Origin: Candidatus Nomurabacteria bacterium
Lineage (GTDB): Bacteria; Patescibacteriota; Minisyncoccia; Phycocordibacterales; CAIZLB01
Length of the DNA: 64,000 nucleotides
Assembly: GCA_943356525.1 (NCBI GenBank)
Contig: CALRFG010000005.1
Coordinates: 2,921-66,920, forward strand
Reading direction: 5' to 3'
Shown in pieces: positions 1-64,000 of this stretch. The notes below the pieces were generated by a model. It did not search any database, was not told where the DNA came from, and saw only the letters and a program-made list of their open reading frames with translations. Numbering within the stretch: the stretch's first letter is position 1; each line of letters starts with the position of its first letter. The position numbers and the translations under genes are program-made.

Positions 1-413
1 AATTTTTCACTAGGGTTGTTTGAAAAGCTTTGTCCAAAGGTCCTTATTTCCTTAAGTAGTCCTGCATCCATTAAGTCTACAATCTTCCCAAGATCTCCTG
101 CATTTCTTGAAATACGATCAGGAGCCCATGTTAGGATACCGTTGTATTTGTTCGCCTTTATATCCTCGATTATCTCGTTAAAGACCTCACGTTGTCCTGT
201 TTCTTTGGCTGAGTGGCTTTCTCTCTTCATTGTTACAATCTCCAGGTTTTCTCTCTCAGCGAGCTGTAACATCTCTTTTATCTGTGAATCTATTGAAAGA
301 ACCTGTCTTTCCTCAGATTCGGTTGATTTTCTTGCATAAAGGCAGTATTTAACCTTTACTGCTACTTGTGCCAATTGTGGCATTTCATAACCGATCGGTG
401 CTGTTGTTTTCAT
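1..413 (-). CDS. Serine recombinase (resolvase/invertase catalytic domain), N-terminal ~137 aa. The gene runs off the left window edge.
   Basis: Reverse-strand translation from ATG at 413: MKTTAPIGYEMPQLAQVAVKVKYCLYARKSTESEERQVLSIDSQIKEML...ILTWAPDRISRNAGDL. It shows the YxRxSTxxQ catalytic Ser motif and the resolvase DR(I/L)sR motif. It is absent from the ORF track only because it is truncated. Confidence 0.75.
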   Translation of the reverse strand, partial: MKTTAPIGYEMPQLAQVAVKVKYCLYARKSTESEERQVLSIDSQIKEMLQLAERENLEIVTMKRESHSAKETGQREVFNEIIEDIKANKYNGILTWAPDRISRNAGDLGKIVDLMDAGLLKEIRTFGQSFSNNPSEK

Positions 414-520
414 ATATACATTGATGACGCAAAAGTGAGAGTAAGTCTAGGGTTTTTGTTGATTGTAAAAGTTTATCCTGTTTACCAAAATACTTTAAAA
501 ATAAAGGTTTTTATAGTAAG

Positions 521-3500
521 ATGGATAATATGTCTACCTCAATAAATAATATTGGCGATAATACACTTTCTTCAAATTTAAAGAGTATTTTACCAAATTG
601 TGACAAAATAGATGCACTGGTTGGATATTTTTATTTCTCTGGATTTAAGGATTTACATAATGAATTAGCAGATAAACAGATAAGAATATTGGTTGGAATG
701 GATATTGATAAAAAGATTATAGATAAAGTTTCAACATTAAAAGATCTTAATTTAGATTCACATACAACTGATACAAAAATATCTTCTAGATCTGGATCAA
801 AGGATGATTATATTGAAAATTTTTCAAGGATTTTTAACGACACAGACTTTTTTGACAATGATGAGTCACAAAAATCTTTTGAGGTATTTCTGGATAAAAT
901 CAAAGACGGTAGTTTACAAATTAAAAAAACTCCACAAGCAAATCATTCTAAATTTTATATATTACATAATAAACCCGAATTCTCGACAAATGGAATAACT
1001 CCGGGTATTGTCATAGAAGGATCTAGTAACCTAACTTTCTCAGGTCTAAAAGGTCAAGGTGAGCATAATCGTATTTTAACCGAAAAACATTATTATGAAG
1101 AGGATGTTAAAAGATTTAATGAGACATGGGCTGATCCTAATAACATTATCATAACAGATTTAGATTCCGCAGAGAGTTTTATAAAAGAGATAAAAGATAA
1201 AATATGGCTCTATGCTCTGCCTGATCCAATGTTGATGTACTATAAGGTTTTAAGTGAGTATTTTGCAGTCTCCGAAATAGAAGATATGAAAACCCCAAAA
1301 CATATAACAGGCGGGAAGTTCTCTGATCTTAAGTATCAAAAAGATGCGATTAATCTAGGTATAGATCGTATTAAGAAATTCGGCGGCGTGATTATTGCTG
1401 ACGTGGTGGGTTTAGGTAAAAGTATTATCGCTTCTGCAATAGCTCATAATTTAGGATATAAAACTATAATCATTGCACCACCTCATCTTGAAAGTCAATG
1501 GAAAGATTATGCATCGGAATTTGATTTTAAGGGTCATATTTATTCAACAGGAAAAATAGAAGATGCCCTTCAAAGACATGAAGACGATAAAGGTAAGTTG
1601 TTAATAATACTAGATGAGGCTCATAAACACCGAAATGAGGATACTGGTAATTATAAATCTCTGCACAGACTTTGTGCAGGTAATTATGTAATGGCTTTAT
1701 CTGCAACACCTTTTAATAACGACCCAAAAGATATTTATGCCTTAATTAAATTATTTAGTACCCCCGGTCAATCAACAATAAGGACTGTTGAAAATTTAAG
1801 TATGTCATTCCATATGTTATTTAAAAGATACAAGGCTGTTCGGAGGGATTTAAGAAAAAATTCAAAAGATGAATCAGATGGTTCCGAAATTAAGATAGAA
1901 CTTCATTCAATTGCTGATGAATTAAGAAAAATGATCGAACCTCTTATTATAAGACGTTCTAGACTTGATTTGGAAGAGATCGATGAATATCGAGAGGACT
2001 TAAAAGCACAAGGTGTTGCTTTTGCGAAAGTAAAAGATCCTCAATTGTTAGAGTATGACCTTGGAGAAATGTTTGATTTATATGTTGAAACTCTTGAGAA
2101 GATAGCACCTGAAGATAAAAGTACTAGTTTTATAGGTGCCAGATATAAACCAGCGTCATATATAAATGAAGGATCAAAATTTTTAGAAAAACTTATTGAG
2201 CAGGATGATGAGGATGGTATGTCTGCTGAAGAAAAGTTGCAGAGAATTACTCAAGCGCAAAGTAACCTCGCTCGTTTTATGAGAAGACTTTTGGTACGTC
2301 GTTTTGAAAGTTCTATAGGTGCTTTCAAGTTGTCTTTAAAAAATATGATTGATTCTTCTGAAATAATGTTAGATTGGTATGTGAATCGTCGTGAGGTTCC
2401 TATATTTAAAAAAGGAATGTTGCCAGATACAGAATATTTAGATGAATTACCTGACAATGAGTTAGATGCTTTGATTCTAAATTTAGAAGAAAAAGGTTTG
2501 ATTAGAATACCTATTAATGAATTAAAATCTGACTTTATCAATGATCTTCAGCATGATATTAGTATATTAAGAGATATAGATAATGCTTGGTCAAACAAAA
2601 CAACTGATCCTAAATATAATTTTTTCAAACAAAAAATTATTCAATCACTTGAAGAAAATTCAAATAGAAAAATTGTAGTATTTACCGAATTCTCTGACAC
2701 TGCTAATTATGTGTTTGAAAAGTTAAAAAAAGATGGATTAAATAGGGCTTTTAAATATAGTTCTGAAGACGCATCTGATGATAATAAAAAAATAATAAAA
2801 CAAAACTTTGACGCAGGTTTAGATGAATCAAAACAGGTTAACGATTTTGATATTATTATTGCCACTGATGCAATTTCAGAAGGGTTCAATCTTCACAGGG
2901 CGGGTGCAATTATTAACTATGACATACCTTATAATCCAACACGTGTAATTCAACGTGTTGGACGTATTAATCGTATAAACAGAAAAGTGTTTGAAGAATT
3001 GTATATCTATAACTTTTTCCCAACACTTACTGGTGAAAAAGAAACAAGAACTAAAGCTATATCTACACTTAAGATGGATTTGATCCACACCCTTTTAGGT
3101 GAAGATACTAAAACCTTAACTTCAGAAGAGGATCTTCATAATTATTTTGCAAAACAATATAATGAAGAAAATAATAAAAATGAAAGTTTATCTTGGGATG
3201 CTCCATATAGAAACATGTGGCTTAAGATAAAAGATGATAAGAATATTATGGATCAAATATCTCGTATTCCTCATCGATCAAGAATTGCACGTAAAAATAA
3301 AGATGTCGATGGTGTTGTAGCTTTTGCAAAAAAAGGAAGTAGTTATGTGTTTGCTTTTGGTAAAACACCTGAAACCGTTGAAATAGTTTCTCCAAGAATT
3401 GCATTACCTTTATTTAATCAAGTTCTAGATTCTGAAACATCCTCACAGACAACTGTAAATTTTGATCCTATATACAAAATGGCAAAAGATCACATCTTTA

Positions 3501-3823
3501 AAGATAATACAAAAGCATCTGTTGATGGAGGTAGAAAGCAAGATTCTCTGAATAGAATTAAATTATTAAGTGAATTGTATCCACAAGCAAAAGATTTGTG
3601 TTTAGATATTATAAGATCAATCAAAGATCTGGATGCGTTACCAAATGGTGTTCTTAAGGAAATTGTTGAACTTCGTATTGATAAAACTAATCCAGAAAAA
3701 GCGTATCTTGAACTAAAAGAACTTATCCCAAGTAAATATCTAGAAAGTATATTTGAAACTGCTGATAGAGCAAATGATGATAGTCAACTAATTGTTCTTT
3801 CTGAAGAATTAATTAAAATATGA
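521..3823 (+). CDS. Fusion of an HKD (phospholipase-D family) nuclease domain and an SNF2-family helicase. Likely the restriction/translocase subunit of an RM-like defence module.
   Basis: The N-terminus carries HSKFYILHNK...GSSNLT (HxK(x)4D...GSxN PLD motif). Helicase motif I is ADVVGLGKSIIA, motif II is ILDEAHKHRN (DEAH), and motif III is SNF2-type LSATPFNNDPKDIYALIKLF. The C-lobe reads IIIATDAISEGFNLH...QRVGRINR. The gene overlaps the next gene by ATGA. Confidence 0.8.
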   Translation: MDNMSTSINNIGDNTLSSNLKSILPNCDKIDALVGYFYFSGFKDLHNELADKQIRILVGMDIDKKIIDKVSTLKDLNLDSHTTDTKISSRSGSKDDYIENFSRIFNDTDFFDNDESQKSFEVFLDKIKDGSLQIKKTPQANHSKFYILHNKPEFSTNGITPGIVIEGSSNLTFSGLKGQGEHNRILTEKHYYEEDVKRFNETWADPNNIIITDLDSAESFIKEIKDKIWLYALPDPMLMYYKVLSEYFAVSEIEDMKTPKHITGGKFSDLKYQKDAINLGIDRIKKFGGVIIADVVGLGKSIIASAIAHNLGYKTIIIAPPHLESQWKDYASEFDFKGHIYSTGKIEDALQRHEDDKGKLLIILDEAHKHRNEDTGNYKSLHRLCAGNYVMALSATPFNNDPKDIYALIKLFSTPGQSTIRTVENLSMSFHMLFKRYKAVRRDLRKNSKDESDGSEIKIELHSIADELRKMIEPLIIRRSRLDLEEIDEYREDLKAQGVAFAKVKDPQLLEYDLGEMFDLYVETLEKIAPEDKSTSFIGARYKPASYINEGSKFLEKLIEQDDEDGMSAEEKLQRITQAQSNLARFMRRLLVRRFESSIGAFKLSLKNMIDSSEIMLDWYVNRREVPIFKKGMLPDTEYLDELPDNELDALILNLEEKGLIRIPINELKSDFINDLQHDISILRDIDNAWSNKTTDPKYNFFKQKIIQSLEENSNRKIVVFTEFSDTANYVFEKLKKDGLNRAFKYSSEDASDDNKKIIKQNFDAGLDESKQVNDFDIIIATDAISEGFNLHRAGAIINYDIPYNPTRVIQRVGRINRINRKVFEELYIYNFFPTLTGEKETRTKAISTLKMDLIHTLLGEDTKTLTSEEDLHNYFAKQYNEENNKNESLSWDAPYRNMWLKIKDDKNIMDQISRIPHRSRIARKNKDVDGVVAFAKKGSSYVFAFGKTPETVEIVSPRIALPLFNQVLDSETSSQTTVNFDPIYKMAKDHIFKDNTKASVDGGRKQDSLNRIKLLSELYPQAKDLCLDIIRSIKDLDALPNGVLKEIVELRIDKTNPEKAYLELKELIPSKYLESIFETADRANDDSQLIVLSEELIKI

Positions 3824-6800
3824 AATTAAACGAAAAATACAATCAAACTTATTTTACTGAATTTGTGGCAAATCTTTTACCAGAAGATTTTGTTTTACGT
3901 GAGGAAGATATAATAATTAAAAAAGATAGGTATAAGGAAATAACCAAGGCAAAAGAACTTGGTTTTTGTAAGTCTTTAGATTTACATGTTTTAGAAATGG
4001 ATCATAATCACAACAAAGACCCTAGGGTTATTATTGCTACTGATGCGTTTAAGATATTGGCAGATCATTGGATTAATAAGGCACTAGTTATATTTAAAAA
4101 TAACGATTCAGAAAATTATCGTCTCTCGTACCTAACCATAAATCTTGATTTAAATGATAAAAACAAAATAATTAAAAATTACTCTAATGCCAGAAGATAT
4201 TCATTTTATCTAGGTGTTGGTGCTAAAACAAAAACACCTGAACAACAACTTTTGGGGAAGGGTAAGATAAAAGACCTAGAGGATTTACTTAACAGGTTTT
4301 CTGTTGAGGTAGTTAATAAACAGTTCTATTTAGAAGTTGCTAAGTTTTTCGACGAACTTGTTTCTGTTGATAAAGAAAATTTGGTTACACTTAATCCATT
4401 AAATGTTGGTTTAAACGCTCGAAAAAGTTTTGCTGTAAGACTTATTGGACGTATTATGTTTTGTTGGTTTCTTAAGCAAAAAAAATCTGACAGAGGTCAA
4501 TTAATTCCAGATGAAATACTGTCCTCTAAGGCTGTGTCTGGTAATTATTATCACAACATTTTAGAGCCTTTATTTTTTGGTATTTTAAACACAAGTATTG
4601 ACGCACGTGACATAAGAAGTGAATTATTTGATAATGTTCCTTATTTAAACGGTGGATTATTTAATCCTCAGGCTGATGATTATTATGAGTTAAATCGTGA
4701 TACTTTTGTTTCTAAATATGTAGATATTTTTACTATAAAAGATGATTGGTTTATAAAATTCTTTGAGCTTCTAGAGTTGTATAATTTCACCATTGATGAG
4801 AATACTGTTTTTGATCAAGAATTGTCTGTTGATCCTGAAATGTTGGGTCGTATTTTTGAAAATTTACTTGCTGAAATTAATCCAGAGACAGGTAGTAGTG
4901 AGCGTAAAAGAACAGGTAGTTTTTATACACCAAGGCAGATTGTAGAGTACATGGTTGATCAATCGTTGATTGAATATTTAGAAATAAATACTGGTATAGA
5001 AAATGGGAAAATAGCCGCCCTCGTTAGTTATGATTTAAATGATGATACAGAAAACCCTATTAATGATGAAGAAAAAAAGAAAATTATATATGCTCTTGAA
5101 TCTTTAAAGATATTAGATCCTGCCTGTGGATCTGGTGCTTATCCAATAGGTGTATTACAAAAAATTGTATATATACTTCAACAAATTGATCCAGATTGTA
5201 CCATGTGGTTAGATGAAAAACTTGTGGGTGTGTCGGATTTATATAAACAAAAAATAATCAACGAGGTAAAACAAAATCCTTTTGACTACACTAGAAAATT
5301 AGATGTAATTAAGAATTCTATTTTTGGTGTTGATATTCAACCCATTGCTGTAGATGTGGCTCGTTTAAGATGTTTCCTGACTTTGATTGTAGAATCTGAA
5401 ATTAATGATACAAAACCAAATAGGGGTATAGAACCATTACCAAACTTAGATTTTAAATTTGTGTGTGCTAACACTCTTATATCAGCACCTGAGCAAAGTA
5501 TTGAAGATGAAAACACTCTCTTCGGTGATTTTTTTCAAGAAAAAATGACTTCTGCCATAGATAGATATTTTTCATCATCTGGAGAAAATAAAAGAAGTGC
5601 TAATAATGAAATACATAAATTAATTGATGGAAAAATAGAAGAAAAAATAGGTCATATTGCAAATTTCACTTCACTTGGAGGTATTAAAGAGATTGAAGAG
5701 ATGCTTATAAAGGCTAATAAAAAAGATATAGACAAACATTCAAATATACTTAAATTATGGGCTAGTTATAAAAATATTTTTGAAAATAAACCTGTAGATT
5801 TTTTTGATACTAAATATTTTTTCCCGGGAATTAAAGATGGTTTTGATATAGTTATAGGTAATCCTCCTTATGTTCAAATTCAGAAGTTTTCAGGTACTGA
5901 GGTACAAAAAAATCTCCAAGATCAAAATTATAAAACTTTTGAAAAAACAGGTGACTTGTATGCTTTATTTTATGAGAGGGGTTTAATGTTAACAAAAAAG
6001 GATTATGGATTGCTTTGTTATATTACTTCAAATAAGTGGATGAGATCTGAATACGGAAGATCTCTTCGTCAATATTTTGTTGAACATGATCCTAAGATTC
6101 TTATTGATCTTGGGGGAAATGTTTTTGAATCTGCTACTGTTGATACGAATATTTTATTAATACAAAATAGAAAAAACAGAAAAGAAACAAGCGTGGTTTC
6201 TGTTAAAAGCGATAAGGGTGAATTTGGTACTCAAATAAAAAAAGATTCTATAAATATGTCTTTTTCAAACAACGACGGTTGGTTCATTGGATCTTTGTCA
6301 GAAATAGGTTTGAAAAATAAGATAGAAAAAATAGGAAAAAGACTTAAAGATTGGGATATTAAAATAAATTATGGAATAAAAACAGGTTACAATGAAGCTT
6401 TTGTTATCACAAAAGAAAAAAGAGATGAATTAATAAGTAAAGATTTTAAATCAGCTGAAATTATAAAGCCGATATTAAGAGGTAGAGATATAAAAAGATA
6501 TGCTTATGATTTTAAAGATTTGTATATTATAGCAACTGGTTATGATTTAGATGTGCCAAATATGTACCCAGCTATTTTTAATCATTTAAAACAATTTGAA
6601 CAAAAAGCAAAAAAGAGATGTGATAAGGGTAAGAATTGGTGGAATCTTCGGGCCTGTGTTTACTACGATGATTTTGCAAAAGATAAGGTTGTATGGGCAG
6701 AGACAGATCAAAACCTGAATAGTGTTTTAATTTCTGACGAATTTTATTTACAGAAAACTTGCTTTATGATTACTGGATCCAACTTGAAGTACATAAATGC

Positions 6801-7086
6801 TTTATTAAATTCAAAAATTTCTCAATATAATATTAGATCAATATGCTCTGGTTTAGGAGAAAAGGGTATGAGTTTAACCAAAGAATCAGTATCTAAGTTA
6901 CAAATTCCACCTATCACTAAAGAAAATCAAGATATTATTTCTAATATAGAAGCACTTGCTGGTCAAATCATTGAAGCAAAAAAATCAAATCTAGATTTAA
7001 CCACAAAGCATTTAGAAGCAAAAATTGATGATCTTGTATATAAACTATATGAATTGACTGAAAATGAAATAAAAATTATAGATTAA
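3820..7086 (+). CDS. Eco57I/MmeI/PglX-family (gamma-class) N6-adenine DNA methyltransferase with a C-terminal target-recognition domain. DrmMI/Type IIG-like.
   Basis: SFYTPRQIVEYMVDQ (FYTP motif X) is followed by ILDPACGSGAYP (motif I, FxGxG) and IVIGNPPYVQIQ (motif IV, NPPY). About 330 aa precede the MTase core and a ~380-aa C-terminal region is typical of a TRD. The 4-bp overlap with the upstream helicase implies translational coupling. Confidence 0.8.
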   Translation: MKLNEKYNQTYFTEFVANLLPEDFVLREEDIIIKKDRYKEITKAKELGFCKSLDLHVLEMDHNHNKDPRVIIATDAFKILADHWINKALVIFKNNDSENYRLSYLTINLDLNDKNKIIKNYSNARRYSFYLGVGAKTKTPEQQLLGKGKIKDLEDLLNRFSVEVVNKQFYLEVAKFFDELVSVDKENLVTLNPLNVGLNARKSFAVRLIGRIMFCWFLKQKKSDRGQLIPDEILSSKAVSGNYYHNILEPLFFGILNTSIDARDIRSELFDNVPYLNGGLFNPQADDYYELNRDTFVSKYVDIFTIKDDWFIKFFELLELYNFTIDENTVFDQELSVDPEMLGRIFENLLAEINPETGSSERKRTGSFYTPRQIVEYMVDQSLIEYLEINTGIENGKIAALVSYDLNDDTENPINDEEKKKIIYALESLKILDPACGSGAYPIGVLQKIVYILQQIDPDCTMWLDEKLVGVSDLYKQKIINEVKQNPFDYTRKLDVIKNSIFGVDIQPIAVDVARLRCFLTLIVESEINDTKPNRGIEPLPNLDFKFVCANTLISAPEQSIEDENTLFGDFFQEKMTSAIDRYFSSSGENKRSANNEIHKLIDGKIEEKIGHIANFTSLGGIKEIEEMLIKANKKDIDKHSNILKLWASYKNIFENKPVDFFDTKYFFPGIKDGFDIVIGNPPYVQIQKFSGTEVQKNLQDQNYKTFEKTGDLYALFYERGLMLTKKDYGLLCYITSNKWMRSEYGRSLRQYFVEHDPKILIDLGGNVFESATVDTNILLIQNRKNRKETSVVSVKSDKGEFGTQIKKDSINMSFSNNDGWFIGSLSEIGLKNKIEKIGKRLKDWDIKINYGIKTGYNEAFVITKEKRDELISKDFKSAEIIKPILRGRDIKRYAYDFKDLYIIATGYDLDVPNMYPAIFNHLKQFEQKAKKRCDKGKNWWNLRACVYYDDFAKDKVVWAETDQNLNSVLISDEFYLQKTCFMITGSNLKYINALLNSKISQYNIRSICSGLGEKGMSLTKESVSKLQIPPITKENQDIISNIEALAGQIIEAKKSNLDLTTKHLEAKIDDLVYKLYELTENEIKIID

Positions 7087-7394
7087 CTTTGTTAATAGTG
7101 TGGTGTTGGTAACTTAACTACACAAATCCTTTTTATTAAGCTAAGCTTTAAAAGTACCTAAAAAATTGGTATAATCAAATCACAATTTAACAGTCGACCT
7201 AACCCCTAAAAGCCTTGTGTTTCTAGGATATGGTTGCAAATCCGTCCAAAGTAAAGAACTCCTAGTCAGGGTTCACTTTGGACGGTCATATCTGGAAACA
7301 GGTATGGACACTCCCTACGGGGTTTGTCGACCTGGCTAGGAGCTTTTTACTACCTAGTCAGATCACAATTAATCATAAAAAACCGTCCAAATTT

Positions 7395-7736
7395 ATGAAA
7401 AAAATAATTAGTAGTATTTTTAATTCTACAACCGCACTCATACTTGGTATATTAGTTTTAATTTCAGGAGCTAATCCGGGTCAGTATGGAAATTTAGCAA
7501 CAGGTTTTCTTATTATAATCGGAACCTTAGCATATAGGTCAGCTAAAAAAAGAATTGCATCAGGTTCTAAAAATAACACTAAGTTTGTTTTTGAGATAAT
7601 TGCAATGATTGTAATTGTTCTCACAATTATACTTCAAAACAACCTTGCTCAAGTTCTTGTGGAGGATCCTTTTCCGAATCTAATAATCCCTGCAATATTG
7701 ATAGGTTCATATATTAATATTATAAGAAAAAAATAA
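7395..7736 (+). CDS. Small hydrophobic membrane protein (hypothetical).
   Basis: The ATG at 7395 (MKKIISSIF...) sits inside track ORF 7278..7736. Several predicted TM segments. The long upstream region is structured and non-coding. Confidence 0.4.
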   Translation: MKKIISSIFNSTTALILGILVLISGANPGQYGNLATGFLIIIGTLAYRSAKKRIASGSKNNTKFVFEIIAMIVIVLTIILQNNLAQVLVEDPFPNLIIPAILIGSYINIIRKK

Positions 7737-7777
7737 TCATATAAATAAATACCACAGATTACTCTGTGGTATTTACG

Positions 7778-8311
7778 TTACTCACTCTCATAGGTTTCTT
7801 GTTCGTCAGATTGATCCATCATTTCCTTGAATGTTCCGTTGTGTACCATCTCAACTAATTTTTCTACCTCTTCCTCAGACATGTTTTCTTTCTCGGCTAC
7901 ATATGCAATATTCTCTAAGTATTCCATCTCTTCTTTCGTTAAAGCAATAACGTTAGGTATGCGAGCATGTGCATATGCTGGAGAATCGTGATAATTCCTG
8001 TCTTTCAAAGTTTCAATTCTGTATTTTCGGTTCATGTAATTACCATGATTGTTTTCAAGATAGAATTTGATAGCACCGAAGTGACCTTCTTTAATCTTTT
8101 TGAACAATGCAGACTCTGTAAGCTCAATCATACACTTGTGTCCTTCTTGTAATGCTCCATTTACATTGATTTGAAACATCTTATCGCTCCTCATCCAACG
8201 ATAGAAAGTGTTACGAGATATACCAACTTTTTTGGTCGCATGGTTTATGAAAGGGGCATCACGAAGAATATCGACGATATCTTGCTTAAACTTGTTGTGG
8301 TTGAGACTCAT
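7778..8311 (-). CDS. Phage-type HTH DNA-binding protein, terminase small subunit-like.
   Basis: ATKKVGISRNTFYRWMRSDKMF helix-turn-helix near the N-terminus and an acidic C-terminus. Its start overlaps the upstream ParB-MTase stop by 26 bp. This pairing is common in phage packaging modules. Confidence 0.4.
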   Translation of the reverse strand: MSLNHNKFKQDIVDILRDAPFINHATKKVGISRNTFYRWMRSDKMFQINVNGALQEGHKCMIELTESALFKKIKEGHFGAIKFYLENNHGNYMNRKYRIETLKDRNYHDSPAYAHARIPNVIALTKEEMEYLENIAYVAEKENMSEEEVEKLVEMVHNGTFKEMMDQSDEQETYESE

Positions 8312-9659
8312 GAATTTTTACCCGTTTTTTACCGGTTAATTTTTCCCAACGATTTAGTATTACTTCAGCATACACAGGAGACTTCTCCATGATGAAGCAT
8401 TTTCTGTGTAGCTTTGTTGAAGCGATAAGTGTCGATCCAGATCCACCGAAAGGTTCAAGAACGAGCTGTCCTCGTTTGGTGAGTACTTTGATATATGGAA
8501 TCAGAATCTCGATTGGTTTCGTACCGAATATTATCCCTTGTCCCGATGACTTCTCATCAGCTGCATTGTAATCAATGAAATCAGTTGGACAGAATTTCTT
8601 TCCTTTACCATATGACTCCCAATGAGGTTTACCTTGAATAGCAAAGAGGGCGGTCTCGTATTCATTCTGTAATAACTGATCATCTTCAGGTTCAATATCA
8701 CATTCGATATTTTCATCCGATGTAGCAACCATGGCTATGTCATGTTTGTTAAAGAACTTATGAGTTCCTGCATAACCTTGATTACGATTCGGAAGTCTCC
8801 ACACGACCATGTTTCTTACTTTCCAATGCTTATCCATCTCACCCCAAATGGTTCGAATGTTTTTCCAATTCTCATAGCAAATGATTGAGAAATCTTTTGC
8901 TTGAACTTTGGTGACGTTTGCCATCCATAATTCTGTGAAGTTGTCAGGTAATATATCTGTCTCAAGATATCTGCGATTTTTCTTAGCACCAAATCCTGTA
9001 ACAGCATCTCCATGTTTTCCTTTACCGTGTAGGTAATCTAGAATATATGGAGGATCTGTCATCACCATGTCTACCTTATTTTCGCCACATAGCATCAGCA
9101 TGTTTTCTTCGATGGTGGAATCACCGCACATTAAGCGTGATCCATCTAGATCATATATGTCACCTTTTTGCACCGTTACGTTTTCAATACCAACCTTACT
9201 CAACTCTTTTTCAAGATCAAATATGGTTTCGGTATCCTCGTCCTCGAATATCTGATCAAGCTCAATAGAATCAAATCCCAAGTCTTCAAGAAATGACTCG
9301 TCGAACTTAGCTAATAATTCTAAATCCCATTCACCCTGGTTTTTGTTAAGACGAAGACACAGCTCTTTTTCTTTATCTAGATCTGGAATATTAATGTATA
9401 CGACAGGAACTTCTGTGTATCCAAGCTCTTTGAGAACTTTGAGTCTGAAGTTTCCTCCGATGACAATATTTTTTCTTTCTTCGGCAGAGTTGGCAAGGAT
9501 AGGATCAACTATGCCGTAGCGAGTGATACTATCTTTTAACTCTTTTGTATTTTGTTCTGACCAAGTCCGTGGATTATAGTCAGGGGAGATTAGTAAGTTT
9601 GTTTCGATGTACACGACATCAAGTTTTGGATCATTTGACCCTATGTTTATGTTTTGCAT
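8286..9659 (-). CDS. ParB-like nuclease domain fused to a beta-class (N4-C/N6-A) DNA methyltransferase. Phage-type orphan methylase.
   Basis: The N-terminus is ParBc-like (YNPRTWSEQNTKELKDSITRYGIVDPILAN). The MTase has motif IV VMTDPPY upstream of motif I FGGSGST, which is the beta-class order. Confidence 0.8.
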   Translation of the reverse strand: MQNINIGSNDPKLDVVYIETNLLISPDYNPRTWSEQNTKELKDSITRYGIVDPILANSAEERKNIVIGGNFRLKVLKELGYTEVPVVYINIPDLDKEKELCLRLNKNQGEWDLELLAKFDESFLEDLGFDSIELDQIFEDEDTETIFDLEKELSKVGIENVTVQKGDIYDLDGSRLMCGDSTIEENMLMLCGENKVDMVMTDPPYILDYLHGKGKHGDAVTGFGAKKNRRYLETDILPDNFTELWMANVTKVQAKDFSIICYENWKNIRTIWGEMDKHWKVRNMVVWRLPNRNQGYAGTHKFFNKHDIAMVATSDENIECDIEPEDDQLLQNEYETALFAIQGKPHWESYGKGKKFCPTDFIDYNAADEKSSGQGIIFGTKPIEILIPYIKVLTKRGQLVLEPFGGSGSTLIASTKLHRKCFIMEKSPVYAEVILNRWEKLTGKKRVKIHESQPQQV

Positions 9660-10083
9660 GGTTTTGTTGTTTTTGTTGAGACGTCTTACTATAGGACAGT
9701 AAAACTATCTCGTTATTACAACTTCTTACGAAGAGGGGTCAGTGATGTATTTTCATTATTGCACTATAAAAAATCTTAGCAAGTGGTATGTGTTAATAAG
9801 TCTTATATTATAGCACTGCTATAATATCCTTATACAGTAAGGCTTTTATGTGTATCATTTGTAACATTTTTGTCAAAACACCTATGTTTTTCAATGAATT
9901 GTCGTTCAAAAATGATACACATAATTTTTCTATTTTTATACTAAAAAGTATCGGTTTGACACATGTATTTTATTGTTTTATATAAATATATTACTTATCA
10001 ATATCAATATTTTATTGCAAAGATGTAAAATTGTTAAAAATATCTATATTGATTTATAGAATGAAAGTAATAAAATTATATAC

Positions 10084-10752
10084 ATGGCAATATCTAAAAA
10101 GGCTATTGAAAATTACGAAAAAAGTTTAAATAAAAAGAATGGTATGAGTATTTTGTATGAACAATCGTCAGGTGGTATGGATAACCTGGCAAAGGTATTT
10201 GATCTTTTGTTTAAATTCAAAGTAGAAGACGATAAGAGAAAAGAAAAGTTAAAAGATTTTCCAAATGGTTTTGAATTAGAGGGTAGGGGTAGAACCTGCT
10301 ATATATGTAAAGACTCAAATTATGGAGATAAACCAAGCTGGTATGATAAATATGGTGTTAAGTGTTTAGTCTGTCAGTACGCTATTAACCAAAATGAGAT
10401 AGATCCAGAACTTATAAAAAGCGATGAGGATTGGTATTCAAAATATGACCTAGAATCTAAGTTTAATTTAAAAACACCGACCATAAGAGGTTGGGTAAAG
10501 AAAGGTCTCCTTAAGGAGAGGATTTTGAGTTGTTATGGAAAAGGTGCACATGTTAGGTTGTACTTAGTAGAAGATAATAAAGATTTTTTACCACCTAAAT
10601 ACATGGTTAAATCAGATATTGTAAATATTAAAGAGGGTGACAGAACTTATTCAAGTTTAGAGCCTTGGTATAATTTTGTTGATCCATACAAACATTTGAA
10701 AGGATATGGAATTATGGAGTATGTGATGGTTAGTGAAAAAGATGGTGAATAA
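10084..10752 (+). CDS. Zinc-ribbon protein (CxxC...CxxC). Candidate retron accessory/effector protein.
   Basis: GRTCYICKDSNYGDKPSWYDKYGVKCLVCQ. It is co-oriented with, and immediately upstream of, the candidate msr/msd and the RT. No recognisable enzymatic motif. Confidence 0.5.
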   Translation: MAISKKAIENYEKSLNKKNGMSILYEQSSGGMDNLAKVFDLLFKFKVEDDKRKEKLKDFPNGFELEGRGRTCYICKDSNYGDKPSWYDKYGVKCLVCQYAINQNEIDPELIKSDEDWYSKYDLESKFNLKTPTIRGWVKKGLLKERILSCYGKGAHVRLYLVEDNKDFLPPKYMVKSDIVNIKEGDRTYSSLEPWYNFVDPYKHLKGYGIMEYVMVSEKDGE

Positions 10753-10802
10753 CTTATATTAGAATAATAATTTTCATGTTATAATACTTATGCTTGTATT
10801 TT

Positions 10803-11014
10803 AAAAACCACCCATTTTTTATCTTTTTATACAAAAGATTTCAAGTTTAAAATCAAAACATAAGACACTGTATAAACTTTACTATAAGACTTCGTCGAAT
10901 AGAATAGTTTGAACAGTTGAGATGTTAGAATTTGTCCCTTGAGAGATTATCTTTTTGAGAGGTATAGTAGTCACATACTAACAATGATCGCAATACAAGT
11001 TAGTGGGGTGGTTT
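10803..11014 (+). ncRNA. Candidate retron msr/msd non-coding RNA bounded by a1/a2 inverted repeats.
   Basis: a1 is aaaaaccaccc (10803-10813) and a2 is ggggtggttt (11005-11014). Their 10-nt cores (10804-10813 vs 11005-11014) are reverse complements at 9/10 positions and lie ~200 nt apart. An extended -10 TGTTATAAT at 10778-10786 sits just upstream, and the RT ORF follows a2. The internal msd stem and the branching G were not confidently resolved. Confidence 0.35.
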
Positions 11015-11129
11015 GGTCGTTGTCCACTTCAACAAATTAAATATATGGATAATATTATTATCACTTTATTTATAATGTATCTCATAATATGTGAGACACA
11101 TAAAAGATAAGACCTTAGTGGATAATAAA

Positions 11130-12005
11130 ATGATATACTCATCCAAAAAAGAACTATTAGAATTTCTAAATATAAAAGAAAATTTTCTTTATCCTGATTT
11201 TTCAAAAAAATATTATACAAAAGAATTAAAAAAGAAAAGTGGAGGTATTCGCTTAATAAAACCTCCGAGTGTTAACCTAAAAAAAGTTCAAAGATTAATT
11301 CTGGATAAAATACTTTATAAACATAAGAACCTTGAGTGTGTGTATGGTTTATCTAAAGATAAAGGTGTTGTTGCAAATGCAAATTTTCATAAGAAAAATT
11401 TTGATAAACAATTGGTAAATTTAGATATAGAAAACTTTTTTACTAATGTTTTAAAAAAAGAGGTCAACAAGGTATTTAAAAGTTTAGGTTTTAATAAAGA
11501 AAATTCAAATATTCTAACAAAAATATGTACGGTGGAAGGTTCTTTACCTCAGGGTGCGCCAACCAGTCCATATTTAGCTTCTTTATCTTGTATAAAAATG
11601 GATAAAGAGATATATAACTATTGTAGAAAACAAAAGTTTACTTATACTCGTTATTTTGACGATATAAGTATTTCTGGAATGAATATTAATGATAAAAATA
11701 TTGTTGATATTGAAAAGATAGTAAACAAAAATAAATTTAATTTAAATAAAACAAAAACTACATTTTATGAAGCAGATTTAGATAAGATTATAAATGGAGT
11801 TTTTATATCCAAAAATGGTTTATCTGTTACTAATAAATATAAAGATGAGGTAAAGAGTTTGTATATTAATTATTTGAAAGATCCCTGTGTTCATAATAAA
11901 AAAGCCTACAAAGGTAAACTTAGTTTTTATTTACATATAAACAAAAAAGAAGCTGTTGATTTTATTAATAAAATAAGCTATCTAACTGGGATTGGACCAG
12001 TGTAG
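11130..12005 (+). CDS. Retron-type reverse transcriptase.
   Basis: The RT motifs are SGGIRLIKPPS (RT1/2), NANFH (NAxxH) directly before LDIENFF (motif A), LPQGAPTSPYLASL (motif B'), YTRYFDDISISG (Y-x-DD), and INGVFIS in the position of the retron VTG motif. The protein is ~290 aa. The track ORF starts at GTG 11091; the ATG at 11130 is preferred. Confidence 0.8.
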   Translation: MIYSSKKELLEFLNIKENFLYPDFSKKYYTKELKKKSGGIRLIKPPSVNLKKVQRLILDKILYKHKNLECVYGLSKDKGVVANANFHKKNFDKQLVNLDIENFFTNVLKKEVNKVFKSLGFNKENSNILTKICTVEGSLPQGAPTSPYLASLSCIKMDKEIYNYCRKQKFTYTRYFDDISISGMNINDKNIVDIEKIVNKNKFNLNKTKTTFYEADLDKIINGVFISKNGLSVTNKYKDEVKSLYINYLKDPCVHNKKAYKGKLSFYLHINKKEAVDFINKISYLTGIGPV

Positions 12006-12035
12006 ACAGCTTGTGTAAGAATGAATTAACGGAAA

Positions 12036-13058
12036 TTACTTCTTTCTTCTTGTGATAAACACGATTGAGAAAATCAAAAGTATCATTATTTGTGACGGTT
12101 CAGGAATTGTTGTGGGTGTTAGGAGGAAAACATTACCATTACTTCCTATACCTGCAATTTGTCCTTGATCGTTAATCACTCGAGGGTAAAAAACACCTCC
12201 AGTCGGATCTAAATCAGAAACAATTTCAATGTCTTTAAAAGTACCATTATCATAGATACGATTTCCAGCAATAATTTGACCCAAATTGTTAATATCTCTC
12301 ATGTCATAATCGGGAAAGTAAGCAGTAACACCGTCTTTCCAAAGAAAACCACCGTTGCTGGACATTCCGATTATTTGACCGTCGTCGTTTATTGCAAATG
12401 ACTCACTATAACTTCCTGTAAGACCAAGACTTGATATGGTACCGTTTTGCCACATAACTGCACTTATTGTTCCTGATCCGTAAGATTTACCAACTGTTAT
12501 ATTGTTGTTATTAATATCATTTGCCTGCGCTCTGGTGTCATTAGAGAGATGAGGTAGGCTAATCGTGATTCCGTTTTCGAGATAAAAGTTACCTCCAAGA
12601 TTTACAGATCCACCTCCGACTACGACACCGCTGTCGTTTATTGAATATGCAATGCTTCCGTTTGATGGACCTATTCCTGTTGTTAATAAATCGGCACCAA
12701 TGTTGTTTTGTAAAACAAAGCTACGATTTACCCCTGGTAAACTAGGGGAAGTGTATGAACCAACCACTTGTCCAGAGTTGTTTACGGAATATGCTCTTGT
12801 AGATGTGTTTGTAAATATTCCACCGAGGTTGTTAAGAATCGTGACCGATCCATTATTCCAGACAATACCTTTGGTTGATGAGTTTGCGCCGTGTAACGAA
12901 TAACCTGTTACAGTTCCTGAATTGTTGATGTCTGTAAGTGTGATTGTGTCACTGAGGTCTGTGTTCGGATTACCAAGGTTGACCGCTGTGTAGAACAGGC
13001 TAGCTGCCGACAGTATTGGACTGAATGCGAGGACGATGATTGAGATGTAAGTTTTCAT
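12036..13058 (-). CDS. Secreted repeat protein with a PEP-CTERM sorting signal (exosortase substrate-like).
   Basis: N-terminal signal peptide MKTYISIIVLAFSPILSAAS. Repeated NxSGxVVG/NDDGQIIG modules. The C-terminus ...TTIPEPSQIMILLIFSIVFITRRKK has PEP, a TM helix and a basic tail. Confidence 0.65.
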   Translation of the reverse strand: MKTYISIIVLAFSPILSAASLFYTAVNLGNPNTDLSDTITLTDINNSGTVTGYSLHGANSSTKGIVWNNGSVTILNNLGGIFTNTSTRAYSVNNSGQVVGSYTSPSLPGVNRSFVLQNNIGADLLTTGIGPSNGSIAYSINDSGVVVGGGSVNLGGNFYLENGITISLPHLSNDTRAQANDINNNNITVGKSYGSGTISAVMWQNGTISSLGLTGSYSESFAINDDGQIIGMSSNGGFLWKDGVTAYFPDYDMRDINNLGQIIAGNRIYDNGTFKDIEIVSDLDPTGGVFYPRVINDQGQIAGIGSNGNVFLLTPTTIPEPSQIMILLIFSIVFITRRKK

Positions 13059-13695
13059 TTTGTGTTTTCAAGTTGTGCTTTTTGGATATAACTTAATATC
13101 CAAGATGTTTGTATTAGATAGTATATCAATATAAAAGTCAATATGTTGCAATAAAAAAATCCCGACCCACAGTCCTAAAATTCCACTTTAAAAACCACCC
13201 ATAATACCCTTACAACACTTGAAACATTTGGTACTTAACCCGAGTGTCCCGCATGTTTTGAACGTAGAGAAAAACTGCGGGATGAGAAAGCGCATAGTTG
13301 CGCTTTCGTGAGGGATTCGAAAAGCTTTGCTATATTTTTGAGAATTTGAAAAATTCGAGAAAATTGCAAAGGTGTACCGAACATGTAATGTTCGAATCCC
13401 TACAATAAAATAAGGAACGTAGTGACTATATTTTATACTATGTGATATAGGGAGCAGAGCGACCATATATCATCTCCGTCTCCGCCATTACAACTTAGTA
13501 TCGGAGTTGACCTACATGGCTTAATACAATGCTTTAGCTAAACTTGACAGATATGTTATAAATGGTGTATAAAATAAAACTATACCTTAACAAAGTTTAA
13601 AGTCGCCATAGCTAAAAGCTACCTAAATATAGGTATTTCCTAGCTATGGCGAAGTCAAAACGACTAGCCTGGCACAATAACTAAACTACAATACA

Positions 13696-14421
13696 ATGGG
13701 CCCGCCCCTGGTCTCGACGAGTGTCGAAGCTTTAGGTGAGCCGAAACTACAAAAAATTATGAGCCTAAAGCCCGTAACCACCGCACAAGCAGAAGGTCTT
13801 CGTAAGATCGTCAATGAAAAACAAGTCGGACGTGCACTATTCCAACAGGCGCTCGATAACGGATCCTTCGCATACTTCCTTGATTCACTTAAGGTTGGCG
13901 AGGAATCAGAATACGTTCCGCTCAGCGATGCTCGCATCGAGGAGTTGACAGCCCTGGCTACAAAAGCCGGAGCACGCATCTATGTCATTCGTCGTGTCCG
14001 TGTCAAGCAGAATCGCGAGTGGCAGGAAGCTGTCAATCTCGCTGGGCCAAACACACAGAGTCGTAACAATGTCTGCGACACCGGAGTCGGTGTCCGATAT
14101 CAGCCCATATCCACCAAGGATATCATTATGGACATGGTCCTTCTCAACTATCCGAAAGGTGATGGTAACTGGGACAAAGGCATTGCCTGGGGCAAAGAGG
14201 CCAAGCTTAATGCTGCCAACCCTCGCGAAGTTTTCGCGATTGGCGAGCAGAAGCCTGACCTTCATACCAACCTTAAAATAAACCCGATGTATGTAGTAGC
14301 CCCTGATTCATACAACAGTTACGCGTGCTGTGTCTTATGGGATGGTTACGACCGTGGAGCGGGTCTGTTTTGGCTCAGCCACTTCGACGATGCCTACGAT
14401 TGGTTTGCCTTCCGTGAGTAG
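13696..14421 (+). CDS. Hypothetical protein in a GC-elevated (~50%) ORF, likely horizontally acquired.
   Basis: Long ORF with base composition clearly different from its surroundings. The start is uncertain (alternative ATG at 13759). A strong GC-rich terminator follows. No recognisable motif. Confidence 0.5.
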   Translation: MGPPLVSTSVEALGEPKLQKIMSLKPVTTAQAEGLRKIVNEKQVGRALFQQALDNGSFAYFLDSLKVGEESEYVPLSDARIEELTALATKAGARIYVIRRVRVKQNREWQEAVNLAGPNTQSRNNVCDTGVGVRYQPISTKDIIMDMVLLNYPKGDGNWDKGIAWGKEAKLNAANPREVFAIGEQKPDLHTNLKINPMYVVAPDSYNSYACCVLWDGYDRGAGLFWLSHFDDAYDWFAFRE

Positions 14422-14472
14422 ATCCTAGAACTTTTTTCTTGACTCTACTCTGACACTTTGAACTTTGTCTTC

Positions 14473-14512
14473 AGCCCGGTTTTTGCAAAAGCAGAAACCG
14501 GGCTTTTTTTTT
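14473..14512 (+). terminator. Rho-independent terminator.
   Basis: agcccggttt-ttgcaaaagcag-aaaccgggct followed by T9. Confidence 0.7.
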
Positions 14513-14642
14513 CATTAAAAATTATAATACTAAACATTAATATATACATATACTTAGTATAAGTGTCGACCCACAACAATTATCAAAAGCTTAACTGAAA
14601 CAAACTATTATTTTGAGCATCACTATAGTATTATAATTTCAT

Positions 14643-15458
14643 ATGCAAAAGAAAACTATATTTATAACAGGAACATCTTCTGGTATCGGTAGGGCAACTG
14701 TAAAATATTTTTTAGAAAAAGACTGGAATGTCATCGCTACAATGAAGTTTCCTGAAAATGAAATGGAATTTAAAAACTCTGACTCATTACTTTTAGAAAA
14801 AGTAGATGTTACAGATTCTTTAACAATAAAAAAAGCTTTTGATAATGGGGTATTAAAATTTGGAAAAATAGATGCAATAGTAAACAATGCTGGTTATGGA
14901 CTATTAGGTCCTCTTGAAAATACAACTGAAGAACAGGCAAGGGCTCAGTTTGATGTCAATGTGTTGGGGGTTATCAGCACTATTCGTATAGCATTACCAC
15001 ATTTTAGAGAAAATAACTCCGGTAAAATTATAAATATCGGTTCAATGCTTGGAAGAATTACTCTTCCTTTTATGAGTCTATATTCAGCTAGTAAACATGC
15101 AATTGAAGGTTTGTCTGAAGACCTATATTATGAACTTAAGGATTTAAATATTCAGGTCAAAGTCATCGAACCAGGTAATGTACGCACAGATTTTTTTACC
15201 AGTTCACTTGTTAGAGCCGAAAGTGACTCTATAAAAGTATACGATAAATATTGGCATTCCTATATAAAAAATATGATACAAAGAGGAAGTGTAGGTGCTG
15301 ATACAATTCTTGCTGCAAAAGTTATCTATAAAGCAGTCAATAATAATAGTAATAAACTTAGATATACTGTAGACAAAACAGGTAAAAGGCTTATTTTTTT
15401 TAGATCTATATCAACACTTCCACTATTTCAATTTATAATTACAAAATTTGTAAAATAA
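14643..15458 (+). CDS. Short-chain dehydrogenase/reductase (SDR) family oxidoreductase.
   Basis: ITGTSSGIGRAT (TGxxxGxG), NNAG, and YSASK (catalytic YxxxK). Confidence 0.85.
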   Translation: MQKKTIFITGTSSGIGRATVKYFLEKDWNVIATMKFPENEMEFKNSDSLLLEKVDVTDSLTIKKAFDNGVLKFGKIDAIVNNAGYGLLGPLENTTEEQARAQFDVNVLGVISTIRIALPHFRENNSGKIINIGSMLGRITLPFMSLYSASKHAIEGLSEDLYYELKDLNIQVKVIEPGNVRTDFFTSSLVRAESDSIKVYDKYWHSYIKNMIQRGSVGADTILAAKVIYKAVNNNSNKLRYTVDKTGKRLIFFRSISTLPLFQFIITKFVK

Positions 15459-15550
15459 ATTTGTAATAGACTGGTAATTTTTATTTAATAAAAAAAAGTG
15501 ACATTCATCACTTTTTATTATCAATAGTTTTTTTTATATTCAAAATATAA

Positions 15551-15952
15551 CTATTCTGGCATTAAAACCGTATCGATCACATGTATAACTCCATTTGAAC
15601 ATTCTATGTCCACCGCTGTAACTTTTGCATCATTAACCATAACACCATTACTTGCATCGATATTTACCTCTGAACCTTCCACTGTCATTGCTTTAGAGAT
15701 TTTTACAACATCTTCTGACATCACTTTTCCTGCAACAACGTGATATGTAAGAATAGAAGTAAGTTTTGCTTTATCGGCAAGCACTGCGTTTAGTGTTTCC
15801 GCAGGAATTTTTGCAAACGCCTCGTTAGTTGGTGCAAAAACTGTAAATGGTCCAGTTCCTGAAAGTGTTTCTACAAGATCAGCTGCTTTGATAGCAGTAA
15901 CAAGAGTTGAAAAGTCAGGATTTGTAATAGCTGTTTCAATAATATTTTTCAT
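15551..15952 (-). CDS. Fasciclin (FAS1) domain protein.
   Basis: [23 protein letters not shown]...LTYHVVAGK is a typical FAS1 signature. Confidence 0.8.
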
Positions 15953-16177
15953 ATAGTTTTTTATTTTTATTATTTTATAATAGTAGATTATGGTAAAATC
16001 TGTGTTTTCATCTAACTGTGTTCTGTCGTTTTGTTAAAAGGATAGATAACTCTAACCTGTATTAACTATACACTCATTTTAAACCAATGGATAGTTTAAT
16101 AGTATTTAAGCTTATATGAAATACTATAAACAGCTTTACTAGTAATTTAATTGAAATATAAATGCTATAATAATTGT

Positions 16178-16807
16178 ATGAATATCTTTTATGTTTTAAT
16201 TAGTATAGTCATTCTTTGGTCAGCTTGGGGATACTTTTCTTCTAGGGTTGAAAAAACACAGTACACTATTCTAGACTCAAAAAATAATTATGAAATTCGT
16301 TTATACCCTGAGCATATTGTTGCTCAAACTGTAATCAAGGGATCATACACAGAAGCTTTAAATCAGGGTTTTAGAATTATTGCTGGATATATTTTTGGAG
16401 GGAATACTAAAAAAGAAAGTATTGCTATGACTTCACCTGTCGTAGAAAAAAGTTCAAAATCAGAATCTATTGCAATGACATCTCCTGTTACAGCCACAGT
16501 TGAAGGAGAAACTCATACAATTACCTTTGCCATGCCACGATCTTATACACTTGAAACATTACCAACTCCCAATGATGATCGTATTCAAATAGTTACTATT
16601 CCTGAAAAGAAAATGGCAGCTATTCAATTTTCTTGGATACGAACTGACGCTCGTGTGCAAGCAAAAAAGCAAGAACTTATTGATTTATTGAAAAAAGATA
16701 ATATAACGATAATGGGAGAGGTACAATATGCAGGTTATAGCGCACCTTGGACTCCACCATGGATGACTCGCAATGAAGTATTGGTAGATATTATTTACAA
16801 TGACTAA
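16178..16807 (+). CDS. SOUL/HBP heme-binding family protein, membrane-anchored.
   Basis: YEIRLYPEHIVAQT...GFRIIAGYIFGGN...MTSPV (duplicated SIAMTSPV). The ATG at 16178 is preferred over the track's TTG at 16151. Confidence 0.7.
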   Translation: MNIFYVLISIVILWSAWGYFSSRVEKTQYTILDSKNNYEIRLYPEHIVAQTVIKGSYTEALNQGFRIIAGYIFGGNTKKESIAMTSPVVEKSSKSESIAMTSPVTATVEGETHTITFAMPRSYTLETLPTPNDDRIQIVTIPEKKMAAIQFSWIRTDARVQAKKQELIDLLKKDNITIMGEVQYAGYSAPWTPPWMTRNEVLVDIIYND

Positions 16808-16838
16808 CTTTTTTCTACTTAGTATAAAATAAATACTG

Positions 16839-17744
16839 ATGACTAAGATATACCCTCAAGCATATTTCGAAAACATCATAACCCCTATAGACTCAGCTAA
16901 TATAAGTATAGCAAGCTCCGCCGTACTTTACGGTTTAAGTGTGTATACTGTTTTTCCAATAATCTTCAAAAAACAAGGTATATCAGCTTTTCGTCTACAG
17001 GATCATTATATTCGACTTATAAATTCAGCCAAGATTATAGGTATAGACACTTTTGAAAAAGATTGGAATTTTGAAAGATTTACAAAAGCTGTAAAAGAGT
17101 TAATACAAGCAAATACTATTGATCAATTGGTTTTTATCAGAGCAACTATTCATGTGACAGATCTTGTTCCTGGCACTCGTTCACGTGGACTTGCAACAAA
17201 CTTGAGTATGTTTATATATGAAGCAAATCCTATCATACCTCAAAACGGTGCTCGTTTGAAAACAAGTGTATGGAGACGTATCCCTGACTCATCTATACCT
17301 TCTCGTGCAAAAGTCAACGGTGCTTATGTAAACTCAGTACTTGGAAAACAGGACGCTATAGATAGTGGGTATGACGATTGTTTGTTCCTAGATACTCAAG
17401 GTCATGTATGTGAGCTCAGCGCTGCAAACATTTTTATGGTCCGAGATGGGATTTTAATAACACCAAGTCAAAGTAGTGATATCTTAGAAGGCATTAACAG
17501 AAAGACCATAATTGAGATTGCAAAAAGTTTAAATATTCAGGTTATTGAAAGGGAAATAGATTTAACTGAGGTTTATATTGCTGATGAATTATTTGCTTGC
17601 GGGACATCGGCTTTTATTGCATCTATAATAGAAGTCGATAAAAGAAAAATTGGCTACAATGTTTATCCTATAACTCAAAAGATAAAAAAAGCGTATGATG
17701 AGGTTTTTTCTGATGAAGACAATCAATTTTTTAAATTAATATAA
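16839..17744 (+). CDS. Class IV aminotransferase (branched-chain amino acid / D-amino acid aminotransferase family).
   Basis: ~300 aa. Fold IV signatures ...RAKVNGAYVNSVLGKQDA... and ELFACGTSAFIASIIEVD (E-x-F-x-x-GT). Confidence 0.75.
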   Translation: MTKIYPQAYFENIITPIDSANISIASSAVLYGLSVYTVFPIIFKKQGISAFRLQDHYIRLINSAKIIGIDTFEKDWNFERFTKAVKELIQANTIDQLVFIRATIHVTDLVPGTRSRGLATNLSMFIYEANPIIPQNGARLKTSVWRRIPDSSIPSRAKVNGAYVNSVLGKQDAIDSGYDDCLFLDTQGHVCELSAANIFMVRDGILITPSQSSDILEGINRKTIIEIAKSLNIQVIEREIDLTEVYIADELFACGTSAFIASIIEVDKRKIGYNVYPITQKIKKAYDEVFSDEDNQFFKLI

Positions 17745-17765
17745 GAAACCTAAAATCAAAATAAA

Positions 17766-18443
17766 CTAATTAACTTTAACTTTTATATCCAATATTGGCT
17801 TCTCAACACCTAGTTCGTAAAACATTTTTCTATCTTTAACAAATATTTTCTCAGATAAATGGAAAATAGTGTAAGTTATAAAAAAAGCAGAGAATACATC
17901 TATAGAATAATGTATATGAGCCATAAGAACTATAACTGCAAAAGATAATGAGAATAATATAAAAATATAACGAATAATCTTATCCTTCCAAAACACTAAG
18001 GCAAATAAGAATGGCATACCAGTGTGTCCTGAGAAAAATAGATCTGCACCAAAAGATAGATTACTAAAAAAACCTTGATATATGATCTGCTGTTCTGCAA
18101 AAGGTCCTATATGAGTCAATATAATAAACAAAGATCTTATTAAAACGAATAAAGCTGTAGTTTTTACAGTAAAAGGTATACGCTCTGGTTTTTGTAAATA
18201 AACAAAAACAACAAAAATAGTAAATAGGATTGATCCATTGATAAATAGATAATGAACATTATAATAATCTATGTTTGAGAGAATAATATCTGTTACAGGG
18301 TTACTGGCAACACCAGCCGCATAGGTTCCAGCATAGAAATTAATAATAATCGCAACCATTAGGAAAATGATAGATGAAAATAATGAGATAATAAAATTTT
18401 TATTTGTAAAAACTTCTTTATATTCGATTAGTTTAGATTTCAT
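17766..18443 (-). CDS. PAP2-superfamily integral membrane protein (phosphatase/lipid-transferase like).
   Basis: Multi-TM protein with SGHTG and HIHYSIDV (SGH and SxH...D PAP2 motifs). Confidence 0.5.
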   Translation of the reverse strand: MKSKLIEYKEVFTNKNFIISLFSSIIFLMVAIIINFYAGTYAAGVASNPVTDIILSNIDYYNVHYLFINGSILFTIFVVFVYLQKPERIPFTVKTTALFVLIRSLFIILTHIGPFAEQQIIYQGFFSNLSFGADLFFSGHTGMPFLFALVFWKDKIIRYIFILFSLSFAVIVLMAHIHYSIDVFSAFFITYTIFHLSEKIFVKDRKMFYELGVEKPILDIKVKVN

Positions 18444-18530
18444 TTTATAAGTATAACAAACTTTTTACTTATCAACATTGATGTATGTTAAATTTTATTT
18501 CTTTATTATGATATAATTTTAATTAAAGAA

Positions 18531-19304
18531 ATGTTTTTATCAAATCACCATTCATTTACAATAGTAAGTAAAAAATCTTTAAAGAGAAAAGATGATTTAA
18601 TATTATCTCAGAATTTTGAAGAGGATGTTAAAGTAAACGTTAATGATGATGACAGACGCAATTTTCTAAAAATCTTAGGCGGGGCTTCGGTCGGTGCTGC
18701 TGTTTTATCTATGATTCCCTCTAAAGCCCAAGCTTATATAATTGGTAGTTCACCAACTGCTGGTATAGTAGGTGTTAAAAATAGTTTAAATGTCGGGGTT
18801 AACCCAGCAACAGAAGATGGAAACCTTGCAACATTGACTGCTAAAGATTTTGCAACAGAGACAACATTAAACACCTTAAACAGTAAGGATTTTGCAACAG
18901 AGACAACACTTGCAACCCGTGCTTCTGAAACTACATTATCTGCCATAAAAACTAATTCTGATAAGTTTTTATTTGATGTAGGTGGAAACCTTCTTACTGC
19001 GTCAACAGGAGGTGCTGCTGGAGCTGTAACAGTAAAAGACACAACAAATACTCAGATAAACCCAGCTACTGACGAGAGTATTTTATATCTTAGACGTATG
19101 GTTAAGTTGATGGAATCTCAAGCGGTTGTTGATAGTCAGATGAGACAGAGAATCGTAGTTGATATTATGCCCTCAGTTACTATTACTTCAGGTACTGTTA
19201 CAACATTAAACCAGATAGCTGGTGTTGATTCACGTTGGCAAATACTAGACTGGTCAAGACAAGCGTACAACAGTGGTATTAGAGGTAATCTTTTAAACTC
19301 TTAA
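18531..19304 (+). CDS. Tat-signal-peptide repeat protein.
   Basis: DRRNFLKILGGASVGAAVLSMIPSKAQA is a consensus twin-arginine signal. Tandem KDFATETTL(N/A)T repeats. Confidence 0.6.
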   Translation: MFLSNHHSFTIVSKKSLKRKDDLILSQNFEEDVKVNVNDDDRRNFLKILGGASVGAAVLSMIPSKAQAYIIGSSPTAGIVGVKNSLNVGVNPATEDGNLATLTAKDFATETTLNTLNSKDFATETTLATRASETTLSAIKTNSDKFLFDVGGNLLTASTGGAAGAVTVKDTTNTQINPATDESILYLRRMVKLMESQAVVDSQMRQRIVVDIMPSVTITSGTVTTLNQIAGVDSRWQILDWSRQAYNSGIRGNLLNS

Positions 19305-19307
19305 CTT

Positions 19308-22184
19308 ATGGCAATAACAAACAATTTAAAAAAACAAATAGATCTGCCGGTATGGGAATGGTGTCGTTTTGCACCTTCAGTAACTACAGCTGTTTCATCC
19401 TTGACGACTGGAAACAACTTGCTAAACCGCTTCTTGTACTATCAGGTATCAAACCTTCTCTATAGATATGATACTCACACTGATACATGGCATCAGCTGT
19501 CATCAACTCCAGCCAACACGCCAACTATCATGAACTCAAATGTTTTAAGCAACTCGGTAGGACATTATGGACAAGCTATATCAGGAGGGGTCAATACTAT
19601 ACAGCTTGCAGGACTTTCTGGACAAGTTTTGGTCGGATACAAAATACGTATATTATCAGGTACAGGTGTAGGACAGGAAAGAACAATAACCCAAGTATCT
19701 CTGCCAACTTATCATGAAAGAGGTGTTGTAACTACAACGAGTAGTACGCAGATAATCGATGCTTCAACAGGTATAGGTTTAAAACAATGGAAAACAAATC
19801 AGTGGAAAAATTATCAAGTTCGTATAGACTTTGGAACAGGTAGAACACAACTTAGGCCTATACTATACAATACACAAAACACTCTTACGTTTAGTGATCC
19901 AAACTATTTAACGGTAAACCCTTGGGCAAACACCCCCTTGATGGTTGGCGCGACTGCATCCTCATCTTTATTTGTTATAGAAAGTCATCAAGTTACTGTA
20001 AATACAAACTGGACAGTTCAACCCGACTCAACCTCAAATTTTGTTATTTTATCAGGTGGTATTTGGAATGTGTCACAAGGTACAGCATCGTCACCGTTCT
20101 TTTCCTTTATGTATTACGACATACTCTCTGATGTGTGGTATCAAAAATCAACTCAATCTGGTTTAAAAGCTGCAGTTTTTGGTGCCACTTCAGATCTTTC
20201 TCTTGAACGATTTACTGAGTTTGGGGGTGCTTTGTTTACAGAAACTGCTGCTGGAGGGGGTGCAAGATTTATTACTGCTTCGACCCCACTTATACCTATG
20301 AGTTACGCTAACTTAGAAATACGTATAGTTAACGGTACAGGTAAAGGTCAATCATTGTCTATTATTAGTAATACTGCCACACGAATAAATACTACCACCA
20401 ATTGGGATGTAATCCCTGATAATACTTCTGTTTATGAAATATGGAGAGATGTTAGTAAGATATTTCTTATAGGTGGAGGTGACTCATCAATGTTTCAGTA
20501 TTCGCAGACTAGTGACCAGTGGACAACAGGAAAACAACTTGATTACGGTCAATGTAATCAGTTAGCTGCTACAAAAATAGGTCAAAGTCCATTTGCCTTA
20601 ACGTCTATAACGAGAACAGCGACCGGTATTACTGGTTTGAACGCGACACCGACGGCCGGGGGTACTGGATATAATATAAATGATTTGCTTACACTTGCTA
20701 TTGGATCAGGTGGTATTGCTCGTGTTACTGCTATATCAAGTACCGGTGCTGTAACTGCGGTCACAATCGAATCAGTTGGAACAGGTTACTCTGTGACATC
20801 AGGTATTGCAACCACTGTTGTACCAGCCGGAGGTACGGGGTGTACACTACAGGTGACTGCTGTTGATTTTACAGAACTAGCTTTAACTCCCATACCTCAT
20901 AACTTTAAGGTTGGTGATACTGTTACTATGTCCGGAGCAAGTGGTACAGGTGCTGCAAAATTTAATGGAACCTACACAATCATCGGTATACCTGCTTTAA
21001 CAACAAATCTTTCTTTCAGTTATTGTTCTGTTGGTGATCCGGGTGCGGCAAGTGCAACTATAGCAAATTCACCATCTACGACTCAGCTTGTAGATTGTAC
21101 TAAAAACTGGACCGTAAACGAGCATGTTGGTAAACTTATCCAGATTTCAAATAATGCTGTTTTAGCAACCGGTCAAGTTAGACGTATTGTTTCAAATACT
21201 GCCACAACTTTAGTTTGGACATTGGCAGCAACCGCACCTGTAAACGGTTTAAATAGATATGTTATAGAAGATATAAAACCTTTTGGAACGGAGCGTATGT
21301 CTAAAGGTGAGATAACTGGAACAGAAGGTTTTGCAACTGGTGGATCGACAACAACTATCATTGATACTACAAAAGCTTGGGAGACAAACTATTGGTCTAG
21401 AACTGTGAACCGTAAGGTTCGTATAGTTGAAGGAACAGGTGTTGGTGCTGAACTTCCTATCACTTCAAACACTGCTACAACACTTACTTTTGCAGCACAA
21501 TCATTCACAGTTGATACGACAACTCGATATGTCATCATGGATACATTTGGAACTGCTACTGCTGGCTCTACTGGTGCACTTACTGATACTGCACAAAACT
21601 GGGAAACAAACTACTGGGTAGGGCGTAGAGTAAAATTTTTGTCAGGGACAGGACAGGGAAATGAGTATTCTATTACATCAAACACTTCAAACACACTCAA
21701 TTTTGCCGTTGCGACTGCACCAGATACATCAACTGCATATGCTATACTTGAGGCAACTCCAAAAACAAGTGGTTTACATCTTGATTGTATAGTAGGATCT
21801 TCCGATACGACCCTAAATAGCAAGTATGTGTATGCATGGACTGGATCAGGTACATCGGAAATTTCTAGATACAATATAAATACAGAGCATTGGGAATATT
21901 TGGCATATTTTCCACAATCGGAAACTCTGTCAACTGGTGCTATGTATTGTTATGATGGTGAAGATAGGATTTATTATTTACAAGGTTTCACAACTACGGC
22001 CAAGTTGATGTACTATGACTTGGTAAAAAACATAGTTGTACCAGCCTCTCAACCTCCATACGGTATGGGAATTTCAGTATCAGGTAACCGTATGGAGATA
22101 ATAGAAACAGAGGATGGTTTGAAATATTTATACCTGATGAGACAATCAGGTAACGAGATGTGGAGAATATTATTATACTTTTAA
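19308..22184 (+). CDS. Large (958 aa) beta-rich repeat protein with no signal peptide.
   Basis: At least six ~40-aa modules of the form W.TN.W....V.I..GTG.G....I.SNT.TTL.F. Separated from the upstream gene by 4 bp. Confidence 0.6.
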   Translation: MAITNNLKKQIDLPVWEWCRFAPSVTTAVSSLTTGNNLLNRFLYYQVSNLLYRYDTHTDTWHQLSSTPANTPTIMNSNVLSNSVGHYGQAISGGVNTIQLAGLSGQVLVGYKIRILSGTGVGQERTITQVSLPTYHERGVVTTTSSTQIIDASTGIGLKQWKTNQWKNYQVRIDFGTGRTQLRPILYNTQNTLTFSDPNYLTVNPWANTPLMVGATASSSLFVIESHQVTVNTNWTVQPDSTSNFVILSGGIWNVSQGTASSPFFSFMYYDILSDVWYQKSTQSGLKAAVFGATSDLSLERFTEFGGALFTETAAGGGARFITASTPLIPMSYANLEIRIVNGTGKGQSLSIISNTATRINTTTNWDVIPDNTSVYEIWRDVSKIFLIGGGDSSMFQYSQTSDQWTTGKQLDYGQCNQLAATKIGQSPFALTSITRTATGITGLNATPTAGGTGYNINDLLTLAIGSGGIARVTAISSTGAVTAVTIESVGTGYSVTSGIATTVVPAGGTGCTLQVTAVDFTELALTPIPHNFKVGDTVTMSGASGTGAAKFNGTYTIIGIPALTTNLSFSYCSVGDPGAASATIANSPSTTQLVDCTKNWTVNEHVGKLIQISNNAVLATGQVRRIVSNTATTLVWTLAATAPVNGLNRYVIEDIKPFGTERMSKGEITGTEGFATGGSTTTIIDTTKAWETNYWSRTVNRKVRIVEGTGVGAELPITSNTATTLTFAAQSFTVDTTTRYVIMDTFGTATAGSTGALTDTAQNWETNYWVGRRVKFLSGTGQGNEYSITSNTSNTLNFAVATAPDTSTAYAILEATPKTSGLHLDCIVGSSDTTLNSKYVYAWTGSGTSEISRYNINTEHWEYLAYFPQSETLSTGAMYCYDGEDRIYYLQGFTTTAKLMYYDLVKNIVVPASQPPYGMGISVSGNRMEIIETEDGLKYLYLMRQSGNEMWRILLYF

Positions 22185-22193
22185 TACAATATC

Positions 22194-23132
22194 ATGAATA
22201 TAGATTATCTTATACAATTATTAACAAATAGACTCTCAAAACTTGTTCTTACAAAAGATCAAGCTTTTTCCTCTGGAGATCTTGAGAGAATAAATACTGT
22301 TGATGGTGAGATACTAGATGTGCACAATACACTTTCAAAACTTAGGCTTGTATTAAACGTAGACGAGGCTGCAGCTGTATCATCTTTGTCTGCTTCACAA
22401 ATAGTGCAAAGGGGAATAGAGTCTATTTTTACACCAAGTATTATAAACGGTTCTACTGAAGTAATGTTAAAATATAATATAGTTCCATATGCTACAGATC
22501 CGTATCACGAGACTAAGATTCAAACAATATTAGAAAATATGGGAAGTATGGATCGTTATGATCAAATAGATACTTACTTGAGGAGAAGTACACCAGACAC
22601 CCCACTTACAGGTTTGATGATTTACAATTCTGCTATGAAATATAACGTAGACATCCGTTTGATGATGGCTATTATGGAACTTGATTCTAGATATGGAACA
22701 CAAGGTTTAGGTGCTAGAACTTTTAACCCTGGCAATGTTGGTAATAATGGTTTTGAGGAAAGAAGCTATGGTTCATGGGAGGCCGGGGTTGATGCAGTAG
22801 CAAACTGGTTAAATAATCATAGAATCGCACAAGATAATACAATTACAATTAGTCCTACTATTGAACCACAACCGTCGATTTCTTTCATAACGATTCCATC
22901 TATCGTTCCAGCTGTTTCCAGTATAGTCATAACACCTGATACCGCTAGTGGTTTGACATCGGCGGCCACCTCAACAGTTTCTTTTGACATAGCTAGTTCT
23001 ACAGAGCCTGTTGCTGTAACTTCTACGACAACAGAAACTTTGGCCATAAGTACAGATTCCATTGTCGATACAGTTACTATCGATATAGCAACAACAACTG
23101 ACGCTACTGCAAGTTTTACAGAATCAAATTAG
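22194..23132 (+). CDS. Putative peptidoglycan hydrolase-like domain protein (glucosaminidase/GH73-like) with a Ser/Thr-rich C-terminal tail.
   Basis: MAIMELDSRYGTQGLGARTFNPGNVGNNGFEERSYGSWEAGVDAVANWL weakly resembles the FlgJ/GH73 core. The C-terminal ~100 aa are T/S/I-rich. Low-confidence function. Confidence 0.35.
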   Translation: MNIDYLIQLLTNRLSKLVLTKDQAFSSGDLERINTVDGEILDVHNTLSKLRLVLNVDEAAAVSSLSASQIVQRGIESIFTPSIINGSTEVMLKYNIVPYATDPYHETKIQTILENMGSMDRYDQIDTYLRRSTPDTPLTGLMIYNSAMKYNVDIRLMMAIMELDSRYGTQGLGARTFNPGNVGNNGFEERSYGSWEAGVDAVANWLNNHRIAQDNTITISPTIEPQPSISFITIPSIVPAVSSIVITPDTASGLTSAATSTVSFDIASSTEPVAVTSTTTETLAISTDSIVDTVTIDIATTTDATASFTESN

Positions 23133-23169
23133 TATAGAGCTGTAGAATCGTGCTAATCTTACTTCATAT

Positions 23170-23901
23170 ATGGAAAAGGTACACGGAAAATACGAAAAAT
23201 TTTATCCATATTTGGAAGACTTAAAACAACGTTTATATAAAGGGGTTGTTCTTTTTTCTATTATGTTTTTTGTAGGTTTTTTTCAAACATCTATAATACT
23301 TAGATATATTATTTCAAATTTAAATATAAAAGATGTAGTAATAGCAGCAACCTCACCTTTTCAATTTACAAGTCTTGCAACGGATGTTGGTTTCTTTTTA
23401 GCTATTATTGTTTCTATTCCTTATTTTATGTATAACGTATATGCATTTATAGCACCAGCTATAACAAAAAAAGAAAGAAATTTTATATATCTATCAATAC
23501 CTGTTTGTTTGTTATTATTTACCTTTGGATTTTTGTACGGTTTTTTTATACTTTACTATACACTTCAGTTATTGGCCAACATAAATACAGGAATAGGAAT
23601 TCAAAATATTTGGGATGTTAGTAATTTTATAATGCAGATATTTATGACAGCAAGTTTTTTGGGCTTATTTTTTGAGTTTCCAATTATCATGACTCTTATG
23701 ATAAAAACTAATATGTTAAATGTAAAAACACTTAAAAATAAAAGAAGAATAGCCTATTTTCTAATATTTGCATTGACAGCTTTACTTCCACCAACTGATG
23801 GTATATCATTAATAGCAATATCTTTGCCACTTATACTTTTATATGAAGTGACAATTTTATTTAATAATAATAATAAAAATAATAAAATAAAAATATGTTA
23901 G
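23170..23901 (+). CDS. tatC: Sec-independent protein translocase TatC.
   Basis: Six-TM protein. It carries ATSPFQFTSLA, FIAPAITKKERNF (TatC F-x-x-P-x-L-x-x-E-R) and ALLPPTDGIS (TatC LTPPD motif). Confidence 0.8.
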   Translation: MEKVHGKYEKFYPYLEDLKQRLYKGVVLFSIMFFVGFFQTSIILRYIISNLNIKDVVIAATSPFQFTSLATDVGFFLAIIVSIPYFMYNVYAFIAPAITKKERNFIYLSIPVCLLLFTFGFLYGFFILYYTLQLLANINTGIGIQNIWDVSNFIMQIFMTASFLGLFFEFPIIMTLMIKTNMLNVKTLKNKRRIAYFLIFALTALLPPTDGISLIAISLPLILLYEVTILFNNNNKNNKIKIC

Positions 23902-24059
23902 GATTAGGAAACAGAGAAATAATAATATTAGCAATTATTTTAGTTTTACTATTTGGAGCAAAGAAAATTCCAGAACTTGCAAGAGGTGTGGGTGATGCAG
24001 TACGTCATATAAGAAATGGTTTTACAGACGAAGTCGATAAGGATGGAAAAAAGAAATAA
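23895..24059 (+). CDS. tatA: Tat translocase TatA/E family protein. 54 aa, below the ORF-track size cutoff.
   Basis: MLGLGNREIIILAIILVLLFGAKKIPELARGVGDAVRHIRNGF is the TatA TM-hinge-amphipathic helix signature (LLFGxKK(I/L)PEL). It overlaps the tatC stop. Confidence 0.75.
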   Translation: MLGLGNREIIILAIILVLLFGAKKIPELARGVGDAVRHIRNGFTDEVDKDGKKK

Positions 24060-24075
24060 TTCATTTGAATAAAAA

Positions 24076-24690
24076 ATGTCACACGTAAAGAGGATAGTTT
24101 TTTGGACAATATTGCTGATTGGGTCAGCGGTATTGTTTTATTTTTGGTCAACAAATCAAATGCTTATGATAAAGGCAGAAGAATCGGTTTACTCTGAACC
24201 TCAGACAGCTTTATCTGTGCAAAAAGAAGTTATAATCACTCCTAAATTTTACACCGTATCAACTTCAAGTTTTATGAAAATATTAACAATGAAAGATCTT
24301 GATTTAAATGAGTGGTCAAGTTCAACTCTCAAAATCAGTTCAACTACCATAGATTCTACAGATTTTGCTTTCAATTTCCCTAATGAAAAAAGTCTATTAT
24401 ATCAAAACTGTACTTACAGGGTAGAACTTGATTTTGGTGATAGCTTAAAACCTAACTATATGGGAGTTTTACTTGTAGATGCCGGTACACAAAAAGAGGT
24501 TAAATCAAAAGATAGTGGACTTATTTATTCATCAACATTCAAAGAAAATATTTTCTTGTGGAGTGTTGGAAATATATGGCCTGGAGAATATTATTTATCC
24601 ATACCGATGATCGAAGGTAAGGAGGTTGTAGTAAAAAGTAAAAAATTTATTATTGAAGAAAAACCTGAAGGCTATGTATGTAAAAAATAG
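24076..24690 (+). CDS. N-terminally membrane-anchored hypothetical protein.
   Basis: N-terminal TM segment, then a soluble domain with no recognisable motif. Confidence 0.4.
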   Translation: MSHVKRIVFWTILLIGSAVLFYFWSTNQMLMIKAEESVYSEPQTALSVQKEVIITPKFYTVSTSSFMKILTMKDLDLNEWSSSTLKISSTTIDSTDFAFNFPNEKSLLYQNCTYRVELDFGDSLKPNYMGVLLVDAGTQKEVKSKDSGLIYSSTFKENIFLWSVGNIWPGEYYLSIPMIEGKEVVVKSKKFIIEEKPEGYVCKK

Positions 24691-24728
24691 TTTTATATTT
24701 TATTTTTTTATCGTATAATTACTTCAAC

Positions 24729-26636
24729 ATGAAGACAAAAATATTATTTTCTATAATTATAGTTTTTGTTTTTACGTCTCTAAATGTTTACGCTGGAACC
24801 GAAAGGGTTTACTTGGGACAAACGATAAGAATAGGAGATTTTGTTTTTGAAGATGACTACACTCCAAGTACTGATGATTGTACTATTTCCATATATGACC
24901 CGAGTGGTGTACAGAAGGTAACTGAGCAAATAATGTTAGATAATGTTAGCGGTTGGCATTATTATGATTATACTGTTGGCATAAATGAAGTGACTGGAAA
25001 ATGGCCTGTTATTATGTCTTGCGGAAGTAATTTAACTCTTGATTTGGTTAAAGTTAATAAAGATTTTATCGTTGAGGTTGATACAACACTCTCAACTTCT
25101 ACCATAGCAGCTTCTGTTTCTACTTCGGTTTGGTCAAATCCATTACGAACTTTGACCGACTATGCAACATCATCCATAGCTGCTGCTATTTGGGGTTCAG
25201 CAAATAGAAGTCTTACCACTTTTGGAAGTTTAGTTTCTGATATATGGGCAAGCCCGACACGTGACCTTACAAGTTATGGAAATAACATAACCGCTGTAGA
25301 TGTATGGAATGCTGCAAACAGGTCTTTAACTGATTATTCAACTTCAAGTATAGCCAATGCTTCAGCTGATCTGGTTTGGAACAAGGCTTCTTCACAGCTT
25401 AACAGTATTGGTTCTATTGGTAAATTATTAACAGATAATATCGATGCGCAGATATCAAGTAGGGGAACAAGTTCTCTAACAGCTCTTGATGTTTGGAATG
25501 CTGGAACAAGATCTCTTACAAATTATTCTGAATCATCTATTGCTTCAGCTGCAGCGACAGCAGTGTGGGCAAATGGATCAAAAGAGCTTACAAATTACGG
25601 TAATGATATAACCGCAGCTGATGTATGGAGTGTTTTAACATCAAACCTAACAACAATAAATTCTATTGGAAAATTACTGGCTGACAATGTTGACTCACAA
25701 GTCTCAACTCGAGCAAATTTAACAAATCAAGAAGCTGGCTGGACAGTAAACATGTCTGATTTCACAACGGTTCAGACAGGTAAAACCTATAGAGCAAAAG
25801 TTTCTATTTTGAATTACCAATCTATACAAACAAATCCTTTTTCAACCCCAACGATAACCCTATTTGATCCAAGTAGGAATGTTGTTGTTTCAAACATTGC
25901 AATGACAAACATATCACCAGGTATATATGAATACACATATACTGTTGCAGGTACTGCAGAGCAAGGTGTATGGGAAGGTGTTGTAAATACTCAAGTTGAA
26001 TCCGGAAAAACTATAAATACAAATGATTATTGGCTAGTGGCAGGTTCACCGGCACAGGTTATTATTAACGGAGTTACGACATCAGGGCCTACTGTAACTG
26101 CAAACTTGACTGTAACAAACGAAGGTCTTGCTGGTTATGAATATCAATATGAATGGTGTGTTGTTTCAGATATAAACAATCCATGTGGTGGAGGTGATGA
26201 TGTATATAGAGGAACAGGGGCTAAGTACATAAATCCAGGTGAAGATTGGAATACTAACCTAACAGCTACTGTTACAACTGATGGGAATTATTATTTTAAA
26301 GTTATAGTTTATTTTGGGACTGAAAAATCTGGATCATCAAGAACATTTACTATGACAGGGGCAAATGTTATTACACCTCCTGCAGGTGGCGGTGGTGGAG
26401 GAGGTGGCGGTGGTGGAGGAGCTTATTCTTCCAGTGTGGCTGTATGTATGGGTGGGGACCTCAATGGAGATAAAAAAGTAAATACAGTAGATTTCTCTAT
26501 ATTACTTTCATTTTGGAAAACAAAACCACCGTTTAAAAATTCTTGTGTTGATATAAATAAAGATGGAAATATAAACACTTCTGACTTCTCTATACTATTA
26601 TCTCAATGGGGAACTAAAGGTAAAAATATAAAATAA
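24729..26636 (+). CDS. Secreted repeat protein with a C-terminal type-I-like dockerin domain.
   Basis: Signal peptide. SLT(D/N)Y..SSIA repeats. A Gly12 linker. Two Ca-binding dockerin repeats, DLNGDKKVNTVDFSILL and DINKDGNINTSDFSILL. Confidence 0.6.
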   Translation: MKTKILFSIIIVFVFTSLNVYAGTERVYLGQTIRIGDFVFEDDYTPSTDDCTISIYDPSGVQKVTEQIMLDNVSGWHYYDYTVGINEVTGKWPVIMSCGSNLTLDLVKVNKDFIVEVDTTLSTSTIAASVSTSVWSNPLRTLTDYATSSIAAAIWGSANRSLTTFGSLVSDIWASPTRDLTSYGNNITAVDVWNAANRSLTDYSTSSIANASADLVWNKASSQLNSIGSIGKLLTDNIDAQISSRGTSSLTALDVWNAGTRSLTNYSESSIASAAATAVWANGSKELTNYGNDITAADVWSVLTSNLTTINSIGKLLADNVDSQVSTRANLTNQEAGWTVNMSDFTTVQTGKTYRAKVSILNYQSIQTNPFSTPTITLFDPSRNVVVSNIAMTNISPGIYEYTYTVAGTAEQGVWEGVVNTQVESGKTINTNDYWLVAGSPAQVIINGVTTSGPTVTANLTVTNEGLAGYEYQYEWCVVSDINNPCGGGDDVYRGTGAKYINPGEDWNTNLTATVTTDGNYYFKVIVYFGTEKSGSSRTFTMTGANVITPPAGGGGGGGGGGGGAYSSSVAVCMGGDLNGDKKVNTVDFSILLSFWKTKPPFKNSCVDINKDGNINTSDFSILLSQWGTKGKNIK

Positions 26637-26647
26637 TATAAATAAAT

Positions 26648-27544
26648 ATGTTAATTCATCATAATTTTAAAAAAATAGTAAAATCAACACTCATTTTATG
26701 TGTTATTTTAATTTCTATTAAAAGTGAGGCTATGTCTCTGTATTTTGAAAAACCTGAGTCAGAAATACGTGTTGGCGATACTGTCATGTTAAATATCTTT
26801 CTAGATACTGAAAATATTGAAGTTAATGGGATAGAAGGTGTTGCAAAAATATCAGGTGCCGGAGTGGTTAGTAATTTAAATGTAGCAGGTTCTGTTTTTA
26901 GTCTGTGGCCAAATAAACCATCACTCTTAGGTGAAGAAGTTAGTTTTGTTGGCGGAACACCTTCAGGTGTGTTCGGTAAGAAGAATAAAGTATTTAGTAT
27001 TTTTTTTAAAGCAACAGAGGTAGGTAAGGTTAATCTTTCTATAAAGCAGGCCGACGTTTTTTTAAATGATGGTAAAGGTACAAAATTAGCCTTACTTGGT
27101 ATAAATGAAGTTTTAGATATTTCTAAATCAATCAATGAATCCAAGAATGAATTGAGTAATTTAATTATAAACGATAAGGTTTTACCAAATCCATTTAAAA
27201 TAGAATTGGGAAAAGACCCAAACATGTTTGATGGAAAATATTTTATAAGCTTTTACTCTACTGATGATATGTCCGGTATAAATAGATATGAAGTTAGAGA
27301 GAATAATTTACCAGCTGTAAGATCTGGTAATACTTATGTTTTGGAAGACCAATCTTTAAGTGGGAAAGTCGAAGTTAAAGTGATAGATAATGCTGGTAAT
27401 TTTACTATCAAAACAATAGACCTTAAAGAAAAAGATAATAAATATAATTCATATATATTATTACTAATTATTATTATTATTTGTATATTATTATATTTTA
27501 AGATTAAAAAAATAAGAAAAAGTAAGAAAAAAAATAAAAAATAA
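26648..27544 (+). CDS. Cohesin-like domain protein with a C-terminal TM anchor.
   Basis: Signal peptide and a cohesin-like beta-sandwich block (VGDTVMLNIFLDTENIEVNGIEGVAKISG...VSFVGGTPSGVFGKKNKVFSIFFKATEVGKVNLSI). C-terminal hydrophobic anchor plus a KKxRK tail. Confidence 0.45.
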   Translation: MLIHHNFKKIVKSTLILCVILISIKSEAMSLYFEKPESEIRVGDTVMLNIFLDTENIEVNGIEGVAKISGAGVVSNLNVAGSVFSLWPNKPSLLGEEVSFVGGTPSGVFGKKNKVFSIFFKATEVGKVNLSIKQADVFLNDGKGTKLALLGINEVLDISKSINESKNELSNLIINDKVLPNPFKIELGKDPNMFDGKYFISFYSTDDMSGINRYEVRENNLPAVRSGNTYVLEDQSLSGKVEVKVIDNAGNFTIKTIDLKEKDNKYNSYILLLIIIIICILLYFKIKKIRKSKKKNKK

Positions 27545-27551
27545 TATTGTC

Positions 27552-29348
27552 ATGAAAAAAATACTAATTATTATATTTTCCACAGCAGCTTTTTTAAGTA
27601 TATCAAATGCTTCAGCAGCTGACTTTCTTACAGGCTCGAATAAGGCAGAGGTAAGTGAAGGTGAAACTTTTGATATAAGTGTATATGTAAACAGCCAGGG
27701 GGTTGCTATAAATAGTGCTGAAGGTTCACTGTCATTTCCAAGTGATTTGGTCAGTGTTGTTTCAGTAAATAATGCCGGGTCTATATTTCCAATATGGGTT
27801 GAACAACCATCTTATTCAAACACCTCCGGCTCAGTTAGTTTTAACGGAGGAGTACCAAACCCTGGATATGCAGGTTCAAGGGGTTATGTTGCTAAAGTAA
27901 CATTCAAGGCAAAAAAAGCAGGTAAAGCTTCTATCGCGTTTGGAGCTTCAAGTATTTATTCTAACGATGGTTCAGGTACAGATGTTTTAAACAAAAAAAG
28001 TGGTGTATCGGTTTTGATAAAAGCTGCAGAAGCTACTCCTGTTGTCAAAGAAGAACCTCTAAAAGATGGGGTAATAGATGTAGATAGAAAACCAATAATA
28101 GAAAAACCTATCCCTATTAAAAGTGATGAAATTGTTGAAAATATAAATAATAGAGATACAGTATTGCCACCAATGCCTGTTATTTCATCTAAGGATTTGA
28201 CTGACGGAAAAGAATGGTTCACTACAAAAAAAATAATGCTGGACTGGGATGTTCCTGGGGGAGTGACAGCTGTTCAGTTTTCTTTCGGTGGTAAAGAAGA
28301 CGCGATACCAACATCAATATATTCACCGGCTATTAATTTTGCAAAAATATTAAATATTGCTAACGGCGTATCCTACTTCCATATCAGGTTTAAAAATAGT
28401 GCAGGTTGGGGGGGGATATTACATAAAAAAATAATGGTAGACTCCTTTTCGCCAGGAGATATTACGGGCACCTCAGTCTTAAATGATAAAAAACTTATAT
28501 CTCTTTCTGTTTACTCTGAAGATTTGCACTCAGGGATAGATAGATATGAGGCATATGTTGATGGAAAAAAGGTTGCAGAAATAAAAGGTGGTTTTGATAA
28601 AAATACTACTATAGATTTACCGTTACTTAAAACAGGTCAGAATAAAGTAACTATTATCGCCTACGATGTCGCAGGAAATAAAAATACAAAAATAATTGAC
28701 ATTAATTCTCCTGAAGCTGAATCTCCTCAAATAAAAATTTCAAAAATAGAAACGAAAATAGATGAAGGTAACAATCTTTCCGTTTATACATATCCAAATA
28801 TAGAAATAGTACTTTATATAAAAGATGAAACCGGAAAAGTAACGAGTTCTTCTACAGTTAGTGGTTTAGACGGTTCTATAAGTATTCCTATAGAAGCTTT
28901 TAAATCAGTAGGTTTGAAAACTTTATGGGTATCATTGAATAATGATTGTGAAGATATGTGTGTACTTTCTGAAAAGCTGACAGTACAAGTTGTTGAAGGT
29001 GATTTAACTCGAGTACCTAAAGAATTTTTAAGCATGATACGTAAAAACTATTCAGGGACAATACCTTGGCTTATAGCAATTATATTCATGTTACTATACC
29101 TATCTACATTTAAAAGAAATAAAAATAAAGATATTATCCAAGAATTAAATAAGGCCGAGATAGATGTATATAAAATATTTAAAGTATTAAAAAATGATGC
29201 TAAGAGATATAAAGCAATGCTTAAGAGAAATAAAATTGATATAGTTGAAAAAGATCAGGTTATTATTGAAAATCTGGAAAAAGATTTGGAAGAAGCAGAG
29301 ACTTGTTTTGCAAAAAGAATAGAGAAAATAGAAAAAGAATTGGAATAG
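27552..29348 (+). CDS. Cohesin-like domain protein with a C-terminal TM anchor and a coiled-coil tail.
   Basis: Signal peptide. Cohesin-like block paralogous to the previous ORF (GETFDISVYVNSQGVAINSAEGSLSF...YVAKVTFKAKKAGKASIAF). TM segment near the C-terminus. Confidence 0.45.
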   Translation: MKKILIIIFSTAAFLSISNASAADFLTGSNKAEVSEGETFDISVYVNSQGVAINSAEGSLSFPSDLVSVVSVNNAGSIFPIWVEQPSYSNTSGSVSFNGGVPNPGYAGSRGYVAKVTFKAKKAGKASIAFGASSIYSNDGSGTDVLNKKSGVSVLIKAAEATPVVKEEPLKDGVIDVDRKPIIEKPIPIKSDEIVENINNRDTVLPPMPVISSKDLTDGKEWFTTKKIMLDWDVPGGVTAVQFSFGGKEDAIPTSIYSPAINFAKILNIANGVSYFHIRFKNSAGWGGILHKKIMVDSFSPGDITGTSVLNDKKLISLSVYSEDLHSGIDRYEAYVDGKKVAEIKGGFDKNTTIDLPLLKTGQNKVTIIAYDVAGNKNTKIIDINSPEAESPQIKISKIETKIDEGNNLSVYTYPNIEIVLYIKDETGKVTSSSTVSGLDGSISIPIEAFKSVGLKTLWVSLNNDCEDMCVLSEKLTVQVVEGDLTRVPKEFLSMIRKNYSGTIPWLIAIIFMLLYLSTFKRNKNKDIIQELNKAEIDVYKIFKVLKNDAKRYKAMLKRNKIDIVEKDQVIIENLEKDLEEAETCFAKRIEKIEKELE

Positions 29349-29356
29349 GTAAATAT

Positions 29357-29394
29357 AAAACCACTTATATTAAATAATATAAGTGGTTTTTTTT
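29357..29394. terminator. Bidirectional rho-independent terminator between convergent genes.
   Basis: Perfect 14-bp hairpin aaaaccacttatatt/aatataagtggtttt, with an A-tract on one side and a T-tract on the other. Confidence 0.6.
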
Positions 29395-29405
29395 GAATCT
29401 AAAAA

Positions 29406-30038
29406 TTATTTCTCAATAACCAAATTTTCTTTAGACACTCTAACTTTTGCCATACTTGCAGAACTATCATTCTCTGATCTATATCCAGCTGTACAAACAA
29501 CAGTTGACGTCAATCCAAGATCTTTCAGGCCAAGTATTTCATCAAACTGTTTCTTATCAAAGCCTTCCATGGGAGTAGAGTCTATCTCCTCAAGTGCTGC
29601 TGTGGAAAGTAAGACGCCAAGTGCTAAATAAGCTTGTTTGGCAGCCCAAGTTGTTTTATGATCTTCAGAAAGTGATTTTAGTGTTCCTTTGATCATAGCT
29701 GCAAATTTGGATAACGATTCAGCGGAAACATTTCTTGTTTCCATAATAAGGTTTACATAGTCATCTACGCTAGCATCCCCCAGATCAGTTTTTACTGCAA
29801 ATACAAATAAATCTGAAGCATCTGTTATTTGAGGTTGATCCCAAGCTACAGCCTTTAATTTTTTACGAGTTTCAATATCTTTAACATGAATAACTTTATA
29901 TACAGGTAAACCGTAAGAAGAAGGTGCAAGTCTTATAGATTCTATAAGTGTATTAACTTGTTCATCTGATAATTTTTTATTTGTATCATATGCATTTGCT
30001 GCATATCTCCAATTTAAAGCATTTATTATATTTAACAT
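29406..30038 (-). CDS. Nitroreductase family protein (NAD(P)H-dependent, NfsB-like).
   Basis: ~210 aa. The N-terminal RYAANAYD...LSDEQVNTLIESIRLAPSSYGLPVY is a typical nitroreductase fold signature. Confidence 0.8.
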   Translation of the reverse strand: MLNIINALNWRYAANAYDTNKKLSDEQVNTLIESIRLAPSSYGLPVYKVIHVKDIETRKKLKAVAWDQPQITDASDLFVFAVKTDLGDASVDDYVNLIMETRNVSAESLSKFAAMIKGTLKSLSEDHKTTWAAKQAYLALGVLLSTAALEEIDSTPMEGFDKKQFDEILGLKDLGLTSTVVCTAGYRSENDSSASMAKVRVSKENLVIEK

Positions 30039-30125
30039 TTTTTTTTAAAATTTAATGATAATAATTTAATTATAATCTCTATACTTTCATTTGTAAAGTT
30101 TCAAAAAAAATGTTATTTTGTAGAT

Positions 30126-30455
30126 ATGTTTAGGACAACATCACAAAAGAAAAAAATGTGCATAAATTGTCCAATAGCCAAGGCGTCTGACTTAGTTGGT
30201 GATTCGGTTATACTAATAATTGTTAGAGAGTTATTGGGTGGTTCAAAAAGGTTTGGAGAATTATATGAATCATTGGGAGGGGTAAGCACAAGAACCTTAA
30301 CAGAAAAACTCAAGAAGCTTGAAGAAAATAAACTTATTTTAAGAGTTGAATTCAAACAAAAACCACCCCATGTAGAGTATTCACTGACCGTTAAAGGTAA
30401 AGGGTTAAAAAAGATTGTTATAGCTTTGTCTGAGTACGGTGAGAAGTTTTTGTAA
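30126..30455 (+). CDS. HxlR-family winged-helix transcriptional regulator.
   Basis: CPIAKASDLVGDSVILIIVRELLGGSKRFGELYESLGGVSTRTLTEKLKKLEENKLI. It is divergent from a nitroreductase, the classic HxlR pairing. Confidence 0.75.
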   Translation: MFRTTSQKKKMCINCPIAKASDLVGDSVILIIVRELLGGSKRFGELYESLGGVSTRTLTEKLKKLEENKLILRVEFKQKPPHVEYSLTVKGKGLKKIVIALSEYGEKFL

Positions 30456-30510
30456 GCCTTTTAAATGAAGCTAGTTTTACATAAACTTGTTTAGCGAGTA
30501 TAATAAATAC

Positions 30511-31020
30511 ATGAAATCAGTAAATATAATAATTACAATAATAATTTTTATTTTAATCGGTGGAGGTATATATGTTTTAAATAATAATACCGGCACTGAA
30601 AGTATGATAAAAGATGAAATGCCAGGTGAGACAATGATGATGGAGAAAGATGCTACGATGTCTTCAACATCTGAAACTATGATGAAAAAAGATGATACCA
30701 TGATTATGGTAAAAGGTGGAAGTTATGAAGCTTACTCACCTGAAAAACTAGCAAATGCAGAGAAAGGTAATGTAGTTCTATTCTTCAGAGCAGGATGGTG
30801 TCAAACATGTAGAACCGTAGACGCAGATATAAAAGCAAATATAAAAAATATTCCTCCAAATCTTACTATACTAGATATTGATTATGATAAATCTTCAGAT
30901 CTTAAGAAAAAATACGGAGTAACTACACAACATACATTTATTCAAATTGACTCAAAAGGTAAATTTAAAAAATGGATAGGTGGATCGACACTTGACTCTG
31001 TTGTAGATCAAGTAGAATAA
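30511..31020 (+). CDS. Membrane-anchored thioredoxin-fold protein with a Met-rich segment.
   Basis: N-terminal TM segment. Met-rich stretch (ETMMMEKDATMSSTSETMMKKDDTMIM). FFRAGWCQTCR carries a CxxC motif. The ATG at 30511 is preferred over the track's TTG at 30487. Confidence 0.6.
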   Translation: MKSVNIIITIIIFILIGGGIYVLNNNTGTESMIKDEMPGETMMMEKDATMSSTSETMMKKDDTMIMVKGGSYEAYSPEKLANAEKGNVVLFFRAGWCQTCRTVDADIKANIKNIPPNLTILDIDYDKSSDLKKKYGVTTQHTFIQIDSKGKFKKWIGGSTLDSVVDQVE

Positions 31021-31032
31021 TTAAAACATAGT

Positions 31033-32733
31033 ATGTTATTACTTACAGTATCATTCATAGCTGGTATATTAACCATACTTGCACCATGTGTGTTACCAGT
31101 ACTCCCTGTTATCTTGGGTGGTTCCTTAAATAATAAAAAAGCTAATAAAAAAAAGACATTAATAATAATACTTTCTTTAGGAATATCGGTTATAGTATTT
31201 ACTTTTTTATTAAAAGTTAGTACGTTATTTATAGATATACCAGAATATACTTGGAAAATAGTTTCAAGTATTATAATATTGATATTTGGCTTGATCACTA
31301 TTTTTCCTTCACTTTGGGAAAATAAATTTATTGCAAAGTTAAGTAGAAAATCTAACATTATCCTAGGTAAAGGGGATCAGAAGAAAAGCTTTTGGGGAGA
31401 CGTGATAGTTGGTGTATCTCTTGGTCCCGTGTTCTCAACATGTAGTCCAACATACTTTATTATCTTGGCTACTGTATTGCCAGTGAGTCTTTTACTTGGC
31501 TTTATTTACTTATTGGCTTATACACTTGGTTTATGTTTGGCATTGCTTATGGTGGCATTGATAGGTCAAAGAATAGTTGATAAATTGGGCGTAGCAGCAA
31601 ATCCTGACGGCTGGTTTAAGAAAACTCTTGGAATAATCCTTGTTATCGTTGCTATAGGTATAGTTACAGGTGCCGATAAAAAACTACAGACATATATATT
31701 AGATAAAGGTTTTTTTGATGTGACTAAGATAGAGCAAATGTTATTACGTTCACAAGACGAAAAAAGTTCATCTGTAAATCTTTCTGGTGGATATTTGTCT
31801 ATAGCAGAAAAAGAAAAAAAATATAAAAGATTTACTGAGCTTGTTTCTCCTAATGGATACATAAATACCGATGGTAAAAAGATAACTCTTGAAGGTTTAA
31901 AGGGCGAAGTTATACTTCTAGATATATGGACATATACATGTATAAATTGTCAAAGAACAATACCTTATATAAATCAGTGGTATGACAAATACAAAGATCA
32001 AGGCTTTGAAGTTGTTGGTGTACATACTCCAGAGTTTGCTTTTGAAAAAGTTCAAGCAAATGTAGAAAAAGAGGTTTTAGGTTTTAAAATAAAATACCCT
32101 GTTGTTTTGGATAATGATTATCAAACGTGGAAGGCTCTTCAAAATCAATACTGGCCACGAAAATATATTATAGATATAGATGGATATGTTATATATGATC
32201 ATATAGGTGAGGGAGCTTATGAGGAAACAGAAAAAGTTATACAATATGCCTTAAAAGAAAGAGCGGAACGCATGGGTATAGTATTAGATATATCTTTAGA
32301 TGAACTTGTAAATATAAAAACTGAAAAAGGAAATGTAGGTAGTCCTGAAATTTATTTTGGTTCTGTTCGAAATGAGTATCTGGCAAATGGAAAAGTCGGA
32401 GTCCTTGGAGTTCAGGAGTTAAAACTTCCTAAAAATATTTTACCCAACAGATTATATTTTGATGGTAGTTGGAATATGACCTCTGAGTATGCAGAAAATA
32501 TAAATCCAGGAAGTGTAGTTTTCAAATATGATGCAAAGAATATATATATAACAGCAGGATCAGATCTCCCACTAGAGGTAGAAATATATTTAGACGGGCA
32601 GTTTTTAAAAAAGTTAATGATTAAAGATGCGGGTTTATATACCCTTATTGAAGGAACTGAATATGGACAGTATACTATTGAGATCAAGGTATCAAAACCA
32701 GGGTTAAAGGTGTTTACATTTACGTTTGGATAA
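31033..32733 (+). CDS. CcdA/DsbD-like transmembrane electron-transfer domain fused to a TlpA-like thioredoxin domain.
   Basis: ILAPCVLPVLPVILG (CcdA Cys motif) lies in a multi-TM N-terminal half. The C-terminal half has DIWTYTCINCQRTIPYINQWYDKY (CxxC). Confidence 0.7.
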   Translation: MLLLTVSFIAGILTILAPCVLPVLPVILGGSLNNKKANKKKTLIIILSLGISVIVFTFLLKVSTLFIDIPEYTWKIVSSIIILIFGLITIFPSLWENKFIAKLSRKSNIILGKGDQKKSFWGDVIVGVSLGPVFSTCSPTYFIILATVLPVSLLLGFIYLLAYTLGLCLALLMVALIGQRIVDKLGVAANPDGWFKKTLGIILVIVAIGIVTGADKKLQTYILDKGFFDVTKIEQMLLRSQDEKSSSVNLSGGYLSIAEKEKKYKRFTELVSPNGYINTDGKKITLEGLKGEVILLDIWTYTCINCQRTIPYINQWYDKYKDQGFEVVGVHTPEFAFEKVQANVEKEVLGFKIKYPVVLDNDYQTWKALQNQYWPRKYIIDIDGYVIYDHIGEGAYEETEKVIQYALKERAERMGIVLDISLDELVNIKTEKGNVGSPEIYFGSVRNEYLANGKVGVLGVQELKLPKNILPNRLYFDGSWNMTSEYAENINPGSVVFKYDAKNIYITAGSDLPLEVEIYLDGQFLKKLMIKDAGLYTLIEGTEYGQYTIEIKVSKPGLKVFTFTFG

Positions 32734-33043
32734 TAACTTGAAAAAAGCTATTCTTTCTGTGAATGGTTTATTTTTTATTCAGGACTAAAGAAGGTTAGTA
32801 TTAATTGTGTAGACGAAACCAGAGATAAGAATATTCATAAATAAATACAAATCAAAGCTTACTATGTTATTATGTAAGTATAGATGAATTCAAAATCCAC
32901 TCAATTACCCATAGTTTTAAAGGATTTTCATAATGAAATCCAAACTCTTAAAATCGAGCAAAAAGATCTTTTATTTAGAGTAAAAAAATCTATAGATGTA
33001 GCAAAATTGAAAAAGATTAACAGCAAATTAGGCAAGTAATTCT

Positions 33044-36000
33044 ATGTCTGAAAATAGTGAAAAAAAATATATAAAGGTTGAGGATTTTGTCGGAGCTACA
33101 AAACACGAGGTTGGTGATTCTGTAGAACATGCAATTGAAGAGTTGGATACCATACAAGCAAGAAATGAAGAAATTGCATTATTAATAGAAAGTGCCGATA
33201 TTCCCCTTGCTGATAAAGAGGCTTTTAGATCAGAACTTGCAAGTGTAGAAAATAAAACGTTATCCTTTAAAGAGAAATTTTTAATAAGATTAGAAAAAGT
33301 AGCCGAGACTGTGCTTACTCCTATTGCAAAAGGTATTGAAGCATACGGTAGAAATTTTGGAGAAAGTAAAAAAAAGATAGATGGGGTAAATTTTATACTT
33401 GAAAATTTAGTATGTGAAAATAAGGAAGAGTTGTTAGAAGATTTAAGGCAAAAGGTTGAAAAAAATTATTTGTATTCAATTCCGGTTCCAGAATTTCCAC
33501 TTGATAAAAATGGTTTAGAAATAATATCTTATATTAAAAAGAAAGATATCGGGTCTATGTACGATGTAGAGAGTATAATTAAGAAGGTAAATTTTATGCA
33601 CAAGCTGCATAAAAAAAGTGTTTCTTTACAAATGATAGGGTGTTTTGATCTGGATCATGATTTTTACAATAGCGATTCTGTATTAGAAAATAAAGATTTA
33701 ATAGCTAAGCTAATCTTATTGGACAAAACTGATTTCAAGCTTTATCTAAAAGATATTCCAATGTATAAGATAGAGAAATTAGAGCTTGAAAAAATAAATC
33801 TAATTATTCAAAATCCGTTTCTACGTATTTCATTTCACGAATCTTATTATCTAAATGTAGATAAAATAAATAACTATATTACCGAGGAAAATCTTAAAAA
33901 AATCAAGGATTTTATTAGTGGTCCGATGTATCCGAGTAAAAACATTAGTGAAATTTTTACTTTCGTAGAAAAAGTTTTTAATTTACCTAAAGGTGTTCAG
34001 GGTATTTGTGATTTCTTATATCACCGTAATGGTGGACAAATAAATCAGATATTGACTAACTATGAAATTGATATGCGCTACAATATGCTTAAAAACCTAA
34101 AAGAGCAAGAAATAATAATTTTAAACAGGTTGGTCAAAGAGGTTGACGTCTCAATGTGGAAAAAAGACGATATTAAAGAATATTTACAACTTAATGAAAA
34201 TATTTTTGATAGGTGTAAAGAGTTGGATATATATATAGGCAGTTCCTATCGACCTGTCAGTTTGTTTTTGGAAATAAGTAGTATGTCTGATGACGAATTT
34301 GATCTATTTAAGCAAATATACAATAAAACACCAGCAAAAAGAGTAGATCTTGCTTTAAAAACTTTTACTTCAATAAATGAATCGCTAACCTCTGAACGCT
34401 TTAAGGAAGTTATTTCGTTTATTGATAGGATTGGTGAAACACATAACTTAAGATTTTATATAGAAGATAATCGTTCATTAGCAGATCTGGTTTATTTTAT
34501 GGGAGTTGTGGAAGAAGAAAAAGATATTGATCTTCTAGACTTAATAGAAAGCGCCTTCGGAAAGTATACACTGCATAAATGTGCAAGAGATAAGTTTTTA
34601 CTTGATGAGATTTTGGCTGGATTCGTGTATGAAAGGTCGTTTGCTGTTCCGCGAATTATAAATGATCAGAATATGTGTTTACATACATTTCAAAATTTTG
34701 AAAAGGTAAACGGTTATCTAAAACTTAAAAATAGCAAATTTTCAGAACAAGATATTGAGACAATATATTATAATATTTTAAACTCGAATCCTAACATTTT
34801 TTTAACAGAAAATACTTTTCCGTTGACAGTTGAAATGAGAGCTGAAATAACAAGAAGTATTACCGGGATATCATCACCTGAAATTTTGAATAGATTTTAT
34901 TTCTTTAAAAAAGAATATCTTGACCATACTAATAATCAACAAGAATTACTAAACCGTTTATTTGATACGCTTATTGTAACCCAACCAAAAGAACTCTTAG
35001 AATCTAAAGATTTTCCTTTTACCGAGGAACAAATGCGATATGTAGAGATCTTTAAAAGAATTAACGATTCACCATCAAGGGAATTAAAAAATCTTTCTAC
35101 AGAAATAATTCCACTCTTGTTAAAAAACAATACAATAGAATTAATGCATGAGTATGTTTCAAGGATCGAGCATATATTTTTAACTAATAATATACCGATG
35201 GTAGGAAAGCAATATAAGGTTTTTGAAATATTATATGGAGATACACAATTAAAAAATGGGGTATCAAGAAGTAAAGTCGAGTCTTTGAAAAAAATGAATA
35301 ACCCTATTAAGCAACGATTAACAATCTTTAAGGATTTGATGAGGGCTCATATTGCATCAGCCGATAGTAATCTAATGCAATACTTAACTGCACTTAAGGA
35401 AGGTAGAAATGCTTTAGAAAAATTTGAAAGTGACACACCTCTTGAGGAAAATGAAAAGAAAAGTCTGAAGGCATTTATAAAAAAAATAAATATCTTAACA
35501 GGTCATATAGGAAAAGAATCTATTGTAATGGGAGATGATATATCTGATGAAGAAATGGCTCAGGAAATACGAGAACTGAGTACGTCATTGGGGGTTGAGG
35601 AAGGAGGAAGTATAATCCATAAATTTGAGAAATTTTTTCTAAAAGGAATAGGGATAGAAACAATAAATGAAGCAATTGAAATAATGAAGCAACGTAAGAT
35701 TGGGGCACATAATCGAAATGTTGAGTTGTCCATATCAGGAAAAATATCACTACAAAATGGTGATTTAGTAAAAGGTGTATCAAGTAATTATTTTGATACC
35801 TATCTTGATAAAGGTGTCTACGCGCCTGAATTTGTTGGTGCGCAAAGTGTCGGTGCAAAATCTGTAAGTAGATCAAGTGATGGTACACCGTTTGATACTG
35901 ATTTAATAATAATAGAAGATGATAAAACGGATCTAGAAGACAATCTCACTGGGTACGGTGATATAAACCTGATATTAAAAAATAAATCCCAATTTGAACA

Positions 36001-37126
36001 AGACGATTTAGACATATTTAGAACTGGAGTAATCTCAAAAAACCATTATGGTATTCGCACAGGTTTCGGTTCAACTCAGATAGATGCAATCTGTATCAAG
36101 CCTCAAGAAATAAAAGATTCAGGTATAGATAAAATAAAATATTTCATAGCAAAAAAAGGATTTTATATTCCAATATGTAACCTTGATGGAAATATAGTTT
36201 TTACAAAAGAAGATTATGATGAGTATCGAAAAATATTTAAAGGTATAAAAAGATATGAAGGTGGAGAATTAGAGATTAGTCAAGAATGGAAAACGGATAA
36301 GATGTCAGAGGAAATAGATTCTATAACTCAAACAGAAGAAAATATTTCCAATATGGAAATTATCAGAGATAATGTTCAATTAAAAATAAAGAAAATATTG
36401 ACCGATACAGGGGTTCTCATACATAAAGGTGAATTCGATGACAGTCTTCTGGGTGCTATCATTTCAGATACAGGGTCTACGGGTCGTGGATCTGCCCTTG
36501 ATGAAAAGTTTGATTTTGATTTTGTAGTAAAGCTAGATGATACTGATTGGAATAAGGTTCCAGGTATTCTTGAAAAAATAAAAGAAATTTTCCAGGTTAA
36601 AGATCAATATGATGACAATGGAATGATAATGTTTAGATCACAGGAGATAGAAATCGATGGAGTTAAGATGGATATTGATATAGGTTTCAATAAAAAATCA
36701 GATTCTGAGGAGTTTGCAGCACATGATGCGCTTAAGGAAAAATATAATGCAATCGAAAATTCTCAAGGAAAACAGGCATTATTGGATACATTGACAAATA
36801 TCAGGTTTGCAAAGAAAAAACTCAAAGAAGCAGAGTGTTATAAAAAAGGAAATAAAGGCGGTGAACAACAAGGTGGTTTGGGTGGTATTGGGGTTGAGTA
36901 CTGGATTATTCAAAACGGTGGAGATGCAGTGAAGGCATTTAAAAATCTTGCAGAAGCGGCGATTCACGACGGACAAGTTATCCCTTTTGAAGATTTTAAA
37001 AAGTCTTATAAGGTCTTTAGTGCTGGGCAAAATCTACGTGGTTCAGTCAAGGTGGAGAATTTTACATATAATATGTCTGAATCTGGATATCAAAAAATGG
37101 TAGAACTTGCAAAATCATTCTTATAG
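33044..37126 (+). CDS. Giant (1360 aa) hypothetical protein with a C-terminal pol-beta/CD-NTase-like nucleotidyltransferase core.
   Basis: The C-terminal region reads GSTGRGSALDEKFDFDFVV (G[GS]x9-13 D-h-D-h) followed ~60 aa later by MDIDIGF (third acidic residue). The N-terminal ~1100 aa have no recognisable motif. Confidence 0.6.
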   Translation: MSENSEKKYIKVEDFVGATKHEVGDSVEHAIEELDTIQARNEEIALLIESADIPLADKEAFRSELASVENKTLSFKEKFLIRLEKVAETVLTPIAKGIEAYGRNFGESKKKIDGVNFILENLVCENKEELLEDLRQKVEKNYLYSIPVPEFPLDKNGLEIISYIKKKDIGSMYDVESIIKKVNFMHKLHKKSVSLQMIGCFDLDHDFYNSDSVLENKDLIAKLILLDKTDFKLYLKDIPMYKIEKLELEKINLIIQNPFLRISFHESYYLNVDKINNYITEENLKKIKDFISGPMYPSKNISEIFTFVEKVFNLPKGVQGICDFLYHRNGGQINQILTNYEIDMRYNMLKNLKEQEIIILNRLVKEVDVSMWKKDDIKEYLQLNENIFDRCKELDIYIGSSYRPVSLFLEISSMSDDEFDLFKQIYNKTPAKRVDLALKTFTSINESLTSERFKEVISFIDRIGETHNLRFYIEDNRSLADLVYFMGVVEEEKDIDLLDLIESAFGKYTLHKCARDKFLLDEILAGFVYERSFAVPRIINDQNMCLHTFQNFEKVNGYLKLKNSKFSEQDIETIYYNILNSNPNIFLTENTFPLTVEMRAEITRSITGISSPEILNRFYFFKKEYLDHTNNQQELLNRLFDTLIVTQPKELLESKDFPFTEEQMRYVEIFKRINDSPSRELKNLSTEIIPLLLKNNTIELMHEYVSRIEHIFLTNNIPMVGKQYKVFEILYGDTQLKNGVSRSKVESLKKMNNPIKQRLTIFKDLMRAHIASADSNLMQYLTALKEGRNALEKFESDTPLEENEKKSLKAFIKKINILTGHIGKESIVMGDDISDEEMAQEIRELSTSLGVEEGGSIIHKFEKFFLKGIGIETINEAIEIMKQRKIGAHNRNVELSISGKISLQNGDLVKGVSSNYFDTYLDKGVYAPEFVGAQSVGAKSVSRSSDGTPFDTDLIIIEDDKTDLEDNLTGYGDINLILKNKSQFEQDDLDIFRTGVISKNHYGIRTGFGSTQIDAICIKPQEIKDSGIDKIKYFIAKKGFYIPICNLDGNIVFTKEDYDEYRKIFKGIKRYEGGELEISQEWKTDKMSEEIDSITQTEENISNMEIIRDNVQLKIKKILTDTGVLIHKGEFDDSLLGAIISDTGSTGRGSALDEKFDFDFVVKLDDTDWNKVPGILEKIKEIFQVKDQYDDNGMIMFRSQEIEIDGVKMDIDIGFNKKSDSEEFAAHDALKEKYNAIENSQGKQALLDTLTNIRFAKKKLKEAECYKKGNKGGEQQGGLGGIGVEYWIIQNGGDAVKAFKNLAEAAIHDGQVIPFEDFKKSYKVFSAGQNLRGSVKVENFTYNMSESGYQKMVELAKSFL

Positions 37127-37149
37127 TTTTATGCTACCATGACAATATA

Positions 37150-37878
37150 ATGACAATAGAACAGAAGCAAATACAAATCATACACGAAGAAAAAGACTTT
37201 GTTATCATCAACAAACCTGCAGGTCTTATAACCCATAGTGACGGTAGAAAAAAAGAAGCGGTTGACTCAGTTGCTGCTCAGATTTTAAAATTATACCCGG
37301 AGACTGCATCAGTGGGCGAGCAAAATGACAAGTTTGAAAGATATGGCATAGTTCACAGACTTGATCTAGAAACTTCAGGGGTTATGATCATAGCTCGCAA
37401 TCAAAAGTTTTATACATATATAAAGGAACAGTTTAAAAATCATGAAATAGATAAAGAATATAGAGCTATAGTTTATGGACATTTCAAATCCTCTAAGGGA
37501 TGTATACAAGATCCTATCGGTCGTAGTCAGTCAGATTTTAGAAAATATGTCTGTGGTCGTTTTGCCCGAGGTGAACTTAGGGAAGCTGTTACATATTATG
37601 AAGTTTTGAAAGAGTTTGAAAAAAAAGGGGATAAATACTCTTATGTGTCTGTTAAGCCTAAAACAGGTCGTACACATCAGATCAGGGTGCATATGAAGCA
37701 TATTAACCACGGTATAGTCGCAGATAGTTTATATATGCCAAAACATAAAACTTTAGGTCTTAAAAGACAGGCTTTACATGCTTATAAAATAACGTTTAAA
37801 AACATGAAAAATAAAGAGGTTTCCTTTGAGGCTCCGTTGAGTACTGATATGCTTGATTTAATAACGCAAATATGTTAA
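37150..37878 (+). CDS. RluA-family pseudouridine synthase.
   Basis: HRLDLETSGVMIIAR (catalytic Asp motif) and FVIINKPAGL. Confidence 0.85.
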   Translation: MTIEQKQIQIIHEEKDFVIINKPAGLITHSDGRKKEAVDSVAAQILKLYPETASVGEQNDKFERYGIVHRLDLETSGVMIIARNQKFYTYIKEQFKNHEIDKEYRAIVYGHFKSSKGCIQDPIGRSQSDFRKYVCGRFARGELREAVTYYEVLKEFEKKGDKYSYVSVKPKTGRTHQIRVHMKHINHGIVADSLYMPKHKTLGLKRQALHAYKITFKNMKNKEVSFEAPLSTDMLDLITQIC

Positions 37879-37891
37879 TAATTAGTCTATT

Positions 37892-38353
37892 ATGGCTATA
37901 ACATTATCGACATTAGACAAAACAACAAGAAAAACACTTGATTTACGTACAGGTGATACTGTAAAAGTACATCAAAAGATTCAAGAAAAAAACAAAACTC
38001 GTATACAGATTTTTGAAGGTATGATCTTGGCAAGAAAGCATGGAAATGAAGCAGGTGCCACTTTAACAGTTAGACGATCTGCTAACGGATACGGTGTAGA
38101 AAAGATTTTCCCACTATATTCACCTATGATAGACAAGATAGAACTTGTTAAGAGATCTAAAGTTAGACGTGCTAAACTGTACTATATAAGAGATAAGGCT
38201 GTTAAGGAGATCAATAAGCGCCTTAAGATGCAGATGGTAAGAGCTCCTAAAAAAGACGCTTTGGCGGCTGCTCCTGACAATGATTTATTAGATAATACTC
38301 CAGAAGATATAGATATGGAGCAAGTAAAAGCGATTGAATCATCAGAAAAATAA
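37892..38353 (+). CDS. rplS: Ribosomal protein L19 with a C-terminal extension.
   Basis: [42 protein letters not shown]...[18 protein letters not shown] is the conserved L19 core. A ~35-aa acidic C-terminal tail is extra. Confidence 0.85.
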
Positions 38354-39089
38354 TCATATACCTGAGACAGGTCATACGTACACAAAATACAGGATCATAA
38401 CAGAGACCTGTATTTTGATATACAAGAAAGTTGGCTTTTCTCCATTTCAGGTTTTAAAAGAAATAAAACCATTTATAGATGAGGAAAGTAGAGGTAAATT
38501 AACATTTGTTGGAAGACTTGATCCTATGGCTGAAGGTAATATACATGTATTGTGGAGCGGCGATGCTGAAGAGAAAAAAACTATAACATTACAAGATAAA
38601 GAATATCAGATAGACGTTCTATTAGGTGTGAAAACTGATACAGATGATATTTTAGGCTTGATTGATTTTGAAAATATTGAGACTGAAGTCCATACCGCTG
38701 ATTTTGATATAAAAATTCTGAAAAATTTTATTGGTCCATTTCACTATAATTATCCAAAATATTCATCACCTCATATAAAGAAAGTTTTAAAAGGTGAGAG
38801 TGTAGAGTTAAAAAAACAAGATGGTGAGATATATAGTATAGATTTTTTAAGTTTGGAAAATATTTCGAATACGGAGCTTAAATTTAAGATATTTACAAAA
38901 TTGAATCTGTGTCAAATGGAAGGAGATTTCAGATTGGATGAGATAAAGCTTAGTTGGAAAAAATTTTTTGAGAAAAATAAAGGAAATTTTAAAGTTTTAA
39001 GCTTAAATGTTAAGTGCAAGAGGGGGACATATATGAGGGTCCTGAGTCGAGAGTTGGGAGGTTTGGCACTAAGTATAGTTAGAGGGTAA
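38334..39089 (+). CDS. Diverged TruB-like tRNA pseudouridine synthase. Start uncertain; possibly TTG near 38415.
   Basis: [19 protein letters not shown]...[19 protein letters not shown] resembles the TruB GxLDPxAxG catalytic-Asp motif. The annotated ATG overlaps the rplS 3' end. Confidence 0.5.
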
Positions 39090-39359
39090 ATTTATTTATT
39101 TCTTTCCGTTTCAGTCCTCTCTACATCTATATAATAATTTTAAAAGGTAAGGAGTATTTTAGTTTTGTCTATATATTATCAAATTTAAATAATTTAAGTT
39201 TAATTTTAGCAATAAGAATAAAGCTATTAACATTTAATTTGCATTTATTTTTTTATTTAGGGTATAATGTAATTATCTTTTATTTTTACAAATTAATAAA
39301 AGAGTTAGATTAGCCAATTTGTTTACTCATTAATCAAAAAATAAAAAAAATTAAATAAT

Positions 39360-39887
39360 ATGAAAAATTTACAAAAAGGATTTACGCTTATAGAGCTATT
39401 GGTGGTGATTGCGATCATCGGTATACTTTCAAGTATAGTGTTGGCGTCATTGAATAGTGCTAGAAGTAAAGGGACTGATACAGCAATTCAGTCAACTCTT
39501 TCAAACATGAGATCACAGGCTGAGTTGTATTACAGTACCAACAATAACTATGGTGGAAATACTGCCGCTAGTAACATAACATGTCCAACCAGTGCTGTTG
39601 CAAGTTCAACTAGTGGATTACTAGGAGTTGCTGCAGGTTCAGGTGGTTTGTTGGCACTTACTACAGACTTAGTATCCAAGGCTGGCGCAGCCAATAAAAC
39701 TCTGTGTTCAGTTTCTGCATATGGTACAGCTTGGGCTGCTGCTGCAGTTCTGTCAGATACAACAAAAGCTTTTTGTGTTGATAGTTCAGGTGTGTCAAAA
39801 GTTGTTACTATAACTGGCCCAGCTTTGAGTACGACTCTTGCCGCTTTACCTACAAACGTTATTAATGCAGCTGGTGTTTGTAACTAA
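39360..39887 (+). CDS. Type IV pilin / pseudopilin (prepilin N-terminal methylation motif).
   Basis: KGFTLIELLVVIAIIGILSSIVLASL, then a soluble domain with two Cys near the C-terminus. Confidence 0.8.
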   Translation: MKNLQKGFTLIELLVVIAIIGILSSIVLASLNSARSKGTDTAIQSTLSNMRSQAELYYSTNNNYGGNTAASNITCPTSAVASSTSGLLGVAAGSGGLLALTTDLVSKAGAANKTLCSVSAYGTAWAAAAVLSDTTKAFCVDSSGVSKVVTITGPALSTTLAALPTNVINAAGVCN

Positions 39888-39914
39888 TCCAACCCCATTC
39901 ACCCAGAACTTCCA

Positions 39915-39943
39915 AAAAACCACCTTCACAGGTGGTTTTTTTA
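39915..39943 (+). terminator. Rho-independent terminator.
   Basis: aaaaaccacc-ttcaca-ggtggttttttt. Confidence 0.7.
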
Positions 39944-40147
39944 TTGTAATATTTTTCACCATAATACATCACTAAATCAAACCATGACTATAAAATAATT
40001 TATATATAAACATATTAAGTTAATATTCACCTTTAAAAATAAGAATATGTTTTACTCTAAATGATTTACCATTTCTTCATAACTTCTTTTGCGTTTCTTT
40101 AACTTTTCTTTCATGAGACTTTATCTGGTGTCCGTATAATATCTGTT

Positions 40148-42739
40148 ATGAAAAAAATAATCATAACAATCATATTCATATTATCTACGAATATATCAGC
40201 TAAAACCATTATCACTGATACTTACTTTAACAATAAAACTATAAATTGGACTGCTGACGGTAGTCCTTATATTATTCAAAAAAAAATAACTTTAGCCTCG
40301 TCTACGTTAAATATAGATAATGCTCAAATCATATTTGAAAACAGCTCTATAAACCTATTCACCAATAGTTTTGTAAATATAAATAACACAGATATATCTG
40401 GAATATCTCCTTCATATGCATTTGCTTTGTTTAACTCTAAGTTTTCACTCAAAAATACAAAGATAAATACCAATAGATTTATTGAATCATATGGAAGCGA
40501 TATAAATATAGATAATCTAAGAAGTCTAAACTCTTATAATAAAGATTTATTTAGTCTTTATGGTGGTTCAAACCTAAATATGACAAACTCTTATATTGAA
40601 AACTATAAAGGTAACGTCTTTGGTATAAATAATGCAAATAAAGTTAATATTCAAAATACTGAGTTTATAAAGAATGAAAGGGTTATAGAGTTATATTATG
40701 CAAGCTCTACTTTGATAAATAAAAACGATTTCGAGCATAACAATATAGCCATAGAATCATATATAAAAGGTAATTTCGAAAATAACTATTTTCAAAAAGA
40801 TAATCCAACTATACACTCATTCAAAGATAGTGCTGAGGAAAATGAAAATAATATATTGGCTGGACCATTTAATATAAATATCTTTTCTAAAGAGAAAAAC
40901 ATTAAAAAATTAGAAAACTGTTGCTCGAATATCCTTTTTCTACCAGGTGTTATGGGTAGTCGTTTATATATGTCAGGCCTTACTCAAAATCAACTTTGGG
41001 AACCAAATAAGAATACTGATGTTAAAAAGTTATATCTTGATGAGTTAGGTAAAAGTATAAATAATATATTCACTAAGGATATTATTGTTAAGACAAATAT
41101 CTTAGGAGGCTTACCGTTTGTTGATAAAGATATATATAAAGATTTTTCAGATTACTTAGAAAAATTAAAAAAAGATAAAATTATAACTGATTATAATGCT
41201 GTTCCGTACGATTGGAGAATGTCAGCCGATTATATATTATCTGAAGGTATAAAAACAAAAGATAAAAATATAGACCTAATAAAAACTATACAAGATTTAC
41301 AAAAAACATCTCGTAATGGAAAAGTTACTATAATCACTCATAGTAATGGGGGACTTGTTGCCAAACAGCTTATCATTGAACTTAAAAAACAACATTTAGA
41401 AAACATTATTGAAAATGTGATATTTGTTGCTATGCCCGAGTATGGCACAGCCCAGGCAATAACAGCACTTATGTTTGGACATCAACAATCTTTGGCAGGT
41501 GGTTTGATCATGCGGTCATCTATTGCTCGGGAGTTGGGAAAAAATATGCCAACAGCCTACACGTTTTTACCTTCAGAAAAATATTACACATATAATCCAT
41601 ACTCCGATAAACTATTACAAGAAACTGTTATCAGAAATTATTCGCGTATAAATCTAACGCTTCAAGAAAAAGCTAAGACTTTACACCAAGAGTTAGACAA
41701 TATTGTGTACCCATCAAACATAAATATTTATCAAATACTCGGTACAGGGATAAACACCATGTCAGATATAAAACTTGATGATAAAAATTTATTTAAAATA
41801 ATACCGCTCTATAATAAAAATGGAGATGGGGTTGTTCAAGACATGTATTCATCACGTTACGGAACTACAACCTTTGTTGATTTAAAAGACACTATATATA
41901 AACATGCCAATATTATGAATAGTGATAGAGTTATATCAAATATAAACAGTATAATAAACCCAATACGGTTTGACCGCACTGACTATGGTCTTGATTATAA
42001 TAAGATAATCAAAAACAATAATTATAAATTATTAAGAATCACCCGGAGCCAAAACGAAGGTTCTCAGTATTTAGCTCCGTTAGATATGGATTTGAGTTTA
42101 GGTATGACAAAGTTAAATCATAATCCAGCCAATGAGTTATATATAAATAAATACAACTCAAATAGTCTAAGTAATTTTGATAAAGTAATAGAAGTTTTGG
42201 ATAATAGCAATAGATTTGAACTATATGATCAAAGTATAAACTATCTATATAGTGATGATTTAGATAAAATATCCATAAACTCAAAAACAAATAACACTTT
42301 AGATCTTAGTATTTTAGAAAATATAGATGGTGAGATTTCAGAATTGGAATATAAAAATATACCTGTATTTAGAAATAGTGAGATGATTTTTGATATTAAT
42401 GAAAACTCTGATGCTTTAAATATAAGTTTACCTCTAACAAAGCAGATGTTAAGTTTTCATAATCAAAAATCTGGTAGCTCTACAGATGAAAAAATTAATA
42501 AAATAGTTAGTGACATAAACTCTTCCAAGATGGAGTTTTACTTAAAGGATAGATATATAAGACGTATAGAAGTATATAGGAAAAATAAAGATGATAAATA
42601 TCTCAAAACCCTAGGAAAAAGAGTTGCTGATGCCATAGATTCTATAGCGAAACTGTCATACAGCCCTGCTCTGAAAGCCCGTTATTCTAAGGTGAAAGAG
42701 GATTATATTTATCTAAAATTATTATTGCTAATATTGTAA
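40148..42739 (+). CDS. Secreted 863-aa protein with beta-helix-like N-terminal repeats and an alpha/beta-hydrolase (lipase/LCAT-PGAP1-like) domain.
   Basis: Signal peptide. LFLPGVMGSRLY and TIITHSNGGLVAKQL (GxSxG nucleophile elbow). Confidence 0.5.
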   Translation: MKKIIITIIFILSTNISAKTIITDTYFNNKTINWTADGSPYIIQKKITLASSTLNIDNAQIIFENSSINLFTNSFVNINNTDISGISPSYAFALFNSKFSLKNTKINTNRFIESYGSDINIDNLRSLNSYNKDLFSLYGGSNLNMTNSYIENYKGNVFGINNANKVNIQNTEFIKNERVIELYYASSTLINKNDFEHNNIAIESYIKGNFENNYFQKDNPTIHSFKDSAEENENNILAGPFNINIFSKEKNIKKLENCCSNILFLPGVMGSRLYMSGLTQNQLWEPNKNTDVKKLYLDELGKSINNIFTKDIIVKTNILGGLPFVDKDIYKDFSDYLEKLKKDKIITDYNAVPYDWRMSADYILSEGIKTKDKNIDLIKTIQDLQKTSRNGKVTIITHSNGGLVAKQLIIELKKQHLENIIENVIFVAMPEYGTAQAITALMFGHQQSLAGGLIMRSSIARELGKNMPTAYTFLPSEKYYTYNPYSDKLLQETVIRNYSRINLTLQEKAKTLHQELDNIVYPSNINIYQILGTGINTMSDIKLDDKNLFKIIPLYNKNGDGVVQDMYSSRYGTTTFVDLKDTIYKHANIMNSDRVISNINSIINPIRFDRTDYGLDYNKIIKNNNYKLLRITRSQNEGSQYLAPLDMDLSLGMTKLNHNPANELYINKYNSNSLSNFDKVIEVLDNSNRFELYDQSINYLYSDDLDKISINSKTNNTLDLSILENIDGEISELEYKNIPVFRNSEMIFDINENSDALNISLPLTKQMLSFHNQKSGSSTDEKINKIVSDINSSKMEFYLKDRYIRRIEVYRKNKDDKYLKTLGKRVADAIDSIAKLSYSPALKARYSKVKEDYIYLKLLLLIL

Positions 42740-42883
42740 AACCGTGATAATGTATCAACGTGGTCTCGAATACCATAGGTGGCAATAAACGAAAGTTTAA
42801 AACCATAAACCCTGTGTAGATTCCGGCAAATGTCTTTGACAAATGCCAGACCTAATTAAAAGAAACTTAATATAAATCAATAT

Positions 42884-43372
42884 ATGGCAATTTCAAAAAA
42901 CAAAAAAGTTGAAGTTGTGTCGAATGTATCTGATATCGCTAAAAAATCTGGATCATTAGTGTTTGTGAATTTTCACAAATTGAATGTTGTAGAGACAGGT
43001 GAAGTTCGAAACTCACTTCGAAAAGCAGATGTTGGATATAGAGTCGCTAAGAAGACATTGATAAAAAGAGCTTTATCTGATCTAGGTATAAAAGGTGAAC
43101 TACCATCTCTTGATGGGGAAGTTGCTATAGTATATGGAGATGATTTGCTTGCCCCTTCACGTGAGGTTCTTGGATTTACAAAAAAATTCAAAGACAGACT
43201 TACAATAATAGGTGGTATATTTGATAATGAATACAAATCAAAAGAGGAAATGATTTCAATCGCTTCTATTCCTGACTTTAAAACATTACAAGCTCAATTC
43301 GTTCAACTTATCAATTCACCGATACAACGATTTGTACTTGCTCTTGACGCTATTGCGAAAAAGAACAGTTAA
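42884..43372 (+). CDS. rplJ: Ribosomal protein L10.
   Basis: ~160 aa, conserved L10 N-terminal region, directly upstream of rplL. Confidence 0.85.
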   Translation: MAISKNKKVEVVSNVSDIAKKSGSLVFVNFHKLNVVETGEVRNSLRKADVGYRVAKKTLIKRALSDLGIKGELPSLDGEVAIVYGDDLLAPSREVLGFTKKFKDRLTIIGGIFDNEYKSKEEMISIASIPDFKTLQAQFVQLINSPIQRFVLALDAIAKKNS

Positions 43373-43419
43373 AACAATCAACTATATTTATTAAATAATA
43401 ATTAAATTAAAATAAAATT

Positions 43420-43935
43420 ATGAAAGATCAAGAAGAAACAATCGTAGATACAGCCGCAGATGTGGTTGTGGATACAACAGCAGATACAGTAGAAGAAACA
43501 GTAGCTCCAGCTCCTGTAGCAGCCCCTGTAGCTGAAAAAAAGGTAGAAGTAGAAGAAAATGTTGCAACTCCAGCTCAATTTAAAACAGTTGTAGAGGCAA
43601 TAGAAAAAATGACAGTTCTAGAATTACATGAACTTGTAAAATTCCTAGAAAAGAAGTTTGGCGTTTCAGCATCAGCTGTAGCTGTAGCGGCTCCAGCCGG
43701 AGGTGCGGCATCTGCAGATGAGAAATCATCATTTGATGTAGTTTTGAAAGATGGAGGTGCTAACAAAATCTCAGTTATCAAAGTTATCAAAGAAGTACTA
43801 GGTCTAGGTCTTAAAGAGGCAAAAGACTTAGTTGACGCAGCCCCATCACCTATAAAAGCAGGTATGAAAAAAGAGGATGCAGACGCTTTGAAAAAACAAA
43901 TAGAAGAGGCTGGTGGAACTGTAGAATTGAAATAA
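43420..43935 (+). CDS. rplL: Ribosomal protein L7/L12 with a ~45-aa acidic N-terminal extension.
   Basis: The C-terminal domain [56 protein letters not shown] is canonical. The N-terminal dimerisation motif is ...[15 protein letters not shown]. No alternative in-frame start would remove the extension. Confidence 0.85.
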
Positions 43936-43983
43936 TTCAACATCCTACACAATCTTTTGTAAGTTTTAACACTTTTGACAAAT

Positions 43984-44011
43984 AAACCGTATATATTATA
44001 TGGTTTTTTTG
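43984..44011 (+). terminator. Rho-independent terminator after rplL.
   Basis: aaaccgtatata-ttatatggtttttttg hairpin plus a T-run. Confidence 0.5.
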
Positions 44012-44050
44012 TTTACCTAAAACTAGGTCAAAGCATGTTATATTATATAT

Positions 44051-44932
44051 ATGAATAAGAATAAATCTGCTATCAAAAAAACTGCAAGAAAACCTGTTAT
44101 TGTAAAAAAAACAGTCTCTAAGGTAAAAAAGATTGTTAAAAAAATCGAAATATCGAAATCGAAATCGAAATCGAAATCAAAATTAAAATCAAAATCAATA
44201 TCAAAAACAAAAACAAGGTCAATGTCAAAACCTGCACCTAAGCCAGTACCTAAGCCTGTATTAAAGCCAAAAGTTCAAGTTATTTCTAGGCCAAAAGAAA
44301 TAATTGTAGACTCAAAAGATGCCAATGACAATCAGATCTTAGAAAGTTTTTTAGGTAGTTCAAATAAGGTTAAATTATGGAAAGTTTTTTTACTGAACAC
44401 TTCGAAAGATTTTTTGTTAAAAGATTTACTTAAATTAACAAAAATTAAGCATGATACTCTTATATTGGAATTACGCGATCTTATGAGGTTGGGAATAATC
44501 AAAGCTGGAAAAAAAGAAAAAATTATTACATATAGAACAAATAAAGATTTTCCCTTACTTGTGGAGATTACAGAAATGATTCTATCTGTAATACCTAGAT
44601 CAGTAGAAAAAATTTTAGAAAAATTGAACAGACTAAGTCGTTTAAAAGTTGTTTTACTATCAGGTTTTTTTACTGCCCAGCTAGCAAAACAAAAAACTCT
44701 ATCAAATACAATGAACTCAAATGTTGATCTACTATTAGTTTTTGAGAAAGTTCCTGACAATGTAGATATTGTAGTTTCTGAACTAGAATACAATATTGGT
44801 AAAGAGTTGACCTATTCAGCCTTAGATCAAAATGATTTCAAGTACAGACACTCTATAGGGGATAAGCTTATTCGCGATATACTTGATTTTGACCACATAA
44901 TAGCTATGGATAAGTTGTCTTTCTTTAGATAA
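44051..44932 (+). CDS. Hypothetical protein with a highly basic Lys/Ser-repeat N-terminus.
   Basis: ISKSKSKSKSKLKSKSISKTKTRSMSKPAPKPVPKPVLKPK is followed by a globular region with no recognisable motif. It contains a hexanucleotide tandem repeat. Confidence 0.45.
   Translation: MNKNKSAIKKTARKPVIVKKTVSKVKKIVKKIEISKSKSKSKSKLKSKSISKTKTRSMSKPAPKPVPKPVLKPKVQVISRPKEIIVDSKDANDNQILESFLGSSNKVKLWKVFLLNTSKDFLLKDLLKLTKIKHDTLILELRDLMRLGIIKAGKKEKIITYRTNKDFPLLVEITEMILSVIPRSVEKILEKLNRLSRLKVVLLSGFFTAQLAKQKTLSNTMNSNVDLLLVFEKVPDNVDIVVSELEYNIGKELTYSALDQNDFKYRHSIGDKLIRDILDFDHIIAMDKLSFFR
44143..44216 (+). repeat. In-frame hexanucleotide tandem repeat (tcgaaa)n degenerating to (tcaaaa)n and (acaaaa)n.
   Basis: atcgaaatatcgaaatcgaaatcgaaatcgaaatcaaaattaaaatcaaaatcaa... 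encodes the (KS)n stretch. Confidence 0.7.
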
Positions 44933-44999
44933 AGATATGATATAATTAATATGTATTATTAGCTTAATAAAATATAAAAAAATATAAAAAACAAAACAT

Positions 45000-45704
45000 A
45001 TGCCGACACAAATTTTTAGTTCAGGATTATTAGGAAGTGCAGTATCAGAATCATACCTTAGCGTAAAAGAAGCTTTGCTTGGCTACGGTATACTTATAGT
45101 ATTTGCGACAATTATTTTTGTTATAACTTGGGTTGTTGCAGATTATATTGGAAAATTAGTTAAAAAAGTTTTTGATAAAATGAAGTTAGATGAGGCTTTA
45201 AAACAAGCTGGTTTTGGTGAGGTTCTACGTAAAGGTGGAGTAAATCTAAGCACAGGATCTTTCTTTGGTGGATTATTAAAATGGACTATTATTACAATAA
45301 TATTCCTAGCAATACTACAAATGCTGGGTCTAAGTGATGTTTCAATGATTATAGGATCAATAATTGCCTTATATCTTCCAAAGATAGTTGCATCTATACT
45401 TATCCTATTAGTCGCATTTATATTAGGTGATGTATTAAAAAAAGTTGTAACCACAGGTGCTGCAAATGCTCACTTGGCGTCAGCTAAAATGTTAGGCTCC
45501 CTTACTAAAGCTTCTATTATAATATTTGCTGTACTTTCAGCCCTAGTGCAGCTAGGTATTGCAGTTACACTTATAAATACAATATTCATAGGTGTTGTTG
45601 TAGCAATCTCACTTGCAACAGGCTTAGCCTTTGGTCTTGGTGGAAAAGATATGGCTACTCGTATATTGAACAAGGCATCTGATGAATTAACTCATAGAAA
45701 ATAG
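45000..45704 (+). CDS. Integral membrane protein with two conserved-TM-helix repeats (MscS-associated TM_helix-like).
   Basis: Four or five TM segments with the repeated patterns ...DYIGKLVKKVFDKMKLDEALKQ and ...ILGDVLKKVVTTGAAN. Function not assignable. Confidence 0.45.
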   Translation: MPTQIFSSGLLGSAVSESYLSVKEALLGYGILIVFATIIFVITWVVADYIGKLVKKVFDKMKLDEALKQAGFGEVLRKGGVNLSTGSFFGGLLKWTIITIIFLAILQMLGLSDVSMIIGSIIALYLPKIVASILILLVAFILGDVLKKVVTTGAANAHLASAKMLGSLTKASIIIFAVLSALVQLGIAVTLINTIFIGVVVAISLATGLAFGLGGKDMATRILNKASDELTHRK

Positions 45705-45945
45705 CTTGACTTTCGTGTCTGAACATGCTATCATAGCTTATGTGAGGTGGAGGAAGGATGTTAAGCAATTAACAGAAACCCTCTAATTCCAAACGAAATT
45801 GTAAAAACCTTTTAGCACTGCTGTGTTGAAGGGTTTTTACTTTTGTATATTTATGTAATAATAGAAGGGTATTCATTAATATAGTCGACTAGCCACTGCA
45901 CTCACATTAACATTTCGTTTGGAGCTCGCATTCGGCTAGTCGACT

Positions 45946-46662
45946 ATGGGTGTGAATATTTCTAAAATATCTAAAAAAACTAAAAAGACCGATACGCTAA
46001 ATTTTCACATAATATCTCTTTTTCCAGAGTCTTTTGATTCATATATAGATAAATCAATCATAGCTCGTGCTATAGAAAAAAAATTCATTAAAGTTGAATT
46101 TTATAATCCAAAAATTTTTGCTACACCGAATCCTGCAGGCATCTCAAAAGTTGATGACAGGCCTTATGGTGGAGGACCAGGTATGGTCATAAAAGCTGAA
46201 CCGATTCTAAAATCTGTAGAGAAAATATTCTCAAAAAAAACTATAGTAAAAACTAAAACTCTGATCGTTTTTTTATCACCATCAGGAGTTCAATTTGATA
46301 CAGAATTAGCCACCAAATTTTCAAAAAAATATAAAGATATAATCATCGTTTGTGGTCGCTATGAGGGCATAGATGCAAGAGTAAAAAAAGTTTTTCCTAT
46401 GATAGATGTATCTGTCGGTCCTTGGGTAACTACAGGTGGTGAGCTACCTGCGCTTATAATGATAGATGTTATTGCTAGGCAAGTAGAAGGTGTTCTTGGA
46501 AAATTTGAATCACGTGAAGAATCTCGTATATCATCATCTGATGTTTACACTCGTCCAGAAGTTTTGATATATAAAAATAAAAAATACAAAGTACCGAAAG
46601 TTTTACTTTCTGGTAATCATAAAGAGATAGATAAATGGAAGGAAAACAGCGGGTTAAAATAG
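45946..46662 (+). CDS. trmD: tRNA (guanine37-N1)-methyltransferase TrmD.
   Basis: FHIISLFPESFDSY...DDRPYGGGPGMVIKAEPI...GRYEGIDARV are classic TrmD motifs. Confidence 0.85.
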   Translation: MGVNISKISKKTKKTDTLNFHIISLFPESFDSYIDKSIIARAIEKKFIKVEFYNPKIFATPNPAGISKVDDRPYGGGPGMVIKAEPILKSVEKIFSKKTIVKTKTLIVFLSPSGVQFDTELATKFSKKYKDIIIVCGRYEGIDARVKKVFPMIDVSVGPWVTTGGELPALIMIDVIARQVEGVLGKFESREESRISSSDVYTRPEVLIYKNKKYKVPKVLLSGNHKEIDKWKENSGLK

Positions 46663-46780
46663 ATTTTTTTAATGGACAGAGTGTCCTTTAAAAGAACCTT
46701 TGTTTATATAGTGTATAGCTTGATTTGAACGGGACAGATTATCCACAAATTACCCACAAAGATAAAGGTATATACAATGC

Positions 46781-46808
46781 TTGACTTTATTTCCCATTCG
46801 AGTATAAT
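46781..46808 (+). promoter_or_regulatory. Sigma70-like promoter for the 23S-5S rRNA operon.
   Basis: TTGACT, then 16 nt, then TATAAT, ~270 nt upstream of the 23S 5' end. Confidence 0.5.
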
Positions 46809-47071
46809 AGACGACCATACAGTATGATAATAAACCAACGAAAAAAACGGATATAAAGACCAAAGCAATAGCTTAAAGTTTTCATATCCGCTTTTCGTTG
46901 AAAGCGGATTTTCCTTCGCAAATTGACAATTACAAACCTTCGCGTAAACAAATTGTTGAGTAAACAGTTTGGCAATCGGGATTTCTCAGGAAAGCCCCCG
47001 GTTGAAAAATTAGGTAAACGCAGAAGGATAATTAACATACATTTTCACGATTGTGGTATATGTATTTCCTA

Positions 47072-50465
<3,394 letters not shown>

Positions 50466-50591
50466 ATATGTATATCCAATCGTGAAAGTGTATGTTAATT
50501 AAATTGTAATTGAAAATCAAAAGTACGTGAGCTAAGCGAAAGATTTCTTTCTTGAAATCTGAAAGCTTAGCGAGCGTCATCGAATCTTTTG

Positions 50592-50708
50592 TTCTGGTGA
50601 CTCGTTGGAGGGGCCACACCTGATCTCATTCCGAACTCAGAAGTTAAGCCCTCTTAAGGCGATGGTACAAGCTTTACGCAAGGAGAGTAGCTTGTCGCCG
50701 GAACAAAG
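50592..50708 (+). rRNA. rrf: 5S ribosomal RNA.
   Basis: CCACACCTGATCTCATTCCGAACTCAGAAGTTAAGCCC...GCGATGGTAC...GAGAGTAGCTTGTCGCCGGAA. The terminal helix pairs with the 5' end ttctggtgac. Confidence 0.85.
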
Positions 50709-50745
50709 TATTCGATTTTTCTTTGAAAAATTTTTGAAATAATAA

Positions 50746-50768
50746 CCCGCCTCACTGGTGGTTTTTTT
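50746..50768 (+). terminator. Terminator after 5S.
   Basis: cccgcc-tcac-tggtgg followed by T7 (with G-U wobble pairs). Confidence 0.45.
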
Positions 50769-50784
50769 GTGGTATGATATTTGT

Positions 50785-51075
50785 ATGTCTAAAATAAATA
50801 AAATAAGTTTAATTATAGCCGGTGCTGTTTTTTTAATATATATTCTTTCTTATAATTCAATGTTAGGTGAAAGTGGTAATTTTATTGTATTGATTACAAT
50901 GTTTTTATTTGGATGGTTGGATGATATTGGCTATGGAAGTATTTTAGGGCTAGATAATCCAAGTTTTAATCTTGTAGTTGTTATCATAATGTCAGTTATG
51001 TTTTATATAATTTCTTTTATAATATTATCAATATTAAAATTTGTTTATAATAAAACCAAAAAGCTTATTGTTTAG
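50785..51075 (+). CDS. Small hydrophobic membrane protein (hypothetical).
   Basis: ATG preceded by TATGATAT (-10-like), three predicted TM helices. The track start (GTG 50758) lies inside the 5S terminator. Confidence 0.35.
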   Translation: MSKINKISLIIAGAVFLIYILSYNSMLGESGNFIVLITMFLFGWLDDIGYGSILGLDNPSFNLVVVIIMSVMFYIISFIILSILKFVYNKTKKLIV

Positions 51076-51257
51076 AATTTAAAATAATGTAATGAATAGT
51101 GTTTTACTAGCTTGCATCCAGCCCAGTAAAATGGTATAAATACTGTACTCCTTCTGTTATTTCGATGGCAGAACGCGAAACCGTAACCTAGTGTTGTGGT
51201 TTCTGCTTTTTACACCCATCATTCTCATACTCAACCATATCTGCTATACTAACACAC

Positions 51258-51674
51258 ATGACAGACCTAAAAAATGATCAGCGTTGGCTACAAAGACTCG
51301 ATAATCTCGATCGTGTTTTGTTGCAATTACAAAAAGAATTGGCGGATCCGCAAAAAGAGTTCTCTCTCATAGAAAGAACAGGCATAATTCATTTTTTTGA
51401 AATGGCCTTCGAATTATCTTGGAAAACACTTAAAGATTTTTTTGAATACAAAGATATAGAAGTTTTTTCGTCCCCTAGAGACATTATAAAGCATGCTGGA
51501 AAACTTGAGATGATTGATAGTGAGTTATGGTTAAACATGCTTGAGGACAGAAATCTTTCAAATCATACCTATGATGAAAAACTTTCAATAGAATTGTTTA
51601 ATGACATAAGAGAAAATACATATTTAGGTTTATTTAAAAAATTAAGCAATGCTTTACATGCTCTTAAATCATAA
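51258..51674 (+). CDS. HEPN-domain protein, HI0074-family (nucleotidyltransferase substrate-binding protein).
   Basis: 138 aa. The C-terminal RNLSNHTY matches the HEPN Rx4-6H motif. It is paired with the downstream MNT gene. Confidence 0.7.
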   Translation: MTDLKNDQRWLQRLDNLDRVLLQLQKELADPQKEFSLIERTGIIHFFEMAFELSWKTLKDFFEYKDIEVFSSPRDIIKHAGKLEMIDSELWLNMLEDRNLSNHTYDEKLSIELFNDIRENTYLGLFKKLSNALHALKS

Positions 51675-51677
51675 TAT

Positions 51678-51962
51678 ATGGGACTTGAAAATAAATATGT
51701 AAATGAAATAAAAAAAGCTGGTAAGAAATACGGTATACAAAAAATCATACTGTTTGGATCCAGAGCGTTGGGAACTCAAAAAAAACACTCAGATGTTGAT
51801 ATTGCCATTTTGTGTAAAGATAGAAAAACATTTTTAAGTTATAAAACATACCTGGAGTACGAAACATCTGTACCTTATACTTTTGACGTAATTCGCTTAA
51901 GTGATGTAAGTCATAAAAAATTATTGAAACATATAGAAGATCACGGTATTTTACTGATGTGA
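51678..51962 (+). CDS. Minimal nucleotidyltransferase (MNT, pol-beta superfamily), partner of the HEPN protein.
   Basis: KIILFGSRALGTQKKHSDVDIAIL (GSx9-13DxD). 94 aa, 4 nt downstream of the HEPN gene. Confidence 0.7.
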   Translation: MGLENKYVNEIKKAGKKYGIQKIILFGSRALGTQKKHSDVDIAILCKDRKTFLSYKTYLEYETSVPYTFDVIRLSDVSHKKLLKHIEDHGILLM

Positions 51963-51988
51963 TATAAAAAATATGGTATAATCCGTTT

Positions 51989-52762
51989 ATGCTTTCATGG
52001 TCATCTAAAAGAAAACTAGCCATCATATTATCCCTTTTTATATTATTCGGTACACCGATAGGTTTTTATGTTTATAAAAAACTACAAAAACCTGAATCAT
52101 GTTTTGACGACAAACAAAATCAAGACGAACGTGGTGTGGATTGCGGAGGTATTTGTCGTATAGCATGTTTAGCAAATGTAACAGCTGAACCTGCAATACA
52201 ATGGTCTAGAGCTTATTATGTAGCACCAGGTGTATATAACTTAACTGCTTATATACAAAACCCAAACATAGATTATATTTCAAAACCGACTAAATATATA
52301 TTTAGAGTATATGATGAAAAAAATATTTTAATAACTACACGAAAAGGTATTGTAGGTATTCCTACATCTAAAATTTTTCCTATATTTGAACCAACGGTAA
52401 GTACCGGTAATGGTATTCCTAAGATAGTTACATTTGAATTCGTCGAGCCTGTAACTTGGATAGAATATTTTGGAAATAAGCCTGAACTTGAGGTCGTAGA
52501 ACAGAAGTTAACACGTATAGACAGTTCACCAAAACTTGATGTTAAGATAGTAAACAAAACCTTGAATACTTTTAAAAACGTAGAAGTAGTTGCTATAATT
52601 TACGACGAAGAAGGTAATGGTGTTTTATCTTCTAGAACTTTTGTAGATAGTATAGGAGATAAAGGTGAGGCAAGTGTTGTATTTACGTGGCCCGAACCCA
52701 TATCTTTCAAGCCTTCGAAGATTGAAGTTATTCCAAACCTTGCTTTAAAGGAATATAAATAA
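51989..52762 (+). CDS. N-terminally anchored extracytoplasmic hypothetical protein.
   Basis: TM segment near the N-terminus and a Cys-rich segment (CFDDKQNQDERGVDCGGICRIAC). TATAAT lies 7 nt upstream of the ATG. Confidence 0.45.
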   Translation: MLSWSSKRKLAIILSLFILFGTPIGFYVYKKLQKPESCFDDKQNQDERGVDCGGICRIACLANVTAEPAIQWSRAYYVAPGVYNLTAYIQNPNIDYISKPTKYIFRVYDEKNILITTRKGIVGIPTSKIFPIFEPTVSTGNGIPKIVTFEFVEPVTWIEYFGNKPELEVVEQKLTRIDSSPKLDVKIVNKTLNTFKNVEVVAIIYDEEGNGVLSSRTFVDSIGDKGEASVVFTWPEPISFKPSKIEVIPNLALKEYK

Positions 52763-52784
52763 AGATAATTAAATAATATAATTG

Positions 52785-53918
52785 ATGATTAATTATCTGA
52801 AAAAAATACAAGTGGATTGGTATTTGATTATACCAGGTTTACTTTTGTCTATTTTTGCTTTATTTACACTTATATCTTTCGGTGAAATTTCGGCACGTTT
52901 TATAAAACAATCCGTTTGGGTATTGTTTGGACTGGGTTTATTTATATATTTACAAAAAACACATATTTATTTTTTAAAAAATAGAAAATTTATATTGACC
53001 ATATATGCTATATCAATAGCATCGCTACTGCTACTATTTATATCAGGTCATATAGCCAAAGGTGCGCAATCCTGGATAAAGCTTGGTTTTTTATCCATTC
53101 AACCAACTGACCCTGCCAAGTTGGTTTTAATTATACTTTTAGCAAAATATTTTTCAAAAAGGTATGTAGAGATATCAGTTTTTAAACATGTTTTTATCTC
53201 GGGGTTATATGCAGGGATTCTTGGGCTACTTGTTTTATTGCAACCTGACTTTGGATCCGCTATAACTATATTTGCTATCTGGGGAGGGATTATTTTTATC
53301 TCAGGACTTTCAAAAAAACAAGTTTTGTTTTTAGTTACTATTTCAATAATTATTCTTACATTAGGCTGGAACTTTGCATTTAAACAATATCAAAAAGATA
53401 GAGTTATAAATTTTATACATCCTATGCGTGACATAAGAGGTTCTGGATATAATCAATATCAGGCTGTTATAGCTGTAGGTTCAGGACAGATACTTGGTAA
53501 GGGTATAGGTTATGGAACTCAGTCAAAATTAAAGTTTTTACCAGAATACCAAACTGACTTTATTTTCTCAGCTTTTGCAGAAGAATGGGGATTTGTAGGT
53601 GTATGTATAGTATTGATTTTATTTTTGATAATGCTTTTACGCATACTCATTATAGCCATGAATGCTGACACTAATTTCAATGCACTGATAGCTTCGGGGG
53701 TATTTATATTTTTTGGTGTCCATGTGTTTATAAATATAGGTATGAATCTGGGTATTATGCCTATAACAGGTATTCCATTGCCGTTTATGAGCTACGGAGG
53801 TTCGCATATTCTTATAGAATTTATAGCACTAGGAATAGTCTCAAATATATCGATGGGTAAGAAAAATACAGGTATACAGCTAAATTCTTTGAAAAATGAG
53901 TTTGTAGGGTTCAATTAA
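52785..53918 (+). CDS. SEDS-family peptidoglycan glycosyltransferase (FtsW/RodA/SpoVE).
   Basis: ~10 TM segments, SIQPTDPAKLVLIILLAKYF (SEDS signature), and GSGYNQYQAVIAVGSG. Confidence 0.8.
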   Translation: MINYLKKIQVDWYLIIPGLLLSIFALFTLISFGEISARFIKQSVWVLFGLGLFIYLQKTHIYFLKNRKFILTIYAISIASLLLLFISGHIAKGAQSWIKLGFLSIQPTDPAKLVLIILLAKYFSKRYVEISVFKHVFISGLYAGILGLLVLLQPDFGSAITIFAIWGGIIFISGLSKKQVLFLVTISIIILTLGWNFAFKQYQKDRVINFIHPMRDIRGSGYNQYQAVIAVGSGQILGKGIGYGTQSKLKFLPEYQTDFIFSAFAEEWGFVGVCIVLILFLIMLLRILIIAMNADTNFNALIASGVFIFFGVHVFINIGMNLGIMPITGIPLPFMSYGGSHILIEFIALGIVSNISMGKKNTGIQLNSLKNEFVGFN

Positions 53919-54248
53919 GGAGTTTATTTTTCTCATTTCGTTTTTGATCCTCGATCCTTTGTCTAGGACAAAAGGTCTGCGGAGAAACTCATTCTATAAA
54001 ATAATTTTGGAAAAGATGAATGCTGGTTGTGTTTTTTTTATGATGTAAGATAAAGGGATTTTGTAGGTTTAGACTATTCGGTAATCCGTGTGAGGTGTTG
54101 AGCCATTGCGTATTTCGATGTCTTTTGGATAGTAATCAAGAGTGATTTGGGTGTAATCTTGTCTTAGACAAGTCTACAACACCATGCATTTGGTTTATGG
54201 CCATGATATAATTACTCCAACAAATTAACACCAAACATCAAAAAATAA

Positions 54249-57200
54249 ATGAATAAATTAAAACTATTACCAATCATTGCATTATTTGTAATAATTATCA
54301 GTTTAAATGTTCGTGCCGATATATCAAACGGACTCTTAACTCACCTTCCATTTGATGCTTCTGGGGCTACAGGATCACTCGCCGATACAAGTGGAGCTGG
54401 CTATAGTGCAGGAGTCTCAAGTACTAAACCAACTTGGGTTGCTGGAAAGTCTAGTTCACACGCATTGAAGTTCACAGGTGAGAATAATCCACTTACTCTC
54501 GCATCAGAAATTCCGATAAAAAATATTCCTGCGTTATCAGTTGCTATGTGGGTTAAGTTTGATACCTTAAGCTCATCTGATGAACACATTGTTTCAAACT
54601 ACTTAAACTCAGCAAACTTTACCATTGGTATAGTTAGAAATAAAGGCAATATAAAATGTAATGTTCGTACAACATATAATGTGAATGCACAAGCAACGTT
54701 TACAAACGACACTGCTAATTGGCATCATATCGCATGTGTGTATGACGGGTCTAAAGTTACTGTATATATTGACGGCATAGCGGGAAATTCAGTAGCTTTA
54801 ACAGGGAATACGTCTAACGCATTTAAAAATCTTACAATCGGTGGGTCAGGTGCATACTCTATTGATGATTTACGAATATACAATAGAGGTTTGAGTTCTG
54901 GGGATGTTTCTGAACTTGTGACACCTCCTGTTACAACTCCTCCAGTAGTCATACCTCCTGTTGTAACTCCGCCAGCTACAACTCCACCAGTAGTAGCTAC
55001 TCCCATCAGTACTGTAGGTACAGTTGGTGTTGGAAATTCAATAACGCACAAAGTAGCTATGATTGATTTTACATGGCAATTTAATTGCGGAGGGAGAGCG
55101 TGTAAATATGGACAATTCGTAAACGGTGATTATTGGGTTGTGCCAATCGATGACCAAGGAAACAATACTGGAACTGTAACTATTACAAATATTTCTCCAG
55201 TAAGTACTACAGATGTATCAGGAAAGACTGTTTCTCATGGTGCTGAAGTGAATCCAATCGTCGATGGATTTCAGGGGCTTATGCCAATGTATCCGGATCT
55301 CTACAGAGCTTCAAGAAATATTATGCTTCAATTGCCATATACTGCAAATCCTGGAGATTCAATATTTAAATCATATGTCATTACCGCTGTAGGTCCAACC
55401 CTTACAGTACCATATCACCTTGGAGGTGGGGGAGGAACAAAACCTAAGTGCAGACCGCCTGGCTGTGTAGGTTCAAACGATGTGCTTACTATTTTACCAG
55501 CAATTCCACCAAACAACGGAGCCACAGTTTTCCGCCCTCCGTTCTCTGGAACTTGGAAACCATTATTTACTACTGACAAAGTGCGCTTTGAGCGATTGGC
55601 ATCTATCCCTGCTGTAAGTGCAACATTTAAGGGTGGATTCCAGGCAAATGCAGACAGGGCTGTATATATGCAACTACCTGCTATGTATGAGTTGCTTTCT
55701 GCCGGCGACACGTATAGAGATATTGTACCGTTGTATGCTATGGAAGGGTATGCAAGAGATCAGGCAACTGCGTTTGATGGAAGTGTACACTTGACATTAG
55801 GGTCAGAAACAAATACACAAAAGGCTCCTATTGTCTATGCACTGATGCAAAAAGGAATTGATAAATATGCCATGTTTAGAGCAGGGATAGGATTTGGATC
55901 AGGAGCAGGACAAAGATTGGGAAAGAAAGGCCCTATTGCATACTTTGCGGCACTTTACGATGACACTTCAATTTTAAATCAAGTGAGAGCGATTGCAACT
56001 GATCCTAAGTATCGAGGATTTTTCCAAGAAGATACACAAGTAAAAAGAAATAAATTCGGAGTTCCGATTTGGGGTGATTTTGCACCGGAAAGTTACTATT
56101 GGTCAGAATACATGTCAGAGTGGCGAGGCTTTAACGGTTATGTAGGTGGAGCTGTAGGTGGTCGAGGAGATCCGTATGGATATATTGACGGAGGAAGTGG
56201 TAAATCCACTAAATCATATCAAGGTGTTACCTCAGGGCCGTTTGCAATATTTACCTTTAATCAACTTCTAATGCCATGGTATCGATATGCCAACGGTTAT
56301 GATGCATTGATTGAATATATTGATCGAATGAGAGGTAGGAACACTCTAGGAAACGTTGGCGGATGGTATGGTAAGTCAGACCTATGTGCTGGTGTTGATA
56401 CTCGAGAATTGCCAACATGTGACCCATTTAATGAGAGTACATGTAAATATTACAAAAAAACATGGGGTCCTGACCCTGTAAACCCAGGACAATGTCTGTT
56501 ACATAGTGCGAATCCGGCAACTACATTGAACGGAAGGTGGACAAATTTACATGGAGCTAACTCAGATCCTACTGAGGGATTTGGAAATGCTGTAACGAAT
56601 AGTCTTTGGAACTCACTCCGAGATTGTTTAGATCCTGCTCATTCAACTTATGGAACAGGACTATGTACAAGTATGGGGGCTGAAGGACCGGATGGAAACC
56701 CTGCCTTAAATCCTCCAGTCACTACTCCATTTTCTAATTATTTCAATCTTACAGTTGAAAGAATTGGCAATGGAGGAGGGTATGTTCTTGGAAAATATTC
56801 TCCACTAAATTGTGGAATTTTATGTACTATCTCATTTTTTGTTGCAGGAGCACCTAAACTTATTGCGGTTCCTGATGCTGGAAGTGTGTTTAGTGGATGG
56901 AGTGGTACAGGAAGATGTAGAGGGTCCTTAACTGAGTGCTACCCCTCACTTTACAATGACATAACAGTAAAGGCCAACTTCACAAGAGTAGGCGCTGCGG
57001 TTTCTTCTCCAACCATAGACTCTCGACCAATATCATTTATCGAATCAACAAAAGCATGGGGTAATGCAAGTGTTACTTCAATAGGTGGAGGGTTTATTAA
57101 TTCTCGAGGTTTCCAATTTGGGACAACTACTGCATACGGAAGAGCAACAGTTGAAAACGGTTCATTCAACATTGGAAACTTTGGTGCGCCTATAAGAGAT

Positions 57201-58559
57201 TTAGTTTGTAATACTACATACAACGCTCGTCCATATGTAATCAATGCCGGAGGAATAGCATATGGCTCTAACGTTGTGTTTACAACTGCATCTTGTGATG
57301 GAAAAAATCCTGGAACAACAACAGTTCCTCCGGTAACTACAACTCCTATTACAGATAATGATAAAGACGGAGTTGTCGAATCAATCGACTTCTGTCCAGG
57401 AACCCCAGCTGGAATGAAAGAGTTTGTAAACACTCGCGGATGTATTAAACCTAAATTTTCAACATTTGATATTAAACCAGATGATACAAACCTTGACCTC
57501 TCCTCTATCTCATTTCTTGAGCTTGGTAAGACAAATGTAGGTAAGATTAAATGGATCCCTGCTGTACAATTGACTCGAAGTGATGCACGGCTTGATGTAG
57601 ACACTAACCTGACATTTTCAACAAAGAAGATCACACTCAACTCAGCTAATCTTCCAGAACTTAACAAACCTGCACAAATTACATTGTATGGTATTACAGA
57701 GACTAGACCTAAAATCTTGAAAGATGGTTTGGAGTGTACGACTTGTGTGATTAATTCATTTGTAAATGGAATACTGGTGTTCACTGTTACTGGATTTTCA
57801 ACTTATGAAGTAAAAGAAGGAACCGCTCCAGTTGTAATCGTTGTAACAACAACCTCAGAAACTGTACCTGTAACTTCTGCTCCAGCACCAGTTTACAGTG
57901 GTGGAGATGGGAGCTATACCTCTCCTACAAATGCCTCTGTCTCAACACAAAACACACAAACTACAGCAAGCACAGTACCTCAAGTAAACTTCAACTTCAC
58001 CCGAAACCTCACACTAGGCTCAAAAGGAGTTGATGTAAAGGCACTTCAAGTAATCCTAAATAGTCTACAGTTTAAAATCTCAGCAGTAGGTGCAGGATCA
58101 CCAGGCTTAGAGTCAGACTACTTCGGCCCAGCAACCAAAAACTCCTTGGGAAGATATCAGCTATCAAAAAAGATATTCCCAGCTCTAGGATACTTTGGAC
58201 TTCGCACAAGAGCAGTCATTAACAAAGAAACATCACCAACACAAACATCTGCACCCTCCGCTTCTACTACCACTTCTGTTACTACTAGTTTAATAAAAAA
58301 GCCAATACTAAAATTTGGAGACAGTGGCGCAGATGTCAAAGCACTTCGAACCAAACTTCGAAACCTTGGATATTCATCAGCTTATGGAACTGCAGGTGTA
58401 CCGACATCAGCTTCAGTCGAAACAACATTTTTTGGAACAGAGACTTTGACTCAAGTAAAGAAGTTCCAATGTGACAAGCTATCAATCTGTTCAGGGTCTC
58501 CAACAACCAATGGATATGGTACAGTTGGACCAAAGACAATGGCAAGTTTGGAATTGTAA
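54249..58559 (+). CDS. Giant secreted surface protein with a LamG/concanavalin-like N-terminal domain, Pro/Thr linkers and two C-terminal peptidoglycan-binding (PGBD-like) repeats.
   Basis: Signal peptide. Linker PPVTTPPVVIPPVVTPPATTPPVV. C-terminal repeats ...LGSKGVDVKALQVILNSL...FGPATKNSLGRYQ and ...GDSGADVKALRTKLRNLGY...FGTETLTQVKKFQ. Confidence 0.6.
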   Translation: MNKLKLLPIIALFVIIISLNVRADISNGLLTHLPFDASGATGSLADTSGAGYSAGVSSTKPTWVAGKSSSHALKFTGENNPLTLASEIPIKNIPALSVAMWVKFDTLSSSDEHIVSNYLNSANFTIGIVRNKGNIKCNVRTTYNVNAQATFTNDTANWHHIACVYDGSKVTVYIDGIAGNSVALTGNTSNAFKNLTIGGSGAYSIDDLRIYNRGLSSGDVSELVTPPVTTPPVVIPPVVTPPATTPPVVATPISTVGTVGVGNSITHKVAMIDFTWQFNCGGRACKYGQFVNGDYWVVPIDDQGNNTGTVTITNISPVSTTDVSGKTVSHGAEVNPIVDGFQGLMPMYPDLYRASRNIMLQLPYTANPGDSIFKSYVITAVGPTLTVPYHLGGGGGTKPKCRPPGCVGSNDVLTILPAIPPNNGATVFRPPFSGTWKPLFTTDKVRFERLASIPAVSATFKGGFQANADRAVYMQLPAMYELLSAGDTYRDIVPLYAMEGYARDQATAFDGSVHLTLGSETNTQKAPIVYALMQKGIDKYAMFRAGIGFGSGAGQRLGKKGPIAYFAALYDDTSILNQVRAIATDPKYRGFFQEDTQVKRNKFGVPIWGDFAPESYYWSEYMSEWRGFNGYVGGAVGGRGDPYGYIDGGSGKSTKSYQGVTSGPFAIFTFNQLLMPWYRYANGYDALIEYIDRMRGRNTLGNVGGWYGKSDLCAGVDTRELPTCDPFNESTCKYYKKTWGPDPVNPGQCLLHSANPATTLNGRWTNLHGANSDPTEGFGNAVTNSLWNSLRDCLDPAHSTYGTGLCTSMGAEGPDGNPALNPPVTTPFSNYFNLTVERIGNGGGYVLGKYSPLNCGILCTISFFVAGAPKLIAVPDAGSVFSGWSGTGRCRGSLTECYPSLYNDITVKANFTRVGAAVSSPTIDSRPISFIESTKAWGNASVTSIGGGFINSRGFQFGTTTAYGRATVENGSFNIGNFGAPIRDLVCNTTYNARPYVINAGGIAYGSNVVFTTASCDGKNPGTTTVPPVTTTPITDNDKDGVVESIDFCPGTPAGMKEFVNTRGCIKPKFSTFDIKPDDTNLDLSSISFLELGKTNVGKIKWIPAVQLTRSDARLDVDTNLTFSTKKITLNSANLPELNKPAQITLYGITETRPKILKDGLECTTCVINSFVNGILVFTVTGFSTYEVKEGTAPVVIVVTTTSETVPVTSAPAPVYSGGDGSYTSPTNASVSTQNTQTTASTVPQVNFNFTRNLTLGSKGVDVKALQVILNSLQFKISAVGAGSPGLESDYFGPATKNSLGRYQLSKKIFPALGYFGLRTRAVINKETSPTQTSAPSASTTTSVTTSLIKKPILKFGDSGADVKALRTKLRNLGYSSAYGTAGVPTSASVETTFFGTETLTQVKKFQCDKLSICSGSPTTNGYGTVGPKTMASLEL

Positions 58560-58852
58560 AGGTGATAGATAGAGATCGTAAACAAAAACACTACAAAGTG
58601 AGTAGTGTTTTTGTTTACAGTATGAAATACTGGATTGTATTTGTGTTTCAGGTAGGGAAGAAGATGATTTGATATTTGTCTCAGTTCAAGGTTCGATTGA
58701 AAAATCATAAACTAACAGCTGGACTTTTAAAATCCATAAAAGAGGTTATTGTGCAATACAAAAAAGGAAGTATGAAAACCTACAAAAATGCAGGTGAGCT
58801 CTTTAAATCTTTAGGTATATAAACCCATTTCCCCCTACCCAAAACTCAAAAA

Positions 58853-60130
58853 ATGAGTATAATAATATCTTATATGACAAGAACAAGACTTTGGGCCATT
58901 ATAATAGTTCTTATTTCAGGACTATTGGCTCTATACCTAAACAACACTTATCAAACTTCACCCTTTAAACTTGGCCTCGATTTAAACGGAGGAATACACC
59001 TAGTATACAAAGCAGATATCTCTAAAGTTGCCAAAGAGGAAGTTGGACCTTCTATGGAAACTTTGAAAAATGTTATCGAAGCTCGTATAAACTCTGATGG
59101 AAGAAAAGAGTCTACTGTACAAACTGAAGGGCAAGATAAACTTATAGTTGAGATACCTGGAGTGTCTGATACAAAAGAGGCTATAGAGCTTATTGGGCAA
59201 ACTCCAGTACTTACTTTTTCTCTTATAGAAGAAGTTGCAACATCTACTAGAGTATCAGCAACATCAACTGCCATGGCTACAACCACAGAGCAGATATTAG
59301 TACCAACTTTGCTTACAGGTAAATACATAAAGACTGCTCGTGTAGAATACGATGGAACAACAAATAAACCTCAAATTGGTATCGTGTTTGACAGTGAAGG
59401 TTCAAAGCTTTTTGCTGAAATAACAAAAACAAATATAGGTAAACAACTAGCTATACTTTTAGATGGACAAGTTATATCTGCTCCAACTATACAATCAGAG
59501 ATATTGGGTGGACAAGCTCAGATTTCAGGAACATTCTCTATACAAGAAGCCAACGCTTTGTCACGTAGTTTGAAATTTGGTGCGCTACCTATACCCATAG
59601 AACTTGTTGGTAATCAAACTATAGGTGCTTCACTTGGAACTGATGCTTTAAATAAAAGTATAAATGCTGGTATATATGGGTTTGTCATAGTAGCTTTGTT
59701 CTTGATAGTTTGGTATAGATTTAGAGGTCTTGTAGCATCTATTGCCTTAGCTGTTTACGTTATATTAAACCTAGTGATATTCAAGATATTTGGCATAACT
59801 TTAACATCTGCTGGACTAGCTGCATTTATTATATCTATGGGTATGGCAGTCGATGGAAACATTCTTATCTTTGAGCGTATGAGAGAGGAGTTGAAACGTG
59901 GTAAATCAAAACACGAAGCACTTAAAGCTGGTTTTGAAAGAGCTTGGCCATCTATAAGAGATTCAAATATCTCATCTATGATCACTGCATTCATACTGTT
60001 TGCTTTCGCAGCTTCACCTCTTATAAAGGGATTTGCTATAGTATTTTTCATAGGTGTAGCTGTATCGATGTTTACATCAGTTATAGTCTCTAAAAACCTA
60101 TTATTAGCAATGTCTAAAAAAAATAAATAA
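58853..60130 (+). CDS. secD: Protein translocase subunit SecD.
   Basis: LGLDLNGGIHLVY, a periplasmic domain, and C-terminal six-TM bundle motifs. Confidence 0.85.
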   Translation: MSIIISYMTRTRLWAIIIVLISGLLALYLNNTYQTSPFKLGLDLNGGIHLVYKADISKVAKEEVGPSMETLKNVIEARINSDGRKESTVQTEGQDKLIVEIPGVSDTKEAIELIGQTPVLTFSLIEEVATSTRVSATSTAMATTTEQILVPTLLTGKYIKTARVEYDGTTNKPQIGIVFDSEGSKLFAEITKTNIGKQLAILLDGQVISAPTIQSEILGGQAQISGTFSIQEANALSRSLKFGALPIPIELVGNQTIGASLGTDALNKSINAGIYGFVIVALFLIVWYRFRGLVASIALAVYVILNLVIFKIFGITLTSAGLAAFIISMGMAVDGNILIFERMREELKRGKSKHEALKAGFERAWPSIRDSNISSMITAFILFAFAASPLIKGFAIVFFIGVAVSMFTSVIVSKNLLLAMSKKNK

Positions 60131-60148
60131 TAAAATAAATACAAATAT

Positions 60149-61045
60149 ATGCTTATAGTTAAAAACAGAATCGTATTCTACATATTTTCATTCCTACTTA
60201 TAGGCGTGTCATTATTCTCTTACTTTAAATATGGCTTAAATTACGGTATAGATTTTACAGGCGGATCAAGTATAGAAGTACAGCCTATAGCTTCTTCAAC
60301 AAATATTTCCATGATAGATGCTAAAAAAGTTTTAGATCAAAATTTTTCAGATACCACAGTTAGACCTTATGGTGAGAAAGGTTTTATAATAAGAACAAAA
60401 GAAGTTATAGATGCAAAAGATCTAACTTTGAATAATAAATTAGCTTCAGTTTTACCAACACATCAGATAGCAAGAGTTGACACTATTGGTCCAACACTAG
60501 GTGCTGAGTTAAAACAAAAATCAATTACATCAATCATACTAGTATTGTTAGCCATAGTTCTGTTTATTACTTTTGCTTTCAGACAAGTTTCAGGTACAGT
60601 TTCTTCTTGGAAATATGGTTTAGCTGCTATCATAGCTTTATTTCACGATGTCGTGGTGCCTGTGGGATTTTTTGCAATCATGAATCATTTCTTCGGAGGT
60701 TATGAAATAGATGCTTTGTTTATTACAGCTTTACTTGTTGTTCTTGGTTTCTCTATACACGATACAATTGTGGTGTTTGACCGTGTACGTGAGAACTTGA
60801 GAGTAAGCAAAGATAAAAACTTTGAAAATATTGTAGGCGCATCTGTTTCAGAGACGTTTATACGATCTATCAACACATCTTTGACTACCATTTTGGCTTT
60901 GATTGCAGTTTATGTTTGGGGTCCTGACACAACACGTCACTTTGCTCTTGTGCTTATTGTCGGTATAGCAGCAGGAACATATTCATCTATATTTGTAGGG
61001 TCAAACCTGTTGGTGACTATGTCAAAGTGGGGGAAAGGAAAGTAG
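60149..61045 (+). CDS. secF: Protein translocase subunit SecF.
   Basis: YGLNYGIDFTGGSSIEV and C-terminal TM bundle. Confidence 0.85.
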   Translation: MLIVKNRIVFYIFSFLLIGVSLFSYFKYGLNYGIDFTGGSSIEVQPIASSTNISMIDAKKVLDQNFSDTTVRPYGEKGFIIRTKEVIDAKDLTLNNKLASVLPTHQIARVDTIGPTLGAELKQKSITSIILVLLAIVLFITFAFRQVSGTVSSWKYGLAAIIALFHDVVVPVGFFAIMNHFFGGYEIDALFITALLVVLGFSIHDTIVVFDRVRENLRVSKDKNFENIVGASVSETFIRSINTSLTTILALIAVYVWGPDTTRHFALVLIVGIAAGTYSSIFVGSNLLVTMSKWGKGK

Positions 61046-61084
61046 GGTTTGGTGACACTTTAGTGTTGTATATTTAGGAAAATG

Positions 61085-61112
61085 GAAAAACCGCCTGAGA
61101 GGTGGTTTTTTG
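61085..61112 (+). terminator. Rho-independent terminator after secF.
   Basis: aaaaaccgcc-tgag-aggtggtttttt. Confidence 0.6.
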
Positions 61113-61280
61113 TTGATTGACGACGCTTTCTTGACTTATTGGTATATTATGTGCTATAATGTGTATGTAATCTTTCCTTCAATCTCCTGTATACCAATTC
61201 TGGTATTTAGGATCTTTGAAGGAAAGGATAGTTCCTTAACAAAGACTGACTTCTACTATCCAACAAATAAACTGACTGAA

Positions 61281-62669
61281 ATGCAAAATAATAGATATAT
61301 TGGCCGGATCGTAACTGTTCCGGGAAGAGAAGATTATGCCTTCATTGGTATTTCAACTGTATCACTTGAAAAGGATGGGGGTTATCAAGATTTAGGAACT
61401 GCAGATATTTTTATCCACCAGGATGAATGTTCTGTAGAACTTATAGTTGGTACCAAGGTTGGATTTAATGTAATTCCGGACCTTAATCGTGGTGAAGGAT
61501 TTTTCCGTGCCACTGGTGCAATTCAACATGTTGAAGAACTTGAGCTTATGCCTGAGGGAAAACCGATGGAAGGGTTCAATGCGCTGATGCCGTTTGGTTC
61601 TAGTAATGGAAACCTGATTGTTGCTGCGACTCCTGCACAGAATAAAATGAAGGATGTTGATCCTGAGGTCGTTAAAACCGTCCTCGCGAATCAACCTGCT
61701 TCTGGAGTTCCTCGAGATTCATCTGTACCGCCTAACGTTACAGATCTACTAAAGGAGTTTCTATTGTTCTTGTTTCCTGCAATGGAACAATTCGGTAGTC
61801 ATTTCCGTATTGATGCTAACGAAGAAGAGCTGCAAATACAGATGAATGAGGCACAGGTGCTTCATACGGATATGGGTATGTTGGATCAACTTGTGTTACT
61901 TGAGGAAGAATTTAAAAAATTTCTCTCGTTTCGCAAGGCACTGATGTTGATGGTTCAGGAAAATTTGGTACGGCGTGATACGATCATTCCCATTGAATAT
62001 CTTCCTGACTTTTTTACAGCAGTGCCCGTTTGGTATTTATGGGCTGACGAAGCTGGGGTGCGTGACTCCGATAATGCACAAATTAGTGACGATCCTCAAG
62101 TTCATAAATCAACTGATTATTTTTGTGACTTGTTTCCCAATCAAAATTGGGCTGACATGTTCCAGATGTTTAATCGTAGGTTCAGGACATTGAAGATGTA
62201 TAAAGGTGATCTTATTCCCCCGGCAGTTATGCGACGTATGAAAGAGGCAAGTCAACATTTCGATTACGTTGTTATTATGACACCGTATCACGATGTTGTA
62301 GGCAGGGACTGGCAAGATGCTGTATGGATGAGATCTATTGATCCCTATGTTGTAGGCTTTAAGAAAGGGATACCATATTTCTTCATTTTGGCACGGTTTA
62401 GTGACTCTGGAACCTTTCCACTCTTTGCAGAGTTGATTGGCGATACTGTCGAATTCCTACGTACAAATAAGTCTAAGCTTAACGGATTCAATTCTACGCA
62501 AAATCCTTATTGGCACACTGCGGGTGGAAGTCATGGATCATATCGTAGTGGTCACGGACTTGGTAATCACCTTAAAGCTGTGGCACAAAATGCTCTGAAA
62601 GCATTTGATCAAGGAATATTGTTTGATTGGCTTCGAGGCAAAGTCACAGACGAGGAGCTCAACAATTGA
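61281..62669 (+). CDS. Hypothetical protein with an N-terminal cold-shock/S1-like domain, in a GC-elevated ORF.
   Basis: YIGRIVTVPGREDYAFIGISTV...GTADIFIHQDE...GTKVGFNVIPDLNRGEGFFRATGAIQ follows the CSD pattern. The TTGACT-18-TATAAT promoter at 61133-61162 places the track's TTG start (61110) in the 5' region, so the ATG at 61281 is preferred. Confidence 0.5.
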   Translation: MQNNRYIGRIVTVPGREDYAFIGISTVSLEKDGGYQDLGTADIFIHQDECSVELIVGTKVGFNVIPDLNRGEGFFRATGAIQHVEELELMPEGKPMEGFNALMPFGSSNGNLIVAATPAQNKMKDVDPEVVKTVLANQPASGVPRDSSVPPNVTDLLKEFLLFLFPAMEQFGSHFRIDANEEELQIQMNEAQVLHTDMGMLDQLVLLEEEFKKFLSFRKALMLMVQENLVRRDTIIPIEYLPDFFTAVPVWYLWADEAGVRDSDNAQISDDPQVHKSTDYFCDLFPNQNWADMFQMFNRRFRTLKMYKGDLIPPAVMRRMKEASQHFDYVVIMTPYHDVVGRDWQDAVWMRSIDPYVVGFKKGIPYFFILARFSDSGTFPLFAELIGDTVEFLRTNKSKLNGFNSTQNPYWHTAGGSHGSYRSGHGLGNHLKAVAQNALKAFDQGILFDWLRGKVTDEELNN

Positions 62670-62704
62670 TGGAAGTATCAGGGACTTGATTCCATAACTT
62701 CCAA

Positions 62705-62740
62705 CCCGGCACGACATAACAGTCGTCGCCGGGTTTTTTT
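62705..62740 (+). terminator. GC-rich rho-independent terminator.
   Basis: cccggcacgac-ataac-agtcgtcgccggg followed by T7. Confidence 0.7.
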
Positions 62741-62818
62741 ATTCCAATTTTTAATAAAAGAAAAACGCTGAGACCTTTAATAGGTCCCAGCGTGATTGGG
62801 TGGGTGATTCACTCAGGG

Positions 62819-63202
62819 TTAGTTGTCCAGTGCGTGCTGCACAACTTCTACTTCAGTGTTGAAGTAATGAGTCACTCCACGGGTAACAGTTAGAAACGGT
62901 CCTTTCATCAGACCTGTTCCTTTCGCCGATGGCACTTCGATGGTGACTAGTTGTCCTTGCGGGGTAACTTTTCCACCAACCAACGGCTTTACTTTCTGCC
63001 CAATTACGAAGATGGCGGAGCCTTTCTTCGTGATGGATTGGATCGAATAGTACGATCCAATCTCGGGCTGAAGCAAGCTTTGGTATGTTTGTATCTTTGA
63101 TACATCATCCATAAGGTTTATACCTTTGTTGGAATACATGAGTCCAACAGCGGCAAGACTTGCAATAATGCCAAACATAACAACGATTTTAAATATTTTC
63201 AT
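62819..63202 (-). CDS. Small secreted protein (signal peptide), hypothetical.
   Basis: MKIFKIVVMFGIIASLAAVGLMYS is a signal peptide. GC-elevated. Confidence 0.45.
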   Translation of the reverse strand: MKIFKIVVMFGIIASLAAVGLMYSNKGINLMDDVSKIQTYQSLLQPEIGSYYSIQSITKKGSAIFVIGQKVKPLVGGKVTPQGQLVTIEVPSAKGTGLMKGPFLTVTRGVTHYFNTEVEVVQHALDN

Positions 63203-63364
63203 ATAGGGTACAGTGTAGAGTCCTAAGCGACATTGCTTTGGATATGCATATTATATACTATATAAACAATAAAGTCAAGTCTAATACAAAAACCCACGAA
63301 CGCTTATAATCTAATACTCAAAAAACCCCGCCAAACCACCTATATTTTGCTATAATATTCCCAT

Positions 63365-64000
63365 ATGGCCAACATCTCACCTAAAAAGCAAAAAACCCTA
63401 CTACTATTAGACTCACATGCTATTATTCATCGTGCCTACCACGCTGTACCTGATTTTAGAAATTCGCAAGGGGTACCAACAGGTGCCTTGTTTGGCATAA
63501 TTAACATGCTTTTTGGTATCTTAGAAAAATATAAGCCTGATGCAGTGATAGCTTGCTATGATTTACCTCACCCGACGTATCGTCATGAGATATATGAAGC
63601 TTATAAAGGTCACAGAAAGAAAAGTGATGATGATCTTATTACACAGATAAAAAGTTCTCGTGAGATTTTTCAAGATCTGTGCATCCCAATGTATGACAAA
63701 GCTGGTTTTGAAGCCGATGATATACTGGGAACCATAGTTCACAAAGTAACATCTGATGGACACAATCAGGATGAAGAATATAAAGTTATCATTGCTTCAG
63801 GAGACATGGATACTATGCAACTTATAAAAGGTGATCAAGTTTTGGTTTATACTTTGAAAAAAGGTTTAAATGACACTATCATCTATAACGAGGAAGCTGT
63901 GATTGCAAAATATGGTATGAAACCGATACAACTTATTGACTACAAAGGTTTACGAGGAGATACGTCGGACAATATCATCGGGGTTCCTGGTGTTGGTGAA
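63365..64000 (+). CDS. polA: DNA polymerase I, 5'-3' exonuclease domain. The gene runs off the right window edge.
   Basis: LLLLDSHAIIHRAYHA...GVPTGALFGIINML...GFEADDILGTIV...LRGDTSDNIIGVPGVGE are classic 5' nuclease/FEN motifs. Confidence 0.85.
   Translation, partial: MANISPKKQKTLLLLDSHAIIHRAYHAVPDFRNSQGVPTGALFGIINMLFGILEKYKPDAVIACYDLPHPTYRHEIYEAYKGHRKKSDDDLITQIKSSREIFQDLCIPMYDKAGFEADDILGTIVHKVTSDGHNQDEEYKVIIASGDMDTMQLIKGDQVLVYTLKKGLNDTIIYNEEAVIAKYGMKPIQLIDYKGLRGDTSDNIIGVPGVGE

Follow-up and report, generated by a model that had tools for sequence, protein, structure and literature searches.

A non-cellulosomal cohesin-dockerin cassette of Patescibacteria that probably anchors a variable surface protein

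Cellulosome anchoring scaffoldins, including OlpA, OlpC and SdbA from Clostridium thermocellum and ScaE from Ruminococcus flavefaciens, display a cell-bound cohesin that captures the C-terminal two-repeat Ca2+ dockerin of a secreted partner, and are anchored by SLH domains or by sortase. Outside plant cell-wall degradation, related modules comprise the cohesin from Archaeoglobus fulgidus (2xdh) and the glycosidase/toxin modules from Clostridium perfringens (2vo8 and 2jh2), located either on enzymes that are secreted in soluble form or on isolated proteins; non-cellulosomal cohesin and dockerin modules were reportedly surveyed by Peer and colleagues in 2009. In the archaeal SlaB/SlaA system, a stalk protein anchored in the membrane keeps a variable protein of the outer surface in place without covalent attachment. 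Within the Patescibacteria, SEML1_0315 from Southlakia epibionticum is a surface protein with Ig/FN3-like domains, described as dockerin-bearing and classed as essential by Tn-seq, with no cohesin mentioned in the same paper (PMC10633639).

The locus studied here lies on the forward strand of a 64-kb window, the whole stretch of DNA analysed, and comprises three adjoining genes of an ultrasmall bacterium (Patescibacteria/CPR) that encode a dockerin "plug" and two membrane-anchored cohesin "sockets", all present in the ORF list where originally predicted: (i) ORF1, a secreted dockerin-bearing cargo protein of 635 aa (24729..26636), with Pfam MG2 and Dockerin_1 matches above the cut-offs; (ii) ORF2, a short membrane-anchored cohesin protein of 298 aa (26648..27544), recognized by paralogy with ORF3 and by the position of its orthologs; and (iii) ORF3, a long membrane-anchored cohesin protein of 598 aa (27552..29348), recognized by family matches. 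A terminator-like hairpin 3' of ORF3 (29357..29400, +), with a 15-bp stem and a T run, closes the operon, and the next gene (29406-30038) is located on the opposite strand. Searched with a family HMM and scanned for generic loop pairs, the window contains exactly one dockerin ORF and two cohesin ORFs; since only 64 kb of the genome are visible, further partners of either kind may be encoded outside it. We regard ORF1-3 as quite likely to be a non-cellulosomal cohesin-dockerin surface-anchoring cassette of Patescibacteria (Paceibacteria-type), a reading drawn from the domains identified, the topology in the membrane, the cohesin fold, the conserved gene order, the co-evolution of dockerin and cohesins and the fusions that occur naturally between the anchors, and in which binding, stoichiometry and biological role are the part that we infer. 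Since hundreds of related species carry the trio as well, its probable function is to fasten a variable surface protein to the cell. No description of a cassette of this type was found in the literature that could be searched.

Compared to the cellulosome scaffoldins, the arrangement proposed for ORF1-3 from their sequences would be the same, a displayed cell-bound cohesin capturing a secreted dockerin, and the fold matches of ORF3 include the OlpC and OlpA cohesins (4dh2 and 3ul4). The differences are nevertheless substantial: ORF2 and ORF3 contain one cohesin each and are anchored by a C-terminal TM helix, to which ORF3 adds a cytoplasmic tail; one dockerin gene always comes with two anchors that are paralogs of each other; the cargo, ORF1, is not an enzyme; the host, a CPR bacterium, is not cellulolytic; and the Pfam Cohesin similarity of ORF2 and ORF3 is below detection. 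The term "cellulosome-like", as used in the original prediction, holds for the docking principle only, with no glycoside hydrolase or CBM involved. In contrast with the A. fulgidus and C. perfringens modules, ORF1-3 form a fixed three-gene membrane-anchored cassette kept in hundreds of Patescibacteria species, although all of these modules stand outside plant cell-wall degradation. The resemblance to SlaB/SlaA would be a functional analogy only, a stalk and an outer protein, with no homology, attachment via cohesin-dockerin modules and no lattice evidence for ORF1-3. SEML1_0315 resembles ORF1 by its described domains, as a Patescibacteria surface protein with a dockerin, but it comes from Saccharibacteria, another class than the host of ORF1-3, and its gene, unlike that of ORF1, adjoins no cohesin genes, its neighbors encoding an alpha/beta hydrolase and a tRNA.

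ORF1 begins with a Sec-type signal peptide without twin arginine (aa 1-23, MKTKILFSIIIVFVFTSLNVYAG, 24729..24797), assigned from sequence and hydrophobicity and containing the sole hydrophobic segment of the protein (aa 5-23). The signal is followed by (i) an MG2/Ig-like β-sandwich (aa 25-116, 24801..25076), covered by strands in the AF2 model (pLDDT about 88), matching Pfam MG2 at aa 30-95 (38.3 bits, cut-off 32.8, E 1.8e-9) and, by Foldseek, the MG domains of complement and α2-macroglobulin; (ii) a repeat region (aa 127-320, 25107..25688) with eight repeats of ~20 aa, whose W-x5-R-x-L-T motifs were located by regular expression at aa 135-300, predicted to be helical with low confidence (AF2 pLDDT <50 over the central 200 aa); (iii) two confident β-sandwich domains (aa 335-542, 25731..26354, AF2 pLDDT 80-94), with PDB matches to generic Ig/FN3/MG folds, none of them catalytic; and (iv) a flexible linker (aa 553-564, 26385..26420), disordered in the AF2 model, which the residue count confirms as a run of exactly 12 Gly ahead of the dockerin. 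The cargo had been proposed to be an adhesin or an enzyme; only MG/Ig/FN3-type β-sandwiches and the repeat region were seen, which narrows it to a non-enzymatic protein and removes the enzyme option. The ORF1 family is common in Patescibacteria, with >200 matches, the majority of which combine MG2 and dockerin.

The C-terminal dockerin of ORF1 (aa 575-630, 26451..26618) comprises two symmetric repeats, each with a Ca loop and a helix. The region from aa 576 to 623 matches Pfam Dockerin_1 above the cut-off of 22.9, with 33.7 bits and E 4.1e-8, the top PDB sequence matches of ORF1 are solved dockerins (2y3n_B, E 3.5e-5), and the AF2 model displays two helices with a pLDDT of 80-87. The Ca loops are DLNGDKKVNTVD, starting at aa 577, and DINKDGNINTSD, starting at aa 608. 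According to the family symmetry table, both repeats preserve D1, N3, D5, D12, FSILL and W20; across 98 relatives, the FSILL helix is kept in both, and the ligand positions of both are 94-100% conserved. ORF1 is in this way a type-I-like dockerin protein (PF00404), with two tandem loop-helix segments of ~22 residues, and both the canonical Ca-binding repeats predicted at its C-terminus and the HMM check suggested for them are borne out.

ORF2 and ORF3 each display an N-terminal signal-like segment, a single C-terminal TM segment and then basic residues, the hydropathy at both ends agreeing with the signal peptide and TM anchor originally attributed to them. ORF2 comprises (i) a cohesin-like module (aa 27-157, 26726..27118), delimited by BLASTP against the ORF3 block and by the ortholog profile A4; (ii) an Ig-like stalk domain (aa 195-262, 27230..27433) with weak OmpL47-type and DUF7743 matches, homologous to aa 318-384 of ORF3 and carrying the conserved motif D..SGI..YEV; and (iii) the TM anchor (aa 268-286, 27449..27505, hydropathy 2.79), followed by the basic tail KIKKIRKSKKKNKK. 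ORF3 comprises (i) a cohesin module (aa 21-155, 27612..28016), supported by AF2, Foldseek, the Pfam matches of its relatives and a profile; (ii) a Pro/Glu/Lys-rich linker and a stalk of Ig-like domains (aa ~205-490, 28164..29021) with weak Big_7, Glucodextran_B and Ig matches, with conserved columns in the family alignment and Big_13 in relatives; (iii) the TM anchor (aa 502-520, 29055..29111), assigned by hydropathy and kept in position across the family; and (iv) a charged cytoplasmic tail (aa 521-598, 29112..29345), whose alignment consensus KR.LT.EE...DLDEAE.Y..K.IE.IE is preserved down to about 27% overall identity. BLASTP aligns the N-terminal blocks of the two proteins with 30% identity over 115 aa (E 5e-15) and additionally pairs an Ig-like block of each (E 0.001), which makes them paralogs, as had been proposed.

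The cohesin identity of the N-terminal blocks relies on family-level and structural evidence and not on a direct Pfam match. Pfam Cohesin (PF00963) matches neither ORF2 nor ORF3, even at E<=1, and the original prediction, which had let the pairing stand or fall with this HMM, formally fails on that point. The miss is a matter of limited sensitivity, since Pfam Cohesin does match 8 of 19 long-type (ORF3) relatives (best E 3.9e-10); membership of the window proteins is transitive only, through their relatives. Among 35 short-type (ORF2) orthologs, Cohesin is matched by two (E 0.0018) and BatD, more often, by six. The structural check on the ORF3 block turned out favorably: the AF2 model (aa ~20-156) is all-β with a pLDDT of 95.1 and adopts the nine-stranded jelly-roll β-sandwich, and the top 50 PDB matches by Foldseek are all cohesins (probability 1.0, TM 0.64-0.82), including the non-cellulosomal 2xdh, 2vo8 and 2jh2 at ranks 16, 28 and 30. 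The best PDB matches of the ORF3 family profile are likewise cohesins, and the only significant PDB matches of profile A4 are three cohesins (E 2.2e-5 to 1.3e-3), headed by the R. flavefaciens ScaB cohesin (5aoz_A, E 2.2e-5); from the paralogy with ORF3 and these ScaB profile matches, we infer a cohesin fold for the ORF2 block. In the ORF3 model, the invariant N54, W82, P86, F97, G99 and NDGxGT138-143 are located on strands 3, 5 and 6 and in the 8-9 loop; the classical dockerin-binding face of cohesins is 8-3-6-5.

The gene order dockerin, short cohesin, long cohesin is preserved in 69 of the 73 evaluable Patescibacteria loci, taken as one genome per species, with the ORF2 ortholog sitting between the dockerin and long cohesin genes in those same 69/73, and recurs in four further loci with identity down to 27%. 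Adjacent triad genes touch or overlap one another, with median gaps of 5 and -20 nt; 66/69 triads have the dockerin at the C-terminus, 42/69 have a poly-Gly linker ahead of it, and every cohesin pair has exactly one dockerin gene at a distance of up to 7 kb. An ORF3 relative is found in at least 316 species-level genomes, all 45 ORF3 family matches come from Patescibacteria, and the search at E<=1e-10 returned 6,290 cluster representatives, one database relative, P0289, being a nine-cohesin scaffoldin. Signs of a phage-derived structural module were not found: PHROGs contains no match for any of ORF1-3, and none of 155 IMG/VR pattern matches encodes an ORF1 relative. The cargo is unrelated to ORF1 in 23/69 triads, with the dockerin kept in all, and ranges from about 300 to >2,300 aa, comprising Ig/MG, Cys-rich or FN3-like classes, none with a catalytic domain. 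Judged from sequence, the short and long cohesins are two ancient orthogroups: in 138 of 140 cases the nearest neighbor belongs to the same type, and paralogs from one locus share only 29% identity. Natural fusions of short and long anchors also exist (Rosetta-stone). Dockerin distances correlate with those of the cohesin modules (rho 0.59 and 0.54) more closely than with those of the remaining parts of these proteins (0.375 and 0.14), and none of 500 permutations attained the partial r of about 0.51. This suggests co-evolution of the dockerin with the two cohesin modules, although such mirror-tree correlations can also be produced by shared history and by the uneven alignment quality of the control regions.

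The predicted cohesin-dockerin set is upheld by the canonical dockerin, the cohesin fold of the ORF3 block, the order kept in 69/73 loci and the apparent co-evolution of dockerin and cohesin modules. In the proposed mechanism, Sec would export ORF1 as a non-enzymatic chain of an MG2/Ig domain, the repeat region and two β-sandwiches, linked by the flexible Gly12 tether to the C-terminal, internally symmetric and presumably Ca2+-binding dockerin. ORF2 and ORF3 would be type-I membrane proteins, each with one N-terminal cohesin module held off the membrane by an Ig-domain stalk, short in ORF2 and long in ORF3, the latter additionally equipped with the conserved cytoplasmic tail. The dockerin may then insert, without a covalent bond, into the cohesin of one anchor or of both, which would hold ORF1 at the cell exterior as an adhesin or envelope component; between species, the cargo ahead of the dockerin would be swapped while the two anchors remain constant.

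The same parts might serve another role, the anchoring of a structural envelope layer (S-layer or canopy-like) instead of a host adhesin, with ORF2 and ORF3 as membrane stalks like Sulfolobus SlaB and ORF1 as the outer, fast-evolving sheet protein. The near-universal presence of the cassette in the clade (69/73 loci, 316 species genomes, 6,290 cluster representatives), a cargo built from Ig-like domains of variable architecture, the different heights of the two stalks and the essential dockerin-domain envelope protein of the cultivated Patescibacterium Southlakia (PMC10633639) agree with this role. However, there is no sign of lattice formation or high expression, a cargo of about 300 to >2,300 aa with unrelated classes is unusual for a lattice protein, and the Southlakia dockerin gene does not adjoin cohesin genes. 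An envelope layer is a tentative proposal, on the unlikely side. It is less probable still that the cohesin-like modules have another ligand, be it a glycan, a protein of the host or dockerins from other loci, their adjacency to ORF1 reflecting only the co-regulation of envelope genes. Cohesin-like folds with other roles are known, Pfam Cohesin misses the window proteins, the short lineage resembles BatD-like Ig domains no less than cohesins, and the part of the genome examined is 64 kb; against such ligands speak the fixed gene order in 69/73 species, the single dockerin gene within 7 kb of every cohesin pair, the co-evolution of the dockerin with the cohesin modules specifically and not with the stalks, and the invariant residues on strands 3, 5 and 6 and the 8-9 loop, to be compared with the 8-3-6-5 binding face.

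A minimal cellulosome, an enzyme assembly for polysaccharide degradation, is extremely improbable and effectively refuted at ORF1-3: the defining cohesin and dockerin modules are both present and the database holds the nine-cohesin relative P0289, but glycoside hydrolases, CBMs and catalytic domains of any other kind are missing from ORF1-3 and from the cargo classes seen, the anchors have just one cohesin apiece, and the host is a reduced-genome Patescibacterium, which places ORF1-3 outside the cellulosomes. Only slightly more credible, and still very improbable, is a Tat-dependent cassette, with ORF1-3 exported folded via TatAC and for that reason located downstream of tatC and tatA. The adjacency noted in the original prediction is real: TatC (23170-23901, +, Pfam TatC, 132.6 bits) and TatA (23895-24059, +, identified by sequence) lie directly upstream of the cassette, and TatC occurs within 7 kb in 18/69 triads, all 18 with ORF1-like cargo. 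In addition, one relative (P0160) was called as a TatC-dockerin fusion, and two ORF1 relatives (L020 and L044) carry RR in the signal region. A dependence does not follow, since the signals of ORF1, ORF2 and ORF3 are Sec-type, Lys-containing and without RR, and lack the S/T-R-R-x-F-L-K motif of Tat substrates; any RR within the first 35 aa occurs in only 5 of 48 complete dockerin proteins, and 51/69 triads have no nearby TatC. The obvious Tat substrate of the neighborhood is instead a separate protein family, represented by a 257-aa protein (18531..19304, +) with the Tat-type signal DRRNFLKILGGASVGAAVLSMIPSKAQA, containing DRRNFLK; [KR]R-x-F-L-K is present in 119 of 120 family members, and a homolog adjoins the dockerin gene, mostly divergently, in 17/80 loci as an accessory neighbor.

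Between TatA and ORF1, the window encodes a 204-aa N-terminally anchored membrane protein (24076..24690, +). Homologs of it occur in 5/80 loci, in four of which they lie immediately downstream of the long cohesin; the gene is accessory, standing beside the cassette in a few species.

The 24729-29348 region comprises three tightly spaced ORFs on the same (+) strand, encoding proteins of 635, 298, and 598 residues (ORF1, 24729-26636; ORF2, 26648-27544; ORF3, 27552-29348), within DNA of about 32% G+C that matches contigs of metagenome-assembled genomes, such as GCA_943359505.1. Every relative of the three proteins derives from metagenome-assembled genomes of the Patescibacteria (CPR). The ORFs belong to a densely packed same-strand block of nine genes (18531-29348), closed by a terminator-like hairpin at 29357-29390; a promoter scan of this AT-rich DNA was uninformative, with 66 sites against 57.5 expected.

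The sole hydrophobic segment of ORF1 is N-terminal and lacks a twin arginine (MKTKILFSIIIVFVFTSLNVYAG). Pfam recognizes an MG2 domain at residues 30-95 (38.3 bits; cut-off, 32.8) and Dockerin_1 at residues 576-623 (33.7 bits; cut-off, 22.9), the top PDB sequence matches of the latter being solved cellulosomal dockerins. The calcium loops start at residues 577 and 608, downstream of a run of exactly 12 glycines (residues 553-564), bearing out the original prediction of a dockerin with two canonical calcium-binding repeats after a Gly12 linker at the end of ORF1. In 98 relatives, the conservation of D1, N3, D5, D12, W20, and the F-S-I-L-L start of the helix is nearly the same in the first repeat as in the second, which makes the module internally symmetric; dockerins of the classical kind combine such symmetry with a dual binding mode. 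The alignment-based AF2 model of ORF1 (mean pLDDT 66.6) displays (i) an Ig-like domain (residues 25-116), (ii) a helical region of low confidence (residues 120-330), (iii) two confident β-sandwiches (residues 335-542), (iv) a disordered linker between these and the dockerin, and (v) the C-terminal dockerin, formed by two helices. Eight W-x5-R-x-L-T repeats of ca. 20 residues lie inside the low-confidence region. The fold matches of ORF1 are generic MG, Ig, and FN3 domains, including the MG domains of complement and α2-macroglobulin, and RbmA, with no catalytic fold among them; of the "repeat-rich adhesin or enzyme" anticipated earlier, the repeats stand and the enzyme does not.

ORF2 and ORF3 both display a signal-like N-terminus and a single C-terminal transmembrane helix followed by basic residues, and are similar to each other in two blocks, one N-terminal (30% identity, E = 5e-15) and one Ig-like, in agreement with their earlier description as two membrane-anchored cohesin-like paralogs with signal peptides. 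The Cohesin HMM had been expected to score both blocks and their structures to adopt the cohesin jelly roll. Direct Pfam and NCBIfam scans gave no Cohesin match in ORF2 or ORF3, and single-sequence phmmer searches of both against the PDB returned chance matches only; the analysis attributes the failure of the HMM on the window proteins solely to its low sensitivity. At the family level, Pfam Cohesin matches 8 of 19 domain sequences of the ORF3 family (best E = 3.9e-10), and several of the 45 full-length ORF3 relatives carry precomputed Cohesin matches or the name "cohesin domain-containing protein". Searched against the PDB, the ORF3-family domain profile finds cohesins as its top matches (5g5d_A, E = 0.0045), and the ORF2-type profile, built from 35 orthologs, yields three significant matches, all to ScaB cohesins of R. 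flavefaciens (E = 2.2e-5 to 1.3e-3). The AF2 model of the ORF3 block is all-β (pLDDT 95.1), and each of the first 50 PDB structures that Foldseek matches to it is a cohesin (probability 1.0, TM 0.64-0.82), the set comprising types I-III and non-cellulosomal modules, so that the expected fold was recovered for ORF3. In addition, ORF3 carries a charged, helical tail of 78 residues after the transmembrane helix (29112-29345, residues 521-598; KR.LT.EE...DLDEAE.Y..K.IE.IE), for which no homolog is known and whose conservation persists through the family to about 27% identity; the tail, predicted to be cytoplasmic, implies that the surface assembly is tied to the cell interior.

The three-gene arrangement is widespread. 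ORF3 relatives occur in 316 genomes, scanned at one genome per species, and 80 fetched loci were analyzed with HMMs built in this work, 73 of which were evaluable. The triad of a dockerin gene, a short cohesin gene, and a long cohesin gene, adjoining or overlapping each other, is found in 69 of these 73; the four other loci include one fused short and long gene and one three-cohesin expansion. Within triads, the cohesin module is N-terminal without exception and the dockerin C-terminal in 66 of 69, whereas a cysteine pair stapling the dockerin occurs in only 23 of 69 and is therefore not a family feature. The order dockerin protein, short cohesin (ca. 300 residues), and long cohesin (ca. 580 residues or longer) is also preserved in each of four loci reached from ORF3 relatives at a distance of 27-34% identity, including one whose dockerin protein has a markedly different N-terminus. 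The nearest neighbour of a cohesin is of the same type, short or long, in 138 of 140 cases, with paralogs of the same locus just 29% identical; as judged by sequence, the short and long cohesins are two ancient orthologous groups. In a library of 1.8 billion proteins, 9,864 cluster representatives belong to the cohesin family at E ≤ 1e-3, a number that falls to 6,290 when the threshold is set at E ≤ 1e-10. Many of these representatives are natural single-chain fusions of both anchors, as in the database relatives P0286 and P0290 and also at locus L058, in the order short cohesin, Ig, transmembrane helix, signal sequence of the long protein, and long cohesin. A further relative, P0289 (2,276 residues), combines nine modules of the same cohesin family with a C-terminal dockerin, the architecture of a classical scaffoldin.

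The dockerin-bearing cargo varies. Complete dockerin proteins span 304-1,057 residues, with contig-truncated examples exceeding 2,300; 46 of the 69 triads have at least the β-sandwich part of ORF1 in common, and 23 encode cargo unrelated to ORF1, including a Cys-rich class of ca. 350 residues and an FN3-like class. A poly-Gly linker precedes the dockerin in 42 triads. One genome, SRP285395_co1_491, encloses two complete triads with differing cargo (L049 and L076), one a 963-residue MG2-type protein with TatC upstream, the other a 347-residue Cys-rich protein.

Across 67 triads, the pairwise distances between dockerins are correlated with those between cohesin modules (rho = 0.59 for the short type and 0.54 for the long), the correlation being weaker for the remainder of the same proteins (rho = 0.375 and 0.14). 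Common descent contributes to this result, as does the poorer alignment obtained for the control regions. After controlling for the remaining parts, each cohesin module retains a partial r of about 0.51, a value reached in 0 of 500 permutations, and the reverse partial correlations are zero or negative. The correlation is thus suggestive of, rather than proof of, a dockerin-cohesin interaction. The residues invariant in the ORF3 family (N54, W82, P86, F97, G99, and N138-D-G-x-G-T143) map in the AF2 model to strands 3, 5, and 6 and the 8-9 loop; the dockerin-binding face of classical cohesins is 8-3-6-5. That the cohesin-like modules bind ligands other than the neighbouring dockerin is accordingly given little credence.

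In the best-supported model, ORF1 would be exported via Sec and kept at the external membrane surface by its symmetric dockerin, which would dock in a Ca2+-dependent manner with one or both of the ORF2 and ORF3 cohesins; the two anchors would be unequal in stalk length, with ORF3 extending into the cytoplasm. ORF1 may be either an adhesin or a coat component; the rival in which the triad anchors an S-layer-like coat and no host adhesin is possible and on balance doubtful. The docking principle is the one used by cellulosomal surface anchors; a true cellulosome is nevertheless ruled out, effectively so for the window locus, by the absence of any catalytic or CBM domain. Dependence of ORF1-3 on the Tat pathway can likewise be dismissed at this locus, because the signal sequences of the three proteins and of most of their relatives are Sec-type. 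A phage origin is unsupported, with no PHROGs match to ORF1-3 and no ORF1 relatives on IMG/VR contigs, and is in effect discarded for the window locus as well.

A more elaborate proposal, considered unlikely, places the triad at the heart of an envelope apparatus found throughout the Patescibacteria, an obligate 1:1:1 heterotrimer in which (i) the symmetric dockerin would be clamped at once by two cohesins on stalks of unequal height, (ii) the conserved cytoplasmic tail of ORF3 would couple assembly to the cell interior, (iii) interchangeable cargo would be displayed for host attachment or as an outer coat, and (iv) the Tat-exported 18531-19304 family would serve as a dedicated partner in some lineages. 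If true, both the cohesin-dockerin architecture and the CPR surface organelle that it forms would be of a previously undescribed kind.

The original prediction placed the cluster downstream of a Tat locus, and TatC and TatA indeed lie upstream, with the gene of a 204-residue N-terminally anchored protein (24076-24690, +) between TatA and ORF1. TatA (23895-24059, +; 54 residues, MLGLGNREIIILAIILVLLFGAKKIPELARGVG...), which shares its first 7 nt with the end of TatC, is missing from ORF lists with a 60-residue minimum because it is too short. A homolog of the 204-residue protein sits immediately 3' of the long cohesin gene in L011, L012, L022, and L043, and this difference in position marks it as a mobile cassette accessory. 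TatC lies within 7 kb of 18 of the 69 triads, far above expectation for genomes of ca. 1 Mb, and all 18 have ORF1-like cargo. The 257-residue protein at 18531-19304 (+) displays, after a long N-terminal extension, a Tat-type signal (DRRNFLKILGG...KAQA) comprising DRRNFLK, a hydrophobic stretch, and A-x-A; [KR]R-x-F-L-K, mostly with KR, is preserved in 119 of 120 relatives. The family is CPR-specific, has more than 365 members, and is represented by a homolog directly adjacent to the dockerin gene in 17 of 80 loci, mostly in divergent orientation; its profile finds nothing in the PDB and only weak TAT_signal matches in Pfam, and no relatives appear in PHROGs. From its signal, this protein, rather than ORF1-3, is the likely Tat client near the cassette. 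Between its gene and TatC lie a 958-residue repeat protein (19308-22184, +), with weak Kelch matches and repeated G-T-G-x-G-Q...SNTA motifs, and a 312-residue glucosaminidase-like protein (22194-23132, +) with a Ser/Thr-rich tail. Both are devoid of signal peptides and could, speculatively, be exported by hitch-hiking on their Tat-signal neighbour. The pair recurs 5' of TatC plus the triad in three loci (L037, L071, and L078), and in L060 a third cohesin protein is fused to a glucosaminidase-like domain of the 312-residue type. The Tat genes are treated as an accessory association of the cassette, outside its core mechanism.

Non-cellulosomal cohesin and dockerin modules of Archaeoglobus and C. 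perfringens, which appear among the ORF3 fold matches, share the docking principle of the cassette, as do the cellulosomal anchors. Compared to these systems, the cassette is distinguished by (i) transmembrane-helix anchoring, (ii) an invariant pair of single-cohesin anchors, (iii) a long anchor that ends in a cytoplasmic tail, (iv) a swappable cargo devoid of enzyme, and (v) a CPR host. The domains themselves are not new, since automatic annotation already labels some members "cohesin domain-containing protein"; it is the system-level pattern that appears to be new, no description of such a cassette having been found in the open full-text literature searched. Patescibacteria constitute a large share of bacterial diversity; to our knowledge, every cultivated member lives attached to other cells and, type IV pili excepted, their surface molecules are largely unknown. 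The order and content of the cassette are kept in at least 69 of the species-level genomes examined, its cohesin family extends to thousands of sequence clusters, and its anchors are constant and its outer cargo swappable, which together make it a concrete, testable candidate for the means by which adhesins or envelope proteins are presented on the surface of these cells. Cohesin-dockerin biology gains membrane-helix-anchored, two-anchors-per-dockerin, and enzyme-free forms, and protein-assembly engineering might draw orthogonal parts from the single cohesins and the dockerin, which is small and symmetric. The nearest item in the literature is Southlakia SEML1_0315, a dockerin-domain envelope protein scored essential (PMC10633639); a search for cohesin neighbours of its gene found none, and the supplements of that paper contain no Pfam entries for cohesin or dockerin (PMC10633639).

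Other features of the window accompany the cassette. Shortly 3' of it, on the same strand, 30487-32733 (+) encodes a membrane-anchored thioredoxin and a DsbD/CcdA-thioredoxin-like fusion protein, a pair found beside the cassette in 0 of 80 loci. The 1,360-residue ORF at 33044-37126 (+) has no Pfam match at E ≤ 0.001. The 47067-50703 (+) region comprises a 23S rRNA of 3,400 nt, against a model of 2,925 positions, interrupted by a group I intron at 49960-50163 and followed by the 5S rRNA, with no 16S rRNA or tRNA genes anywhere within the 64 kb; unlinked rRNA genes bearing introns are typical of CPR. A block of defence-like character includes, at 521-7086 (+), a 1,100-residue PLD-nuclease/SNF2-helicase protein overlapping a 1,088-residue Eco57I/MmeI-type methyltransferase with a TaqI-like specificity domain and, at 8286-9659 (-), a ParB-N-terminal/N6_N4 DNA methylase. 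An Rfam LOOT RNA match (7196-7324, +; 70.9 bits; gathering score, 46.4) has a restriction-modification gene pair on one side and a small ORF on the other. Finally, 54249-58559 (+) encodes a 1,436-residue protein that combines a Laminin_G_3 (concanavalin-like lectin) domain with a PG_binding_1 domain at the C-terminus, a further large surface-protein candidate, devoid of a dockerin.

Follow-up and report, generated by a model that had tools for sequence, protein, structure and literature searches.

Nearest described systems

In the MenA-MenT and AbiEi-AbiEii systems a small gene lies directly upstream of a nucleotidyltransferase (NTase) gene, which it often overlaps, and the distribution of these pairs is patchy and independent of the genomic context. 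Among NTases with a Pol-beta palm, the class-I CCA-adding enzymes (~440 aa) are near-universal and carry, after palm and neck, a body and a tail domain with which the acceptor/T arm of the tRNA is bound; the Cid1-type TUTases and non-canonical poly(A) polymerases are eukaryotic, two-lobed and template-independent; the CD-NTases and OAS are oligonucleotide synthases. Tpt1/KptA and DarT are nucleic-acid-directed enzymes of the ADP-ribosyltransferase (ART) fold.

The locus compared here with these systems lies in the window, i.e. the whole stretch of 64,000 nt from Candidatus Nomurabacteria bacterium that was analysed; the source is an uncultured bacterium of low GC content, probably one of the CPR. 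As in MenA-MenT and AbiE, a small gene precedes an NTase gene and the pair is spread patchily, whatever the context. However, the NTase protein is here 10 times larger, and no DNA-binding domain can be recognised in the small ORF. The AbiEii/MenT family of NTase toxins was rejected as an identity for the large protein, since no DUF1814/AbiEii or MenT match appeared in Pfam, in PADLOC or in the PDB fold search.

A small ORF abutting a large one

Both ORFs are on the + strand: the small one (32884-33039) has 51 codons and is separated by 4 nt from the large one (33044-37126), which encodes 1360 aa. The large protein is on record in its exact form, identical in three assemblies that include MAG GCA_943355205.1 and independent assemblies. 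The small ORF had been pointed out in the initial annotation for its position and turned out to be a real, conserved partner that abuts the start of the large gene. The identity of its protein (63% in L004, 43% in L005) tracks the divergence of the large protein, which marks it as a real gene. Ten or more other loci have homologous ORFs of 51-62 aa directly before the large gene, and an HMM made from eight copies matched, outside its seed, L018 (5e-11), L100 (3e-9), L101 (1e-6), L027 (3e-6) and L102 (1e-4). In every locus checked the small ORF is directly upstream of the large gene, and in most it is 1-7 nt off or overlaps the start; the sequences are homologous and the gaps range from -16 to +7 nt in L012, L019, L030, L032, L043, L100, L101 and L102.

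The small protein has a helical look, a basic C-terminus and the conserved pattern ...E(Q/K)xDLLxxxxxxIxxxKLKKI(N/K/R)xxL. It was seen only in a subset of the CPR bacteria, across unrelated genomic contexts, and was still present where the N-terminal regions of the large proteins are no longer detectably similar. It was detected in only ~7 of ~38 distant CPR loci and in none of the Bacilli loci. The feature reminiscent of toxin-antitoxin layouts, namely an adjacent or overlapping small partner gene that is co-inherited, was seen in the CPR subset only.

The large protein has neither signal peptide nor transmembrane segment (the maximum Kyte-Doolittle hydropathy over 19 residues is 0.9). Its N-terminal region, aa 1-655 (33044-35008, + strand), is rich in L, E, I, K and N, is probably helical, and varies quickly: identity is 50% with the homolog P0002 and 30% with P0003, against 76-79% and 61-63%, respectively, for the C-terminal half. 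BLAST detected this region in the closest subclade alone (31 of 300 family proteins), and it gave no Pfam or NCBIfam match and no recognised domain. The initial annotation had extended the part without recognisable domain to ~1100 aa. This was too far, as aa 656-1075 form a strongly conserved module in which 15 residues are invariant among 84 sequences at ~30% identity. A confident AF2 model of the conserved C-terminal part (705 aa, pLDDT 86, pTM 0.88) implies a single packed unit. In that model, aa 656-1360 is one compact conserved unit made of a helical bundle, a divergent, probable ART-fold domain and an NTase, an arrangement on which the bifunctional reading given below builds.

The C-terminal nucleotidyltransferase

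The NTase spans aa 1076-1360 (36269-37123, + strand): a long helix at its N-terminus leads to the catalytic palm, behind which comes a helical 'neck'. Its GS…DxD motif, GSTGRGSALDEKFDFD, covers aa 1144-1159 (nt 36473-36520); the third Asp, D1212 (nt 36677-36679), belongs to KMDIDIG (aa 1208-1214), and two more motifs, NIRFAKKKLKEAECYKK and QGGLGGIGVEYWI, are found at nt 36797-36847 and 36869-36907. In 83 relatives at only 26-77% identity the catalytic residues are kept, G1144, S1145, R1148, D1157 and D1159 being invariant and D1212 nearly so. Among diverse members (16-83), the catalytic set and the neck motifs (AKKxLK…YK…GGLGGxGxExW) show no variation or almost none. The G-S…D-x-D…D motifs quoted in the initial annotation are thus where it had placed them, and not by chance. 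The C-terminus is a Pol-beta-superfamily NTase whose catalytic set is intact and conserved.

A Foldseek search with the AF2 model gave as best match the class-I CCA-adding enzyme of A. fulgidus (1r89, E 3e-4; 3ova, 9e-4; head, or palm, and neck shared over ~290 aligned columns), then a Cid1-type enzyme (4e8f, 4e-4, TM 0.43-0.48 on the target), OAS2 (5e-3) and CdnD, DncV and CdnG (2-4e-2). The predicted fold resembles the CD-NTases, OAS, Cid1 TUTase and the archaeal class-I CCA-adding enzyme to about the same degree; the structures closest to it belong to NTases of RNA 3' ends and to synthases of oligonucleotides. With the CCA-adding enzyme it has in common the GS…DxD…D palm followed by a helical neck, and the neck motif 'RLLKxFLK…Y…GFSGYxxELLI' of the A. 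fulgidus enzyme presumably parallels 'RFAKKKLK…YK…GGLGGIGVEYWI' of the large protein. There is, however, no significant sequence similarity between the two NTases. The body and tail domains are absent as well, since the protein ends after the neck helices and only ~285 aa follow the middle module; furthermore, the NTase sits here behind a 1075-aa non-NTase region, in a family that is patchy and not universal. As to the Cid1-type enzymes, the modelled NTase would resemble them as a two-lobed, template-independent enzyme, but these are eukaryotic, and the window protein gave no PAP_assoc or NTP_transf_2 match above threshold.

Profile searches with 16 members returned matches to the palm core only: NTP_transf_2 in 7 (best 1.2e-6), SMODS in 5 and the PADLOC 'Cyclase' models of CBASS in 10. 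The SMODS matches (PF18144) reached 13.5-14.9 bits for a cut-off of 26.5, and the Cyclase models aligned only at their positions ~47-125, with E-values from 2.5e-5 to 1e-2. Such recurrent matches, the presence of OAS2, CdnD, DncV and CdnG among the structural ones, and the association of a variable N-terminus with a conserved enzyme, which recalls sensor-effector fusions, would suit a signalling-nucleotide synthase working in the manner of CBASS or OAS: a trigger sensed by the N-terminal or ART-like part would lead to a cyclic or linear oligonucleotide, whose target would be either the protein itself or an effector from another locus. We regard this as quite unlikely. All SMODS and cyclase matches are below family thresholds and bear on the ~80-residue palm that every Pol-beta NTase has, NTP_transf_2 and class-I CCA/Cid1 score equally well or better, the NTase is embedded in a far larger fusion, and no locus has an adjacent effector gene or a recurrent neighbour that could be one (77 + 8 loci, see below).

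The initial annotation had judged the NTase nearer to cGAS/DncV-like or OAS-like enzymes from the spacing of the catalytic triad. That spacing does agree, and CD-NTases and OAS do rank among the nearest relatives, but the palm set is common to the whole superfamily and so does not discriminate for CD-NTase membership. A specific CD-NTase identity was set aside: SMODS stays under its cut-off, NTP_transf_2 is matched in more members, and the best structures are the class-I CCA-adding enzyme and then Cid1.

The middle module

The module ahead of the NTase begins with a conserved helical-bundle subdomain (aa 656-896; 35009-35731, + strand), modelled by AF2 as all-helical with a pLDDT of ~85. Its motifs are SPSRE (nt 35069-35083), NNIPMVGK (nt 35186-35209) and FKDLM, and little or no variation occurs at S676, N715, P718, G721, K722 and D764. 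An alpha/beta domain with a predicted ART-like fold follows (aa 897-1075; 35732-36268, + strand), marked by GDLVKG (with K910, within nt 35756-35779), SDGTPFDTD (nt 35876-35902), HYGIRTG (nt 36044-36064) and GFYIP (nt 36158-36172); K910, D946, T948, P949, D953, G1003, R1005, G1039, I1042 and P1043 are invariant in the 84 sequences.

The top compact Foldseek matches of the alpha/beta domain were Tpt1 (7yw4, probability 0.99, TM 0.68), DarT/DarTG and CteC, with weak E-values (0.3-1.5). ART-fold enzymes made up 8 of the 11 top PDB matches, the nucleic-acid-directed Tpt1 and DarT leading, and a structure search of a viral library returned phage DarT, DUF3626 and a PARP-like protein. Judging from the predicted structure, aa 897-1075 is probably an ART-fold domain. 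The order of strands and helices is that of Tpt1/KptA and DarT, and the family motif hhKG-x(3)-Yh-x(2)-Ih-x-NG can be superposed on LYHGT-x(3)-Fh-x(2)-I-x(3)-GL of KptA.

Similarity does not extend to the sequence families or to the active site. No ART family came up when 26 members were compared with Pfam at E<=10, and the alignment of the domain profile with that of KptA (hhalign) was not significant (probability 1-2%, 1.3%), its sole aligned segment being the ART beta1-alpha1 NAD motif. The canonical catalytic residues (H-Y-E, R-S-E, or R-H-R-R of Tpt1) are absent: the invariant K910 takes the beta1 position of KptA H105, where a His is expected, so that a Lys replaces the NAD-binding His of Tpt1/KptA and DarT, and the KptA invariants R21, H22, R69 and R125 have no equivalent. 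Also unlike in these enzymes, the domain has an acidic SDxTPxDTD cluster and the HYGIRTG motif, and is preceded by a family-specific helical bundle of 240 aa.

Predicted function of the cassette

We tentatively favour, with a confidence that falls a little below even, an accessory two-gene cassette whose bifunctional enzyme would modify nucleotides or the ends of nucleic acids; the substrates and the chemistry are inferred, as is the role of the small protein. One of the genes would encode a helical partner of ~50 aa, the other a large, soluble enzyme. In aa 656-1360 of the latter, the ART-fold domain, propped by the helical bundle, would be fused to a template-independent Pol-beta NTase of the CCA-adding/TUTase/OAS/CD-NTase group, and the lineage-specific aa 1-655 would target or regulate that unit. 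With Mg2+ and NTP, the NTase would extend an RNA end or a nucleotide at its 3'-OH by one or more nucleotides. On that substrate the ART-like domain may bind a ligand that bears a phosphate or is of the NAD/ADP-ribose type, or may transfer it. The two domains could thus jointly modify nucleotides or the ends of nucleic acids. Their role would be an accessory one or one in conflicts, and not in core housekeeping, with the small protein as a putative stoichiometric regulator or inhibitor. A sensor-effector fusion of a new type, as proposed in the initial annotation, is possible.

A bolder version, which we consider rather unlikely, is a new two-component conflict system confined to ultra-small or reduced-genome bacteria: the micro-protein would restrain the large enzyme, in which an ART fold with a new K/D/D/H/R active site and the NTase would work in tandem, the hypervariable N-terminus being the sensor or targeting arm. 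Were this true, the product could be a hybrid NAD-derived/nucleotidyl modification; examples would be an RNA end that is capped by an ADP-ribosyl or a nucleotidyl group and a signal of a new kind, an ADPr-nucleotide.

Genomic context

In the window the cassette is 24 nt upstream of an rluD-like gene, which is followed by rplS (L19) and truB, with no terminator detected; the locus is chromosomal and of native base composition. The cassette thus behaves in this lineage like a vertically inherited chromosomal gene. Relatives with 64% and 46% identity share this gene order, and it is lost in relatives at 41-58% module identity; elsewhere the cassette occurs in unrelated contexts, e.g. in the middle of a pur operon or beside a recombinase. 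Conserved housekeeping synteny, named in the initial annotation as an argument against a signalling role, is therefore limited to the closest relatives.

This neighbourhood and the fact that each domain has a tRNA enzyme as its top structural match (Tpt1 for one, the class-I CCA-adding enzyme for the other) could point to a housekeeping enzyme of RNA/tRNA end processing or repair, in which a Tpt1-like domain acting on 2'-phosphates or 5'-phosphates and a CCA/TUTase-like 3'-end addition would be co-expressed with rluD, rplS and truB. We hold this to be improbable, given the patchy distribution of the family and the loss of synteny just mentioned, the fast-evolving N-termini, the paralogs present in some genomes, the absence of the Tpt1 R-H-R-R tetrad and N-terminal RNA lobe, and an NTase that has, in the ~285 aa behind the ART-like domain, no counterpart of the tRNA-binding body and tail.

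Across 77 GTDB loci, 477 neighbouring genes fell into 437 clusters, meaning that no neighbour recurs. In these and in 8 further relatives no effector (Cap, SAVED, TIR, phospholipase or transmembrane protein) and no recurrent neighbour other than the small ORF was found. The co-occurring effectors that a signalling synthase had led one to look for thus failed to appear, and the large gene is not part of a CBASS-type signalling operon.

Family size and distribution

The unit formed by the middle module and the NTase (~710 residues) is the C-terminal part of proteins of 700-6100 aa that have unrelated N-termini and fall into 835 or more clusters at 50% identity. They belong to CPR bacteria and uncultured gut Bacilli, are all called "hypothetical" and have no Pfam domain; no annotation or published description of the family was found. 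The two search patterns used miss some members, the window's own sequence included, so that the 357 species genomes in which the family was found, out of 185,579, are a minimum; these are MAGs of CPR bacteria and gut Bacilli. One MAG has two copies.

Another reading would be an effector or toxin that modifies proteins, the NTase AMPylating or nucleotidylylating and the ART-like domain ADP-ribosylating proteins of a host cell or of the bacterium itself, with the small ORF as antidote or chaperone: genomes are reduced in these taxa, where dependence on a host is likely both for CPR and for the gut Bacilli lineages concerned, giant family members carry transglutaminase-core domains, the ART-fold matches include the protein-targeting CteC and DUF3626 (SopF family), and the small abutting or overlapping upstream gene recalls type II toxin-antitoxin pairs. 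We nevertheless think it unlikely. No signal peptide, transmembrane segment or known secretion-associated domain was found in the protein, nor any adjacent secretion-system gene; the best ART-fold matches target nucleic acids and not proteins, and the fold group of the NTase (CCA/Cid1/OAS) comprises RNA and nucleotide enzymes as opposed to AMPylators such as GlnE/DrrA or Fic. A modifier of nucleic-acid ends or nucleotides is the reading that we retain, on the tentative footing given above.

A polyvalent protein or polymorphic toxin of a mobile element was also considered and discarded, the window locus being chromosomal and no homolog being found on phages or plasmids (no tblastn match in 50,697 phage and 72,556 plasmid records, no PHROG match). 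A single variant, P0008, adjoins relaxase, TrwB and resolvase genes.

A two-gene cassette and its protein family

The cassette consists of two forward-strand ORFs, one of 51 codons at 32884-33039 and one of 1360 codons at 33044-37126, which starts 4 nt after the first. Both are as described in the initial annotation, and so are the two nucleotidyltransferase (NTase) motifs that it quoted from the large protein, GSTGRGSALDEKFDFD (aa 1144-1159) and KMDIDIG (aa 1208-1214). An identical copy of the 1360-aa protein is recorded in three assemblies. One of them is the MAG GCA_943355205.1, where nitroreductase, HxlR, thioredoxin and DsbD-like genes lie upstream of the cassette and RluD-like, L19, TruB and pilin genes downstream. 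The GC content of the window is ~30% and composition across the cassette locus is even. Promoter and terminator scans of the locus performed no better than on shuffled sequence, and the terminator scan found none in the 24 nt between the large ORF and the rluD-like gene. A second copy of the cassette within the window was considered and rejected.

The 1360-aa protein gave no above-threshold match in Pfam, NCBIfam, PADLOC or PHROGs, and neither a hydrophobic segment nor a signal peptide was found in it. A word-indexed homologue search returned only 8 relatives, a severe under-count: when a profile of the C-terminal half was searched exhaustively with HMMER, 1300 cluster representatives (clusters defined at 50% identity) passed E<=1e-3, and 835 of them also passed E<=1e-30. 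Among the 150 matches listed, the profile, of ~710 positions, aligns as one continuous stretch, almost always at the extreme C-terminus of proteins of 700 to 6100 aa; a few members (714-732 aa) comprise little else. The N-terminal parts are hypervariable. In the alignment of the 8 relatives, most of the conservation lies in aa ~656-1360, and aa 1-655 evolve rapidly: the relative P0002 is 50% identical in the N-terminus versus 76-79% in the C-terminal half, and P0003 30% versus 61-63%. Of 300 family proteins compared by BLAST, just 31 match the N-terminus of the window protein, and N-terminal parts are unrelated from subclade to subclade. All members with a source name are called 'hypothetical protein', and none of these has a precomputed Pfam domain.

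Relatives are encoded at 357 or more loci of GTDB species genomes, a lower bound since the two search patterns miss some members, the window's own sequence included. The distribution is patchy and involves reduced-genome lineages: on one side Patescibacteria/CPR (Uhr-, Sacchari-, Peri-, Pacei-, Magasanik-, Vogel- and Komeilibacteria), on the other uncultured gut 'Bacilli' or 'Tenericutes' MAGs. Other taxon labels, borne by a small number of relatives, may stem from binning or labelling errors. No homologue was found by tblastn in phages (50,697 records) or plasmids (72,556 records), nor was any found in PHROGs; sequence searches of the PDB, run with the protein itself and with three profiles, yielded nothing beyond coiled-coil noise or matches at E>0.1.

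Several members are unusual. In P0007 (L007 1261-5355), the database translation reads 41 in-frame TGA codons as Trp at positions where the family has conserved Gly, a sign that the source is a UGA=Gly (code 25) lineage and that the entry is mistranslated. Giant members include P0095 (6114 aa), P0115 (4932 aa), P0096 (3323 aa) and P0028 (3317 aa); the conserved unit is internal in P0095 and P0115, and transglutaminase-core domains are found far upstream of it in P0115 and P0096 (6e-10 and 4e-4).

A Pol-beta-type nucleotidyltransferase at the C-terminus

The C-terminal Pol-beta-type NTase (aa ~1076-1360) proposed in the initial annotation is real. Residues G1144, S1145, R1148, D1157 and D1159 are invariant in the family and D1212 nearly so; a second conserved block, in the helical domain after the palm, includes N1252, A1256, K1257, K1261, Y1266, K1267 and GGLGGxGxExW, among others. 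Because both the catalytic set and this second block are conserved, the enzyme is very probably active, as judged from sequence. The AlphaFold2 model of aa 656-1360, built on an 83-sequence alignment, is confident (pLDDT 86.2, pTM 0.88). Foldseek comparison of this model with the PDB placed the archaeal class-I CCA-adding enzyme 1r89 first (3e-4) and the TUTase Cid1 second (4e-4), followed by OAS2 (5e-3) and the CD-NTases CdnD, DncV and CdnG (2-4e-2); the matches to Pol beta, lambda and mu were poorer. On this model, the domain has two lobes and is a template-independent NTase of the Pol-beta type, within the CCA/PAP/OAS/CD-NTase structural group. It falls in no established family, and PDB searches with NTase sequence profiles returned nothing.

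With profile models, 16 diverse NTase domains of the family matched the generic NTP_transf_2 in 7 cases (best 1.2e-6), SMODS in 5 (best 0.028, under its 26.5-bit cut-off) and the CBASS 'Cyclase' models in 10 (best 2.5e-5), the latter always over the ~80-residue palm only. The initial annotation had raised the possibility of a signalling-nucleotide synthase. Such a CBASS- or OAS-like role is unsupported and appears improbable: similarity to the cyclases is sub-threshold and limited to the palm, and no Cap-like effector gene was found near the large gene in the loci examined. A CD-NTase-like motif is thus by itself no indicator of CBASS-type signalling. In the Bacilli-type members P0010 (aa 597-721) and P0155 (aa 1465-1535), the post-palm helical lobe resembles HEPN_RiboL-PSP at sub-threshold level (7.5e-5 and 3.5e-3); these matches may be spurious, or may be a clue to the origin of the neck domain.

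A probable ART-like fold in the middle module

The ~1100 residues preceding the NTase had been described as devoid of recognisable domains. This is incorrect for aa 656-1075, which form a module as conserved as the NTase itself. In 84 sequences K910, D946, T948, P949, D953, G972, G1003, R1005, G1039, I1042 and P1043, among others, are invariant, and D907, D951, T952, H1001 and T1006 nearly so. The module is modelled with a pLDDT of 85.3 as a helical bundle of 240 aa, in which SPSRE, NNIPxVGK and FxDLL lie as conserved motifs, followed by an alpha/beta domain of ~170 aa with the motifs GDLVKG, SDxTPxDTD, HYGIRTG and GFYIP. Two motifs were considered under other headings and rejected: NNIPxVGK as a P-loop, since the model puts it in the helical bundle and not in a Rossmann-like sheet, and DTD as a HAD-like DxD, since it is modelled at a strand start whereas HAD enzymes have it at the end of beta1.

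When the module alone was compared with the PDB by Foldseek, ADP-ribosyltransferase (ART)-fold enzymes took 8 of the 11 top places: Tpt1 (E 0.29, prob 0.99, TM 0.68 on target, rmsd 4.8 Å), DarTG/DarT (E 0.6-1.4) and CteC (E 1.6-1.8); the three non-ART matches had rmsd >17 Å. Compact matches in a viral library included DUF3626 (0.14), a PARP-like protein of an iridovirus (1.5) and a phage DarT (1.2, TM 0.59); SopF, which is an ART, belongs to DUF3626. By eye, the order of secondary-structure elements in the modelled alpha/beta domain parallels the KptA C-lobe. Alignment by hhalign to E. coli KptA alone or to an 11-member KptA profile was not significant (probability 1-2% in both cases). The sole segment aligned in both runs sets GDLVKG…YL..IL.NG on P..LYHGT…FL..I…GL, which is the canonical NAD-binding element (beta1-alpha1) of ARTs; the invariant Lys910 stands where KptA has its His. 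A Pfam scan of 26 copies of the domain at E<=10 retrieved no ART family, and a search with the domain alone yielded short fragments only and no new architecture. From the model, we consider that the alpha/beta domain probably has an ART-like fold; because the catalytic signatures are absent, it belongs to no known ART clade. A protein-targeting effector or toxin seems unlikely, as the protein lacks a secretion signal and its fold neighbours are chiefly nucleic-acid enzymes.

In one member, P0008 (L008 9568-13278 / L009), the middle module is kept and the NTase is swapped for an unrelated C-terminus of ~200 aa bearing an H…HD motif. Pfam and PDB searches recognise nothing there, and assignment as an HD domain, left without confirmation, was dropped. 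The P0008 gene adjoins genes for a relaxase, a TrwB-like ATPase and a serine recombinase.

Genomic context and the micro-protein

Relatives at 64% and 46% identity retain the order nitroreductase … [small ORF + large gene] … RluD-L19-TruB. In three others, at 41-58% module identity, the cassette lies in wholly different places: in one it is flanked by ABC transporter and DoxX genes, in another it has HTH and recombinase genes on one side and a NUDIX gene on the other, and at L101 (4838-9221) it stands within a string of purine genes (purF-purN / cassette / purD-purE-purM-purC, then purB-like), which looks like an insertion into a purine operon. Neighbours at 77 GTDB loci (477 genes) fell into 437 clusters, any one of them present in at most 5 loci; besides the small ORF, no conserved neighbour emerged from this clustering. 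The family is thus independent of context. Loss of synteny and patchy distribution, together with the absence of tRNA-binding elements (CCA-adding enzymes have body and tail domains that are absent here) and of the Tpt1 catalytic elements, make a housekeeping tRNA-end enzyme unlikely.

The small ORF is the sole travelling companion of the large gene, and is conserved in a subset of CPR members. It is 63% and 43% identical in the two close relatives, and homologous ORFs of 54-61 aa abut or overlap the start of the large gene at five further loci (L012, L019, L030, L032 and L043). An HMM built from these copies of the small ORF found non-seed copies at L018 (5e-11) and L027 (3e-6), and at L100 (3e-9), L101 (1e-6) and L102 (1e-4), the last three each 1-7 nt upstream of the large gene. 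Among ~38 distant CPR loci only about 7 yielded a copy, and the Bacilli loci yielded none. Since the small ORF is present even where the N-terminal regions of the large proteins share no detectable similarity, its product, if bound to the large protein, more likely contacts the conserved module.

Possible function and significance

The family is thus large and undescribed. Its hallmark is a compact unit of 710 aa in which a helical bundle and an ART-like domain are joined to an intact Pol-beta NTase. Both of these domains have their nearest structures among enzymes that act on nucleic-acid ends or nucleotides (Tpt1 and DarT for the ART-like domain; CCA-adding enzyme, TUTase, OAS and CD-NTase for the NTase), so the most economical proposal, made tentatively and by analogy, is a bifunctional modifier. 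The ART-like domain and the NTase would jointly modify nucleotides or the ends of RNA or DNA, with targeting or regulation provided by the N-terminus and with the micro-protein as regulator or inhibitor of the enzyme; the cassette would serve an accessory or conflict-related function, not a core one.

No description of the bundle, ART-like and NTase architecture was found in the literature searched, and Pfam, NCBIfam, PADLOC and PHROGs contain no model for it. What is new is a family of Pol-beta NTases that carry a divergent ART-like module and have a micro-protein as partner; being built from known folds, it is not categorically new. Large 'hypothetical' proteins are numerous in CPR and uncultured gut Bacilli and are thought to shape dependence on other cells; to our knowledge, almost none has an assigned chemistry. 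Here a concrete, widespread unit is defined (at least 835 clusters and 357 species genomes), and its two enzyme-like domains, named catalytic residues and candidate micro-protein partner open it to direct experimental testing. If the ART-like domain were active with its non-canonical Lys/Asp/His/Arg site, the ART superfamily would be extended; if both domains cooperate, this would be a new pathway of nucleic-acid or nucleotide modification.

Other features of the window

A 23S rRNA match at 47067-50466 spans 3400 nt on a model of 2925 nt; within it is a group I intron match at 49960-50163 (65.5 bits), and 5S rRNA follows at 50593-50703. The 23S-5S pair is unlinked, and a search of the whole window gave no 16S rRNA. 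The ~30% GC and the unlinked, intron-bearing rRNA pair suggest a CPR/Patescibacteria-type organism. A match to the LOOT sRNA family (RF03000; 7196-7324, forward strand; 70.9 bits, gathering score 46.4) lies just downstream of two tandem ORFs of ~1100 aa (521-3823 and 3820-7086). Two other large ORFs are on the forward strand, one of 863 aa (40148-42739), for which only weak PGAP1/DUF7379 matches are on record, and one of 1436 aa (54249-58559).
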